Origin: Bacteroidia bacterium | GTDB lineage: Bacteria; Bacteroidota; Bacteroidia; AKYH767-A; 2013-40CM-41-45 | NCBI GenBank assembly: GCA_035438225.1 | Contig: DAORHY010000001.1 | Location: forward strand, 1 to 40,357 | Reading direction: 5' to 3' | DNA: 40,357 nucleotides | Shown: positions 1 through 40,357 of the stretch, piece after piece | Position numbering within the stretch: the first letter of the stretch is position 1 | Layout: each line of letters starts with the position of its first letter | The notes under the pieces: generated by a model | Database searches by the model: none | What the model was told of the DNA's origin: nothing | The model's input: only the letters and a program-made list of their open reading frames with translations | Made by a program: the position numbers and the translations under genes

Positions 1-557
1 CGATTGACAATTTTTATCCCATTGAATTATTCAGTCCGCTCTTCAATTTTCGTACTGCAGCATTGTTGCTTTTTGCTGTGGGTTTATTTCTTCAATCCCG
101 TTGGACAGACACGTATCCGGCTACGTTGCGGATACCGAAGTTAAGTGACTTATTACGGATCGGAATCGTGGCTGCTGTCTTTGTGTTGCTTACAGTAGAA
201 ATCAGGGATTATTTTTATTTAAAGATCGCGCAGGAAGCTTCGGGTGAAGACATTCTGAGTGTCCTGTACAGAAACACCTGGAAAAACCAGCAACAACTTT
301 TCATATCCATTGCATGGCTATGCTATTCAATGTTGTTGATGGTGATTGGAATTTATCGTCAGCGCCTGAATGTCCGGCTGGTGTCCATTCTTCTCTTTGG
401 GCTGACGATTGCGAAAGTGTTTTTCTACGATCTTTCCTACCTGGATTCACTGCACCGTATCATTTCATTCATTGGCCTTGGCGTGATTCTTATCCTGGTG
501 TCATTTCTTTACCAGAAGTACAAGCACATCATTGGCATTTCAGGAAAAAAGGGATGA
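1..557 (+). CDS. Multi-pass membrane protein, C-terminal fragment (DUF2339-like); 5' end outside the window
   Basis: Frame 3 is open from base 3, with no stop before the listed TTG at 63, through the stop at 555-557. The translation is a series of hydrophobic helices (ISIAWLCYSMLLMVIGIY, LVSILLFGLTIAKVFFY, ISFIGLGVILILVSFLYQKY). The family name is recalled, not verified. Confidence 0.5.
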   Translation, partial: IDNFYPIELFSPLFNFRTAALLLFAVGLFLQSRWTDTYPATLRIPKLSDLLRIGIVAAVFVLLTVEIRDYFYLKIAQEASGEDILSVLYRNTWKNQQQLFISIAWLCYSMLLMVIGIYRQRLNVRLVSILLFGLTIAKVFFYDLSYLDSLHRIISFIGLGVILILVSFLYQKYKHIIGISGKKG

Positions 558-592
558 CAAAACGGAAGCTATCCACCAGTATTCAGGAAGCA

Positions 593-1312
593 TCACCTGT
601 TATCATCTTCGACTTTTCCGGAACCCACAACTTTTGAAGAAAGTTCCGGTTTGCCACGGTACTGAACCGTTCCATTTCCGGTAATTTTCACATCCAACTC
701 CCGGATGGCATAGACAGAAGCATTGCCACTGCCAACAAGCTTTACCGTGGCTTCATTGCAGGGTAACTTTTGCGCCAGCACATTCCCTGAACCTGCAATC
801 ACAACATCCTGAATATTCGCGGAACCTGCAAGCAGAATTGAACCGGATCCGCGCAAATCCGATTCTATACCCGCGGCAATGAATTTCCCATCAATGGTTC
901 CGGAACCGTTCAACGTGAGCTTAAGCTCATCAACGGCAAATGTATCCGGCACCCATATTCTTCCGCTTCCATTCAGTTCCAGTTCTTCGATATCCGGCAG
1001 GGTGACCACAATTTTTATCGGTTCATGATTTGCAAAACAACTCCGGCTGCTGATCTCCAATACGCCGCCGTCGACATCCGTCTTTATTTTTTCAAGCACA
1101 TTCTGCTGTGCAACAATATTAATGACTTCGATAGCGCCCTTAATGACAGAGACATCTGCATCAATGTCAAGCAGGATTCCACGGGCTCCGTCAACAGGAC
1201 GTTTGTCAGATACGGCTTCACCCTCCCCTTCAATACAATTTACCCCACAGGAAAAATGAAGCATGAAAAAAGGCAGGAGTACCAAAAGCCTGAAAATTTG
1301 TCGACGGTTCAT
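593..1312 (-). CDS. Secreted lipoprotein with DUF2807 (head GIN / putative adhesin head) repeats
   Basis: The ORF-track frame is 593..1465. I prefer the internal ATG at 1312, where MNRRQIFRLLVLLPFFMLHFSCG is a signal peptide with a lipobox-like Cys. The body is a repetitive GSG beta-strand pattern (LNGSGRIWV, LNGSGTIDG, LRGSGSILLAG, IAGSGNVLA, LVGSGNASV, ITGNGTVQY). Confidence 0.65.
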   Translation of the reverse strand: MNRRQIFRLLVLLPFFMLHFSCGVNCIEGEGEAVSDKRPVDGARGILLDIDADVSVIKGAIEVINIVAQQNVLEKIKTDVDGGVLEISSRSCFANHEPIKIVVTLPDIEELELNGSGRIWVPDTFAVDELKLTLNGSGTIDGKFIAAGIESDLRGSGSILLAGSANIQDVVIAGSGNVLAQKLPCNEATVKLVGSGNASVYAIRELDVKITGNGTVQYRGKPELSSKVVGSGKVEDDNR

Positions 1313-1586
1313 ACGCGGATGTTTTAACACTGTCAAACGTAGTTCATTCCGTCTTGAATTACAAGTAAAATTGGAATTCTCACAGCGTGTGCCGGGCAGC
1401 TGCGGATGATTCACCGGTGAACCATGACAAACTGAACACTGCCTCAAAATCCATACGCCATTCATGGAAATTCACTTGACAGAACCGAAGTCAAAATCTA
1501 CCTTCGGAGGATCGACCGTCCCCGGCATTTCTCCGCATCGTTTGCGGGCCGTATCGAGAGACGCAATCTACCGCACTGCTCCGAAC

Positions 1587-2816
1587 ATGAGAATCGTGAA
1601 TTCACCCGTCCTGTACCGCTCATTTTTTCTTCTGCTGTTAATTCTCTTCTCCGCTGTTCAAAACGGAACGACACAGTCGTTCACAAAGGAAAACCTGGTG
1701 AAGGATATCGATGATTACAAAAACAAGATTATTAAAAACCATGCTCACCCATTCAACTACATTCGCAAAGAGCAATTTCTGGACTCTGTTAATTTATTGA
1801 AATCAAAAGCTCCTGCAATGAATCTTGACGAATTGCAGGTTGCTTTTACACGTCTCAATTCATTGCTTCTGGATCCACACACATCCATAGGATTTCCGAA
1901 GGAGAATTTTTTTCCTGTTTCTATTTACTTATTTGATGACGGAATCTATCTCCTGGCAAGCTCCATTAAATATTCCAAACACCTGGGTTCCCGTATCCTT
2001 GCCATCAATGACATCCCCGTTGACACTGTTTTGTCAGTCTTGAAATGCCTGATTGGGACGAACAATCAAAGCTGGATCAAGCAATCACTTTCCGGATTGC
2101 TCACGGATCCGGGCACCCTCTGCGGGATGCACATTATTCCCACGAAAGATTCCGTGCCAATCACTCTGGTAAATGAAAAGGATACTTCCCGCCTGGTTGT
2201 TTATTCCGAGAATCAGTACAGCTTTGAACTGCAATCCTTCCAACCGGAGCAGTTGATGTTGCGGGCCGGGAGCAGGCAGAACTATTGGTACCAATATATC
2301 GCTGAAAAGAAATCATTGTACATACAATACCGGAGTTGTTTTGAGATTCCGGAAAGGCCGTTTGCCAAATTCCAGGAGAATGTCCTGGAAGAACTGCATT
2401 CATCCAAACCGGAACGAGTCATCATCGATGTCCGCAGCAATTCAGGGGGATCCATTAAAGTTTTTTTGCCACTCATCAAAGTACTGGCAAGAGACAGTGT
2501 CTGCAAATCTGCCAAAGTTTCTGTACTGACAGGAAGAAGAACTTTTTCAGCGGCGATCTGGAATACGTTTGAAATGAAAAATCAATTGAACGCAACGCTG
2601 ATCGGAGAAGAAACAGGCGGAGACCTCAATCATCCGGGTGCTGTGGTAAGCTTCACACTCAAACACTCAAAAATCAAAGTGTACTATTCCAACTATGATT
2701 TTTACCTCGACGCCACCGTGAAAGGTGGAATTCTTCCCGATATTTACATCCGGCATTACTGGGAGGACTATAAAAAAGGTTTTGATGCGGATCTTGAAAA
2801 AGCATTTACGTATTAA
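1587..2816 (+). CDS. Secreted S41-family (tail-specific protease-like) serine peptidase
   Basis: The internal ATG at 1587 gives the signal peptide MRIVNSPVLYRSFFLLLLILFSAVQ. IIDVRSNSGGS resembles the S41 DLRxNxGG box, and TGRRTFSAAIW resembles the S41 catalytic T-x-S-A box. Confidence 0.6.
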   Translation: MRIVNSPVLYRSFFLLLLILFSAVQNGTTQSFTKENLVKDIDDYKNKIIKNHAHPFNYIRKEQFLDSVNLLKSKAPAMNLDELQVAFTRLNSLLLDPHTSIGFPKENFFPVSIYLFDDGIYLLASSIKYSKHLGSRILAINDIPVDTVLSVLKCLIGTNNQSWIKQSLSGLLTDPGTLCGMHIIPTKDSVPITLVNEKDTSRLVVYSENQYSFELQSFQPEQLMLRAGSRQNYWYQYIAEKKSLYIQYRSCFEIPERPFAKFQENVLEELHSSKPERVIIDVRSNSGGSIKVFLPLIKVLARDSVCKSAKVSVLTGRRTFSAAIWNTFEMKNQLNATLIGEETGGDLNHPGAVVSFTLKHSKIKVYYSNYDFYLDATVKGGILPDIYIRHYWEDYKKGFDADLEKAFTY

Positions 2817-2849
2817 AGGTGAAGTGTTGGGTGAAAGAAACATTCATTT

Positions 2850-3073
2850 CCACTAAAATTATTTTAGGGCACCTCTAATAACCTCTTCCGGGTGCTGTTA
2901 ATTTAGGTCACAATTTCTATCATTAGCTTTCGATGCTTGATCTTTTTTTGCAATACTTCGTTGTTCATCAGTCTGATACTTAGCTTCAGTATCATCCCTC
3001 CTCACGCCTCGTCTTGCAAAAAAATATCAAAACACATCACCCAGAATAGGTTATTAGCAGTGCCCTTTAGTGG
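2850..3073. repeat. MITE-like nested inverted-repeat element in the S41/pepD intergenic region
   Basis: The outer arms are CCACTAAA(attatttt)AGGGCACctCTAATAACCT (2850-2884) and AGGTTATTAGcaGTGCCCTTTAGTGG (3048-3073). The inner arms are TTTTTTTGCAA (2943-2953) and TTGCAAAAAAA (3014-3024). The central hairpin is TGATACT-tagcttc-AGTATCA (about 2974-2994). Confidence 0.5.
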
Positions 3074-3081
3074 ATAATTAC

Positions 3082-3089
3082 TACCTTTG
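3082..3089 (+). promoter_or_regulatory. Bacteroidetes -7 promoter box (TACCTTTG) for pepD
   Basis: TACCTTTG matches TAnnTTTG and ends 25 nt upstream of the pepD ATG at 3114. Confidence 0.4.
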
Positions 3090-3113
3090 ATTTTGAACTA
3101 AAAATATTCTTTT

Positions 3114-4577
3114 ATGTCAACGAATATACGCTCCCTGTCCCCTGCTCCTTTGTGGAATAATTTTGCAGACCTGAATGCAATTCCGCGTGCTTCCAAAAAA
3201 GAACAACGCGTCATTGAATTCGCAAAATCCTTTGGTGAAAAACTTGGCTTGCCAACGCATGTCGATGCAATCGGGAATGTGATTATCAAAAAGCCTGCAA
3301 CACCGGGTATGGAAAAACGGATGACAGTTGCACTCCAGGGGCATCTCGACATGGTGCATCAAAAAAATTCAGCGACTCAATTTAATTTTGACACCCAGGG
3401 AATTGACATGCTCGTGGAAGGCGACTGGGTCAGGGCGAATGGAACTACGCTTGGAGCCGATAATGGCATTGGCGTTGCGGCGATCATGACCCTGCTGGCC
3501 TCCAAAGATATCGCCCACCCTCCGCTGGAAGCGCTGTTCACCATCGATGAAGAAACCGGGATGACCGGTGCATTGGGCCTGAAAGGCGGGCTGCTGAACG
3601 CGAAAGTAATGCTCAACCTGGATACAGAAGACGACCGTGAACTTACCATCGGATGCGCAGGTGGTGTGGATGTTACCGCGACCGGTACGTATGCGGAAGA
3701 ATCTGCCCCGGCAGGAAACGCCGGATTCCGGATCCAGGTGAAAGGCCTTACAGGCGGACATTCCGGTATGGACATTCACAAAGGCAGAGGCAATGCAAAT
3801 AAAATCATGAACAGGATTTTATCGGTAATTGCGGATGCGTTTGATGTCCGCATCGGTAGTGTCGACGGAGGAAGTTTGCGGAATGCCATTCCGCGGGAAT
3901 CCGTTGTTCACCTGGCCATTCCTGCAGCTCAAAAGGATGCCCTGAATAAAATGGTGCGGGATCTTGCCGCTACTTTAAAAAAGGAAAATCACTCCACCGA
4001 CCCGAACCTGGCAATTGAAATACAAGATGCAGATACCCCCGCCCGTGTTGCCGGTGCCGCTTTCATGAAAAGCTTTCTGAGAAGCGTATATGCCTGCCCG
4101 AATGGCATCTACCGGATGAGCCCTGAAATTAAAGATCTTGTCCAGACATCAAACAACGTTGCACGCATCCTGCTGAAAGACGGAACGTACACCATTCAAT
4201 GCCTCACCCGCAGCGCGGTGGATAGCGAAAAAATGGATCTTGCACAATCAATAAAGTCCTGCTTTGAACTCATCGGTGCGAATGTCACCTATGCAGGGAG
4301 TTATCCCGGATGGGCACCAGCTCCGGAGTCATCCATCGTCCGACTGATGAGTGGTTTGTATACGGAACGGTTCAAGGCGGTACCACTGGTGAATGCCTGT
4401 CATGCGGGATTGGAATGCGGCATCATCGGCGCGAATTACCCTGAAACCGAAATGATATCCTTCGGACCGAATATTCACGGCGCTCATTCCCCGGATGAAA
4501 AAGTACAGGTAAGCTCCGTTCAGAAATTCTGGGACTTCCTGCTGGAAACGCTGAAAAGAATTCCGGAAGCCAACTAA
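3114..4577 (+). CDS. pepD: Aminoacyl-histidine (Xaa-His) dipeptidase, M20C family
   Basis: The 487-aa product has typical PepD blocks: LWNNFADLNAIPRASKKE, DAIGNVIIKKPATPGME, ALQGHLDMV, GTTLGADNGIGVAA and FTIDEETGMTGA. The C-terminal block is ECGIIGANYP...ISFGPNIHGAHSPDE. Confidence 0.9.
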   Translation: MSTNIRSLSPAPLWNNFADLNAIPRASKKEQRVIEFAKSFGEKLGLPTHVDAIGNVIIKKPATPGMEKRMTVALQGHLDMVHQKNSATQFNFDTQGIDMLVEGDWVRANGTTLGADNGIGVAAIMTLLASKDIAHPPLEALFTIDEETGMTGALGLKGGLLNAKVMLNLDTEDDRELTIGCAGGVDVTATGTYAEESAPAGNAGFRIQVKGLTGGHSGMDIHKGRGNANKIMNRILSVIADAFDVRIGSVDGGSLRNAIPRESVVHLAIPAAQKDALNKMVRDLAATLKKENHSTDPNLAIEIQDADTPARVAGAAFMKSFLRSVYACPNGIYRMSPEIKDLVQTSNNVARILLKDGTYTIQCLTRSAVDSEKMDLAQSIKSCFELIGANVTYAGSYPGWAPAPESSIVRLMSGLYTERFKAVPLVNACHAGLECGIIGANYPETEMISFGPNIHGAHSPDEKVQVSSVQKFWDFLLETLKRIPEAN

Positions 4578-4601
4578 ACCGAAGCCATCAGCGCCTCCGG
4601 A

Positions 4602-7004
4602 TTATTTTTCAATGCTCAACCTCCGGTCGAAGGAAGAACCATTTTCCGAAACAAACCGCAGGTAATAAATTCCTGCACTGAAATCCGACAAATCTATTTT
4701 TGTATCCTTTTCAATTCCGGCAAGTCCAAGGAACACTTCTTTTCCATATTGATCGCGGACGGAGACAGAAGAAGGCAGCTCCATTTCATTCCGGATAAAA
4801 AGTGCATCGGAAGCAGGGTTCGGATACATACTGATATTCATTTCACTTTGCTTTCCCGGCTCCGTCCAGCACCAGTCCGAAAGCACAGACCTTCCGTCAA
4901 AATCGGTTTGCCTCAACCGGTAATACGTGAGACCCGGTAGCGGATGCTTGTCGTCAAAAAAATAATTTCGCGGAACATTGCTATTGCCGGCTCCTGGAAC
5001 GATTGCCAGGACCTCGAAGTTTACTGAATCACCCGAACGTTCAATTGAAAAAAAATCATTATTTATTTCCGAAGCAGTGGTCCATGCTATGCGTACCAGG
5101 GATTCTTCCACAGAGTGACAATGAAAATCTACCAGGTGAATCGGGAGTGTTACTGAACTGACATTGGCCAGGGAAATCGGGCCAAAGTTTGACAGTGCAG
5201 ATGCAGATACAATCGTTCCGGAACCGATTGTTCCTGTCACACCTCCATTTCCATGATCCTTCCATTTTGATCCTGCGACATCCCAACGTGTGAGCCGCAT
5301 ATCTGCAGGTGTAGTCACGTTGCAACTGTATTCATTCCAGCCTGCCGTAACGGTGACTGATGACGATCCGGATGTCCGGTTCAGATTCCAGTATTCACAA
5401 CGGCTCACATTGTTAATCGTTGAATCAACCTGCGTCACATCATAGGCAAAATCCGGATCCTGAATATGATAGGATACTGAGAATTGATCCGACACCAGAC
5501 CCGGGGCAGATATTCTCAATGGGTTATAAATGCCTGCATTGCCCACAGGAAAAGTGAAGGCAGTATTACCGGTTTTCATGACAAGGCCGTCAACAAATGA
5601 ATTGTTACCTGCACCGGTTGCACTGGCTCCGGCCAATAATATCAGCGTTGAGAGTTGATTCACAATCCCGGCACTCAAAGTAAGCGTTCCCGAAATCTGC
5701 TGAGTGCCGCTGGAAATACTGACACCATTTGCATTGTTGATGACCAGATTGTAAAAAGTTACTGTGCCCGGACTGCTTATTTCAGACGAGTTGGTTCCGG
5801 CAAAGGTTACCGTACCCGAGCGACAAATGAATGGAGTAGCATTCGATGAGGTGACAACCCAATTCCGGTTTTCCTGAATACTGTAATTCGAACTGCTTAC
5901 ATCCAGTACTGCAGAGCCGGCAATGGAAAAATCCCCTTCCACAACTATATTTCCTGCGAGGGTTTTCGTTCCTGCTGCCTGAATAGTCAGATGACCATAG
6001 GATGCAGGCGCAGCTGAAATTGTCTGTGCCCCGTTCACCTGGTAAATCACAGTGCTGCTGCTGTTCAGGGAAATATTTGCAGTAGTAAAAGATGTTGGGA
6101 AGAAAACAGTTGCAGCGTTTCCGGCATTCCCCAGCGATAAGGTTGTTCCGGAAGCAAGATTCAGCACCCCGGTGCTGTTGCCAGTAATCTGGTAAATGGA
6201 GCACGCAAGTGTTGCCGATCCGGAGACCGTCAGGTTCTTATTCACGGTAGTATTTCCGGCAAGTGTTTTTGTTCCGCTTCCGGAAACAGTCAGGTGGTGA
6301 TAGGTGGTTGAAAAAATAGTTTGTGTTCCATTCGCACAATAATTTACCGTATTGACAGCGGCGGATGCGGAAAATAAATTCCCCGATCCGGAGTATGAAA
6401 TGTTGCCGGAAATATTTAAGGTTGAACCATTGCTGTTGGTCCAGGTGCTCCCACCCAATAAATTCGTCAATACCAGGTTCCCGGTATTGTTCACCGTTCC
6501 GCTATTGGTGAATGAAGACAGGATCAACGTCATGGACGTTACACTCAAAGTTCCGGAGTTGGAAAAACTACAGTTGAATGCTGAATAGGTTCCGACGGAA
6601 ACAACTCCTGAATTCGAAAAACTTCCTCCGAAAAGCGGGTTCAACGTAAATGTTCCTGAACCGCTGATCGTTCCTGCATTACTTGAATTTGACGAACCCA
6701 ACAGCCCGATCACACGAAAGGAACTGTTCACCGTCATGGTTCCGCCCGCCTGTACCGCAATCGAATTGACGCTGAACAATCCGGATGTACTGATCGTATA
6801 TCCGCTGCCGATGACTACATCGTCCAGACTTCCCGGTGCGGAAACCGCAGCAATGCCGCCAAGACCCACTGTACTCCAGGAAGAGCTTGCATTCGATAAA
6901 CCATTCAACCGCGAATAATACGTCGCTGCCCGGACAGCAGATGCTGCCAACACCAGCATCGTACCGATCAGTAGCGTACGTGTAATATTTAAAGTTGATT
7001 TCAC
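4602..7004 (-). CDS. Large Ser/Thr/Asn/Gly-rich cell-surface (adhesin-like) protein with T9SS C-terminal sorting domain
   Basis: The signal peptide is MKSTLNITRTLLIGTMLVLAASAVRA. The 800-aa repetitive beta-helix-like body carries many GSG/TLAGN repeats. The C-terminus YPNPASDALFI...AGIYYLRFVSENG is a type A T9SS CTD. Confidence 0.75.
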   Translation of the reverse strand: MKSTLNITRTLLIGTMLVLAASAVRAATYYSRLNGLSNASSSWSTVGLGGIAAVSAPGSLDDVVIGSGYTISTSGLFSVNSIAVQAGGTMTVNSSFRVIGLLGSSNSSNAGTISGSGTFTLNPLFGGSFSNSGVVSVGTYSAFNCSFSNSGTLSVTSMTLILSSFTNSGTVNNTGNLVLTNLLGGSTWTNSNGSTLNISGNISYSGSGNLFSASAAVNTVNYCANGTQTIFSTTYHHLTVSGSGTKTLAGNTTVNKNLTVSGSATLACSIYQITGNSTGVLNLASGTTLSLGNAGNAATVFFPTSFTTANISLNSSSTVIYQVNGAQTISAAPASYGHLTIQAAGTKTLAGNIVVEGDFSIAGSAVLDVSSSNYSIQENRNWVVTSSNATPFICRSGTVTFAGTNSSEISSPGTVTFYNLVINNANGVSISSGTQQISGTLTLSAGIVNQLSTLILLAGASATGAGNNSFVDGLVMKTGNTAFTFPVGNAGIYNPLRISAPGLVSDQFSVSYHIQDPDFAYDVTQVDSTINNVSRCEYWNLNRTSGSSSVTVTAGWNEYSCNVTTPADMRLTRWDVAGSKWKDHGNGGVTGTIGSGTIVSASALSNFGPISLANVSSVTLPIHLVDFHCHSVEESLVRIAWTTASEINNDFFSIERSGDSVNFEVLAIVPGAGNSNVPRNYFFDDKHPLPGLTYYRLRQTDFDGRSVLSDWCWTEPGKQSEMNISMYPNPASDALFIRNEMELPSSVSVRDQYGKEVFLGLAGIEKDTKIDLSDFSAGIYYLRFVSENGSSFDRRLSIEK

Positions 7005-7207
7005 TTGAAATTATCCGTTCATCCAGGACGTTTTTACGGAGATCCGGAATTTTGCCTGTAAACAAATTCTTTCGTCCTCCAAACAACACTGATTTCACCC
7101 TGTTTCTCAATATAGTCTGTCCACAGGAGGAAGCAGAACAATTCGCGGAAAGTCTGACAGTATTGAAACAAACAATCTGTAAGATTTTGGCCTATATTTT
7201 TTAATCT

Positions 7208-7246
7208 ATAAAAAAGGGTGCAAAAGGAATTCCTCCTTTTACACCC
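7208..7246 (-). terminator. Rho-independent terminator downstream of the 7337..8314 lipoprotein gene
   Basis: The minus strand reads GGGTGTAAAAGGAGGAATTCCTTTTGCACCC, a 13-bp stem with one mismatch, followed by TTTTTT. Confidence 0.6.
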
Positions 7247-7336
7247 TCGCAGAAAACAGGTATGTCCCTGTTTATTTTTTTACAGCATCGACCGGAAGCT
7301 GTCCATCGGTTAATTATTTCAAAAAGCCATCCACTG

Positions 7337-8314
7337 TCAGTAACTCAGAATAACGCTGTTCGAAGTTCCGTTCACTGTCCATGAAACCCTGTACCCGTAA
7401 GCACATGCATAAGGTGTCGGATTGCCATTTTGATCGAGGCCCAGGCTCAGCGTAAAGTCTGCATTGTTGAGATGATGTACCAATTCGCCGGAATTAAATC
7501 TCCACAGCCCGCAATAGGTATTGGAAACAATCGGGGAGTTGTAATAGGTTGTGAAATTCTCGCCGAATCTGTTTACACCCCAGCTGTCGACATTGTTGAA
7601 TCCGTTCAGTGTAGTATCCCCCTTCGCGGTAAACAGGATGTGTGCATACGGAATGTTTGGATTTGTGGAAGCCTGAACATAATTCCATTCTGTTGTACGC
7701 GCACTGTTCCAGGTAGCGCTCAGGTTATTATCAAACGTAACCGCAATATTCAAGGCGCGTTCCTGGTATTTCAGTGTGGAGGTACTCAGAAGAAATCCAA
7801 TCCAGTTATTGCCATTGATGTTTTTTAATGTTTTCACGCCATTGAACGTGATCGATTTGTTATCACTCAGCCGTGTCACCTTGAAGTTCGTGTAGGTGAG
7901 CGTAAGAACCGATCCCACATCGCTCCAGTGAACCCCGGAAGTCAGCTGAACTTTAATCTGCCCGGAACGGGTTCTGGACGGAGAGAAACAAGGAGTCACT
8001 CCGTCAAAATTATAGAACAGTATTTTGTTTGCGATCTGCGAAGAATCGATGACGACTCCGCACAAAGGACTTGACAACACGGCTGCACCCTGGGCAACTC
8101 TGCCAAAAGCAGGAATGTCACTGAGCGAACTGTTGATGTCATTATCTGCCTGGTCCGATTCGGATTTGTAATTATTTGCATCTGAATTAAACTGCGACAC
8201 TTTCGCATCGAGTTGTGCCTGCTCTGTTTCAGAATCATTATTTTTTTTACAGGCACTCAACATTAAAATGCCGGCTCCTGCAAAAATTATCAATGCAATC
8301 AACCTGGTTTTCAT
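7337..8314 (-). CDS. Hypothetical lipoprotein
   Basis: The ORF-track frame is 7337..8407. The internal ATG at 8314 gives MKTRLIALIIFAGAGILMLSAC, a signal peptide with a lipobox Cys. I recognise no family. Confidence 0.6.
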   Translation of the reverse strand: MKTRLIALIIFAGAGILMLSACKKNNDSETEQAQLDAKVSQFNSDANNYKSESDQADNDINSSLSDIPAFGRVAQGAAVLSSPLCGVVIDSSQIANKILFYNFDGVTPCFSPSRTRSGQIKVQLTSGVHWSDVGSVLTLTYTNFKVTRLSDNKSITFNGVKTLKNINGNNWIGFLLSTSTLKYQERALNIAVTFDNNLSATWNSARTTEWNYVQASTNPNIPYAHILFTAKGDTTLNGFNNVDSWGVNRFGENFTTYYNSPIVSNTYCGLWRFNSGELVHHLNNADFTLSLGLDQNGNPTPYACAYGYRVSWTVNGTSNSVILSY

Positions 8315-8681
8315 TGCGAATTGTTTTTGTGTGTGAAAATTAAATTTGAATATAAAGGTAATCATTGACGTGCTATGCTGCTTCACATCACTCAAAATTA
8401 TGAACAATAAAAGATGAATTCATCCAAAAACTCCCGGCCTTAACGGATGCCGGCTTTCAGATACTCTAACGGAAGTTTTTAAAAAACATTGTAACTATTT
8501 TAACGCAACACCGGCCTTCATCCGGACTTCAGAATAAAAACTGAATCCTTTTTTTTGAAGATTATTGAATCTTTTTATGAGAATTTACAAAAGGCTGCTT
8601 AAAAAACTGAAAAATATCAGGACGACGCAGATTTCCGGTCAGCAGCCGGAAATGCCTGGACCTTTCCGGAAAGCCTGCATC

Positions 8682-11372
8682 CTACTCTACCACAAACCCT
8701 TTTACAACACTCGTTTTCCGGTTGCTGATGCGCGCAAAATATTTTCCGGGTTTCAGGTCCAGATGTTGTTGATAGCTGTCGTGCCCGGAAAGGACGACAG
8801 CAGCGACCCGGCGTCCGGTGATGTCGATAACCTCCAGTTGAGAGGCTTTGTCAGATTCCTGCTTTGAAACAAAACGAATTGTAAAATCTCCTGTATTTAC
8901 TGTTGGATAAAGTTCCACTTCAGGAATCTGAACATCCTTCCCCTCACCACTGTAAAGGAGCATTCCCAATCCGGTTTCCCAGATTCCTCTTCCAAAAGTA
9001 CTCACATAAATTTTGTTCAACGCTACATTGATTTCGATGTCGGTTACAATCACATTCGGTAGCCCTGTACTGTACAAGCCCCAGCTGGAAGATGCACTGT
9101 CGAGAACATACACTCCGATGTCTGTACCTGCCAATAGAATATCCGTTCCCGGGACGTTCCGGATACAATTGACCGGGAGATTGGGAAGGTTAAACGATAT
9201 ATTCTGCCAGGTTTGCCCTCCATCCGGGGTCTTGAAGACTTTATTTCCCGCACTGAAACCCGCCATGCTGATGTATGCAATTGCCGCATTACCGTAATGA
9301 ATATCCACGCTGGTATAATAGAGAGAATCGGGAAGACCGGCAGTGATAGTATTCCAGTTTTGCCCACCGTCATTCGTCATGTAAACCGCTCCGGGTATTC
9401 CATATTCATAGCGGACACGTTTGCATACATATAAAAAATCCGGATCAGAATCCGCAACGGCCATTGCTGAAATTTCATGATCCGCAAAACCCGGAACCGG
9501 GAATGCGGAAATCACCGACCAGTTCTGACCATTGTCTGTACTCTTACTTACATTGGAATAACCAATGTAGAAGGTGCCGGGATTCGTGTAATCTGCAACA
9601 AGCGGTGTCGTCCATTCGGCCACTTCATTATTCACATTCGCATTGATTCCGTTGGCAGAAAATCCACCGTCAAAACTCTGATTAAAATATCCGTACTGGC
9701 TGGAACCGATAATCACATTGTCGTTCTGGGGATCGAGGTAGTTGTCCATACCATCCCCGCCGAAAATTGTGCTCCAGGCATTTCCATCGAAATGGAAGGA
9801 TGCATTGTCCTGTGCTCCTGCCATCAGCCTTCCAACCGTATTCCGTGAACTTGAAAGCCGGTAAAAAGATGTAACCTGCATTCCGCTGCTGAGATTTGTC
9901 CACTGCGTAGGCCAGGGAACACCATTGTTGGCATCGGTCCAGTTGTGAATAAACAGCTGCGCTGTCCGGTAGAGGCCGCCGTCATTGCAAACAAAAATAT
10001 TGCCGGTCAAGGGTTGCTGCTGCATGAAATGGATGTCACCGTGTAAAGTAGGACCGTAACTCAGCGTCCAGTGACTGACCGGATTAAATGTCTGCGCTCC
10101 GTCTGAAGAACCCCAGATATTTACACCTCCGGCATATACCCGGTCCTTGTCTGTCGCATCCACCATGAGCGCAAGGTCATAATTCCCCTGGCCGCCGGAA
10201 CCGGTACCATCGCCTCCTTCCAGTACATTCAAACCCGGATTGATGAATTGCCAGCTTTGACCTGCATCCGAAGACTTATAAATTCCGTCCATTCCGAAAT
10301 CAAGATTTACGGTTATCGCATAAATCCTGTTTGGATCCGAAGGAGCAATGGCAAGTTTGATGCGCTGAACCACACCGGTGGGAGGAATATTCGTGTTCAA
10401 CAAGGTCCAGGTATTTCCAAAATCCACCGACTTGTAAATACCGGCACTTCCGTCATTCGCATTGTAAACCCATCCGGTAGCGGCATACAAGATATCCGGA
10501 TTCACAGGGTCCTGAACAAGGTCCCAGAAAAGTGAATCCATTCGCTGGGTCCACGTTGCTCCGGCATCCGTGCTGGTATACATTCCGCTGGTGCCGCAAG
10601 CAACCAGGTGGCTGCTGTTGGAAGGCTGTACAAGAACTTTGCGTATCAACGAGGCATCTCCATTTGTCAGCTGGAAACTCAAGCCGCTTGGCTGCCAGGA
10701 CACACCACCGTCAGTTGTTTTATACACACCAAGTCCGTAATGCGTATTTCGTTTTCTTCCGTTCAGGTTCAGCCCAAATCCCAGGTATTCGAAATCACAA
10801 ACCGAGAGGTACATCACATCGGTGTTGTTCGGATCAATGGCAATATCGCTGATGCGCAGGATCGGCAGACTCTCGGTGATCGGAGTCCAGGATTGCCCGT
10901 TGTTGGTTGTTTTCCACACTCCTCCCTGTGCTACACCTATGAAATAAGTAGCGGGGTCGTTCGGATGAAAAGCGATGCAGTTAATTCTTCCGATCCCGTT
11001 TTCCATATACCCTGTCATGTTATTGGGCACCACATCCGGACCCGAAGGAGTCCAGCCGGCAGATAAAAACCGGGAGGTAGCCTGCAGCTGTTTTTCCCTT
11101 GCTGCTTTGGTGACAGCATCAATATAAATCGCCGGATCGCCGGGATTTCCCCGGGCATCTGTATGCAATTGCATATCCATTTCCCAGCGCTTGAAATATT
11201 TCCAGTTCTTTTCGGATTTCAAATCGACACGGGACTTCCATTCATCGAACTGACGCTGCATTTCCATGAATGACAATGGCCGGGATGCTTCTTTAGAAAA
11301 AAATTTTTGAGCAATCGCCTGCCCATGCAGCAATAGAATTGCCGGCACTAAGATAAATCTGGAGAATTTCAT
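8682..11372 (-). CDS. BNR/Asp-box (sortilin/VPS10-type) beta-propeller protein with T9SS C-terminal sorting domain
   Basis: The internal ATG at 11372 gives the signal peptide MKFSRFILVPAILLLHGQAIAQ. There are at least 8 Asp-box repeats (TTNNGQSW, TTDGGVSW, STDAGATW, SVDFGNTW, SSDAGQSW, STDNGQNW, TNDGGQNW, TPDGGQTW). The C-terminus LYPTVNTGDFTIRF...GKYFARI is a T9SS CTD. Confidence 0.7.
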   Translation of the reverse strand: MKFSRFILVPAILLLHGQAIAQKFFSKEASRPLSFMEMQRQFDEWKSRVDLKSEKNWKYFKRWEMDMQLHTDARGNPGDPAIYIDAVTKAAREKQLQATSRFLSAGWTPSGPDVVPNNMTGYMENGIGRINCIAFHPNDPATYFIGVAQGGVWKTTNNGQSWTPITESLPILRISDIAIDPNNTDVMYLSVCDFEYLGFGLNLNGRKRNTHYGLGVYKTTDGGVSWQPSGLSFQLTNGDASLIRKVLVQPSNSSHLVACGTSGMYTSTDAGATWTQRMDSLFWDLVQDPVNPDILYAATGWVYNANDGSAGIYKSVDFGNTWTLLNTNIPPTGVVQRIKLAIAPSDPNRIYAITVNLDFGMDGIYKSSDAGQSWQFINPGLNVLEGGDGTGSGGQGNYDLALMVDATDKDRVYAGGVNIWGSSDGAQTFNPVSHWTLSYGPTLHGDIHFMQQQPLTGNIFVCNDGGLYRTAQLFIHNWTDANNGVPWPTQWTNLSSGMQVTSFYRLSSSRNTVGRLMAGAQDNASFHFDGNAWSTIFGGDGMDNYLDPQNDNVIIGSSQYGYFNQSFDGGFSANGINANVNNEVAEWTTPLVADYTNPGTFYIGYSNVSKSTDNGQNWSVISAFPVPGFADHEISAMAVADSDPDFLYVCKRVRYEYGIPGAVYMTNDGGQNWNTITAGLPDSLYYTSVDIHYGNAAIAYISMAGFSAGNKVFKTPDGGQTWQNISFNLPNLPVNCIRNVPGTDILLAGTDIGVYVLDSASSSWGLYSTGLPNVIVTDIEINVALNKIYVSTFGRGIWETGLGMLLYSGEGKDVQIPEVELYPTVNTGDFTIRFVSKQESDKASQLEVIDITGRRVAAVVLSGHDSYQQHLDLKPGKYFARISNRKTSVVKGFVVE

Positions 11373-11646
11373 TGAATCCGGGGGCGCAAGATTATAACAC
11401 CTGCTTTTCACAGAAGAAAGCAGTGGCTGGCCGCTAACAGAAACGGCATTACAAAGATACTGAATAACCCTTATTTTGAAACACCCATTACGGGAGGGAC
11501 TCTTGTCCTTTTCTGAATAAAAAAGCCATCCGGACCTCCGGAATCAGTCTCCAATCCAATTTCCGCATTTTAGCGTTCAGGTTAATTAAAACTTAAATGT
11601 TCCGGAAAAGACGGAGAATTTGAACAGATGAAATAAATTCGTTCGG

Positions 11647-12864
11647 ATGAAACTTCGAAAAATGCCATCGCTACTCCTGAGCGGGGTTCTGTTCATGACA
11701 GCTCCGTCGATAGTGAATGCTCAGCAAACCCCAACAAATAACTGCCAGTGGAAATTCAAAACCTCCACTCCATTCTTTGCTTCTCCCCTCGTCGAAAACA
11801 ACAGGATTTATATCGGAGGACTGGACAGTGTCTTTTATTGTCTGAACCTGACAAACGGCGAAATCGTCTGGACAATTAAAACAGGAGGCCCCATTCGTAG
11901 CACAGCAAAATCGTCAGGAGAATTTATCTGTTTTTTTAGTGGCGATGGCAGCATGTATTCGCTTTCGAAAAATAACGGGGCAGTGAACTGGAAATTCGCC
12001 TCCGTCGATAAAATGGCTGACCCTTTCGATTATTACCAGAGCAGTCCGTTGATACATGGCGACACCCTGTACTTTGGATCCGGGGATGGCAATGTCTATT
12101 CCATAAATGTTCACAGCGGTAAACTGAACTGGAAATTTGCAACGGGAAATGTGGTTCATTCAACACCCGCTCATTTCAACTCTAAAATCTATGTGAATTC
12201 CTTTGATGGAAACACCTACGCATTGAATGCCGCGGACGGCCAACTGATATGGAAATTCAAAAGCATCGGCCATCGCTATTTTCCGAATGGTGAAATGCAA
12301 TTTTCACCGGTTGTTGCAAACGGATTGGTATTCACAAGTGGCAGAGACTACAACCTGTATGCACTGGACGCGGAAAAAGGGTATGCACACTGGAACCGTG
12401 TGTTCCCGCGGGGCTGGGCGCCGGTGATCACGCCATCGCCTGCAAACGACTCCGTGGTGTATATCGGCACATCCGACGATTACCTTGTCCTTTGCCTGAA
12501 CAGTATAAACGGTCGTGAACTCTGGAAAGCAAATGTGAAGTTCAATGTTTTTGGCGCCTGTTCATTCCGCGGCGATACAGGATACGCTTCCACACTCATG
12601 GGAAAATGTTTCTCCTTCAATCGAAAAACCGGTGAACTTCTCGAACAGTTTACATCCGATTCATACCGAGAACACCGTCTCGAATATTTTAAACCGGACG
12701 ATACCTTCCGGGATGATATTTTTTCCATCCTTCATTCAAACGAAGATTTGATTGAAGCAGAATACAAAGTGGGTGGTTTCTATTCCACACCGGTAATTAC
12801 CGGGGAGTACTTACTGCTGAGCAGTACAGACGGGACGTTGTATTGTTATAGCCTGCGGAAGTAA
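11647..12864 (+). CDS. PQQ-like (BamB-like) beta-propeller repeat protein, secreted
   Basis: The signal peptide is MKLRKMPSLLLSGVLFMTAPSIVNAQ. The repeated unit is G-x-x-x-W-K/T-F...SP....IY.GS.DG..Y.LN (GEIVWTIKTG, GAVNWKFAS, GKLNWKFATG, GQLIWKFKS, GRELWKANV). Confidence 0.75.
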   Translation: MKLRKMPSLLLSGVLFMTAPSIVNAQQTPTNNCQWKFKTSTPFFASPLVENNRIYIGGLDSVFYCLNLTNGEIVWTIKTGGPIRSTAKSSGEFICFFSGDGSMYSLSKNNGAVNWKFASVDKMADPFDYYQSSPLIHGDTLYFGSGDGNVYSINVHSGKLNWKFATGNVVHSTPAHFNSKIYVNSFDGNTYALNAADGQLIWKFKSIGHRYFPNGEMQFSPVVANGLVFTSGRDYNLYALDAEKGYAHWNRVFPRGWAPVITPSPANDSVVYIGTSDDYLVLCLNSINGRELWKANVKFNVFGACSFRGDTGYASTLMGKCFSFNRKTGELLEQFTSDSYREHRLEYFKPDDTFRDDIFSILHSNEDLIEAEYKVGGFYSTPVITGEYLLLSSTDGTLYCYSLRK

Positions 12865-12989
12865 AAAAGACGCATTATTTCCTATGCCATCAATGCATAT
12901 AGAAACTGGTTTTCAATTATATTTATTCAAAATATCTTATACCTTTATCTGCTCATAGTCTATTTAGATCCTTTTTAAAAAATATCCAT

Positions 12990-13064
12990 AAAAAAAAGCG
13001 ACTTGCGCCGCTTTAGATGTTTTCACAACGGAATAATCCTTATTGTGATTTGCTTCAAAATGTA
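12990..13064 (-). ncRNA. tracrRNA: tracrRNA of the type II-C system (about 75 nt)
   Basis: The minus strand reads ACAUUUUGAAGCAAAUCACAA, an anti-repeat complementary to nt 2-23 of the minus-strand repeat with one bulged U. It continues UAAGGAUUAUUCCGUUGUGA, which is nexus-like (compare SpCas9 AAGGCUAGUCCGUU). It ends in a GCGGC-GCAA-GUCGC hairpin plus U8 (12990-13011). Confidence 0.8.
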
Positions 13065-13067
13065 AAA

Positions 13068-13075
13068 CAAAAATA
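13068..13075 (-). promoter_or_regulatory. -7 promoter box (TATTTTTG) of the tracrRNA
   Basis: The minus strand reads TATTTTTG, matching TAnnTTTG, 4 nt upstream of the first anti-repeat base. A TTG lies 19 nt further upstream (GTTG-N19-TATTTTTG). Confidence 0.45.
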
Positions 13076-13114
13076 TCCATTTATTCAATACAAACAACAT
13101 TACCCCAAAAAAAT

Positions 13115-16100
13115 ATGAAAAAAATATTAGGACTCGATCTCGGTTCCACTTCAATTGGATGGGCGCTGATTAATGAACCAGAAACCGAAAAAGAAGTTTT
13201 TCAAATTGTAGGAATGGGTGTGCGTATAATTCCTTTAAGCAAGGATGAAAACGATGAATTTACAAAAGGAAACGCTATCTCAAAAAATGCCAGCCGAACA
13301 TTCAAGCGGGGTGCAAGAAGAGGAATGCAGCGATATAAATTAAGAAAGGAAGCACTTGTTAAGATTCTTCAGTCTTTACAAATGATGCCTGATGCCGATC
13401 ATTTCAATCTTTCTGCTTTGAACCTCTACAGTTTACGTGATCGCGGCCTTCATGACCAACTATCGCTCAAGGAAATTGGAAGAATTCTTTTCCACTTAAA
13501 TCAAAAACGCGGCTACAAGAGCAACAGAAAAGCAAATAATGATGAAGTTGAAGGAAAGGCCGAGAAAGATTCTCCGGAACCAGAAATCGATGATAATGCT
13601 AAGAGTAAAGTGTCTAAAAAACCGGGTTATCTCGACCAAATCAACAACAGAGAAAACCTGATTGAAAAAGAGAACTTGACAATTGGTCAATACTTTTATT
13701 CTGAACTCAAAAAAGATCCATATTTCCGTATTAAGGAGAACATTTTTATGCGGAAAAGTTATGAGAATGAATTTGATAAGATTTGGATAAAGCAGCAGGA
13801 ATTTTATCCTTCCATACTTACAGATGAAATTAAAGATAAAATAAAAAATGAAATAATTTACTATCAACGACCCCTAAAATCTCAAAAGGGTCTTGTTTCC
13901 TACTGTGAATTTGAAAGAAAAATCTATTTTGACAAAACAAGTACTCCGATAAAAGAAATTAAAGGAGGACCGAAAGTTACCCCAAAAAGTTCTCCACTTT
14001 TTCAGGTTGCTAAAATCTGGCAGGAATTGAACAACATTGAAATTACAAGTTTCAAAGCAATTAAAAATTCCAATCAAACACCCGAATCCGGTTTTAATGA
14101 AGAAGGAAAACGTTCCCTAACATTGGACGAAAAAAAGCACATATTCGAAAAGCTAAATTTTGGCGATAAAATCACACCGAAAGAAATTCTTACCCTTCTT
14201 GGTTACAAATCAGGATACAATGAATACAAGATCAATTTGAGGAATGAGAAATTCATGGAAGGGAATCGTACCCTTGCAGCCATCAAAAAGGTTTTTGACA
14301 AACATGATGAAAATTATAATGAATTCCTCCATTTTGATCTTCAAATTGAACAATCCAATAGAGTTGATCCGGAAACCGGTGAATTATTTCCGGCCGTTAA
14401 TTGTAACTTTGAAAAGGAACCGCTCTATAAATTGTGGCATATTCTCTATTCAATTGACGATAACTCCGATGTTATCAAAACCCTGACTCAAAAGTGGAAC
14501 ATGAGTTTAAAGGTTGCCACAGATCTTGCAAAATTGGATTTTCAAAAATCAGGATATGGAAATATGAGTGCCAAAGCGCTCAGGAACATTCTGCCTCACC
14601 TTATGAATGGCTTCCAATACCCGAAGGCATGTGAAATGGCTGGATACAATCATAGCAACAGTAGAACCAAAATTGAAAACCAAATCAGGCCACTCCTTGA
14701 AAAGATAAAACTGTATGAAAAAAATAGTCTACGGCAACCAGTTGTTGAAAAAGTGATTAACCAGGTAATTAACCTTATAAATGACCTGATCGATGAAAAA
14801 ACCGGACTAATCTCCGGTGAGGAGAGGAATGCAAAAGATAAGTTTGAAATACGGGTTGAATTGGCAAGGGATTTAAGACAAAGTGCTGAAGAAAGAAATA
14901 AAGCCTTCAAATCAATTACTGATGCGGACAAAAAACACAAAGCCATTGTGGAGGAACTAATTCCAATAATCAGTTCCGTGAGTAAAAGGGACATAGAAAA
15001 GTATAAACTCTGGAAAGAATTTGAAGGTATCTCACCCTATGAACCTTCAAAAGTTATTGGCTTAAGAGAACTTTTTAATAAAAACGATGGAGTCATTTAT
15101 GACATCGAACATATTATACCAAAATCCAGGCTTTTCGATGATTCCTTTTCAAATAAAACAATTTGCCCACGGCATTTGAATTCCGGTTCGAAAGGTAAAA
15201 ATCAAAATACCGCTTTCGATTTTATGAAGCTGCAAGGCGATGATATACTGAATAATTATGTAGAAGTGGTAAAGAAACATCTGTATAAAAAAGATGGAAT
15301 TTCTAAAAGTAAATTCAATAAATTAATGATGCAGGGCGACAAAATCCCAGAAGACTTCATTAATCGTCAAATGCAGGAAACTCGTTTCATTTCCAAAGAA
15401 GTCAGAAGTTTATTGGAGCAGGTTTCCAGAAATGTATATGCTACTACCGGTTCAGTAACTGCAAAACTGCGGGATCTATGGGGTTGGAATGACATCCTCA
15501 TGAATCTCCAAATTGAAAAGTATCGTGCAGCCGGCCAGGTAGAGTTAAAAGAATTTACCAGAGATGGACAAATTCATCAAGTTGAAAGAATAAAAGATTG
15601 GTCAAAACGAGAGGACCATAGACATCATGCAATTGATGCATTGACAGTTGCATGTACAAAACAAGCTCATATTCAAAAAATGAATACATTAAACTCACAG
15701 CACACCCGTGACGAAATGTATAATGCTGTTGGAAACAATGGGTATGAACGTAAGTTGAATATTCTTGAAAAGTACCTGGTCTCTCAACGTCCATTTTCTA
15801 CTGACCAGGTATCAAAAGAAGCAGCCAAAATTCTGATCTCTTATAAAGCGGGGAAAAGATTGTTTTCTAAATCAAAGAACAAAATCAGAGTAAAAAACGG
15901 GAACAAGATTCAAATTACTTTAACGCCAAGGGGATTTCTTCACAAAGAAACTGTTTACGGTGAAATTAAACAATTCGAGAAAGCAAAATTAAATCCCCGC
16001 TTCACACGATTTGACGACATCGCGGACCCAAACCAGGGTTCTCTTGTAAAACAACATCTGAACAATTTTAATGGTGATCCCAAAAAAGCCTTTGGTAGCA

Positions 16101-16987
16101 AAGGATTGGCTCAATTTGAGTCGCAATATCATTTTACAGATGTAACTGTTTTCAGCAATGAATCTGTTGTGAAGTACAATTTGAATAAAGACTTCAAGGA
16201 AAAAGACATTGAATCCATCGTCGACAAAGGCATTCAAAAAAAGGTTCGGGAACATCTCTCAATGCACGGAAACAATCCCAAAGTCGCCTTTAGTGCTGAA
16301 CATCCCGTGTGGTTTAACAAGGAGAAAAAGATTCAGATTAAGTCTGTCCGCTGTAAAACCGGAAACGATAATTTACAAAATCTTCACCGGGATGCTAATG
16401 GACGAAAGATTGATTTTGTTTCAACAAGTAACAATCACCACATAGCAATATACAAAGATGCATCGGGCAAACTTCAGGAAAATGCCGTAACCTTCTGGGA
16501 TGCTTTTGAACGCAAGAAAAATGGCCTACCTGCTATCATCAAAAATCCAAAAGAAACCTGGGATACTGTTCTAACAAACGGCTTAGACAATCAGGTTTTA
16601 CTTTCCAATCTTCCAAAAGAAGACTGGACATTCATTACTTCCCTAGAACAAAATGACATGTTTGTGTTTGGAATGACAATGAATGAAATTCAAAATGCAA
16701 TTGAAAAGCAAGAATATGAGCCGATTAGCGAGCATTTGTACCGAGTTCAAAAACTATCAGAGCTATACTATGTTTTTAGATTCCACATTGAAACAAAAGT
16801 TGATGACAAATTTGATGGAAGTAAAAACGAAAAAGTGTCTATGGAACTTGGAAAAATGAAACGCATCACAAGTCTTGGCACAATGAATGGAATAAAAGTG
16901 AAAATAAACAAATTGGGTAAATTAACTCTGGAAGATAATCAACAAGGAATAGTAAATAAAATACTGGTGCAGGAAAGTACGTCTTGA
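13115..16987 (+). CDS. cas9: Cas9, type II-C (1290 aa)
   Basis: RuvC-I is MKKILGLDLGSTSIGWALI and the Arg-rich bridge helix is RTFKRGARRGMQRYKLRK. RuvC-II is IRVELARDL. The HNH domain is YDIEHIIPKSRLFDDSFSNKTICPRHLNSGSKGKNQNTAFDF and RuvC-III is HRHHAIDAL. cas1-cas2 and the array follow directly. Confidence 0.95.
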   Translation: MKKILGLDLGSTSIGWALINEPETEKEVFQIVGMGVRIIPLSKDENDEFTKGNAISKNASRTFKRGARRGMQRYKLRKEALVKILQSLQMMPDADHFNLSALNLYSLRDRGLHDQLSLKEIGRILFHLNQKRGYKSNRKANNDEVEGKAEKDSPEPEIDDNAKSKVSKKPGYLDQINNRENLIEKENLTIGQYFYSELKKDPYFRIKENIFMRKSYENEFDKIWIKQQEFYPSILTDEIKDKIKNEIIYYQRPLKSQKGLVSYCEFERKIYFDKTSTPIKEIKGGPKVTPKSSPLFQVAKIWQELNNIEITSFKAIKNSNQTPESGFNEEGKRSLTLDEKKHIFEKLNFGDKITPKEILTLLGYKSGYNEYKINLRNEKFMEGNRTLAAIKKVFDKHDENYNEFLHFDLQIEQSNRVDPETGELFPAVNCNFEKEPLYKLWHILYSIDDNSDVIKTLTQKWNMSLKVATDLAKLDFQKSGYGNMSAKALRNILPHLMNGFQYPKACEMAGYNHSNSRTKIENQIRPLLEKIKLYEKNSLRQPVVEKVINQVINLINDLIDEKTGLISGEERNAKDKFEIRVELARDLRQSAEERNKAFKSITDADKKHKAIVEELIPIISSVSKRDIEKYKLWKEFEGISPYEPSKVIGLRELFNKNDGVIYDIEHIIPKSRLFDDSFSNKTICPRHLNSGSKGKNQNTAFDFMKLQGDDILNNYVEVVKKHLYKKDGISKSKFNKLMMQGDKIPEDFINRQMQETRFISKEVRSLLEQVSRNVYATTGSVTAKLRDLWGWNDILMNLQIEKYRAAGQVELKEFTRDGQIHQVERIKDWSKREDHRHHAIDALTVACTKQAHIQKMNTLNSQHTRDEMYNAVGNNGYERKLNILEKYLVSQRPFSTDQVSKEAAKILISYKAGKRLFSKSKNKIRVKNGNKIQITLTPRGFLHKETVYGEIKQFEKAKLNPRFTRFDDIADPNQGSLVKQHLNNFNGDPKKAFGSKGLAQFESQYHFTDVTVFSNESVVKYNLNKDFKEKDIESIVDKGIQKKVREHLSMHGNNPKVAFSAEHPVWFNKEKKIQIKSVRCKTGNDNLQNLHRDANGRKIDFVSTSNNHHIAIYKDASGKLQENAVTFWDAFERKKNGLPAIIKNPKETWDTVLTNGLDNQVLLSNLPKEDWTFITSLEQNDMFVFGMTMNEIQNAIEKQEYEPISEHLYRVQKLSELYYVFRFHIETKVDDKFDGSKNEKVSMELGKMKRITSLGTMNGIKVKINKLGKLTLEDNQQGIVNKILVQESTS

Positions 16988-17008
16988 TAAATTCAAAAAT
17001 TATAAAGG

Positions 17009-18282
<1,274 letters not shown>

Positions 18283-18450
18283 ACAAACGTACTCACCTCT
18301 CACTCACTTTGATCCTGATTCCGATCAATTTCAACCAATCAGGATTAAAAATTTCGGTTATTTCTTCTTTACCAAGACAAGTTTCCCATGTTTTTTAAAT
18401 CGGTAATTCCCTCTGGAATACCTGATTTTACTGGGCTTTCAACAACCTAT

Positions 18451-19342
18451 GTTGTTCAGTCTTATGTCAAAGATACATTTTGAAAGCAAATCACAACTTC
18501 TAACCGCCCACTCGTTGCTTGAATCCGTTGTTCAGTCTTATGTCAAAGATACATTTTGAAAGCAAATCACAACCAATCAAATATTGAATATCCGGATTCT
18601 TTTGTTGTTCAGTCTTATGTCAAAGATACATTTTGAAAGCAAATCACAACCCGAAACATCGTTTCCCAATACAAGATCAAGTTGTTCAGTCTTATGTCAA
18701 AGATACATTTTGAAAGCAAATCACAACCTGCGAAAATGTCAAACCATCTTGTCGGTGTTGTTCAGTCTTATGTCAAAGATACATTTTGAAAGCAAATCAC
18801 AACAAGGTGAGTAGCTCATCTGCCATGATGAAAGTTGTTCAGTCTTATGTCAAAGATACATTTTGAAAGCAAATCACAACCCATGGATCTGAATTGTTTT
18901 TTAAAAGTCGGTTGTTCAGTCTTATGTCAAAGATACATTTTGAAAGCAAATCACAACCAGTGAAGGTTTCCGGATTACTCTCTGAGAGTTGTTCAGTCTT
19001 ATGTCAAAGATACATTTTGAAAGCAAATCACAACTCCGATTTGCCTCAAAGGCCTCCCGTCTGCGTTGTTCAGTCTTATGTCAAAGATACATTTTGAAAG
19101 CAAATCACAACTGCCGGTGGCTCATCATCAGATTGATGATGGTTGTTCAGTCTTATGTCAAAGATACATTTTGAAAGCAAATCACAACCTCGAATAAATT
19201 GAACATTTTGCTTTGAAAGTTGTTCAGTCTTATGTCAAAGATACATTTTGAAAGCAAATCACAACTTCAATTGTTGCGAATGTTTTCATATCGTTGTTGT
19301 TCAGTCTTATGTCAAAGATACATTTTGAAAGCAAATCACAAC
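18451..19342 (-). CRISPR. CRISPR array: 12 identical 47-nt repeats and 11 unique spacers (29-30 nt), functionally read from the minus strand
   Basis: The plus-strand repeat is GTTGTTCAGTCTTATGTCAAAGATACATTTTGAAAGCAAATCACAAC. Repeats start at 18451, 18527, 18604, 18681, 18757, 18834, 18911, 18988, 19065, 19142, 19219 and 19296. The minus-strand form GTTGTGATTTGCTTTCAAAATG... is the canonical Bacteroidetes II-C orientation and is the strand complementary to the tracrRNA anti-repeat. Confidence 0.97.
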
Positions 19343-19581
19343 AACCGTTTCAAAGCTTTTCAATCGCGGTAAGTTAATGTTCTCAACTTTATTCGGAGAA
19401 CTGAACCAGCCAGCCGGAAGGCAGGTTTCCACCGTGTACAAATGTATCTGTGAAGCACGGCCCCCAGCTATCGCTAACCTCTTGTGAATGGATGCTCTGC
19501 TGTTCGTTCGAAGACGGATAACCCAAATGTAGCATGCACTTCATCCATAACACTGAGTGTACGTTGCAGAATTTAGTTGCT

Positions 19582-20130
19582 TCATTTTTTCGAAGAATAG
19601 CCGGCTCTATAACCCAATAAATAACTTATTGGTGCAAGTATCAGATAAGTCAAAAGTTGAATCGGCCAGGGAGGATTTACCACACGAATTTCGTCCATAT
19701 GTTTTAACCCCATTAATGGTAACTGCAAAAACGGAGGCATGCCTTTATCACTGAGTTTGGCGTCTTTAGCGAGTGCAAAAAAGGACTCAAAAAATTCGTC
19801 AATATGAAGCGCGGGAGTAAATTGCTGAACAGAGTGCGCTTCTGTATCGTCCTCATTCCAAAAACAATGGGGAGCACCGGCAGGGATAACAATCTTTTCG
19901 CCTGGCCCAACTATTTGTTCCTTGCCATTCACCACGAAATGAAGTCTCCCCGAAATTACTTTAGCAGAACTTTCTTGTTTGGGATGAACATGCATTGGCT
20001 CTCTCATGTCCGATTTAGGATTGAAAGATTCAATTTCCAATAGTTGCCCATTTGTTTCCTTGCCTGTTTGAAGGAAAATCATTTGTTGCCCTGTCCGTAC
20101 GTTTGTGATTTTGTCTCCTTGCTTTGCCAT
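19582..20130 (-). CDS. Cupin-domain protein with C-terminal hydrophobic tail
   Basis: The 182-aa product has a cupin core (EPMHVHPKQESSAKVISGRLHFVVNGKE...GEKIVIPAGAPHCFWN). The C-terminus PWPIQLLTYLILAPISYLLGY is hydrophobic. Confidence 0.7.
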   Translation of the reverse strand: MAKQGDKITNVRTGQQMIFLQTGKETNGQLLEIESFNPKSDMREPMHVHPKQESSAKVISGRLHFVVNGKEQIVGPGEKIVIPAGAPHCFWNEDDTEAHSVQQFTPALHIDEFFESFFALAKDAKLSDKGMPPFLQLPLMGLKHMDEIRVVNPPWPIQLLTYLILAPISYLLGYRAGYSSKK

Positions 20131-20313
20131 TGCTTTTAGGTTATGAAATTTATACGTTTTTACGTCTCAGTTACCGTGTCGAATGCCAGTCACCATTACC
20201 GTTTTGCGACCAACCGCCGTTTAGTGCGATGTCCACCTGCACGTTTGAGTGCAACATGCAAAAAAATGTTGGTTGGTTGCTGTTAGCGGCTCGTTGTTTT
20301 GCCTTGGTTTATG

Positions 20314-20760
20314 TCATTCGTTCAGAGAACGAATGCCTTGATCTTTAAGTTTTGTTAGTGCATCTTTCATAGCTTTCACCTGCTCGTCCGGGTGTCCTTG
20401 CCAAACGGAAACTTCTCCTACAACTTTAAACGGTTGCATCGAACGATAAGATTTTGTCGGATTACCCGGAAATTTTTTGTCTGTCAGGTCGGGGTCGTCT
20501 TCAATTTGTCCGGTTGGTTCTACTAAGTAAATTCTTCCCCGTCCTTCACCAATGGCGAGTTCTGCTCCCCAAATTGCAGCGTCCAATGTTGCGGTCAGGA
20601 AAATATATTTTGCATTTCTTCTTTGTCCAAAATTGGAGTGGTTTCCAGCTTCAATTAAGTCGCCAACTTTAAGGTCTGCTTTTGTCCCGTGAAAATACGT
20701 TTGAGCAAAAGGCGTCGGGCCTTTTCCGAATGATTTTTGTTCGTCTTTGCCCTGTTCCAT
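20314..20760 (-). CDS. arr: NAD+--rifampin ADP-ribosyltransferase (Arr family)
   Basis: The 148-aa product is collinear with Arr-2 as I recall it. Shared blocks are YFHGTKADLKVGDLI, YIFLTATLDAAIWGAELA, GRGRIYLVEPTGQIEDDPDLTDKKFPGNPTKSYRS and VWQGHP. Confidence 0.88.
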   Translation of the reverse strand: MEQGKDEQKSFGKGPTPFAQTYFHGTKADLKVGDLIEAGNHSNFGQRRNAKYIFLTATLDAAIWGAELAIGEGRGRIYLVEPTGQIEDDPDLTDKKFPGNPTKSYRSMQPFKVVGEVSVWQGHPDEQVKAMKDALTKLKDQGIRSLNE

Positions 20761-21303
20761 TTGTAATTATTTATTTCTGAATGATTGTTCGTCTGTCGTC
20801 CAACAATGGCCGTTAACGAAGAAGAGGTTAAAGAAGTAAAATAAACGGTTGGCGGTATGGCCAGTAAGGGATTACGGGCGATTTCCTAACAGGTTCGACA
20901 AAAAGTTGAAGCGAGTTACAATCCTTCGCAAACCATTGAAACCCTTATTGGCTTTCCAGCGTGTTGTCCGCTGTATTTATCGATATTCAGGTGTTTAAAT
21001 TATAATAAGGTTTATTGTCCACGTTACAGTATCGTTTCTTGAAAAAATGCAGCATCAAGGACACAAGGACAGATAGTAGCTATCTCACACAATAACTGGA
21101 TTCCATCAGCCGCAAAATGAAAAATACCTTATCCTACAGCACTACTGGTGAAAATAAAATTGGGAATCCAACGTTTTTCAGCCAATTCGATATCCATGAG
21201 TCAATAAGAATTAAATATTTTGTTAAACCTGGTTTACAAAGTCCATGACTTTAATGTTGTCTGTTTCTTCAATTTGCCCGGTTCAGTTCATGATAATACG
21301 AAT

Positions 21304-21714
21304 TTATAAAGAATAATCACCAGCTGCTTCCGGTTGATAAATAATTTCATCAATCCGAATATTTGTAAGACCCGCAGGAACAATCCATTCTATTTCATCA
21401 GCAACTTTATATCCAATCAGTGCTGTCGCAATTGGTGAAAAAATTGAAATTTTATTTTCCTTTAAATTTGCCTGGTCCGGATACACTATCTGAAATTGTA
21501 CCTGCTTATTGTTATTCAAAAAACTCAATTTTACAATTGAATTCATTGTAACAACATTTGAGGGTATAGCTTCAGGCTCCACAATCTCGGCAGAATCCAA
21601 TTCTTTAATTAATTTTTCAGCTTCTGCGTTGCTAATTGATTTAAATTGCTTCGCATCGCTAATGGACTTTTTTATGCGTGCGTAATCAAGTCGGTTAATA
21701 ATTATCCTTTTCAT
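21304..21714 (-). CDS. rnk: GreA/GreB-family regulator, Rnk-like (nucleoside diphosphate kinase regulator type)
   Basis: The 136-aa product has a short N-terminal helix (LDYARIKKSI...AEKLIKELDSAEIV). Its C-terminal Gre-type FKBP-like domain reads VTMNSIVKL...IFSPIATALIGYKVADEIEW. Confidence 0.75.
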   Translation of the reverse strand: MKRIIINRLDYARIKKSISDAKQFKSISNAEAEKLIKELDSAEIVEPEAIPSNVVTMNSIVKLSFLNNNKQVQFQIVYPDQANLKENKISIFSPIATALIGYKVADEIEWIVPAGLTNIRIDEIIYQPEAAGDYSL

Positions 21715-21740
21715 AATTAGTAATTTATAAAATATTCATT

Positions 21741-21748
21741 CAAAGATA
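21741..21748 (-). promoter_or_regulatory. -7 promoter box (TATCTTTG) of the rnk-like gene
   Basis: The minus strand reads TTGTATCTTTGAATG, ending 27 nt upstream of the ATG at 21714. Confidence 0.45.
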
Positions 21749-21870
21749 CAAGTTTATAAATTGAATAGCTATCAATTAGTTTAGATGGCTCGTCAATACG
21801 AAACAAAACGGTCATCAGCCGAAATTCTTTTTCAGAGCAAGTATCCACGCAACCGCCGGTTCCAATTTTG

Positions 21871-22653
21871 TCATATCGCCTTTCGGGGTTTTGTGGTGAA
21901 CTGTTTAAAGTTTGTCAATTTACTATCCCTGAATGTAAAACGATGCGCGTATTCGGATTCCATATTTTGCGTACTGCCCGTCGGTTTAAAGATCGTATCA
22001 AACAATAAAAGTACATCGTCCCCATCAGCAAAATATTTTACTGGTTCAAATTTTATCACCTGACCTGAAGCTGCTACCTCTTCAAAAAATTTAGTAACCC
22101 CGGCCTTCCCCTCAAATACAACAGGGTTTTTAATAAATGGGTTATCTCTGACATCCCAGGCAATGTTTTCATCACACGCATCAAGAATTCCATCGATATT
22201 TCTCTTTTTAAAATTATTATATATCCCTAAAACAAGATGGGTAGCGGGATTGGTTATGGCACTATAACCTATTTGGTAAAATAGTTCATTCGGATTAGTT
22301 GGCCTGCGTGATAGAAATTTGCCCGAAGCATCGAAATGAATGACTTCGATGGTGTTGATATTAATTTTTTTACCAGACGGAGGCAGAAAGCCCAGCACTT
22401 TTCCTGTATTGGTGCCTGTGGTCGTTGTTTCCACAAATACCCGACTCCCATCCACTGTAATGCCATTGACCTGAATGCTCAGGTCGGGAAACATTTCATT
22501 GTATGTTTTATATGAAATGATAGCCGGGTCAGAACTTTTGAAAGCCGGTCCCCCGGCTGAATAATCAACAAACTCCGGAGCACAGAGGCCTTTAAATGTT
22601 TCATAGTCACCTTTGCTTAGACTTTCATAAGCGAGTGTTACATTATTTTTCAT
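21871..22653 (-). CDS. Tandem SnoaL/NTF2-like protein (ester-cyclase-like N half, ketosteroid-isomerase-like C half)
   Basis: The 260-aa product has an N half YESLSKGDYETFKGLCAPEFVDYS...VFVETTTTGTNTGK...NINTIEVIHF. The C half is IYNNFKKRNIDGILDACDENIAWDV...YAHRFTFRDSKLTNFKQF. The family is assigned from the motif pattern only. Confidence 0.6.
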   Translation of the reverse strand: MKNNVTLAYESLSKGDYETFKGLCAPEFVDYSAGGPAFKSSDPAIISYKTYNEMFPDLSIQVNGITVDGSRVFVETTTTGTNTGKVLGFLPPSGKKININTIEVIHFDASGKFLSRRPTNPNELFYQIGYSAITNPATHLVLGIYNNFKKRNIDGILDACDENIAWDVRDNPFIKNPVVFEGKAGVTKFFEEVAASGQVIKFEPVKYFADGDDVLLLFDTIFKPTGSTQNMESEYAHRFTFRDSKLTNFKQFTTKPRKAI

Positions 22654-22807
22654 ATTTCTGCTTTTGGATTGCCGGCAAGATCACGCGGGAGGAATTTCAA
22701 GCTAAGAACTAAACAGTGTACTAATTTCTTCCTCATTTGTTTATCCTGTATTTCATGTATGATGTCGTAAACTGACGGGCAACTATAGTTGAATTAAAAC
22801 CACAAGC

Positions 22808-22953
22808 ATGGCACACAACGAAGAAGGGTTTAAAGAAGTAAAAAAAGAAGGGTTTAGATGCATCCCGCTCGAGCGGGATTCGTTTACCCACAATGTTTGT
22901 TAGAAGCACAACTGTTTGTTTACCTCTCAAAGCCCTTCTTTTTTAATTTCTTT
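22808..22953. repeat. Nested palindromic element
   Basis: The outer arms are AAAGAAGTAAAAAAAGAAGGGTTT (22832-22855) and AAAGCCCTTCTTTTTTAATTTCTTT (22929-22953). They enclose a perfect 18-nt palindrome, ATCCCGCTCGAGCGGGAT (22862-22879). The left end overlaps a mini-ORF motif also found at 20806-20844. Confidence 0.55.
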
Positions 22954-23007
22954 CCATCTTGATGTTATTGGCAGTTTTTCTTTCGTCTGTTGTGGTTACA
23001 AATTTAT

Positions 23008-23796
23008 TTAATTGCAAGGTTGCTCTTCCAGTTTGCCATAAATGTTTCCGTCAAAATCTTTCTGGTCATTGCCATATTCAAGTCTGATTATTTTGCCACA
23101 ATTTACTTGTATAACGAATGCAAAATCTTCCATTGACGCAGACATGTTACCTTTCCCATTCGTTATATGGTCAAGATAACCTGGTAGAGAATTTTTTAAA
23201 GGTTCAATATTATCTCCAACTTTGAATTCAGGAATTGTTTGTCTGATAATTTTAGTTCTTACTTCATCAGTCGTAAAACGAAACATCGCAGCAAGAGCAA
23301 TAGTCGGCAGCAACCATAAATATATAAAGAGAAAGATTGCTGGAGATAGAAAAAAAATGATTTTTATAGAAGGTCGTTTGAATAATAAGTCAACCAATTT
23401 GTCCGACTTTATCAGCAGAGAGTAGGTAAGACCGAAAAACAATCCTATTAAAGTTGCCAAAGGCAGGAACATAATGACCAAGTCAAAACTGCGGAAAATT
23501 CCACCGACTAAGATTGAATATGCCAATGCACCGTAAATTGCTGTGATTAAAAGAAAAATTTTGGGTTTGAATATCTCTCTTGAATGGTCAAGTCTGTTAA
23601 GAGGATAAATAATAAAAGTAGCCCAAGCAAGTGTAATAAAAAGTCCAGACCAATACATTACTACACCGCTGTCGTCTGCATTCCCGTCTTTCCAAACAAG
23701 ATAAATGGAATAAAGTATACTTGTGAGTGCCCACGCAGTTATCATTGAGAAAAAACTCAATGTTTGCTTTACACTATTTAGTTTCGGAGTTGTCAC
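23008..23796 (-). CDS. Hypothetical polytopic membrane protein with C-terminal soluble domain
   Basis: The 262-aa product has about 6 hydrophobic helices (FSMITAWALTSILYSIYLV, LFITLAWATFIIYPL, IFLLITAIYGALAYSILVGGIF, VIMFLPLATLIGLFFGLTYSLLI, IIFFLSPAIFLFIYLWLLPTIALAA). I recognise no family. Confidence 0.6.
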   Translation of the reverse strand: MTTPKLNSVKQTLSFFSMITAWALTSILYSIYLVWKDGNADDSGVVMYWSGLFITLAWATFIIYPLNRLDHSREIFKPKIFLLITAIYGALAYSILVGGIFRSFDLVIMFLPLATLIGLFFGLTYSLLIKSDKLVDLLFKRPSIKIIFFLSPAIFLFIYLWLLPTIALAAMFRFTTDEVRTKIIRQTIPEFKVGDNIEPLKNSLPGYLDHITNGKGNMSASMEDFAFVIQVNCGKIIRLEYGNDQKDFDGNIYGKLEEQPCN

Positions 23797-23804
23797 TGTT
23801 TGAG

Positions 23805-23987
23805 TTAGCGATCCAGTTTGTTCGGAGCGTTAAAATTGCCGATAATACCTTCAGTTACACAATATGTTGGTTCAGTATAATTCAAAGATACATTTTGAAT
23901 TAGATCACAACCCGTAGGAGCAGTTGCGCCGCAAACTCTTGGCTGTTCGGATAAATCCCATTGCCTATTCGTCCCATTCCCAACCAT
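23805..23987 (-). CDS. Possible 60-aa small protein, start overlapping the upstream stop (TAATG); may be spurious
   Basis: The ATG at 23987-23985 shares a base with the TAA of the 126-aa gene. The ORF contains the orphan CRISPR-repeat-like sequence, so coding status is doubtful. Confidence 0.2.
   Translation of the reverse strand: MVGNGTNRQWDLSEQPRVCGATAPTGCDLIQNVSLNYTEPTYCVTEGIIGNFNAPNKLDR
23866..23911 (-). repeat. Orphan, degenerate copy of the CRISPR repeat
   Basis: The plus strand reads GTTGGTTCAGTATAATTCAAAGATACATTTTGAATTAGATCACAAC. It shares an uninterrupted 18-nt core (TCAAAGATACATTTTGAA) with the array repeat. It also shares the GTTG(G)TTCAGT start and the identical ATCACAAC end, for roughly 80% identity. 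The orientation matches the array, which ends 4.5 kb away at 19342. Confidence 0.65.
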
Positions 23988-24367
23988 TACTTTCTCTTGT
24001 TGAGTGCAACGATCAATACCGATGACACACTACACATGACCACAGCTGCAACGATGAGTGCATTTTCTTTTTGTGAAATTCCAACAAAGAAGTCGCCAAC
24101 AAACATTACGAAAAAGAAGAGATAAGCAAGGGTCAGCATGGGAACTGATTTTTTGAACGTGGCAAAACCAAAGATAAAACCAAGAGCAAATTGCCGGGCG
24201 GCCCACATGTAAATAATGTAGTTCACGCCTTTGGCAGTAAGGTCAACGGTTTCCAAAACCGATTCCGGCGAAAAGCACAAGGAGAAACTCACGCCCAGTT
24301 CCATGATTGCAAAAAGTCCGGATACAATGAGTATCCATGTGGGTACCGTTTTTTGTTCTTCTTTCAT
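23987..24367 (-). CDS. Small 4-TM membrane protein, hypothetical
   Basis: The 126-aa product has four hydrophobic segments (WILIVSGLFAIMELGVSFSL, YIIYMWAARQFALGFIFGFA, MLTLAYLFFFVMFVGDFFVGI, LIVAAVVMCSVSSVLIVAL). Confidence 0.6.
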   Translation of the reverse strand: MKEEQKTVPTWILIVSGLFAIMELGVSFSLCFSPESVLETVDLTAKGVNYIIYMWAARQFALGFIFGFATFKKSVPMLTLAYLFFFVMFVGDFFVGISQKENALIVAAVVMCSVSSVLIVALNKRK

Positions 24368-24466
24368 GGTAATATTTTTTTCAAATGATTGACCGCCAAA
24401 TTTATAAATTCCGGTTTCGTGGCAGCTTTTAGCTCCTCTATTTCCTTTTCTTTTTTTGTATAAATT

Positions 24467-24661
24467 TTAACTTTTTTCCATTGCCTGCCTGACACCCGAC
24501 AAAATCAACCGGAGAACCGAATTTTCACCTGGCACGGTGCACCCCGGATCCGGGAAACACCAAACTCCTGCTGTCGCCTTGCCCGGATCAGTGATTCCGG
24601 TACTTGCATTTCCCGGGTTAGCCTGTCCGGAGTTTGTATCATGATTTATAGGATTACTCAT
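24467..24661 (-). CDS. Possible 64-aa Pro/Gly/Asn-rich small protein, start overlapping upstream stop (ATGAGTAA)
   Basis: Within ORF-track frame 24467..24736, the internal ATG at 24661 overlaps the TAA of the 214-aa lipoprotein gene. The product is MSNPINHDTNSGQANPGNASTGITDPGKATAGVWCFPDPGC.... There is no family support. Confidence 0.25.
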   Translation of the reverse strand: MSNPINHDTNSGQANPGNASTGITDPGKATAGVWCFPDPGCTVPGENSVLRLILSGVRQAMEKS

Positions 24662-25298
24662 CCCCAACAAAATTGCCATCTTTGTAAATAGTGATGCGAT
24701 CCGGCTTTTCTCCCTTGCGGTGCAAATAATTTTCAACTTCTATTTTGTCCAGGTCAAATGCGTTGGTTGAAGTGTTGCGGGTAAAATTAATAAAACAATC
24801 ATACTGATGTTCTGAACCATTTGAGAATACGACAAGCACAAACGCTGCGCTCTCCTTGTCAACCCATCCCACCATGTTGACGTAAACCAAAGATTTTCGT
24901 TCTGCCTGTTTTTGTTGCCCGGCCTCCGGGGTCACAAGTCTGATTTGCGTTTGCTCTATGACCTCCGGTAGTTCGATGTCCGGAAAATCATCCGGTTGAC
25001 CGTAAACATGCTTTCCAAAAAATAAAGTATCAAAAGTGGTCTTGTCCCTTTTGTATATTGCTTTGATAAACTCAGCAATGGCTTGCGTATACATTTTTGT
25101 CAGTGAATCTTTCTGCATCCCGCTCAAACTATCTGTCATAGCAGAGTTAGTCTGCTGACCTTTAACTAAAGAATTGTCGGCAATGATTTTGTCCGTCCCC
25201 GGTGTGTCTCCCGCAGGATTTGAGCAAGCAGTCAGCCAAATGCAAATTGTCAAAATGAAAACTGTCATTGTTGTTTTATTTATGTTCATACTGTGCAC
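24654..25298 (-). CDS. Hypothetical lipoprotein
   Basis: MTVFILTICIWLTACSNP is a signal peptide with a lipobox. Alternative starts are at 25298, 25289 and 25268. I recognise no family. Confidence 0.6.
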   Translation of the reverse strand: MHSMNINKTTMTVFILTICIWLTACSNPAGDTPGTDKIIADNSLVKGQQTNSAMTDSLSGMQKDSLTKMYTQAIAEFIKAIYKRDKTTFDTLFFGKHVYGQPDDFPDIELPEVIEQTQIRLVTPEAGQQKQAERKSLVYVNMVGWVDKESAAFVLVVFSNGSEHQYDCFINFTRNTSTNAFDLDKIEVENYLHRKGEKPDRITIYKDGNFVGDE

Positions 25299-25477
25299 TG
25301 TCGGTTGATGTTAGCACTGTCAGCCGGGCATGCTGGCTAACGCTTCAGGACCTGGGTTTCAGGCGGGTTTCGGTATCAATACTGTCAACCCTCACCCGTA
25401 TTTAAGCAGTAGCACAATACTTCGTGTTTGCACAGCAGGCCGCCGGAGGCAAATCCCGTATTCGTTTCGTTGTTTTT

Positions 25478-26032
25478 TCAATTGTTTTGTTTGAGCAAGG
25501 CCTCCAGCTTTTGAAACGATGCTGTCCAACCCACTTTCATTGCTTCTTTCATACTTGCAAACGTCTGTTCTTCCTGTTCGGTTGCAGAACCATAAATGTT
25601 CCATTTCACCGTCACCGTTGTGGTGTTTTCATCTTCTGAAAATTTTACGGTGGTCAATAAATAGTCGGGATAGGTGTCGGAAAATGGAGCTTTGATAAAA
25701 TTGCCGTTTTTGTCACAAAAATTTTGAGTATACACGAAAAGCCGGTGAGGCTGAATCGTCTTAAAATTGATTTGTCCAAATTTTATCAGACCGTCCGAAG
25801 TCGTCATTGTCCAGAGTGAACAACCTCCTTCTCGTACATTTGCGGATAAAAATTTCATTTGCGCTCCGTCTGGCCCCAGCCAGCTTGAAAACACATCGGG
25901 CGTTGTCCACATTTCAAATGCTTTTTTCAGGTCAGTTTTGAATGCATGGCTGATTTCAAAAGTTGCGTTCCGGTTCACTTTTTTCTTGTATGTTTTGTTG
26001 TGGTGATACGAAGGCAATGCAAAGAATTTCAA
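25478..26032 (-). CDS. SRPBCC-superfamily protein (AHSA1/Aha1-like START fold)
   Basis: ATFEISHAFKTDLKKAFEMWTTPDVFSSWLGPDG...TTVTVKWNIYGSATEQEEQTFASMKEAMKVGWTASFQKLEALL matches the AHSA1-type pattern. The true start is probably internal, for example the GTG giving VNRNATFEI. Confidence 0.65.
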   Translation of the reverse strand: MKFFALPSYHHNKTYKKKVNRNATFEISHAFKTDLKKAFEMWTTPDVFSSWLGPDGAQMKFLSANVREGGCSLWTMTTSDGLIKFGQINFKTIQPHRLFVYTQNFCDKNGNFIKAPFSDTYPDYLLTTVKFSEDENTTTVTVKWNIYGSATEQEEQTFASMKEAMKVGWTASFQKLEALLKQNN

Positions 26033-26146
26033 TCTGAAATTTTTTGGCTATACCCATGGGATGGACTGGTTTTTTTGTCCGGATATCGCAATACAATCTG
26101 GCAGGATACGCACAGTACTTCACACAAACAATCCACGCTTTTTCTA

Positions 26147-27526
26147 TCATGGACTGGTCTTACTGATTACCCAGGTATGTTTACTGAATTGACCTATAAT
26201 GAACCAAATATCAACCCCATCTTTCCGGACGCGTGCAGAAACCTGTGACAACTCAATACCTTCAAAACCTTCGTCCTTCAGTTTATCCATATAGATTCTT
26301 CTATGGTCACTATCCCTGAATTTGAATGTAACAACTACGCCATCCTTTGGGGAATCTACTATGGTCTCTGGTCCAACCGCCAATGCACCGTTTGCTGTAT
26401 ATTCAACTACACCGTCTTTTGAAGCACTGGTATAGTTCGCGCCATACTTTTGAGTGTAAGCCAACAAGTCTCTGGCAGAACCATTTCTCACCTGTTTTAC
26501 GACTTCGAATGGATTCATTTCCGGCTGGTATCCGATTGAAGAGGCTTTGTAATTTCCATCCACTTCTTTCCCATAATAATCAATTGAAAAATTTCTGCCA
26601 AACCGTTTCACTTCTGCTTTCCCTTGAGAGAAAGGCCTCGCTTTATCATACTGAACGGGGACAACCAAATATCCAAGCTTGTCGATGTATCCATATTTTC
26701 CATCGGAGGAATTTCCTTTTCGTACTGCCGCCAAGCCTTCAGAGAATTCATCCGCTACATCATCGTAGTTCATCCAGTCAATCATCAACTTGCCGGTTTT
26801 GTCGATAAAGCCAACATTCCCGTGCAGTTCTACCGATGCTATACCGTCAGCGAAATACCCTGCCTGATCGTATTGAATTGGAATGATTGCAGTATCCGAT
26901 GAATCAATAAATCCCCATTTGTCATTGAGTTTAACTTTTGCAAGACCTTCATGAAAATCATCCATGTCATCGTATTTAAAGGGAATAATTTCCTTTTCTG
27001 TTTTGTCTATATAACCCCATTTGCCGTTCAGCCGGACTTTTGTGATCCCGGTATTAGAAAACCACCTTGCAGAATAATCATACTTAAATGGATAAACTAC
27101 ATTTCCGGTTTTATCAATATACCCGCACTTTCCGTTTAAATATACCGGAGCCAAACCATCAGCGAAATCCCGTGCATCTTCGTATTTTATCGGGATGATT
27201 ACTTTTCCTTTTGTATCCAGAAAACCTTGCTTATCATTCAATTTAACCCTTGCCAGCCCTTCAGAAAATTCCCAGGCAAAGTCGTATTTAATGGGGATAA
27301 TTGCTTTGCCTTTCTCGTTGATAAATCCATATTTTTTATCCAGTTTCACTCTTGCCAATCCCTCTTTGAATTTTTCTGCTTCTTCATATTCCGCCGGGAT
27401 TACTGCGTTTCCGGACTTGTCAGTATAGCCCCACTTATTGTTTTTGTAAAAAGATCTCAATTCCTGTGCATGAATTACAACAGGTAAATTCAGCAGAAAG
27501 CAAAGTACCAGAGTCAATCTATTCAT
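26147..27526 (-). CDS. WG-repeat (KWG) containing secreted protein
   Basis: The signal peptide is MNRLTLVLCFLLNLPVVIHA. At least 9 tandem units of K-W/Y-G-F/Y-I-D-x-x-G-x-x-x-I-P-x-x-Y-D follow (NKWGYTDKSGNAVIPAEYE, KKYGFINEKGKAIIPIKYD, GKWGYIDKTEKEIIPFKYD, and so on). Confidence 0.85.
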   Translation of the reverse strand: MNRLTLVLCFLLNLPVVIHAQELRSFYKNNKWGYTDKSGNAVIPAEYEEAEKFKEGLARVKLDKKYGFINEKGKAIIPIKYDFAWEFSEGLARVKLNDKQGFLDTKGKVIIPIKYEDARDFADGLAPVYLNGKCGYIDKTGNVVYPFKYDYSARWFSNTGITKVRLNGKWGYIDKTEKEIIPFKYDDMDDFHEGLAKVKLNDKWGFIDSSDTAIIPIQYDQAGYFADGIASVELHGNVGFIDKTGKLMIDWMNYDDVADEFSEGLAAVRKGNSSDGKYGYIDKLGYLVVPVQYDKARPFSQGKAEVKRFGRNFSIDYYGKEVDGNYKASSIGYQPEMNPFEVVKQVRNGSARDLLAYTQKYGANYTSASKDGVVEYTANGALAVGPETIVDSPKDGVVVTFKFRDSDHRRIYMDKLKDEGFEGIELSQVSARVRKDGVDIWFIIGQFSKHTWVISKTSP

Positions 27527-27868
27527 TTGTCTTTTTTTTAGCCCGGATTAATTTATTTTTTTACTTCCCGGTTCCCCGGAGGTTGGTGCTTTCCACCAGT
27601 ATTTTTATAATATAACGAACAGCCGAAAATTGTCAATCGGATTTTCTGCAGTTTCCTGTCCGTGGTCTTTTTGGTTGTTTTATGAACTTGCAAATAACGG
27701 TTCTGCGGCTACCGGAAGGTGGCGGTTTTCAAAGGACATCACCATCAACCAAGCACAAACCTTGATAGACACTCATCTCTTGATTTGACGACTGAACCGA
27801 CACTTTGGGGTAGCGGTCGTACTAAGCTGTATTTAGTTCTTTGTTTTCCTGAGGTATTCTTGAAACTG

Positions 27869-28327
27869 TTATTTTTCACAAATTTCTTTTAACGTATCGA
27901 GTGCCTTTGGGTAAGTCTGGTTCATATAATCCAGAAAATCTTCGGCGGTGTCTAATTCAACAGTAATGGTTGTAGTTCCGTTGCTTTCTTCGAAGGTGTA
28001 GTTCTCAAATCCATTGGCCCATTTTTCTACCTCCGGTCCATCTGTAATTTCCTTGCCGGCTTGAAAAAGACCATAATGCTGAACCGAAACAAATCGGTTG
28101 GGAACGTTATCAACTATCCTGGATACCATTCCACCCCTTTCTCCCTTCTCGTCTACTCCAATAAACAGCATTTTTGTTCCCTTGTCCCAACTTCCTTCAT
28201 ACGTCGATGTCGGGTTAAACAAAGCAGTCCATTGCTCATATGTCGATTTATTGCTGATGCCAAGCATAGAATCATAAACCCTGCTTACAGGTGCTTTGAT
28301 GCTTACTGTGAATTGTAACTGTTTCAT
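27869..28327 (-). CDS. SRPBCC-superfamily protein (AHSA1-like)
   Basis: The 152-aa product begins MKQLQFTVSIKAPVSRVYDSMLG. It continues W...FENYTFEESNGTTTITVELD, typical of Aha1-domain START-fold proteins. Confidence 0.65.
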   Translation of the reverse strand: MKQLQFTVSIKAPVSRVYDSMLGISNKSTYEQWTALFNPTSTYEGSWDKGTKMLFIGVDEKGERGGMVSRIVDNVPNRFVSVQHYGLFQAGKEITDGPEVEKWANGFENYTFEESNGTTTITVELDTAEDFLDYMNQTYPKALDTLKEICEK

Positions 28328-28444
28328 AGTATGAATAGTTGTATCCGTTTATCTTTCGTTTGTTATTTTCCGTCATTCTTCGCTGTCGTATAATATAGCC
28401 GATGACACAAAACTAAACTTAACTCCATTCCTCCCCTCTCCTCC

Positions 28445-28452
28445 CAAAGATA
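28445..28452 (-). promoter_or_regulatory. -7 promoter box (TATCTTTG) upstream of the 27869..28327 gene
   Basis: The minus strand reads GGTTTGGCGGTAAAATGTATCTTTGGGAGG. It is part of a module of about 55 nt duplicated at 31146-31212. Confidence 0.5.
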
Positions 28453-28550
28453 CATTTTACCGCCAAACCACCACACGGAACGATCCTTCACGCTGCGAAG
28501 AATTTCATTGATCCTGTGCAGCTTTAACATTCTGTACTCCGGGCCCGGTG

Positions 28551-29636
28551 TTAGCTGCCGTAATTTTCCTTTAATTTTCTCATCAAAAGCCGTACTCCTT
28601 GTTGGGTATCCGGATTGAATGAATTGGTAAAAATTACATACGCCTTACCTTTCAGTCTGTCAATATGAACCAGCGTATAGTAAGTACCTGCCGTACCGGA
28701 ATGGGTGGAAAGCTCCTTCCCGTTTTCATAAATAGTGTACCAACCCAGCGAATAATTTTCAATTCCTTTGAGCAGGAATTGAACCGTTTGTGCCTTCAGA
28801 TAATTGTCCTTCCCTTCCAGCCCTTGCAAATTCAACTGAATAAACGTTGCGTAATCCTTCAAGCGGATATTCAGATCTCCCGCCGGCTCCGTAAAATCCA
28901 AACGATAGTCGGTAGTGGAGGGAACGGGAATTAATTTACCATTTTCAGTAGCATGCCCCCAGGTATCTTTTATTTTTTGGTTTTCCGGCCAGGAGAATTT
29001 TACATCCAATTTCAAATCCCGGTTATACACTTCCTCTATTAATTGTTCCCAGCTTTTTTGTGTTACTTTTTCTACCATCAACGTTGCCAGTGTATAGCCA
29101 GCGTTGGAATAAGTAAATTTTTGCAGGGTGTCCGCGGCCACAGGATTTAATGTAAGCACAAACTTTCCAAAGCCTTCTCTTTTTTCCTGTGTTGTACCTG
29201 TCAGTTCCGGAATGGCAGGGTCATTGTCGCCCTGAAAAGGCTGTATTCCTGCCCGGTGCGAAAGCAAATCCTGCAGTGTGATTTCATGATATTCAACCCT
29301 GGAACTGCTCTTCCATTCCGGAAATAAGTCAAAGAATTTCGTTGACCATTTTAATTTCCCCGCTTCAACATATTTAGCAATCACAAATGCCGTCATGGCC
29401 TTGGTATTGGAACCAATATGAAACCGGTCGTTCAAGGTGGCGGTATCCGGAAGGTCAACAGAATGCTTTCCCAATGCCGCAATTTCCACTATCGTTTTGC
29501 TGTCCAGTACTGCATACGATAGTTCAGGTATGTGATAACTGTTCCGGACAGAGTCTGCAAATTGAATCGTTTTTTGCCCAAGACAAATTGTTGTTACATG
29601 GACTAAAAGTATGGTCAGTAGTTGTTTTGATCTCAT
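28551..29636 (-). CDS. Beta-lactamase-family serine hydrolase (class C / PBP4*-like fold)
   Basis: The internal ATG at 29636 gives the signal peptide MRSKQLLTILLVHVTTICLG. The S-x-x-K box is FHIGSNTKAMTAFVI and the YSN box is FTYSNAGYTLA. HSGTAGTY near the C-terminus resembles the KTG/HxG box. Confidence 0.8.
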   Translation of the reverse strand: MRSKQLLTILLVHVTTICLGQKTIQFADSVRNSYHIPELSYAVLDSKTIVEIAALGKHSVDLPDTATLNDRFHIGSNTKAMTAFVIAKYVEAGKLKWSTKFFDLFPEWKSSSRVEYHEITLQDLLSHRAGIQPFQGDNDPAIPELTGTTQEKREGFGKFVLTLNPVAADTLQKFTYSNAGYTLATLMVEKVTQKSWEQLIEEVYNRDLKLDVKFSWPENQKIKDTWGHATENGKLIPVPSTTDYRLDFTEPAGDLNIRLKDYATFIQLNLQGLEGKDNYLKAQTVQFLLKGIENYSLGWYTIYENGKELSTHSGTAGTYYTLVHIDRLKGKAYVIFTNSFNPDTQQGVRLLMRKLKENYGS

Positions 29637-29814
29637 TGTGGATTGTGGGGTTGTTGGTACTGCCGGTAACAATTCGGGGCTTTGCGAATAACCACATTTC
29701 GGAGTACTAAACTGTCAATAAGCACTGAACTTGAATAGAAGCACAAAGGTTCATTTAAACACCGTACCAGCGATTTTGCCAAACGCCTGTTAGCCTTCGA
29801 TTTTTTATCTGTCG

Positions 29815-31086
29815 TCACTGTTTATTCAGCTCGTCAAACTTTGCTTTCATTGTCGGATTGCCATGAGTTAATTTTTTTATACTTAAATCTTCGGCTTTTT
29901 GATTTGCAAGCCGAAGGTTGTTGTCAGAAGACAATAAAGCGTCTTTGGTTTTTTGCAGGTGGTCAATGGTTTTATCAATTTCTTCAATGGCAGTTTTAAA
30001 TTTACGACTTGCTAATTCATAGTTTCTCGCAAATCCTTCTTTGAAAGTATTTATTTTTTCTTCGAAATCAGTAATGTCTATATTTTGATTCCTTACTAAA
30101 GCAAGTTCTGCTTTATAGCGCATAGAACTCATGGCTGCGTTTCGAAGAAGTGTAATTATCGGAATGAAAAATTGAGGACGCACCACATACATTTTGCTGT
30201 ATTTATGCGATACATCAACAATTCCTGTATTATAGAATTCGCTTTCCGCTTCTAAAAGAGAAACAAGAACAGCGAACTCGCATTTTTTCTCGGTGCGGTC
30301 TTTATCAAGTTCTTTTAAAAAATCTTCATTCCTTTTTTTGGTCGCCGTTTCATCACCCTCATTTTTCATCTCGAACATTATTGAAATGATTTCATTTCCA
30401 GCCTCGTCAGTCTCCCTATAAATAAAATCTCCCTTGCTACCGGATTTTGATTCATTGTCTTTTTCAAAATAGGCTTTTTGAAAAGCTGTTGCACGAAGTT
30501 TGTTAAACTCTGTTTCACAATGTTGTTCAAGTGTTTCGCCTAACATTTTAGTTGATAATTTCAACTTCATATCTTTGCGAAGCGCGATCTCCTCGTCTTT
30601 GTGCTTAATAATGGCGTCTTTTTCCTTTAGTTCAGCAGAGTATTTTTCACTTAATGCCTTTTCAAGAAGTTGTTTTTCTGTGTCTTTTATTTTTACAACA
30701 TTGGCCAAATCATCACGTTCTTTTTCAACTTTTTGGGTAGCTTCTGCAATTGCAAGTTTCCGTTCAACTTCGGCATTGTCAAGTTTCGCTTTCAGTTGTG
30801 TTAACTCAGTTTCTTTATGGGATAATTTTTGGGACAATTCAACATCCTTTTGAGCCGTCAGCTTGGTGAGTTCGTTATCTTTCCTTGCAAATTGTTCATG
30901 CAGGGAATTTCTAACATTGGCTTCTGCTAATTTTACGGCACTCTCTTTTTCGATTTCTGCAAGTGTCAGGCGCTTTAACAATTCTTCTTCAAATTGATGG
31001 TCACGAACTTGTTTTAGAATTTCAGCAAAGCCAGCCTCATCTACATTAAAAGCTTTTTTACAATTAGGACAAATTATTTCGTTCAT
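29815..31086 (-). CDS. DUF2130-type protein: N-terminal zinc ribbon, long coiled coil, C-terminal PD-(D/E)xK-like module (RmuC-like architecture)
   Basis: The N-terminus is [13 protein letters not shown]. About 180 aa of E/K/L-rich heptads follow, then [25 protein letters not shown] (D...E-x-K). The DUF2130 name is from recall. Confidence 0.7.
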
Positions 31087-31173
31087 ATATTCTTAGTTTG
31101 GTTGGTTAAGGAAGGTTGTCATAAATGAGTATTAACACCGAACGATACCCAACTCATTCAGCCTCCCTCCCCT

Positions 31174-31181
31174 CAAAGATA
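31174..31181 (-). promoter_or_regulatory. -7 promoter box (TATCTTTG) upstream of the DUF2130 gene
   Basis: The minus strand reads GGTTTGGTGGCAAAATGTATCTTTGAGGGG, ending 88 nt upstream of the ATG at 31086. Confidence 0.5.
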
Positions 31182-31369
31182 CATTTTGCCACCAAACCAC
31201 ACCACAGGACCGGACCCTGGATGGCCGGGTATGTGGTGTTTTGTGTCGCTCGACTCCCAAAAGCAGCGGGTTTGCCAGAACATTGAAATAAAGAATCATT
31301 TGGTAAAACTGAAACCCGATCCAAATCAAATGCTACGCACCCCGAAGAGAAGTAAATTGTCGGGAAGCC

Positions 31370-32056
31370 TCAACAGATCATCAACAACCGGCACTGTCCG
31401 TTCTTCTCCTTTGTACAAGGCAGTGCCTGACTGCCAGGGTAATCAACCGCAAGTCGCCACAAATTACCAAGGCCTGTGCGAATAGGCGTTGCTTGCGGTT
31501 TCGCCCGATAATGCAGGTCAAAGAAATGTTCACTTAAAAATGATTCAAACGCTTCATCTGCTCCACGGTATCGTTTTTTAAGTTCATCCCGAATTTCAGG
31601 AACAAGTACTTTTTGTTCTGCCTCTGAATTTGGCAACAATTCACTCGACTCGCCATAGTAGGTGCACAAAAAAGTATCGGTTGGTACCGGAGAACGATCG
31701 ACATGAAAAGAATAAACATCCGTAGGAAAAAATGGACAGGAATGATCTCTTTCATAGTTCCGGATAAGATTTAACACCGGCGATGCGCCCTGAGCCTTCA
31801 ACGCCTGAAAGTCACTCAAAATAATTTCACGGGCAAGCTCCCCCGCCTCACTCAACGGAAGTTCAAAAAGCTCTTTTTCATCGATCTCCCTGATATTCCC
31901 GCTGAGCTTTATCTTCTCCACAATCTCCGTGAAATCACCCGCCAGTGTACGCGTCCAGCAAATTGCATTCCGCTCACCTTGAAATGGCGTGGAAACCAGA
32001 TCCTGAAAATTCGTGACCCGGTGAATTTGATTCCCTGGATGCAATGATTCTTTCAT
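31370..32056 (-). CDS. Hypothetical cytoplasmic protein (possibly DUF1826)
   Basis: The ORF-track frame is 31370..32149, and I prefer the internal ATG at 32056 (MKESLHPGNQIHRV...). The DUF1826 assignment is weak recall of the NAICW.R.L.GDF motif. Confidence 0.5.
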   Translation of the reverse strand: MKESLHPGNQIHRVTNFQDLVSTPFQGERNAICWTRTLAGDFTEIVEKIKLSGNIREIDEKELFELPLSEAGELAREIILSDFQALKAQGASPVLNLIRNYERDHSCPFFPTDVYSFHVDRSPVPTDTFLCTYYGESSELLPNSEAEQKVLVPEIRDELKKRYRGADEAFESFLSEHFFDLHYRAKPQATPIRTGLGNLWRLAVDYPGSQALPCTKEKNGQCRLLMIC

Positions 32057-32214
32057 AAGGGGTACCTGTGTGCATTTCGCTTTGCAGGATAGAATAGCTG
32101 TCTTCTCAAAACAAATATAGATAAAAGACGACAACGCATTGCAAATCAATTATACCGTTGCGAAGGATCTCCGGGATCCTTCGCAGCGGGAATCTACATA
32201 GGTTATCCACACGT

Positions 32215-33597
32215 TTATTCCTTTTCTTGTTCAGTCGGAATTGGCTTATTGGTTTTTTTCCAAACTTCATTTCCCTGGCGACCCTTGATTTGTAGTTTTT
32301 CAATTTCACCTGTATCATTTCTTGAAAATTCTATGGTTGTCATCATGCTTTCAAAGAAAAACTTATCCTTTTGGTATGCATTCACTTTATATTTTGTGCT
32401 GCCACTTCGCTGAGAATACAGTTGATTTTCCGACAGGGAAATCAGGCGTTGTTCTCCTTTCACATTTTCATAAACGCCGGTATAGCCTTTCAGTACAGTA
32501 TTTTCAATGGGAATTTCTTTGTATTCGTAAGGCTTTCCAATGGTGAGTGCAGCGATTTTTGCGCCAATTACATCCGGTGGATTACAATTGCAATTTGAAA
32601 AAACAGCAACAAATACATCCTCTTTGGGTAAATAAATTGATTGAGTCAAAAATCCATTGATCCCTCCACCATGCTCAATAGTAGGCCTTTCCTGAACGTT
32701 GTCTAAATACCAACCATAGCCATAATCTGTTTCAGTACCATCCGTCAATGTATACTTTGTAAAAGCTTTATCGAGGCTTTCCTTTTTTACTAATTGACAG
32801 GAATGAACGGCCTGATGCCACTTAAATAAGTCTTCTACCGTTGATTGTATCGAACCTGCTGAGTAAGGTTGAGTCATACTGATAGGAGGAGCATTTACAA
32901 AACCAATACTATCTTTATCATAAGCACCCGCCCTGTATTTTACAATTTTTGAATCGCTACCGTACAGTGAATTTGTCATGCCAAGAGGCTTAAAAATGTT
33001 TTCTTCTACATAGTGTGCATAGGTTTTGCCTGTAATTTTTTCAATAATATAACCCAGTAAAAAATACCCCGAATTGCTATAATTCCACTTTGTGCCAGGA
33101 GCAAACTCCATCGGCTCGTTTTTGAAATGGTTAATTAATTCACCTGGTTTCAAATCTAAACTCATTTTTTCTTCAAAATCTTTCATATCCGTATAACTCC
33201 GGATGCCTGATGTATGCGTAAGCAAATGCTCAATGGTGATGGTATGTCCATGCGTAGGATAATCAGGGATAAACCTGGTGATGTCGTCTTGCAAATTCAG
33301 TTTTCCTTGTTCCATCAATTGCAATATGACCACAGCTGTAAATTGCTTGGTGATCGAGCCAATTCTGAAAACATTGTCCACTTGCATCGGAATAGCATAC
33401 TCCAAATTAGCCATGCCAAATGCTTTTTTATAGAGAATACGACCATTTCGGGCTACCAAAGCCGTTGCTCCCGTTTCATTGGATTTGTATTGCTCCGACA
33501 ACATTTTGTCAAATCCAGAAAAGAGTTGTTTGTTGTCTATTTGTTGTGCAAAAGTATGGTCAGCCAAAAGGCAAAGAGTAAGGAATAAGATTTTCAT
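32215..33597 (-). CDS. Beta-lactamase-family serine hydrolase with extra C-terminal domain
   Basis: The internal ATG at 33597 gives the signal peptide MKILFLTLCLLADHTFAQ. The S-x-x-K box is FRIGSITKQFTAVVI and the YSN box is WNYSNSGYFLLG. HGGGINGF is HxG-like. Confidence 0.8.
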   Translation of the reverse strand: MKILFLTLCLLADHTFAQQIDNKQLFSGFDKMLSEQYKSNETGATALVARNGRILYKKAFGMANLEYAIPMQVDNVFRIGSITKQFTAVVILQLMEQGKLNLQDDITRFIPDYPTHGHTITIEHLLTHTSGIRSYTDMKDFEEKMSLDLKPGELINHFKNEPMEFAPGTKWNYSNSGYFLLGYIIEKITGKTYAHYVEENIFKPLGMTNSLYGSDSKIVKYRAGAYDKDSIGFVNAPPISMTQPYSAGSIQSTVEDLFKWHQAVHSCQLVKKESLDKAFTKYTLTDGTETDYGYGWYLDNVQERPTIEHGGGINGFLTQSIYLPKEDVFVAVFSNCNCNPPDVIGAKIAALTIGKPYEYKEIPIENTVLKGYTGVYENVKGEQRLISLSENQLYSQRSGSTKYKVNAYQKDKFFFESMMTTIEFSRNDTGEIEKLQIKGRQGNEVWKKTNKPIPTEQEKE

Positions 33598-33670
33598 TTT
33601 TATCAATATGTCTTTTAAAATTATTTGCTGACTTTTTAAGCTCACACAGAACGACAGTTCGAGCAAAAAT

Positions 33671-33678
33671 CAAAGCTA
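33671..33678 (-). promoter_or_regulatory. -7 promoter box (TAGCTTTG) upstream of the 32215..33597 gene
   Basis: The minus strand reads TAGCTTTG, matching TAnnTTTG, 74 nt upstream of the ATG at 33597. Confidence 0.4.
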
Positions 33679-34157
33679 ATTAATATTCTATAGCCTATTC
33701 TGTTCCTTAACCGACTGTACAGCAAAAAAATAGTTTTGGCACAAAAGCAGAAAAAACATCAACTGACTATGCATTCATTTCCATAACTGTACCCGGTTTT
33801 CATACTTTGAAAAACATCTTAACACTTTTAAAATTTCATAGCAGAAATTTAATGTAAGGCTACCGTCGCATCAGTTCAACACAGGATTAAAACGCTGCTC
33901 CGCTTCGCTGCACGCGTTTAATCCTTATATGTTGGCACCTGGTGTTCTGTCGTCCGTCCTTGCAAACCATTGTCAGTATTGAGTTTCAGTATCATTGTCT
34001 GTCGGATTGTGCGTTTCGTTTTTTATTTTTTTTTGAAGGGTCGGGAAATTTTTTAAAAACAATTTTTCTCTGCGTTGGCTTTGCAAGCTCTTTGACAAAG
34101 CTTTGGTCTGTGCTTGGGCTTGTGCGGCTTTGGCAATGTGCTTGCAAAATGCGTGGA

Positions 34158-35537
34158 CTATTTTTTAATTGTCTTCAAAGTTTCGTTAATCTCCTTCATT
34201 GTGTCTGTTAGTGTTTTACTTCTATAGCCAAAAAAGCTTGTTGGTTTGTCTTTCATCATTGATGGCAAAGAATAAATTGTAGAAACTGCTTGTAAAATCA
34301 GGTCTTCTTTTTTCGAACCAGAAATGTCACCATACGCTTGAACTGTCAAGGCAATAGCAGAACGAAAAGCATATTCTTCTTGAAAAGTCCTTTCTCTCAC
34401 ATATTGTTTAATGGTAAAGAATAGTACTATCATTATCGGTGTTGATTTCAAAGAATTAATTACGAGAAACTGCCAATCAATTGTTTGGGGCATTGGCATT
34501 GCTGTAATCAATCCAAAGAAGTTTGTAAATATTCCAATTATTAATAACAATGCCGCAACACCAGTTCCAATTACAATCAAGGCCCAACGTTTTACTGGAG
34601 CTTCTAAATCTTTTTTTCTGTCGTTGAAAGTATTGAAAAGTCGCACTGCTCCTTCTTTCCCAATCAATTCATTTAAGACTAAAATTTGTTTATCAAATGT
34701 TTTACTCTGTTCTAAAACAGAAGCAAGCATTTTGTCAAATTCAACATTTTTCTTTGAACCGTTTTCAATTTCAGTAGTGAATAACTCTTTTAATTCTTTG
34801 ATGTCCTTTTGGAATGCAGTATAAACAGTTTTCTCTTCCTCAATTTTTTTAGTAATTGTGTCAAGATTTGTATTCTGTTGAGTTAAAAGACCGTTTATTG
34901 ATTCATTCGTAGCGGTACTTGTATTCAGAAGTCTGTTTATTTCTTCCGAGTTATTTCTTGCTGTCGGTAATAAGCCTTCAATCTCTGCTAGTTCTTTCTT
35001 TTTAGTTGCAACGAGTAATTCAAGATTTTCCTTTTCTGTTTTCAGAGATTCAAGAAGCGTTTTATTTGTTTCAATATTTTTGGCAAGGTGCTCGGAAATT
35101 AGCCTCAGTTTGCTTTCCATTTCTGTAATTTGAGCAAAACGCTTTTTGTCATCTCTCTCTAAAACCTTGTCCCAAAAACCATTTGCAACTTGATAGTAAA
35201 CCAAACGAGTTAAAACATTTACTGCTTCTGCGAAATTGTTTGCTTCTAGGTATGCATTTAAATTGGCTAAATCATCACCTAAATTACCATTGCCAAAATC
35301 ATTTTGAAATTGATATTGAAACGGAAGAATATTTGAAAATGGAGTTTCAAGAACTTGCCCCAACTGCGAAATAACCTTTTTAGAGTATTGCGACAATTCG
35401 CTTACGGTGTAATAGCCAACAGCAATGCTTGAAAGGTCTGTGTAGTCCTTATAAACTTCTGCAATACGTTTGTCAATTTCTAATTTCCAAAACGGCTCTA
35501 ATTGGGCTAATACTCTTTGTTTTTGTTCTTGATTCAT
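34158..35537 (-). CDS. Uncharacterised coiled-coil protein with C-terminal 2-TM module; fourth gene of the type I R-M operon
   Basis: The 459-aa gene starts 14 nt after the hsdS stop on the same strand. The N-terminal helical domain is about 135 aa, followed by about 170 aa of E/K/L/N/T heptads. The hydrophobic segments are WALIVIGTGVAALLLIIGIFTNFFGLITAM and WQFLVINSLKSTPIMIVLFFTI (nt 34407-34586). The tail is an amphipathic RERTFQEEYAFRSAIALTVQAY. I recognise no family. Confidence 0.7.
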   Translation of the reverse strand: MNQEQKQRVLAQLEPFWKLEIDKRIAEVYKDYTDLSSIAVGYYTVSELSQYSKKVISQLGQVLETPFSNILPFQYQFQNDFGNGNLGDDLANLNAYLEANNFAEAVNVLTRLVYYQVANGFWDKVLERDDKKRFAQITEMESKLRLISEHLAKNIETNKTLLESLKTEKENLELLVATKKKELAEIEGLLPTARNNSEEINRLLNTSTATNESINGLLTQQNTNLDTITKKIEEEKTVYTAFQKDIKELKELFTTEIENGSKKNVEFDKMLASVLEQSKTFDKQILVLNELIGKEGAVRLFNTFNDRKKDLEAPVKRWALIVIGTGVAALLLIIGIFTNFFGLITAMPMPQTIDWQFLVINSLKSTPIMIVLFFTIKQYVRERTFQEEYAFRSAIALTVQAYGDISGSKKEDLILQAVSTIYSLPSMMKDKPTSFFGYRSKTLTDTMKEINETLKTIKK

Positions 35538-35551
35538 CTTCTTTATTTTAT

Positions 35552-36886
35552 TTAAACTTCAACCGGTTCTTTTCTCAACGCCTCTCTCAAAACCTGTTGC
35601 AGTAATTTTTCTTTTTGTAATTCACTTTGTTTGATGCTTGCTTCCAACTCATTGCAATACTGCATTAATTCATCTAATTTTTGAACGATACGGTTTTGTT
35701 CTGCAATAGGCGGTAGAGGGAAATCAATTTCGCTTAAAATCTTTAAACTTAGAAACGGTTGTAAACCACCTTTTGTAAGCTCTGCATAAATTTCATCTTT
35801 TCTTAAAAGGAAGTAATAGAAAAGCAGCTTATTTAAAATTAGGCTTTGATTGAACTTTAAAATTGCTGTATTCTTAAAACTAAATTCAAAATCAACATCA
35901 ATTATCGCAGGAGTTCCACATCCAGCACCAATATTTACAACTAAAATTTCACCTTTTTGTGGGTATGCTTTTATATATAGCTCTCTATGATATTTTTCAT
36001 CAACGTAATTGCAATTGTCCCAATCAATTTTATCTGACTTAACTTGGGTTGCAGCTATGTATGGAATTCCCTTTGAAACTTTAGGCGGAGTATTATGAAA
36101 GCCATCGGTTATTTTAGTGCAAATTTCTCCTAACCTACACCAAACCCAATTTTCAGGAATGTCAAACGGGATTTCTTCAGGTTTGATGGGTGGTATTTCT
36201 TTTTCCTTTTTGAGTTTCTTTTCTGAAATCAGTTTTTCTTTTTCGGCTTTTATCTTTTTAAGCAATTCGCTTGCTGGTTCGTCTTTGGGGTTTGGCTCTA
36301 CCAATTTGCCTTGCACCGCATCTTGCAACAATTGCTGACGGAGTTTTTTTACTAAGGTGAGTTGGTGGGTAAGTTCGGTGGAGATTTCTATTGAATTATC
36401 TTTTTTACTTGACAATTCTTTTACAATTTCCTCCTGTTCATCAATATCTGGAAATGGAATTTCTATTTCTAGTATTTCTCTTTCGTGAATAGATTTTTGT
36501 GCAGAACCAGTAGTTTGAATTTTGTTTAGTTCATCATAAAAATACGGGGACTTCAAAAGGAATTTCAAATATTCTAAATTGATTCCTTCAACAGAAAACA
36601 TTGGCATATTTTCAGTGGCAATGCATCCATCAACCTCTAACGGAGCTATACCAATTGAACCATCCTGTACACCTTGTCTTACGAACATAAGTGTATTTGG
36701 ATATTTTTTAAGGTCAATTTGAAATTGCCTTTTACGCCCAATTTCTTTACCCATTTTAGTGCCACGAAATGTTACACCATCATATTTTGAAATAGTCACC
36801 TGCTTGTATTCAATATCATTTTGAACTAGGTGCTCAATCCGGTATTGTTTTAAAATTTGCTTCAACTTTACTTTCTTCCAACTCAT
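35552..36886 (-). CDS. hsdS: Type I restriction-modification specificity subunit
   Basis: The 444-aa gene has an ATGA overlap with hsdM. Two target-recognition halves are separated by a K/E-rich central helix (ELLKKIKAEKEKLISEKKLKKEKE). The conserved C-terminal helix is FPLPPIAEQNRIVQKLDELMQYCNELE. Confidence 0.88.
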   Translation of the reverse strand: MSWKKVKLKQILKQYRIEHLVQNDIEYKQVTISKYDGVTFRGTKMGKEIGRKRQFQIDLKKYPNTLMFVRQGVQDGSIGIAPLEVDGCIATENMPMFSVEGINLEYLKFLLKSPYFYDELNKIQTTGSAQKSIHEREILEIEIPFPDIDEQEEIVKELSSKKDNSIEISTELTHQLTLVKKLRQQLLQDAVQGKLVEPNPKDEPASELLKKIKAEKEKLISEKKLKKEKEIPPIKPEEIPFDIPENWVWCRLGEICTKITDGFHNTPPKVSKGIPYIAATQVKSDKIDWDNCNYVDEKYHRELYIKAYPQKGEILVVNIGAGCGTPAIIDVDFEFSFKNTAILKFNQSLILNKLLFYYFLLRKDEIYAELTKGGLQPFLSLKILSEIDFPLPPIAEQNRIVQKLDELMQYCNELEASIKQSELQKEKLLQQVLREALRKEPVEV

Positions 36887-38319
36887 TTCACAGCCTGTTT
36901 AAGTGAGTTCAGTAATTTGTGGCTTTTCTCAAAAGAAGCATTCAACATTTCAATCAGTTCAGCACTGTTGTACTCTTTTTCTTCCTCGGGCTTGGTTGGG
37001 TTCTTTATGTCCAAATCATAGCCACGTTCAATAATGGTTTTAATATTTACTTTCCAAGCAATTTCACTTTCCTTGCGTTTGTTCCACCATTTTTTAGTCG
37101 GGTCAAATTCTTTTAATTGAATTGGTCTTGTTTTGTTGTATGCTTTATAGCCTTCGGGTATTCGGTGTTCGTAATACCAAATGTCTTTGGTGGGTTTTCC
37201 TTTATCAAAAAACAATAAGTTGGTAGCCACTGTTGCATAAGGCTGAAAAACTGAATTGGGCAAACGAATAATGGTGTGCAGGTTACAATCTTCCAACAAT
37301 TTTTGGCGTATGCGTTGTTTTACGCCATCGCCTGTAAGGCTGCCATCGGGCAAAACAATTCCTGCTCGTCCGTCTTGCTTGAGCAAATGAATCATTAAGA
37401 TTAAAAACAAATCCGCACTTTCTTTTGTACGGTAAGTTTGTGGAAAATTGGTTTCGTTGTTGTTGGCTACAATGCCACCAAATGGCGGGTTTGCCAATAT
37501 CACATTTACTCGGTGCTTTTCGGTGTAGTTGCTCAAAGGTTGGTCTAAAGCATCTCCAAATTTTATGTTCGGAATTTCGATATCGTGTAAAATCAGATTG
37601 GTGGTTGCCAATAAGTACGGCAAAGGTTTGTATTCCCAACCTGCAATGTTTTCTTCAATGCTTTTTCTGTCTTTTACGTTTTTGGCTTGTTTCTTCAAAT
37701 GCTCAATAGCACAAGTCAAATAACCACCCGTTCCGCAAGCAGGGTCAAGCACCTTTTCGCCCAATTGCGGATTAATCATTTCTGTAATGAATTGCGTAAT
37801 GGCTCTTGGTGTATAAAACTCACCACTTTTGCCAGCACTTTGCAATTCCTTTAAAATGGTTTCGTATAATTCGCCAAAAGCGTGGCGGTCTTTGGCAATG
37901 TTAAAATCAATTTCATTCAGCTTGTTCAACACCTTACGAATGTTGATACCGCTTTTCATATAGTTGTTGTTGCCCTCAAATACTTCACGGACAATAACAG
38001 CCCTTTGGTTGCCTGTGCTTAAATCTAAATTGCGAAGAGCAGGGAATAATTCACGGTCAACAAAATTCAGCAATTCATCACCCGTCATTCCTTCATCATC
38101 ACCTGCCCAATTGCCTTTTTCTTTTACCCAATGAAATTTGTCGGGAATGGGAGATTTGTATTTGTCGTCCAGTAATTCTAATTCTTTGTCTTTATCCGAA
38201 AATATTTTTAGAAAAAGCATCCAGCCCAATTGTTCAATGCGTTGTGCATCGCCATTAAGGCCTGTGTCTTGCCACATTATATTTTGGATACTTTTTACTA
38301 TGCCTCCTATATTGCTCAT
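36883..38319 (-). CDS. hsdM: Type I restriction-modification N6-adenine DNA methyltransferase subunit
   Basis: The 478-aa product has the N-terminal HsdM_N block (LWQDTGLNGDAQRIEQLGWMLFLKIF). The AdoMet motif is VLDPACGTGGYL and the catalytic motif is ILANPPFGG. Confidence 0.93.
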   Translation of the reverse strand: MSNIGGIVKSIQNIMWQDTGLNGDAQRIEQLGWMLFLKIFSDKDKELELLDDKYKSPIPDKFHWVKEKGNWAGDDEGMTGDELLNFVDRELFPALRNLDLSTGNQRAVIVREVFEGNNNYMKSGINIRKVLNKLNEIDFNIAKDRHAFGELYETILKELQSAGKSGEFYTPRAITQFITEMINPQLGEKVLDPACGTGGYLTCAIEHLKKQAKNVKDRKSIEENIAGWEYKPLPYLLATTNLILHDIEIPNIKFGDALDQPLSNYTEKHRVNVILANPPFGGIVANNNETNFPQTYRTKESADLFLILMIHLLKQDGRAGIVLPDGSLTGDGVKQRIRQKLLEDCNLHTIIRLPNSVFQPYATVATNLLFFDKGKPTKDIWYYEHRIPEGYKAYNKTRPIQLKEFDPTKKWWNKRKESEIAWKVNIKTIIERGYDLDIKNPTKPEEEKEYNSAELIEMLNASFEKSHKLLNSLKQAVK

Positions 38320-38325
38320 TCTTTC

Positions 38326-40357
38326 TTACGCTGTTTTGTATAATTCAATTTCTAATTCTTTTACGGCTTGCAAATATTTTTCTTTGCTGCCAAACTCGTT
38401 GATGATTTCAAGCGGGGAACCAAATTCATCAAACGGATTTACTCTCAATACTTCAATGCTTTCAATATTGGTAATACCTTCATCTGCATATTTGTCTAAC
38501 AAGGCTTCCAATACTTTTTTGGCTTGGTCGCCATACTTGGTAAAGTAGTTTCGCTTCTTTACGTTGTTGGCTCTTTCTTTTCGGGTTAATGGTGGTTGGT
38601 CAAATGCAACGTGACAAATCAAGTCGAACAAATCCACTTCTTTGTTCACTGCATCATACAAAGCTTCCACCATTACGCCTTGCTCTTGTAATTCAGCAAT
38701 GATGGCTTCCTTGCGTTCGGTGGTGTTCCACTTGTTCAAAAAGTCGTCAAGCGATGTAAATTTTTCTTTGATGATTTCTTTGGTGTGGTCTTTTAAACTG
38801 GTGGTGATGGGTTTTCCGTGCTGGTCGAAATACATTTCACGACTTACCAAAACCGAAACGTCCACACCATTTACATAAACCTTTTCTCGTTTTGCTTCGG
38901 GGTCTCTGGCTACCCAATTGCCACCCAATTTTGAACCATCAGGATAGCGAATAGTTGCCTTTTCAAATTTGATTTCTTCTCCTGTTGCTTCGTCTAAAAC
39001 GGTTACCGTGTTTTCTTCTTCCTCAATAACTACCAATGATAAATCTTCATCTTGCGAAACTGGTTTTACACGAATTGGGTCACCGTCAAAATCTTTGTCG
39101 GCAAACAAATCTGTTGCGTTTCTGAAATCAAGAATGGTGAAATACATTTTGCCGTATTCCTCATTGATTCTTGTTCCTCGTCCAATGATTTGTTTGAATT
39201 TGGTCATTGAATTGATGTTGGCATCCAACACAATTACTTTACATGTTTGTGCATCTACACCAGTTGTCATCAATTCAGAAGTAGTGGCAATGACTGGATA
39301 TTTTTCTTCGGGATTAATGAAGTTGTCTAACTCTCGTTTACCTTCGTCATTGTCGCCAGTTATTTGCATAACATATTTGTAATTCTCTGCCACCAAATCA
39401 GCATTTTGTTTGGCTAATGCAGTTCGCATACGTTCAGCGTGGTCAATGTCCACACAAAACACAATTGTTTTGGCGAAGCGGTCGTAACCTTTTAAAAACT
39501 CTGTAAGTTTTTTGGCAACTAATTCTGTCCGTTCTTCAATCACCAAATTGCGGTCAAAGTCCTTACGGTTGTAAATTCTATCTTCAACAATGTTTCCGTC
39601 TTTATCGGTTTTGCCTTGGTCTGGTCGCCAACCTTCGGCATCCACATTCAATCCAATTCTAACCACACGATAAGGAGCAAGGAAACCATCGTCAATACCT
39701 TGTTTCAAAGAATAGGTATAAACAGGGTCACCAAAATATTCGGTGTTGCTTGTTTCTTTGGTTTCCTTTGGTGTAGCAGTTAAACCAATATGCGTAGCAT
39801 TTTTGAAGTAAGATAAAATTTCTCTCCAACTGCTATCTTCTTTTGCACTTCCTCTGTGGCACTCGTCAATAACAATCAAGTCGAAGAAGTCAGGCGAAAA
39901 CTGTTTGTAAACATTTGCATCTTCGTCTGAACCGGATAAACCTTGATACAAAGCCAAATAGATTTCATAGCTTTTATCAATTTGACGGTGTTTTACCACC
40001 GTCATTTTATCTTTAAAATGTTTGAAGTCGCCTCTACGAGTTTGGTCAATCAAAGCGTTACGGTCGGCTAAAAACAGAATACGTTTTTTTGCTCCGCTTT
40101 TCCAAAGTCGGTGAATGATTTGAAAAGCCGTATAGGTTTTTCCAGTTCCTGTTGCCATCACAAGCAGAATTCTATTCTGTCCGTTGGCAATGGCTTCAAC
40201 GGTTCTGTTTACGGCAATTTGTTGGTAGTATCTCGGTTTACGGTTAGTTCCGTCAAAATAGTAGTCTTGCGAAACGATTCTTTCCGCTTCGGGAGTTTCA
40301 ATGCCTTTATACTTTTTGTATTTCTGCCACAGTTGTTCAGGAGTGGGGAAGTCTTCT
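38326..40357 (-). CDS. hsdR: Type I restriction enzyme R subunit (helicase/nuclease), 5' end outside the window
   Basis: The SF2 motifs are RILLVMATGTGKT (I), VIDECHRGS (II), LTATP (III) and QIIGRGTR (VI). The frame stays open from 40161 to 40357 (..YYQQIAVNRTVEAIANGQNRILLV..), so the listed start at 40161 is not the real start. Confidence 0.93.
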   Translation of the reverse strand, partial: EDFPTPEQLWQKYKKYKGIETPEAERIVSQDYYFDGTNRKPRYYQQIAVNRTVEAIANGQNRILLVMATGTGKTYTAFQIIHRLWKSGAKKRILFLADRNALIDQTRRGDFKHFKDKMTVVKHRQIDKSYEIYLALYQGLSGSDEDANVYKQFSPDFFDLIVIDECHRGSAKEDSSWREILSYFKNATHIGLTATPKETKETSNTEYFGDPVYTYSLKQGIDDGFLAPYRVVRIGLNVDAEGWRPDQGKTDKDGNIVEDRIYNRKDFDRNLVIEERTELVAKKLTEFLKGYDRFAKTIVFCVDIDHAERMRTALAKQNADLVAENYKYVMQITGDNDEGKRELDNFINPEEKYPVIATTSELMTTGVDAQTCKVIVLDANINSMTKFKQIIGRGTRINEEYGKMYFTILDFRNATDLFADKDFDGDPIRVKPVSQDEDLSLVVIEEEENTVTVLDEATGEEIKFEKATIRYPDGSKLGGNWVARDPEAKREKVYVNGVDVSVLVSREMYFDQHGKPITTSLKDHTKEIIKEKFTSLDDFLNKWNTTERKEAIIAELQEQGVMVEALYDAVNKEVDLFDLICHVAFDQPPLTRKERANNVKKRNYFTKYGDQAKKVLEALLDKYADEGITNIESIEVLRVNPFDEFGSPLEIINEFGSKEKYLQAVKELEIELYKTA

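What the first reader, a model, noticed from the sequence alone, without database searches (positions are those of the whole stretch)
18451..19342. Every CRISPR repeat carries a complete Bacteroidetes -7 promoter box: candidate self-promoting crRNA units
On the strand the tracrRNA says is transcribed, each repeat reads GTTGTGATTTGCTTTCAAAATGTATCTTTGACATAAGACTGAACAAC.

- **Promoter box:** TATCTTTG (repeat nt 23-30) is an exact TAnnTTTG, and a TTTG lies 11 nt upstream.
- **Match to real promoters:** the 16-mer CAAAATGTATCTTTGA is identical to the putative promoter of the DUF2130 gene (31174-31181 region). AAAATGTATCTTTG also occurs in the promoter of the SRPBCC gene (28445-28452), and TATCTTTG in front of the rnk-like gene (21741-21748).
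- **Predicted product:** initiation about 5-7 nt downstream would fall near repeat nt 35-37. The primary crRNAs would then have an 11-13 nt repeat-derived 5' tag, a 30-nt spacer and the next repeat.
- **Precedent:** repeat-embedded sigma70 promoters are established for Neisseria and Campylobacter type II-C arrays. Here the motif is the unrelated Bacteroidetes sigmaA consensus, which would imply convergent evolution of the same strategy.

One caveat is that the TTTG-to-box spacing of 11 nt is shorter than the roughly 19 nt usually cited.
Basis: partly seen in the sequence, partly recalled or inferred. Interest (0 to 1): 0.7.

Follow-up and report, generated by a model that had tools for sequence, protein, structure and literature searches.

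The report
Promoter inside each Bacteroidota CRISPR repeat
Each 47-base repeat of this Bacteroidota Cas9 (type II-C) CRISPR array contains what looks like a complete promoter of the Bacteroidota kind, so every spacer is probably transcribed on its own, as in Neisseria and Campylobacter but through a different promoter type; RNA data have not yet shown this.

Summary
There are 12 identical 47-nt repeats at 18451-19342. The tracrRNA fixes the crRNA strand as the minus strand, and on it each repeat has TATCTTTG at nt 23-30.

One motif in one repeat sequence is weak evidence: about 5% of shuffles contain it. Comparison carries the case:
- **Enrichment:** of 48 distinct repeats from Cas9-related loci across Bacteroidota, 27 have an exact TAnnTTTG on the crRNA strand. 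Shuffles give 2.5 and the other strand has 1.
- **Calibration:** 35 of 43 tracrRNA genes in these loci have the same box. Their layout is TTG, 19-20 nt, box, 3 nt, then TA.
- **Same layout in repeats:** the TTG is nt 2-4 of the opening GTTG, 18-20 nt upstream, and T/A lie at +4/+5 after the box.
- **Predicted start:** A35, giving a 13-nt tag.

Published metatranscriptomes confirm the transcribed strand for the B. fragilis 47-nt array.

Caveats: there is no 5'-end data. 21 of 48 repeats lack an exact box, including the Mucilaginibacter-like clade (Cas9 60-62% identical), which has GTTCTTTA/G.

Repeat-encoded promoters were already proposed for Flavobacterium, from a TTG motif only. This is a new variant of a known strategy.

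The parts
18451..19342 (-). CRISPR array: 12 identical 47-nt repeats and 11 spacers of 29-30 nt. The crRNA strand is the minus strand, so transcription runs from 19342 towards cas2.
   Evidence: define the array. The strand follows from tracrRNA complementarity.
19313..19320 (-). -7 box TATCTTTG (repeat nt 23-30), shown here for the cas2-distal repeat. The same box occurs in all 12 repeats; the other 11 sites are listed under the observation check.
   Evidence: Family enrichment is 27 of 48 against 2.5 expected.
19339..19341 (-). Candidate -33 element: TTG, nt 2-4 of the opening GTTG, 18 nt upstream of the box. Shown for the distal repeat; it is present in every repeat.
   Evidence: TTG lies 18-20 nt upstream of the box in 25 of 28 repeat boxes. 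The tracrRNA promoters of the same loci peak at 19-20 nt.
19308..19308 (-). Predicted transcription start, A35 of the repeat: 5 nt after the box's final G and preceded by T34. Shown for the distal repeat. It would give a 13-nt 5' tag, AAGACUGAACAAC, ahead of each spacer.
   Evidence: Inference. T is at +4 and A at +5 in 21 and 26 of 28 repeat boxes, and in 22 and 27 of 34 tracrRNA promoters, where that A begins the anti-repeat.
12988..13063 (-). tracrRNA: anti-repeat 13064..13043 pairs with repeat nt 2-24. It is followed by the scaffold TAAGGATTATTCCGTTGTGAAAACAT and the terminator 13014..12995 plus a T run.
   Evidence: duplex fold -40.6 kcal/mol, z = -6.3. The exact ends are predicted, not measured.
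13068..13075 (-). -7 box TATTTTTG of the tracrRNA promoter, 3 nt upstream of the anti-repeat.
   Evidence: 35 of 43 homologous tracrRNA genes have an exact box at this place.
13115..16987 (+). cas9 (1290 aa; HNH and RuvC_III domains).
   Evidence: Homologues are Bacteroidota Cas9.
17009..18282 (+). cas1 (17009-17941) and cas2 (17938-18282). No csn2 or cas4 is present, so the locus is type II-C.
18283..18450 (.). cas2-proximal flank, the likely acquisition leader. It is conserved in the closest relative, L081.
   Evidence: In R. anatipestifer (47-nt repeats) new spacers enter at the cas2-proximal end (PMC6008519).
23866..23911 (-). Orphan degenerate repeat GTTGTGATCTAATTCAAAATGTATCTTTGAATTATACTGAACCAAC. 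The 16-mer around the box is intact, while the tracrRNA-pairing part (nt 9-15) has decayed. It lies upstream of ORF 23008-23796 (-).
   Evidence: alignment score 50 against at most 26 in shuffled windows.

Best explanation
This is a type II-C CRISPR-Cas9 locus of a Bacteroidota bacterium. Its 47-nt repeat doubles as a complete housekeeping promoter of the Bacteroidota type (sigma-ABfr).

**Proposed layout on the crRNA (minus) strand.**
- nt 2-4, TTG: the -33 element.
- nt 5-22: the AT-rich promoter spacer, which also encodes the tracrRNA-pairing segment.
- nt 23-30, TATCTTTG: the -7 box.
- A35: the predicted start site.

**Proposed mechanism.** RNA polymerase initiates in every repeat. Each primary transcript carries a 13-nt repeat tag, then the 30-nt spacer, then the next repeat. 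The first ~24 nt of that next repeat pair with the tracrRNA, which is driven by its own -7 box, and the complex loads into Cas9. New spacers enter at the cas2 end, which is the 3' end of any long transcript, so internal promoters keep the newest spacers expressed.

**Shown here:** the motifs, the strand, their conservation, and the layout shared with the tracrRNA promoters.

**Inferred:** promoter activity, the exact start site, and whether processing needs RNase III.
For: **Box and strand.** Every repeat has an exact box on the strand fixed by the tracrRNA.

**Family survey.**
- 80 Cas9-related loci from Bacteroidota genomes gave 50 arrays.
- 27 of 48 distinct repeats have an exact TAnnTTTG on the crRNA strand. 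2000 shuffles gave a mean of 2.5 (sd 1.5, maximum 9), and the opposite strand has 1.
- The box mostly starts at nt 23-25. The 'nn' positions vary (TC, AC, CT, AA, AT), and in some lineages the box has moved to nt 29 or 32-33.
- The family consensus is GTTGTGATTTGCTTTCAAATTGTATCTTTGnnnTATTnnACACAAC.

**Independent calibration from tracrRNA genes.**
- 35 of 43 tracrRNA genes carry an exact box.
- Their TTG-to-box spacer is 19-20 nt, and positions +4/+5 after the box are T (22 of 34) and A (27 of 34).
- The repeats match: TTG lies 18-20 nt upstream in 25 of 28 boxes, with T in 21 of 28 and A in 26 of 28.
- Loci whose tracrRNA box is inexact mostly also have an inexact repeat box (7 of 8 against 13 of 35; Fisher p = 0.017, not corrected for phylogeny).

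**Close relative.** L085 (Cas9 64% identical) keeps repeat nt 1-31 identical to the window, while nt 32-47 are unrelated.

**Window promoters.** TATCTTTG also sits just upstream of co-oriented genes at 11452, 21741, 28445 and 31174.

**Orphan repeat.** It keeps the box 16-mer while its tracrRNA-pairing part has decayed.

**Literature.**
- The B. fragilis 47-nt array, which has TATCTTTG at nt 24, is transcribed opposite to the cas genes in 8 metatranscriptomes (PMC4911918; repeat sequence from PMC9367070).
- Both halves of an IS256-split 46-nt F. psychrophilum array are transcribed (PMC10309648).
- In R. anatipestifer, spacers enter at the cas2 end (PMC6008519).
Against: **No RNA data.** There is none for this organism, and no mapped primary 5' ends for any 46-48-nt array in the papers I could search.

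**Incomplete conservation.**
- 21 of 48 repeats lack an exact box.
- The clade with Cas9 60-62% identical (L002, L086-L088) has GTTCTTTA/G, losing the 'TA', although its own tracrRNA promoters are canonical.
- A TCTTTG-like core could therefore be kept for another reason.

**Confounders.**
- The repeats are homologous, so the counts are not independent events.
- The box abuts the tracrRNA-pairing segment and overlaps it by 2 nt.
- The GTTG start is general to type II repeats (my knowledge, not tested here), so the -33 match costs nothing.

**External promoter not excluded.** TACATTTG lies at 19446..19439 (-), 97 nt upstream of the array.

**Terminal repeats.** They were not informative: the box is kept in four and lost in two.
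Confidence: 0.72

Rival explanations
1. The TATCTTTG block is conserved for a reason other than transcription, for example as a recognition or ruler element for the Cas1-Cas2 integrase, or as part of the pre-crRNA bound before processing. The array is then transcribed as one long pre-crRNA from a single promoter beyond its cas2-distal end.
For: A TCTTTG-like core persists, as GTTCTTTG, GATCTTTG or GTTCTTTA, in repeats that have lost the 'TA', even though the tracrRNA promoters of those genomes are canonical. The box adjoins the duplex-forming segment. A TAnnTTTG site exists 97 nt upstream of the array at 19446..19439 (-).
Against: - The motif moves between nt 17 and nt 39 in different lineages, which does not suit a ruler.
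- The anti-repeat ends at about nt 24, so the TTTG part is outside the duplex.
- The match to tracrRNA promoters extends to the -33 spacing and the TA start.
- The candidate external site has a GC-rich upstream region, no TTG at 18-20 nt, and no TA at +4/+5.
- A split F. psychrophilum array is transcribed on both sides of the insertion (PMC10309648).
Confidence: 0.17
2. The box is a chance feature of an AT-rich repeat, inherited by descent across the family and without function. The matches to gene promoters in the window are coincidental or are themselves repeat-derived.
For: A shuffled repeat carries the motif about 5% of the time. The 12 copies are one sequence, and many Bacteroidales repeats are near-identical. 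One of the 16-mer matches is an orphan repeat rather than an independent promoter.
Against: - Strand asymmetry is 27 to 1, and enrichment is about 11-fold.
- Changes fall on the two free 'nn' positions.
- Repeat positions 3' of the box are nearly unconserved (0.1-0.4 bits), whereas the box columns score about 1-2 bits. That measure is biased, because the sequences were selected for having the box.
- L085 keeps nt 1-31 but not nt 32-47.
Confidence: 0.06
3. The repeat promoter is real but weak or conditional. Most crRNA comes from read-through of a long transcript, and the internal promoters mainly top up expression of the cas2-proximal (newest) spacers or respond to stress.
For: The variants found in the repeats (TAnnTTAG, TAnnTTCG, GTTCTTTG) look like weakened boxes. 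B. fragilis arrays also show some antisense reads and differences between individuals (PMC4911918).
Against: Nothing here measures promoter strength. The window's box is an exact consensus with a correctly spaced TTG and a TA start.
Confidence: 0.05

Closest known systems
Repeat-embedded promoters of the Neisseria meningitidis and Campylobacter jejuni type II-C arrays (Zhang 2013 and Dugar 2013, as cited in PMC8092290 and PMC5006608)
   Same: Both are type II-C loci (cas9-cas1-cas2 plus tracrRNA). The array is transcribed towards the cas2-proximal end, opposite to the cas genes. A promoter element sits in every repeat on the crRNA strand, so each spacer is its own transcription unit. The first ~16 nt of the repeats are visibly homologous (GTTGT..C.TTTC).
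   Different: - The element here is the Bacteroidota TAnnTTTG -7 box with a TTG -33, not a sigma-70 extended -10. The sigma-70 scan showed no enrichment.
- It lies in the middle of a 47-nt repeat (nt 23-30), so the predicted start is inside the repeat, leaving a 13-nt tag. In Neisseria the box ends the 36-nt repeat and initiation falls inside the spacer (my recollection of Zhang 2013; not re-read here).
- Activity and independence from RNase III are untested here.
Proposed repeat-encoded promoters of Flavobacterium II-C arrays (F. columnare, Hoikkala 2021, PMC8092290; F. psychrophilum Fp2Cas9, PMC10309648)
   Same: The phylum, the idea and the direction (towards the variable end) are the same. 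F. psychrophilum has 46-bp repeats of the same family (PMC5395568).
   Different: Those papers name only a 'TTG' about 33-35 bp upstream of each spacer. PMC10309648 invokes TAnnTTTG for cas9 but not for the repeat. Here a full -33/-7/start layout is identified and calibrated against tracrRNA promoters. The F. psychrophilum repeat itself has TATTTTAG, a one-mismatch box.
Riemerella anatipestifer CRISPR1 (47-bp repeats, type II-C; PMC5006608, PMC6008519)
   Same: The repeat length class and locus layout are the same. Spacer acquisition at the cas2-proximal end was shown experimentally.
   Different: [quoted passage not shown] It used a general neural-network promoter predictor. The present analysis suggests that conclusion should be revisited with the Bacteroidota consensus and the opposite strand.
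Bacteroides fragilis 638R type II-C array (BfragL47; PMC4911918, PMC9367070)
   Same: It is a 47-nt repeat of the same family. On the crRNA strand it reads GTTGTGATTTGCTTTCAAATTAGTATCTTTGAACC..., with TATCTTTG at nt 24-31. Stranded metatranscriptomes show transcription opposite to the cas genes.
   Different: No promoter or start site was assigned, and no anti-repeat was found in that work. Here a conserved tracrRNA with its own box is found in 43 related loci.

Membership tests
Type II-C CRISPR-Cas | cas9, cas1 and cas2 only, with no csn2 or cas4 | tested here: met
   Pfam finds Cas9 (HNH_4, RuvC_III), Cas1 and Cas2 at 13115-18282. The flanking ORFs are unrelated.
Type II-C CRISPR-Cas | tracrRNA with an anti-repeat complementary to the repeat, plus a terminator | tested here: met
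   The anti-repeat 13064..13043 (-) pairs with repeat nt 2-24. The terminator is at 13014..12995 (-). The scaffold is conserved in 43 loci.
Arrays with repeat-embedded promoters (Neisseria/Campylobacter kind) | A promoter element in every repeat, on the crRNA strand | tested here: met
   This is met at the sequence level only. An exact TAnnTTTG is present in all 12 repeats and is enriched across the family.
Arrays with repeat-embedded promoters (Neisseria/Campylobacter kind) | The element is a sigma-70 extended -10 box (TGnTAnAAT-like) | tested here: not met
   There is no consistent sigma-70-type site in the repeats. The region has 18 sites against 20.3 expected, and the two array hits depend on spacer sequence. 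The element is of the Bacteroidota type instead.
Arrays with repeat-embedded promoters (Neisseria/Campylobacter kind) | The array is transcribed opposite to the cas operon, towards the end where new spacers enter | tested here: met
   Direction follows from the tracrRNA. It was shown by RNA for the B. fragilis homologue (PMC4911918). The acquisition end was shown in R. anatipestifer (PMC6008519). None of this was measured in this organism.
Arrays with repeat-embedded promoters (Neisseria/Campylobacter kind) | Primary (5'-triphosphate) crRNA ends map to each unit, and crRNA production is independent of RNase III | not testable with these tools
   No RNA data were available. This needs dRNA-seq or 5' RACE and an rnc mutant.
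Bacteroidota sigma-ABfr promoter | -7 element TAnnTTTG | tested here: met
   TATCTTTG at repeat nt 23-30. The consensus is as given in PMC7366714.
Bacteroidota sigma-ABfr promoter | -33 element TTTG/TTG, separated from the box by an AT-rich spacer | tested here: met
   TTG at nt 2-4 lies 18 nt upstream of the box. The spacer, nt 5-22, is 72% A+T (my count from the sequence). The tracrRNA promoters of the family peak at 19-20 nt.
Bacteroidota sigma-ABfr promoter | Initiation a few nt downstream of the box | tested here: inconclusive
   T34 and A35 match the T/A at +4/+5 seen in tracrRNA promoters and in 21 and 26 of 28 repeat boxes. No start site has been measured.
Bacteroidota sigma-ABfr promoter | Promoter activity in vivo | not testable with these tools
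   This needs a reporter fusion or transcript mapping.

The most novel reading that the evidence does not exclude
**First part.** Across Bacteroidota, the 46-48-nt type II-C repeat is a self-contained sigma-ABfr promoter, so every spacer is an independent transcription unit. The opening GTTG serves as the -33 element, the tracrRNA-pairing segment serves as the promoter spacer, and these are followed by the -7 box and a TA start.

**Second part.** Because each repeat is a portable promoter, decayed or orphan repeats can be taken over to drive neighbouring host genes.
- The orphan repeat at 23911..23866 lies upstream of ORF 23008-23796.
- The repeat-like promoter cores at 31201..31173 and 28458..28445 may be further cases.

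The probability given is for the second part. I put the first part alone at about 0.6.
Probability: 0.15. Interest if true: 0.7.

Novelty: new variant of a known kind. Interest (0 to 1): 0.5.

Why it matters
- **Expression of these arrays.** It would explain how the long-repeat Cas9 arrays of Bacteroidota are expressed. These bacteria include common gut Bacteroides, and poultry and fish pathogens. It would also fix the crRNA strand, and therefore the PAM side.
- **Correcting the record.** A published statement says that R. anatipestifer repeats contain no promoters.
- **Evolution.** 'One promoter per spacer' would be a maintained property of type II-C systems that was rebuilt with a different promoter type when the system came to reside in a phylum with a different sigma factor.
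- **Practical use.** A single repeat-spacer-repeat unit should be self-expressing in Bacteroidota hosts, which would be useful for native-Cas9 genome editing. The same rule (box, then 3 nt, then TA) also predicts tracrRNA 5' ends.

Tried and rejected
- **Rfam, gathering threshold, whole window:** no hit.
- **Sigma-70 promoter scan of 12800-19800:** no enrichment (18 against 20.3 expected). The only hits in the array depend on spacer sequence. This probably explains why an earlier study found no repeat promoters.
rejected. tracrRNA promoters place TTG at 19-20 nt, and the opening GTTG of the repeat fits that spacing.
- **Terminal-repeat test:** I asked whether the cas2-distal, degenerate repeat keeps the box while losing the tracrRNA-pairing half. 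The result was inconclusive. The box is kept in L019, L043, L072 and L080 and lost in L034 and L045, and outer-half decay is expected anyway.
- **Closest relatives:** L081-L083 (Cas9 84% identical) have no array, only one degenerate repeat. The L084 contig ends at cas9.
- **The 25-mer shared by the 31173 and 28445 promoters:** absent from all 88 fetched loci.
- **Literature:** nine full-text searches found no paper that names TAnnTTTG inside a CRISPR repeat. Chen 2007 (PMC1828668) is not held. Subscription papers, including Zhang 2013 and Dugar 2013, could not be read.
Full report
**1. What is there**

Window 18451-19342 holds 12 identical 47-nt repeats separated by 29-30-nt spacers. Upstream on the + strand lie cas9 (13115-16987; HNH and RuvC_III domains), cas1 (17009-17941) and cas2 (17938-18282). 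There is no csn2 or cas4, so the locus is type II-C. A neighbouring gene carries a Por_Secre_tail sorting domain, and all Cas9 relatives come from Bacteroidota.

Between the preceding gene and cas9, the minus strand carries a tracrRNA gene:
- The anti-repeat at 13064..13043 pairs with repeat nt 2-24.
- It is followed by TAAGGATTATTCCGTTGTGAAAACAT.
- The terminator AAAGCGGCGCAAGTCGCTTT plus a T run lies at 13014..12995.
- A repeat-GAAA-tracrRNA fusion folds with repeat nt 1-23 in the duplex (-40.6 kcal/mol, z = -6.3).

On that strand each repeat reads GTTGTGATTTGCTTTCAAAATGTATCTTTGACATAAGACTGAACAAC, with TATCTTTG at nt 23-30.

**2. Is it more than chance?**

Inside the window the evidence is modest.
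- The 12 copies are one sequence, and a shuffled repeat carries TAnnTTTG on a given strand about 5% of the time.
- The 16-mer CAAAATGTATCTTTGA recurs exactly at 31173-31188 (-) and 23882-23897 (-), and as 14/16 at 28444-28459 (-). Only 0.09 hits are expected.
- The first and third sites lie upstream of co-oriented genes.
- TATCTTTG also sits 27 nt upstream of the GreA/Rnk-like gene and 41 nt upstream of ORF 8682-11411.

In this genome, then, the octamer behaves like a real -7 box.

**3.

I aligned 23 Cas9 relatives (A1) and used the alignment to fetch 80 loci from one-genome-per-species Bacteroidota contigs. A simple array finder recovered arrays in 50 of them, nearly all with 46-47-nt repeats. 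I oriented each repeat to the crRNA strand and obtained these results:
- 27 of 48 distinct repeats carry an exact TAnnTTTG. 2000 shuffles gave a mean of 2.5 (sd 1.5, maximum 9), and the opposite strand has 1 of 48.
- TAnnTTTG is the commonest gapped hexamer in the 3' part of the repeats.
- The box usually starts at nt 23-25. The two free positions vary (TATCTTTG, TAACTTTG, TACTTTTG, TAAATTTG, TATATTTG).
- In some lineages the box has moved, to nt 29 in L066 and to nt 32-33 in L035 and L070.
- A MAFFT alignment of 52 repeats, including the published B. fragilis and F. psychrophilum repeats, has the consensus GTTGTGATTTGCTTTCAAATTGTATCTTTGnnnTATTnnACACAAC.
- 3' of the box, conservation falls to 0.1-0.4 bits until the terminal ACAAC. 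That measure was taken on box-selected sequences and is biased.

L085 (Cas9 64% identical) is telling. Its repeat is identical to the window's through nt 31 and unrelated from nt 32 to nt 47.

**4. Calibration with tracrRNA promoters**

The tracrRNA genes of the same loci give an independent picture of a working promoter in these organisms.
- 43 tracrRNAs with the conserved scaffold were found, and 35 have an exact TAnnTTTG just upstream of the anti-repeat.
- In these promoters a TTG lies 19-20 nt upstream of the box (20 of 24 TTGs found within 14-24 nt).
- The box is followed by 3 variable nt and then T (22 of 34) and A (27 of 34). That A is the first or second base of the anti-repeat.

The repeats have the same layout.
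- The TTG of the opening GTTG lies 18-20 nt upstream of the box in 25 of 28 cases.
- T and A occupy +4/+5 in 21 and 26 of 28 cases, although the three bases in between vary (ACA, ATC, GCC, CAC, CGG, GTA).

The relevant -33 element is nt 2-4, and the 'promoter spacer' is the tracrRNA-pairing segment itself.

By analogy the start site in this window is A35.

Loci whose tracrRNA box deviates (TTCG, TTAG) mostly also have deviating repeat boxes (7 of 8 against 13 of 35; p = 0.017, not corrected for phylogeny). Examples are L075, with TACTTTCG and TATTTTCG, and L004, with GATATTCG and TAGCTTCG.

**5. What argues against**
- 21 of 48 repeats lack an exact box.
- Many are one-mismatch variants at the same place: TAnnTTAG, TAnnTTCG or TATCTTTA. 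F. psychrophilum has TATTTTAG.
- A group of Sphingobacteriales, Chitinophagales and Cytophagales repeats has GTTCTTTG, GATCTTTG or GTTCTTTA instead, at positions from nt 17 to nt 39.
- That group includes the four Mucilaginibacter-like loci with Cas9 60-62% identical to the window's (L002, L086-L088).
- These lose the 'TA' although their own tracrRNA promoters are canonical. Several are still followed by N3-TA.
- Either these are weak promoters, or the TCTTTG core has a second role.
- The sequences are related by descent, so the counts are not independent.
- No RNA 5'-end data exist for any member in the papers I could search.
- A possible external promoter (TACATTTG, 19446..19439) cannot be excluded. 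It lacks a TTG at 18-20 nt and a TA start.

**6. Literature**

Repeat-embedded sigma-70 promoters in Neisseria and Campylobacter are cited as established (PMC8092290, PMC5006608).

For Bacteroidota:
- Hoikkala 2021 proposed a 'TTG' in the 36-nt F. columnare repeat, with eight supporting reads (PMC8092290).
- The Fp2Cas9 paper repeated this for 46-bp F. psychrophilum repeats. It showed that both halves of an IS256-split array are transcribed, and it invoked TAnnTTTG only for cas9 (PMC10309648).
- The R. anatipestifer paper stated that no promoters were found in its 47-bp repeats (PMC5006608).
- Stranded metatranscriptomes show the B. fragilis 47-nt array transcribed opposite to the cas genes, with 71-98% of reads on that strand (PMC4911918). 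That strand carries TATCTTTG at nt 24-31 (repeat sequence from PMC9367070).
- New spacers enter at the cas2-proximal end in R. anatipestifer (PMC6008519).

None of nine searches found a paper that names the -7 box in a CRISPR repeat.

**7. Verdict**

It is not a new principle. It is the known type II-C 'promoter in every repeat' strategy, carried out with the Bacteroidota promoter type and placed mid-repeat.

The additions made here are:
- the full -33/-7/start layout;
- its calibration against tracrRNA promoters;
- its distribution, and its exceptions, across the phylum.

Interest is moderate. A specialist would find it plausible rather than surprising, but it is directly testable and corrects the published record for one pathogen.

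Noticed in passing
window 23866-23911 (-): An orphan, degenerate CRISPR repeat lies 4.5 kb beyond the cas2-distal end of the array, in the same orientation. It sits in the intergenic region upstream of ORF 23008-23796, a Pfam-less protein. The 16-mer around the -7 box is intact, while the tracrRNA-pairing part (nt 9-15) has decayed. It may be the old terminal repeat of a longer or interrupted array, and possibly now serves as that gene's promoter.
   Followed up: partly
window 31120-31260 (-) and 28390-28530 (-): Two gene-upstream regions (the DUF2130 gene and ORF 27869-28327) share a ~75-nt element: GTGGTTTGGyGGyAAAATGTATCTTTG, then a G-rich stretch (GGGAGG...), then GAATGAGTT. Its promoter core resembles repeat nt 3-31 (score 38 against a null of at most 26). 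It is absent from the 88 fetched loci and has no Rfam hit. It could be a shared regulatory region, a leader RNA, or a repeat-derived promoter.
   Followed up: partly
L081:5441-5487 (also L082, L083): In the closest relative (Cas9 84% identical) the leader is conserved, but the array has collapsed to a single repeat with a degenerate cas2-distal end (…GCAAATCAAAAAT). The CAAAGATA box is still present. The locus has cas9-cas1-cas2 but no spacers.
   Followed up: partly
43 loci among L002-L079 and the window: The tracrRNA of this Cas9 family is strongly conserved: the anti-repeat, then TAAGGATTATTCCGTTGTGAAAACAT, then a terminator. Its -7 box lies 3-4 nt upstream of the anti-repeat. Earlier work reported finding no anti-repeat for B. 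fragilis (PMC4911918, citing Chylinski 2013).
   Followed up: yes
Repeats of L003, L014, L037, L048, L050, L055, L074, L002, L086-L088: A GTTCTTTG / GATCTTTG / GTTCTTTA motif occupies different positions (nt 17-39) in repeats of Sphingobacteriales, Chitinophagales and Cytophagales, in place of an exact TAnnTTTG. It may be a weak -7 variant or a second function of the TCTTTG core.
   Followed up: partly
L087:7001-11812 and L088:10860-11875: In L087 the array follows cas9 directly, with no cas1 or cas2 (cas9 ends at 10858; the array spans 10933-11812). In L088 cas1 is truncated to a 184-aa product and is followed by a 112-aa ORF with no Pfam hit, so it is probably a pseudogene. Both loci are interference-only.
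   Followed up: no
window 20314-20760 (-): A rifampin ADP-ribosyltransferase (Arr) gene lies about 1 kb beyond the array (Pfam Arr-ms, E = 2e-48), between a cupin gene and a GreA/Rnk-like gene. The whole 19.5-23.8 kb block lies between the array and the orphan repeat.
   Followed up: no
window 18255-18275 (+): A terminator-like hairpin with a T run overlaps the end of cas2. The leader also contains an inverted repeat, ATCCTGATT…AATCAGGAT (18312-18345). It recalls the palindrome reported in the R. anatipestifer leader (PMC5006608).
   Followed up: no

Follow-up and report, generated by a model that had tools for sequence, protein, structure and literature searches.

The window, by which we mean the whole 40,357-nt stretch of DNA that was analysed, contains a CRISPR-Cas locus, a block of five genes read in one direction and, beyond this block, a solitary degenerate copy of the CRISPR repeat, referred to below as the orphan (Table 1). 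Since cas9, cas1 and cas2 are present without further cas genes, the locus is of type II-C. The 11 spacers of the array are 29-30 nt each, and the array repeat in crRNA sense is GTTGTGATTTGCTTTCAAAATGTATCTTTGACATAAGACTGAACAAC, which contains a perfect match (TATCTTTG) to the Bacteroidota -7 consensus TAnnTTTG described in PMC10309648. The predicted tracrRNA upstream of cas9 has a TAnnTTTG box of its own at 13068-13075, and its anti-repeat pairs in silico with the 5′ half of the reverse-complemented array repeat at -29.0 kcal/mol. From this complementarity, crRNAs would be made from the minus strand, toward cas2. Neighbouring genes include some with a T9SS sorting domain, a feature that indicates Bacteroidota.

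Table 1. Coordinates of the genes, repeats and predicted elements of the locus
Feature	Position	Strand	Remarks
Predicted tracrRNA	12990-13064	-	Anti-repeat 13043-13064 (22 nt); terminator hairpin and U8 12990-13014
cas9	13115-16987	+	Pfam RuvC_III/HNH_4
cas1	17009-17941	+	Pfam Cas_Cas1
cas2	17938-18282	+	Pfam CRISPR_Cas2
Type II-C CRISPR array	18451-19342	-	12 identical 47-nt repeats, transcribed toward cas2
Module separating the block from the oldest repeat of the array	19343-19478	.	136 nt, strain-variable
Five-gene co-directional block (membrane, SnoaL, Rnk-like, Arr, cupin)	19479-23848	-	Putative integron-type cassettes
Cupin gene	19582-20130	-	Pfam
Arr-type rifampin ADP-ribosyltransferase gene	20314-20760	-	Pfam
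Rnk/GreA-like gene	21304-21714	-	Pfam
SnoaL-like gene	21871-22653	-	Pfam
attC-like imperfect palindrome after the membrane gene	22810-22971	-	Ends in GTTGTGTGCC
Putative mobile cassette with the membrane gene	22964-23848	-	Inversely complementary ends, 5′ GTATTATCGG and 3′ CCAATAAC
262-aa membrane-protein gene	23008-23796	-	GTG start; without Pfam annotation
60-aa ORF spanning the orphan	23805-23987	-	ATG overlaps the stop codon of the 126-aa gene
Gap between orphan and cassette	23849-23865	-	17 nt, ATATTGTGTAACTGAAG
Solitary degenerate CRISPR repeat (orphan)	23866-23911	-	crRNA-sense sequence GTTGTGATCTAATTCAAAATGTATCTTTGAATTATACTGAACCAAC
-7 box of the orphan	23883-23890	-	TATCTTTG, fits TAnnTTTG; identical in every array repeat
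TTG, candidate -33 element	23908-23910	-	17 nt before the -7 box
Pseudo-spacer	23912-23941	-	30 nt, CAAGAGTTTGCGGCGCAACTGCTCCTACGG; precedes the orphan in crRNA sense
126-aa DUF4267-like membrane gene, upstream of the orphan	23987-24367	-	Weak Pfam match

The polarity of the array follows from a strain contig, L007, which carries at least two additional spacers at the cas2-proximal end. This makes the end at 19342 the old one; beyond it comes the orphan, oriented like the array repeats. As described in passages of PMC10309648 (citing Hoikkala 2021 and Zhang 2013), the repeat-embedded promoters of Flavobacterium II-C arrays likewise transcribe toward the variable end. BLAST searches of a phage database with the array and the orphan segment returned chance-level matches only, yielding neither a protospacer nor a PAM, and a scan of 2.9 million viral contigs with the conserved half of the repeat family gave zero exact matches.

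A degenerate repeat beyond the old array end

The plus-strand sequence of the orphan is GTTGGTTCAGTATAATTCAAAGATACATTTTGAATTAGATCACAAC. Global alignment with the 47-nt array repeat matched 40 of 48 columns (83%), with five substitutions and three single-base indels, in good agreement with the identity of about 80% given in an earlier sequence-only reading of this DNA. That reading had also described an identical core of 18 nt, conservation of both repeat termini and a shared orientation, and all three were seen in the alignment: the longest exact run common to both sequences is TCAAAGATACATTTTGAA (18 nt), the termini GTTG... and ...ATCACAAC are both preserved, and the orphan lies on the same strand as the array at a distance of 4523 nt. 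Pfam annotation and gene positions bore out the cupin, arr, Rnk, SnoaL and membrane genes that were said to fill these 4.5 kb, and counting gave 12 identical array repeats, as stated. In a semi-global scan of both strands of the window the orphan was the best non-array match (score 14 versus a background of -9.2 ± 4.0), and a profile search with nhmmer recovered it with E = 5e-10. An Rfam search returned nothing at gathering thresholds.

A resemblance of this kind might also arise by convergence, with an ordinary host promoter merely looking like the repeat, and the window does offer possible examples. The 15-mer CAAAATGTATCTTTG is found only in the 12 repeats, in the orphan and in two other upstream regions, 28445-28459 and 31174-31188, which carry a core of 14-15 nt and at most 24 of the 28 nt of the repeat's promoter half, and which have no repeat termini. 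The orphan, however, matches the repeat over its full length, including its non-promoter parts (5′ GTTGTGAT and 3′ ACTGAAC.AAC), and at one position in the 3′ half it has the base of the repeat of a relative, L022, rather than that of the window's own repeat. Convergence is scarcely credible on this evidence, and alignment and profile search confirm the orphan as a true relic homologue of the adjacent type II-C repeat, situated past the array's old end. Such a relic is in itself ordinary: degenerate or solitary repeats and repeat-embedded promoters are already known kinds of element.

Comparable copies accompany this repeat family elsewhere. In a relative with a 69%-identical Cas1 (L037-L039), six identical repeats are accompanied by a degenerate copy 55 nt beyond, which matches at about 27 of its first 36 positions in a manual alignment and, in L037, has lost the -7 box. 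In L043, L049 and L068, the side of the array that is upstream in crRNA sense carries as many as three such copies, degenerate or solitary (two in L043). A metagenome scan with the conserved half of the family recovered 85 loci, many of them holding lone copies, and solitary full-length copies were seen in many metagenome contigs; whether such copies are followed by a co-directional gene gave a mixed outcome, with too few independent loci. A first metagenome scan, using a pattern that fits both the array repeat and the orphan, had found nothing in a collection from which the organism is absent. Displaced degenerate copies thus appear to be normal for the family. That the array itself has no degenerate terminal repeat, as the sequence-only reading remarked, is correct as a fact; as a sign of loss it does not serve, and is rather a family trait, the relative with the 69%-identical Cas1 being alike in this respect.

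Two properties of the contigs limit how the arrays of relatives can be read. Logan contigs collapse an array to one repeat (L003, L032), and look-ups of exact proteins gave mostly near-identical strains. Because of the collapse, the single repeat beside cas2 in a relative with a 91%-identical Cas1 (L022-L028) is not readable as an empty array. The cas locus of L022 has a PQQ-propeller gene on its far side, for which reason L022 was checked as a potential circular element; it is not circular.

Probable cassette DNA separating the orphan from the array

The membrane protein encoded next to the orphan has 105 homologues across Bacteroidota, most of them 262 aa long, and their genes share a common layout. 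Upstream conservation starts abruptly about 17-20 nt ahead of the start codon, at GTTATGG; the exact inverse of this motif, CCATAAC, overlaps the stop codon (L012, L019-L021) and is followed by an imperfect palindrome of about 125 nt and then by GTTGTAT or GTTAGCG. An integron gene cassette followed by its attC site is laid out in the same way. Many short-read contigs of these homologues end about 25 nt further upstream, at differing points. The boundaries of the copy in the window were located with L011, in which an 88%-identical copy aligns from GT(A)TTATCGG (23848) to CCRATAAC (22964) and no base further on either side. Upstream of the cassette, the DNA of L001, L011, L019 and L128 differs from the orphan segment, and a scan of a genome collection with the membrane protein produced one relative, 63% identical and with unrelated DNA upstream.

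The attC-like site that follows the membrane gene contains a 27-nt inverted repeat that is 85% complementary. When 22812-22960 was folded as DNA, none of 200 shuffled sequences was as stable (z = -3.4), and an 80%-identical copy of the site is present at a different place in strain L032. Its 3′ arm, TTTTACTTCTTTAA...CTTCTTC|GTT, recurs in the site before arr (20841). The arr unit in turn has a 5′ end, GTTAACGGCC (20817), that finds its near-inverse, GCCGCTAAC, at 20290, together with an inverted repeat. In all, the block has at least two more attC-like junctions after that of the membrane cassette. The attC-like sites of the arr and cupin units folded no better than shuffled sequences, and a home-made attC scan based on R''/R' motifs and arm pairing could not tell the sites from shuffled sequences and was abandoned. 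Strain differences also fall at such sites: the gene content of L032 differs upstream of 29672, where the breakpoint is another attC-like site. L019 likewise displays a clear attC-like palindrome after the ORF. No recombinase domain that would indicate an integron integrase was detected among the larger ORFs of the window, nor was an integrase found in L019 or L128.

At the other end of the block, strain L003 matches the window exactly in the cas operon and the cupin gene, and within 19343-19478 is only about 80% identical, with two deletions. The edge of this divergent patch coincides with the junction at about 19478 (GTTAGCG) that had been predicted from the cupin attC-like hairpin. The unit ends, the inverted repeats and the patch edge in L003 together lead us to read 19479-23848 as inserted cassette DNA, and on these comparisons it is demonstrably mobile and non-native between the orphan and the array. 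The sequence-only reading had, as one possibility, placed an insert at 19343-23865; an inserted block is there, and the flanking segments 19343-19478 and 23849-23865 lie outside it. The mobile-cassette setting is a more interesting by-product of the analysis than the orphan itself.

On its other side the orphan is bordered by the DUF4267-like gene, for which we collected 1778 homologues. Elsewhere, homology ends at the stop codon (23988) and the neighbours are unrelated, as would be the case for an ordinary chromosomal gene, which by these comparisons it is. The orphan thus occupies a private segment of 138 nt (23849-23986) between the end of the DUF4267 homology and the start of the cassette, and on its upstream side, where a preceding cassette would carry an attC site, none was seen. 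The 17 nt that separate it from the cassette, the L011 homology starting only at about 23848, are possibly a spacer remnant or trailer DNA.

Where the orphan stood before the cassettes arrived can be examined by removing the block in silico, after which 153 nt separate orphan and array. The orphan is out of register with the array at either distance, 4523 nt now or 153 nt after removal. No cryptic repeat was detected in the reconstructed 153-nt trailer (p = 0.73), and none in the 19343-19478 module. With 153 nt and no hidden repeat, the orphan is not simply the last repeat in register, and it would already have been a displaced, stand-alone degenerate copy before the insertion. The proposal that an insertion split off the old terminal repeat therefore stands in part: the orphan does lie on the old side, with a boundary of mobile DNA 17 nt away, but not as an in-register last repeat. 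Since none of the strains and relatives compared was seen to be free of the block, the order of insertion is inferred rather than observed.

Possible activities of the orphan

The position of the orphan raises the question of whether it acts as a promoter for the first cassette. Its TTG stands 17 nt before the -7 box, one nucleotide closer than the 18 nt of the array repeat. The membrane gene begins, with GTG, about 87 nt beyond the box; nothing resembling a terminator was found in between, and in other genomes the membrane cassette lacks a conserved upstream region. A promoter reading from the orphan into the membrane cassette is plausible, and a minus-strand transcription start near 23876 is most likely its present activity, as judged from motif and position. 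In strain L008, eight substitutions fall within the 57 nt directly before the core, and both the core and the DNA down to the gene start are free of them. For eight random differences, the probability of a clean run of 18 nt is 0.14, and that of an untouched -7 box is 0.21. Survival of the core is thus not statistically unusual (P about 0.14-0.2). The suggestion that the repeat had been exapted as a promoter is plausible in view of the intact TAnnTTTG box, the co-directional gene and the repeat-embedded promoters of Flavobacterium II-C arrays.

The same numbers are also compatible with an inert relic, that is, a decaying leftover of the old array end without function, in which case transcription of the membrane gene would come through from the DUF4267-like gene or begin elsewhere. 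Such decay would fit the loss of the -7 box from the comparable copy in L037 and the shortening of the -33/-7 spacing to 17 nt, and read-through from the DUF4267-like gene could make an extra promoter needless. However, the orphan has kept a perfect -7 box in the right geometry toward a co-directional cassette that otherwise looks promoterless, and the substitutions in L008 avoid both the core and all DNA downstream of it. We regard an inert relic as possible but doubtful.

The 60-aa ORF that spans the orphan is present as described by the sequence-only reading, overlapping the upstream stop codon. Among 1.84 billion representative sequences its only full-length homologue (92%) is an apparent strain variant, and the next matches cover the repeat-encoded residues, in one 'protein' as many as 30 times over, so that these other matches look like translated CRISPR arrays. 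In L008, five of the six changed codons are non-synonymous. To judge from these comparisons the ORF is not a gene and does not encode a conserved protein. Its conservation as a protein, together with the lack of a transcript start, had been named by that reading as counter-evidence; beyond the one strain variant, no such conservation was found.

We also considered whether the orphan and other degraded repeats once framed the 30-nt pseudo-spacer as a small array. The segment 23942-23984, exactly 30 nt upstream of the orphan, begins with GTTGGGA and ends in CCGAACAGC, and its global score of 0 against a background of -8.3 ± 4.2 corresponds to an empirical p of 0.03. However, nhmmer finds nothing at this segment, and a higher score (3) is reached by the in-register window on the opposite side, whose sequence is shared with L011 and is certainly cassette DNA. 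Scores of this size therefore arise without homology, and the signal at p = 0.03 is not trustworthy. With no second repeat, and with flanking windows indistinguishable from non-homologous DNA, the decayed mini-array put forward by the sequence-only reading is very improbable.

Another conceivable role is that of a regulator resembling a crRNA (scaRNA or crlRNA), in which a transcript from upstream would pair with the tracrRNA, load Cas9 and repress a gene. The partial guide would be the 20-30 nt before the orphan, CTGCTCCTACGG, and the RNA would end in GUUGUGAUCUAAUUCAAAAUGUA. Pairing with the anti-repeat is indeed retained in silico, as the sequence-only reading had supposed, with 8 bp, an internal loop and 11 bp at -20.7 kcal/mol, compared to -7.7 ± 2.3 for shuffled sequences, and solitary units that make regulatory RNAs are known from other CRISPR types (bioRxiv 10.1101/2024.12.27.630466). 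The guide half of the idea fared differently. When the target search called for by that reading was run on the 40-kb window, including the promoter region of cas9 and the tracrRNA, the pseudo-spacer had no seed match of at least 9 nt; 12-nt seeds with up to two mismatches occurred at chance level, all inside genes, and viral contigs gave zero matches. The pseudo-spacer is, moreover, the most variable stretch between strains, and its PAM-proximal 3′ end is exactly where L008 differs. Neither a terminator, a processing signal, a dedicated upstream promoter nor a 3′ end was found for such an RNA. A guide function of this kind is very improbable.

Pairing with the tracrRNA could also serve sequestration, if the orphan were a transcribed solitary repeat on mobile DNA that captures tracrRNA or Cas9 in the manner of the RNA anti-CRISPRs termed Racrs, which are solitary repeat units on mobile elements (PMC10651486). 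Its place at the edge of mobile cassette DNA and the possible pairing would suit such a decoy. However, the L011 comparison puts the orphan outside the cassette, on the host chromosome and beside the host's own cas genes, and the family has no exact match in the 2.9 million viral contigs. In addition, the orphan's own promoter would start after the half that pairs with the tracrRNA, and transcription of that half would need read-through. A decoy is highly improbable and, taking both RNA roles together, the orphan probably gives rise to neither guide-like nor decoy RNA.

Proposed history and relation to known systems

The best overall explanation, to which we assign a probability of about one half, is a relic repeat followed by a later cassette block, with a residual promoter reading into the first cassette. 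In this history, whose origin steps rest on comparative evidence, the orphan would have been located a short way outside the array, past its old, non-acquiring end, which is upstream in the sense of crRNA transcription. Integron-like cassettes (approximately 19479-23848) would then have landed 17 nt downstream of it, moving it 4.5 kb from the array. The retained TTG, spacer and TATCTTTG would now face the start codon of the first cassette, about 87 nt away, so that minus-strand transcription would enter the membrane-protein cassette much as from a cassette promoter.

In a stronger version, the old end of the array would have been a site of recruitment for integron-like cassettes, and the leftover repeat would serve them as an outward promoter like the Pc of integrons; this we consider unlikely. 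The repeat termini GTTGTG...ACAAC resemble the local attC core sites GTTGTGY and RCACAAC (L019 and the window), and recruitment may have been helped by this mimicry. If the Pc-like reading were true, it would join two systems that are not known to interact, and it would add a cassette platform in the Bacteroidota, in which integrons are reported to be rare (PMC9024848).

The locus is a concrete example of an array's non-acquiring end as a landing site for mobile cassettes, among them one with the rifampin-modifying arr, and it bears on how defence islands and platforms for accessory genes grow jointly. Since every repeat of this family contains a promoter, stranded copies are ready-made promoters, and whether they are co-opted for gene expression is a directly testable question. 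Integron-like cassette arrays appear both here and in Chitinophagaceae MAGs, and given the rarity of reported Bacteroidetes integrons they merit a survey.

Among known systems, the block most resembles CALINs, the integron cassette arrays that have no integrase. As in these, accessory genes, arr included, are small and unidirectional, the units have inverse core sites followed by imperfect palindromes, and strains differ by whole units. A further likeness is the single outward promoter ahead of the first unit, for which the candidate here is a CRISPR repeat in place of Pc. The attC-like sites of the block are candidates recognised by their ends and inverted repeats.

The orphan itself is comparable to the degenerate repeats found at the trailer end of arrays, being a mutated copy in the same orientation on the non-acquiring side, as also seen in relatives; it differs in lying 4.5 kb away and in being out of register even without the block. 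Solitary-repeat RNAs such as Francisella scaRNA, crlRNA, CreTA and CreR share with it a lone repeat near a cas locus that pairs with an RNA partner, whereas for the orphan no partial target was found in the 40-kb window, and its spacer-like part is not conserved between strains. Racrs are similar in being solitary repeats that adjoin mobile DNA, and dissimilar in that the orphan lies on the host chromosome, outside the cassette and next to its own cas genes. For the promoter, the closest parallel is with the II-C arrays of Neisseria meningitidis, Flavobacterium columnare and F. psychrophilum, which, in the passages of PMC10309648 that cite them, have a promoter inside each repeat. The orphan is analogous to these repeats in its perfect TAnnTTTG, and unlike them it would read into a protein-coding cassette rather than into a spacer.

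The array margins and the orphan repeat

The 136-nt patch that adjoins the oldest repeat of the array (19343-19478) is only ~80% identical to its counterpart in the strain-variant contig L003 (3239-3370), while the flanks are identical between the strains. Because the divergence is confined in this way, the patch looks, as judged from the sequence comparison, like a separately exchanged module. Within it, at 19440-19453, a sequence in inverted orientation resembles the core of the repeat; it is not conserved in L003. At the other, cas2-proximal end, the array is longer by at least two spacers in one strain contig (L007, 6499-6633), and the repeat that follows the extra spacers is a variant, GTTGTGATTTGATTTCCAAATG..., which could be either a second repeat type or the product of a chimeric assembly.

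The −7 box of the orphan repeat is surrounded by a perfect 9-bp palindrome, TAATTCAAA / TTTGAATTA (23876-23901). This palindrome arises from the orphan's own changes and is absent from the array repeat; a 57-nt fold at this position has a z-score of −2.3.

Core-like sites, the predicted tracrRNA and the wider island

The repeat core CAAAATGTATCTTTG is also present upstream of two further genes, with one mismatch in one of the two sites (table). One of them, site A, matches the promoter half of the repeat at 24/28 nt, and the surroundings of the two sites are alike across ~55 nt, consisting of GTGGTTTGGYGGYAAAATGTATCTTTG followed by a G-rich run. These sites may be repeat-derived, may represent a shared promoter module, or may be kin of attC arms such as GGTTTGGCAAAATG. 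The predicted tracrRNA has no Rfam match. The same run of minus-strand genes has the type I restriction-modification genes at its far end, and the window's entire right half forms an island of defence and accessory genes.

Coordinates of the predicted tracrRNA, core-like sites and restriction-modification genes
Feature	Position	Strand	Details
Predicted tracrRNA	12990-13075	(-)	own TAnnTTTG box at 13068-13075, 22-nt anti-repeat, terminator
Repeat-core site	28445-28459	(-)	upstream of (-) gene 27869-28327
Repeat-core site	31174-31188	(-)	upstream of (-) gene 29815-31086
Type I restriction-modification system	34158-40161	(-)	HsdS, HsdM, HsdR

Cassette-like gene runs

From 19343 to ~31000, and likewise in the Chitinophagaceae loci L019 and L128, small accessory genes all run in one direction and are accompanied by attC-like palindromes and inverse core sites. 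In the window they include arr, two beta-lactamase-fold genes, a cupin gene and a SnoaL gene. No integrase is in view at any of the three loci; integrons have been reported to be rare in Bacteroidetes (PMC9024848). In L128, from a metagenome-assembled genome, the membrane-protein cassette of the window stands at the head of at least 15 such genes, and a tandem array of GGTTATAGGTATAAATGACCCT-like units of ~22 nt (9290-9540) is located immediately upstream of the first cassette in this long cassette-like array.

Repeat copies in metagenome loci

A solitary full-length copy of the array's repeat family is found in the metagenome locus L084 (3312-3358), which recurs in L055, L077, L082, L090, L111, L125 and L127, across several lake metagenomes. 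A small gene in the same direction, DUF4160-like in appearance, lies ~135 nt downstream of this repeat. Genes for an SNF2 helicase and for a GH25 lysozyme are close by, and the retrieved sequence around the repeat contains no cas genes. Another metagenome locus, L059, carries two repeat copies 7.8 kb apart (289-319 and 8101-8128), whose upstream flanks are duplicated. The genes between them all run in the same direction as the repeats and include one for a zeta-toxin-like protein and one for a protein with a T9SS tail, a layout that parallels that of the window.

Follow-up and report, generated by a model that had tools for sequence, protein, structure and literature searches.

A candidate single-gene anti-phage module with a coiled-coil stalk and a predicted membrane hairpin at the end of a type I restriction operon

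Introduction

What does a protein of no recognisable family contribute at the end of a type I restriction–modification (R-M) operon? In the window analysed here (the whole 40,357-nt stretch of contig DAORHY010000001.1 from a Bacteroidia bacterium), the genes hsdR, hsdM and hsdS are followed on the same strand by an open reading frame of 459 codons, ORF459. A first-pass annotation of this DNA singled the gene out as a possible membrane effector riding on the operon. On the basis of genomic context and protein anatomy, we find the ORF459 family to be a good candidate for a new single-gene anti-phage module. Here we describe the gene, the predicted anatomy of its product and the contexts of its relatives, and weigh the explanations that these observations allow.

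Results

ORF459 and its operon

The operon and its surroundings contain the following features:
34158..35537, minus strand: ORF459 coding sequence, 459 aa plus stop, ATG start, a member of a large unnamed family
35538..35551, minus strand: leader that separates the hsdS stop from the ORF459 start, 14 nt, A-rich, ATAAAATAAAGAAG; 5' edge of the cassette described below
35552..36886, minus strand: hsdS, type I specificity subunit (Methylase_S, E = 7e-24; PADLOC Specificity_I, E = 1e-77)
36883..38319, minus strand: hsdM, type I N6-adenine methyltransferase (N6_Mtase, E = 2e-72, plus HsdM_N; PADLOC MTase_I, E = 6e-189)
38326..40357, cut by the window edge, minus strand: hsdR, type I restriction subunit (ResIII, SWI2_SNF2, EcoEI_R_C)
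34080..34148, no strand given: inverted repeat with 22-nt arms from a repeat search, beginning 10 nt past the ORF459 stop

The tight packing of hsdR, hsdM, hsdS and ORF459 on one strand, pointed out in the first-pass annotation, agrees with the ORF listing: a 6-nt gap separates hsdR from hsdM, hsdM and hsdS overlap by 4 nt, and a 14-nt gap precedes ORF459. The hsdR frame is open up to base 40356 and HsdR of relatives is 799 aa long; hsdR is therefore incomplete here and continues past the window edge, and the open frame rules out an interrupted gene. The A-rich 14-nt gap, together with the absence of a terminator-like site in a search of the hsdS–ORF459 junction, makes co-transcription and translational coupling of ORF459 with hsdS plausible. 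Downstream, the inverted repeat is common to two related loci (L001/L002) and lies outside the cassette; its reading as a terminator was dropped, the fold being no better than that of shuffled sequence (z = -0.9). The window contains no tRNA gene and no Rfam family.

Protein identity between ORF459 and its L001 relative is 94%, whereas DNA identity is 86%, which indicates purifying selection. By this comparison of the sequences, ORF459 is confirmed as a real, constrained gene.

A large family of hypothetical proteins

ORF459 has 192 close homologues, and its family comprises 204 cluster representatives at E<=1e-30, 365 at E<=1e-10 and 930 at E<=1e-3. Nearly all members are ~450 aa long and match end to end, and public sources annotate every one of them as "hypothetical protein". 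They occur in Bacteroidota and Gammaproteobacteria, on clinical Acinetobacter plasmids, in an Enterobacter satellite-like element and in temperate phages.

Searches of Pfam, NCBIfam, PADLOC, PHROGs and PDB sequences with ORF459 returned coiled-coil noise only (DruC, JetC, SMC, ANG-1), the PADLOC noise, such as DruC, JetC and LmuB, lying at E>=7e-4. No methylase, nuclease or NTPase motif or P-loop was detected in the family libraries, the SMC-like matches again being coiled-coil noise. The earlier impression of a protein with no such motif and no recognised family is thus upheld in every library searched, and the clear match to a housekeeping family that would have told against a defence role was not found among them either. 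PDB profile matches to the coils of methyl-accepting chemotaxis proteins (MCPs; E~1e-6) cover the stalk only and rank below designed coiled coils, and an MCP-like reading was rejected; neither ORF459 nor 108 family members have a Pfam match to MCPsignal or HAMP domains. No description of the family was found in an accession search, BREX diversity papers, the GR13 plasmid paper, an R-M review, or the embedding preprint and its supplements. Among E. coli complete genomes, no DNA match to the Enterobacter homologue was found.

Predicted architecture and membrane topology

Alignment columns, hydropathy and AF2 models divide ORF459 into the following parts:
35163..35537, minus strand: head domain, residues 1-125, a largely helical fold that includes two small beta hairpins (AF2 pLDDT 88-97)
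34683..35162, minus strand: coiled-coil stalk, residues ~126-285, variable in sequence and fixed in length
34587..34682, minus strand: juxtamembrane helix, residues 286-317, conserved VLNELIGKEGA..LF.TFNDRK; the heptad pattern stops here
34512..34586, minus strand: transmembrane (TM) helix 1, residues 318-342, from hydropathy and column profiles; W318, W332 and F337 conserved
34476..34511, minus strand: periplasmic loop, residues 343-354, short, uncharged, without K/R
34407..34475, minus strand: TM helix 2, residues 355-377, with a near-invariant polar stripe N361/K364/P367
34323..34406, minus strand: signature cytoplasmic helix, residues 378-405, QY.[KR]ER..QEEYAF[KR]SA.ALT..AY
34158..34322, minus strand: C-terminal helices, residues 406-459 plus stop, P425 invariant; 3' edge of the cassette

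The family is predicted to consist of bitopic inner-membrane proteins with both the N and the C terminus in the cytoplasm. A signal peptide is absent, and hydropathy gives two hydrophobic segments only (~318-342 and 355-377), matching the pair recorded in the first-pass annotation. The cytoplasmic flanks of both TM segments are K/R-rich, and the topology obeys the positive-inside rule. The loop between the segments is ~5-6 residues long in most relatives, in which positions 347-353 are mostly gapped.

The head domain is moderately variable in sequence, with conserved residues P72, G82, Y115, G120 and W122, and has no match in Pfam, PDB or BFVD. Its median net charge of -4 is mildly acidic, which rules out a basic nucleic-acid-binding head. 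We propose that this domain acts as a sensor.

In the stalk, heptad (3.5-residue) periodicity is strong and unbroken over ~134-300; with the helical head in the AF2 model, this bears out the helical N-terminal domain and heptad-rich coiled coil read from the sequence earlier. The stalk comprises ~165-175 aa, or ~25 nm at full extension. Its entropy of 3.04 bits is the highest among the regions, and its length is quantised in heptads: the W122–W318 spacing is 196 aa in 53 sequences and 189 aa in 34, a difference of one heptad. Conserved Pro/Gly residues are absent and indels almost absent family-wide. The AF2 model (mean pLDDT 83) has a single long helix over residues 127-338, and two AF2 runs differ on a fold-back of the stalk at residues 192-197. 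A hairpin at P191, suggested by AF2 with a shallow alignment, was rejected, since the family shows no conserved Pro/Gly, indels or phase break there.

Conservation decreases in the order signature motif, TM2, juxtamembrane helix, TM1, head and stalk. The signature helix (RERTFQEEYAFRSAIALTVQAY) is the family's most conserved segment, with an entropy of 1.08 bits versus 2.0-3.0 elsewhere; E387 and T398 are invariant, and Y389, R383, E382 and Y402 are >=97% conserved. The amphipathic tail that looked conserved in the single sequence therefore proves to be the best conserved part of the whole family. In TM2, the columns (n=129) hold N361 in 111/129 members, K/R364 in 129/129, P367 in 126/129 and F374 in 114/129. 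The juxtamembrane residues conserved across the family are L291, G293, L300, F304 and R307 (127/129).

Foldseek comparison of both AF2 models with PDB, and with BFVD, gave nothing significant, the best match (E=0.012) being an uncharacterised phage protein. Likewise, no structural or sequence similarity to a known pore-former or effector was found in the sequence libraries, PDB or BFVD.

Linkage to restriction systems

In the window clade, hsdS is followed by the homologue after a gap of 11-15 nt, and type I R-M genes adjoin family members in the window, at L001/L002, at L060-65, at L012 and at L071. The order at L012 is hsdR, a PD-(D/E)XK gene, the homologue and hsdS, with hsdM farther along. 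At L071, where the homologue shares only ~25-28% identity, hsdM, Fic and hsdS are followed by a 12-nt gap, the homologue, a 29-nt gap and hsdR. The window clade, L012 and L071 represent three independent cases of type I linkage. Other restriction systems are also involved: one homologue (82% identity) lies 11 nt after a Type ISP enzyme (L066), and another (78% identity) 41 nt after an M.Eco57I-like methylase (L003). On 24 Acinetobacter plasmids (L058) the homologue sits inside BREX-1, where it overlaps pglX on one side and pglZ on the other by 4 nt each, and at L055 a homologue lies upstream of pglZ within a same-strand cluster. Strict same-strand nesting is found at L058 (pglX/pglZ), L071 (hsdS/hsdR) and L012; ORF459 in the window is the 3'-terminal gene of its operon, appended rather than strictly nested.

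The first-pass annotation had staked its proposal on homologues lying at R-M or defence loci, and they do so in type I, Type ISP, M.Eco57I-like and BREX-1 contexts. Its more specific claim of linkage to hsdS holds for the window clade, L012 and L071, which are a minority of copies; family-wide linkage to hsdS is ruled out. Across the family, 8 of the 57 loci defined at species level show linkage to a methyltransferase-based restriction system, ~86% have no adjacent restriction system, and most copies are solitary. In an internal control on the same 57 loci, seven restriction systems lie <=3 kb from the homologue and five <=100 nt, versus no independent restriction system in 567 kb of far flank. 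Across unrelated lineages, restriction linkage arose repeatedly and independently.

Junctions of the translational-coupling type with hsdS, pglX and pglZ raise the question of whether the protein is an accessory structural or regulatory subunit, which would anchor a type I, ISP or BREX complex to the membrane close to sites of DNA entry, as a tether or scaffold, or regulate restriction; the long rigid stalk could space the membrane from a DNA-bound complex. However, most copies are solitary, and a single close clade is found with three R-M types that differ in their biochemistry. The BREX-1 homologue (Acinetobacter protein WP_001030448.1) is an insertion in p3ABAYE-type plasmids. The functional BREX of Acinetobacter NEB394 has seven genes only (brxR, brxA, brxB, brxC, pglX, pglZ and brxL) and restricts and methylates with no ORF459-like ORF (PMC9122589); compared with this gene set, the homologue is not a canonical BREX-1 core gene. 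The hsdS target-recognition domains are mosaic as well: hsdS of relatives matches only the central (~36108-36405) and C-terminal (35552-35722) parts of the window gene. ORF459 stays unchanged next to swapped hsdS domains and so does not co-vary with its supposed partner, and we regard a subunit role as very improbable.

A second reading makes the protein a restriction guardian, inactive while the adjacent methyltransferase (MTase)/specificity module is intact and firing on an anti-restriction factor, with membrane damage as its output. The triggers envisaged are an Ocr- or ArdA-type DNA mimic or an Stp-like peptide, following the logic of PrrC and PARIS without tRNA cleavage. Every operonic case adjoins a methyltransferase or specificity component (hsdS, the C-terminal target-recognition domain (TRD) of the Type ISP enzyme, M.Eco57I or PglX), and the cassette shifts between R-M types with its position and tight coupling kept. 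The reported targets of Ocr include type I enzymes and BREX PglX, and PrrC and PARIS have been described as R-M guardians embedded in such loci (PMC12707154). Most family members, however, have no restriction system within 10 kb, so that a guardian there would need to act as a sensor in trans or respond to another cue; no methylase is linked to the copies on phages and the satellite-like element; and the mildly acidic head is unexpected in a binder of acidic DNA mimics. We therefore consider a guardian role unlikely. The same low weight applies to its detailed form, in which the head would monitor the MTase/specificity module of type I, Type ISP or BREX systems, or its DNA-mimic attackers, and a K364-lined hairpin would collapse the membrane potential.

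A portable cassette in mobile contexts

When the window is compared with L066 (Type ISP) and L003 (M.Eco57I), DNA homology begins in the 14-nt leader (35538..35551), and homology to other contexts stops at 34159-34164, the stop codon. Homology between contexts bounded in this way by leader and stop codon indicates a portable cassette of 1.39 kb, the ORF plus its 14-nt leader. ORF459 is better described as a mobile module with a frequent habit of docking behind restriction genes than as a component of the type I operon. No conserved partner gene emerged when 865 neighbouring ORFs were clustered, the best cluster, an ABC-F ATPase, occurring at 5/57 loci.

The surroundings of the cassette are varied. 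Immediate upstream neighbours at some loci are HamB (Hachiman), GmrSD or a UvrD-like helicase, and an Aquirufa copy is flanked by TIR_2 and GIY-YIG genes. At L066, a SLATT_1 gene in its own right is found close to the homologue. The neighbour census, which has no matched random-gene background, lists integrases, transposases, Shedu, Fic, McrBC, NgoBV and DarT1-NADAR. Operons of the window type are cargo of an integrative element at mnmE, alongside AbiEii or Mrr genes, and the Enterobacter copy (WP_395301258.1) lies inside a satellite-like element. In a temperate Riemerella phage, a full-length member (hhalign E=4.5e-42) adjoins the HTH/integrase module, and the gene has the same position in 14 related viral contigs. 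Some copies adjoin housekeeping genes (GlnRS, RecO/PorZ, chorismate synthase, ABC-F ATPase), and those at L035, L036, L044 and L057 are truncated or split.

Exclusion genes are typically found beside the phage lysogeny module. The conserved position next to the HTH/integrase module in a temperate phage lineage, the copies on plasmids and on a satellite-like element, and a location in the inner membrane with a short loop in the periplasm are in line with superinfection exclusion or a DNA-entry block, that is, a non-killing inner-membrane barrier to phage or conjugative DNA comparable to P22 SieA or T4 Imm. Against this, a periplasmic loop of only ~5-12 residues would be little exposed to incoming phage, and nearly all of the conserved mass lies in the cytoplasm, the head and the 25-nm stalk included, which fits intracellular sensing better. 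The invariant polar residues within TM2 suggest a gated conductance instead. Overall, such a barrier is a doubtful explanation.

The same contexts could also reflect a non-defence function, either an element maintenance or competition factor (an addiction-type toxin or conjugation entry exclusion) or a hitch-hiking membrane function. Association with integrases, transposases, plasmids and satellites is frequent, some copies lie next to housekeeping genes, no known defence model in PADLOC is matched, and truncated or split copies are expected of dispensable cargo. Random hitch-hiking is strained, however, by the repeated same-strand embedding in BREX and type I operons with 4-nt overlaps or ~12-nt gaps, and neighbour clustering gave no conserved antitoxin-like partner. 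Genes embedded in such systems are mostly neither mobility nor housekeeping genes (preprint 10.1101/2024.01.29.577857). A function outside defence therefore seems improbable.

Discussion

Comparison with known systems

ORF459 lacks the domains of the type I core subunits (Methylase_S, N6_Mtase/HsdM_N, ResIII/HSDR_N), which the three upstream genes have. In its setting it resembles PrrC and RloC, accessory genes that share the strand of a type I R-M operon, within it or next to it, and presumably serve as a second line once restriction fails (PMC12707154). It differs from them in being a membrane protein with no ABC-type ATPase, anticodon-nuclease domain or sequence match to either; furthermore, PrrC is almost exclusively embedded (preprint 10.1101/2024.01.29.577857), whereas most ORF459 family members are not linked to R-M genes. 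PARIS, found in a satellite hotspot and counted as a guardian of R-M-type systems (PMC12707154), invites comparison with a family that occurs in BREX, in type I operons and in a satellite-like element. PARIS, however, is an ATPase and Toprim-nuclease pair (AriA/AriB) that cleaves tRNA, whereas ORF459 is a single gene with no AAA_21, Toprim, AriA or AriB match and no conserved partner.

Among membrane proteins, RexAB, AbiZ, AbiC and AbiP provide abortive or exclusion functions from prophages and plasmids, as ORF459 might. The rexAB genes adjoin cI, and phage-borne ORF459 homologues likewise lie beside the lysogeny module. In RexAB, sensor and channel reside on two separate proteins. The AbiC protein spans the membrane with two helices (PMC13064643). 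ORF459 matches none of the PADLOC models of RexB, AbiZ, AbiC or AbiP, and its build, in which a head and a 25-nm stalk are combined with a C-terminal TM hairpin and the QEEYAF motif, recurs in none of these systems.

SLATT proteins, proposed membrane-perturbing effectors of conflict systems, share with ORF459 the layout only of a two-TM hairpin with flanking helices. Identity with SLATT was rejected: Pfam SLATT_1-6/DUF4231 models matched neither the full protein, nor 108 members (E<=0.05), nor isolated C-terminal modules (E<=10), and Foldseek reached SLATT-annotated viral proteins only at E~2. SMODS, SLOG and other nucleotide-signalling genes are not among the family's top neighbour families. 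ZorA of Zorya is a membrane-anchored defence protein whose very long cytoplasmic coiled-coil tail is thought to relay a signal between envelope and cytoplasm, and ORF459 shares the membrane anchor and the long cytoplasmic coiled coil. It differs in lacking a MotA/ExbB domain and partners like ZorB/C/D, in having just two TM helices, and in a reversed domain order that places head and stalk before the membrane part. Finally, the HEC and PDC candidates come from the same reasoning, by which nesting inside BREX or type I R-M marks an uncharacterised gene as a candidate for defence. ORF459 matches no PDC or HEC model (PADLOC-DB v2.0.0, E<=0.1), and the Acinetobacter accession was not found in the supplementary text of preprint 10.1101/2024.01.29.577857.

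A possible mode of action

Taken together, genomic context and protein anatomy make a defence-related function of the ORF459 family probable. We infer that ORF459 acts as an autonomous single-gene module against phages or other mobile elements, which in the window would be expressed together with hsdRMS and provide a second line of defence. Guilt by embedding in Hma yielded 7 working defence systems from 9 tested HEC candidates, and known systems are often rarely embedded, as in Zorya II with 1 embedded and 1,590 non-embedded copies (preprint 10.1101/2024.01.29.577857).

For this autonomous module, a membrane-permeabilising abortive-infection mechanism is a possibility to which we give not quite an even chance. 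Four steps are envisaged: (i) the cytoplasmic head would sense an infection cue; (ii) the rigid stalk would relay the change to a bundle formed by the juxtamembrane and post-TM2 helices; (iii) the TM hairpins of an oligomer would rearrange into a polar leak or pore lined by K364 and N361; and (iv) the resulting membrane depolarisation would abort the infection. It is solely the polar stripe in TM2 that suggests the pore.

Implications

To our knowledge, no characterised defence protein combines a head in the cytoplasm, a 25-nm stalk quantised in heptads and a TM hairpin that buries an invariant lysine. Defence-finding tools, including the embedding-derived models of PADLOC, miss the family, and terminal appended genes such as ORF459 escape strict embedding criteria. 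Two systems are accessible to experiment, the Enterobacter copy and the p3ABAYE BREX plasmid, the latter in forms that carry or lack WP_001030448.1. Should the guardian reading be true, it would give the first R-M guardian with a membrane output and explain why a single cassette docks behind hsdS, the Type ISP TRD, M.Eco57I and PglX. The repeated capture of the cassette behind the methylase or specificity genes of four restriction-type systems is a natural experiment on how second-line modules are layered. If ORF459 is indeed an anti-phage module, a widespread, unannotated single-gene system, with ~200+ clusters at 50% identity, would be added to bacterial immunity.

ORF459 and its type I operon

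ORF459 lies behind hsdR, hsdM and hsdS, and the ORF coordinates reproduce the spacings given in the first-pass annotation: 6 nt between hsdR and hsdM, a 4-nt overlap of hsdM with hsdS, and 14 nt between hsdS and ORF459.

34158..35537, minus strand: ORF459, a 459-aa ORF
35552..36886, minus strand: hsdS, strong Pfam and PADLOC matches
36883..38319, minus strand: hsdM, strong Pfam and PADLOC matches
from 38326, minus strand: hsdR, strong Pfam and PADLOC matches

The hsdR gene is incomplete, its reading frame still open at the last full codon that the window contains; HsdR of relatives has 799 aa. The 14-nt gap ahead of ORF459 is A-rich (ATAAAATAAAGAAG), no terminator-like site was seen between hsdS and ORF459, and co-transcription of the two genes is likely as judged from sequence. 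T9SS sorting domains elsewhere in the window, together with the nearest relatives, place it in the Bacteroidota. Shine-Dalgarno sequences are generally not relied on in this phylum, so the missing one at ORF459 is uninformative.

An inverted repeat at 34080-34148 (22-nt arms, 86% complementary, 25-nt spacer) begins 10 nt past the ORF459 stop and is common to L001 and L002, the loci of two relatives. Its fold is no better than that of shuffled sequence (z=-0.9); instead of a terminator, a site for recombination or regulation is possible. A Beta-lactamase plus DUF3471 protein (32215-33666, minus strand) is encoded ~490 nt downstream of ORF459. The same domain pair occurs in an unrelated MAG (L068, 1-1432), 4.6 kb from a homologue of 33% identity; the recurrence is probably a coincidence, this family being common in Bacteroidota. 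Elsewhere, the window holds a 423-aa DUF2130 protein (29815-31086, minus strand; E=6.5e-87) with an apparently long charged helical region and a weak N-terminal zinc-ribbon match (E=0.006) that falls short of Pfam's cutoff; PADLOC and NCBIfam scans of this protein gave no match. A type II CRISPR-Cas locus (13115-19342), ~15 kb from the restriction-modification operon, has low GC content (0.35-0.36) and a strong AT skew:

13115-16987: Cas9, 1290 aa, with RuvC_III and HNH_4
17009-17941: Cas1
18451-19342: CRISPR array, ~12 units with a 77-nt period

Junction alignments define the boundaries of the mobile unit. DNA homology between the window and two other contexts, in which homologues follow a Type ISP enzyme or an M.Eco57I-like methylase, starts at 35551/35552, inside the 14-nt leader, and stops at 34159-34164, at the stop codon. 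The mobile unit is therefore ORF459 plus a short leader. Compared with hsdS-context relatives, homology carries on past this edge into hsdS and takes in its conserved C-terminal and central regions, while the target-recognition domains are swapped. This hsdS is mosaic relative to four of them (L001, L002, L060 and L063): only the central (~36108-36405) and C-terminal (35552-35722) parts match, at 77-86% nucleotide identity, and both target-recognition domains are unrelated, while hsdR and hsdM are 78-89% identical.

An undescribed protein family

Searches of the single ORF459 protein against Pfam, NCBIfam, PADLOC (including the PDC and HEC candidate models, none of which matched), PHROGs and PDB sequences returned only coiled-coil or TM noise. 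Nothing beyond such noise came from the family profile against PDB sequences, a Pfam scan of 108 family members, the isolated head and C-terminal modules searched at E≤10, or Foldseek comparison of ORF459 models with PDB and BFVD. A SLATT-type 2TM domain identity was also considered, and failed every test.

ORF459 has 192 close homologues, and an exhaustive profile search gave 204, 365 and 930 clusters (defined at 50% identity) at E≤1e-30, 1e-10 and 1e-3, respectively. Nearly all members are ~450 aa long and align end to end. They occur in Bacteroidota and Gammaproteobacteria, the latter including Enterobacter, Pantoea, Shewanella, Pseudoalteromonas, Vreelandella, Ferrimonas, Endozoicomonas and Acinetobacter. 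In all public sources they are labeled 'hypothetical protein', and we found no name or description of the family in domain libraries or the searchable literature. By these sequence comparisons, ORF459 belongs to a large, undescribed family that lies outside every described one.

Predicted architecture

Hydropathy gives exactly two membrane segments (~318-342 and ~355-377), K/R-rich on both flanks and linked by a short, uncharged loop. No signal peptide was found in ORF459, and by the positive-inside rule its head, stalk and C-terminal part are predicted to lie on the cytoplasmic side. In an AlphaFold2 model based on an alignment of 129 diverse homologues (mean pLDDT 83), residues 1-118 form a compact head (pLDDT 88-97), mainly helical with two small beta hairpins. 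A single very long helix extends from 127 to 338, continuous into TM1. After a loop, another long helix (residues 355-405) contains TM2 and a conserved motif, and two further helices complete the model.

Family-wide entropy, in bits, is lowest in the post-TM2 motif (1.08), followed by TM2 (2.01), the juxtamembrane helix (2.18), TM1 (2.53), the head (2.78) and the stalk (3.04). Across the family, the stalk has no conserved Pro or Gly, and indels are nearly absent. W122 and W318 are spaced 196 residues apart in 53 sequences and 189 in 34, a difference of exactly one heptad, and averaged hydrophobicity has a strong 3.5-residue periodicity from ~134 to 300 with no phase break. The stalk is a genuine coiled coil that runs unbroken for ~165-175 residues, or some 25 nm at a rise of 0.148 nm per residue. 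A fold-back of the stalk at residues 192-197, present in a shallow-alignment model, is unsupported by the family data.

TM2 retains N361 in 111 of 129 sequences, K or R at position 364 in all 129, and P367 in 126. The post-TM2 signature, QY.[KR]ER..QEEYAF[KR]SA.ALT..AY, includes invariant E387 and T398, with R383, E382, Y389 and Y402 at least 97% conserved; R307 in the juxtamembrane helix is retained in 127 of 129 sequences. The head is mildly acidic (median net charge -4).

Linkage to restriction systems

Homologues adjoin several kinds of restriction system:

Window clade, 85-94% identity: hsdR-hsdM-hsdS, an 11-15-nt gap, then the homologue
L066, 82%: single-chain Type ISP enzyme, 11 nt, then the homologue
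L003, 78%: M.Eco57I-like methylase, 41 nt, then the homologue
L012, 43%: hsdR, PD-(D/E)XK, homologue, hsdS, two ORFs, hsdM
L071, ~25-28%: hsdM, Fic, hsdS, 12 nt, homologue, 29 nt, 1083-aa hsdR
24 Acinetobacter plasmids including p3ABAYE (homologue WP_001030448.1), 33%: BREX-1, homologue between pglX and pglZ, overlapping each by 4 nt
L055 (Oleiphilus): homologue upstream of pglZ in a same-strand cluster
L005 and L019: hsdM-like gene downstream of the homologue

The hsdR of L071 belongs to another type I subfamily, and GmrSD is nearby. The window-clade operon is cargo of an integrative element beside mnmE (integrase, HTH_17, DUF3987) that also bears Mrr-like or AbiEii genes. Among 57 species-level loci, seven have a restriction system within 3 kb of the homologue, five of these within 100 nt; an eighth link, L055, is 3.7 kb away, yet within the same-strand BREX cluster. 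No independent restriction system was found in 567 kb of far flank from the 57 loci. Operonic linkage to methyltransferase-based restriction systems is recurrent and independent. The linkage to hsdS noted in the first-pass annotation holds in the window, but the gene is a portable module, and in the family as a whole only a minority of copies are linked in this way. Most copies are solitary, with gaps of 100-800 nt on either side, and clustering of 865 neighboring ORFs from the 57 loci gave no conserved partner gene, the best non-self cluster being an ABC-F ATPase at five loci.

A functional BREX system of Acinetobacter NEB394 does without an ORF459 homologue (PMC9122589), so the homologue is not a core part of BREX; a structural or regulatory subunit of a restriction complex is a very improbable role for ORF459. 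A restriction guardian set off by anti-restriction proteins would fit the position of the homologue, always docked at the methylase/specificity end of restriction systems, and the report that Ocr acts on both type I enzymes and BREX PglX (PMC12707154). However, no restriction system lies near most copies, and we regard a guardian as unlikely.

Several of these loci carry further genes. The type I operon of L001, the closest genome relative, nests two extra ORFs, of 202 aa between hsdR and hsdM (~3950-4660) and of 294 aa between hsdM and hsdS (6098-6979). That of L012 also embeds a 130-aa PDDEXK_3 nuclease-fold protein (9447-9839) and, between hsdS and hsdM, ORFs of 159 aa (13001-13480) and 504 aa (13487-15001), with a second copy of the 504-aa family nearby. 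Positions 6472-9396 of L066, downstream of the homologue, hold unannotated 505- and 170-aa ORFs and a 159-aa SLATT_1/DUF4231 protein, to all appearance a short series of genes that are candidates for membrane or defence roles. On p3ABAYE, Fic and WYL (BrxR-like) genes precede the BREX-1 operon and directly behind it (L058, 18125-22855) an 'AAA domain-containing protein' of 1576 aa is encoded; the whole segment is IS-flanked (PMC9455709).

Defence genes and mobile elements around homologues

Immediate upstream neighbors of homologues include HamB, GmrSD and a UvrD/GajB-like helicase, and the Aquirufa copy is flanked by TIR_2 and GIY-YIG genes. A Pfam census of two genes on either side of the homologue yielded integrases, GmrSD, Shedu SduA, Fic, McrBC, NgoBV, DarT1-NADAR and IS110 transposases, with housekeeping genes at apparent island edges. 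An Enterobacter copy lies in a satellite-like element with a P4-type integrase, P2-family capsid and Ash, continuing with a Zn-ribbon/Toprim/DUF927 primase and then Ogr/Delta. A temperate Riemerella phage encodes a full-length member (hhalign probability 100%, E=4.5e-42) between early genes and an HTH/integrase module. Members are also encoded on 18 IMG/VR contigs, 14 of which represent a single phage lineage with the conserved order RecT (opposite strand), homologue, HTH. A non-defence mobile-element function is unlikely in our judgement, and so is non-lethal superinfection exclusion.

At three Enterobacter loci, an unannotated 299-303-aa ORF without a Pfam match lies 48-55 nt behind the homologue on the same strand (L038, 11409-12308; L045, 11412-12323; L056, ~2128-3024), and could be a lineage-specific partner. 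The downstream neighbor of Enterobacter homologue WP_395301258.1 has 299 aa.

Proposed function

ORF459 is a conserved, constrained, membrane-anchored protein encoded by a portable gene, and its family has been repeatedly captured in restriction operons, defence islands, plasmids, a satellite-like element and prophage lysogeny regions. Context and anatomy together support the overall interpretation of the first-pass annotation, that of a candidate membrane effector on a type I restriction-modification operon. A defence-related role is probable. We infer that ORF459 is an autonomous anti-phage or anti-mobile-element module, a second line co-expressed here with hsdRMS. An abortive, membrane-permeabilizing mechanism is plausible, and we propose it tentatively. 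The anatomy hints at a rigid stalk that relays a signal: the variable head would detect a cue, the stalk would pass it on, and the ultra-conserved bundle of juxtamembrane and post-TM2 helices, in which R307, R383 and E387 may form salt bridges, would serve as a gate. As the output, the TM hairpin and its buried K364/N361/P367 stripe would, within an oligomer, perturb the membrane.

The closest functional precedents include SLATT domains, which are 2TM effectors, and lambda RexAB, a membrane-acting abortive function. Also among the closest are lactococcal AbiZ, AbiC and AbiP, likewise membrane-acting abortive functions, AbiZ being without an identifiable domain (PMC13064643), and PrrC/RloC and PARIS, accessory or guardian genes of restriction-modification, BREX or satellite loci (PMC12707154). 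'Guilt-by-embedding' candidates belong here too; 7 of 9 tested genes defended, and the authors regard a single embedded instance as already informative, Zorya II being embedded once versus 1,590 non-embedded copies (preprint 10.1101/2024.01.29.577857). ORF459 is without the defining sequence or domain features of the PrrC/RloC, PARIS, RexAB/Abi, SLATT and guilt-by-embedding families; on these features it would at most work like these systems and is a member of none.

Accessory, probably membrane-acting, defence genes riding on restriction operons are already known; the ORF459 protein family and its architecture are new. Many embedded candidates are already in the field, and the ORF459 family adds to them one that is well supported, widespread and accessible in tractable test systems.
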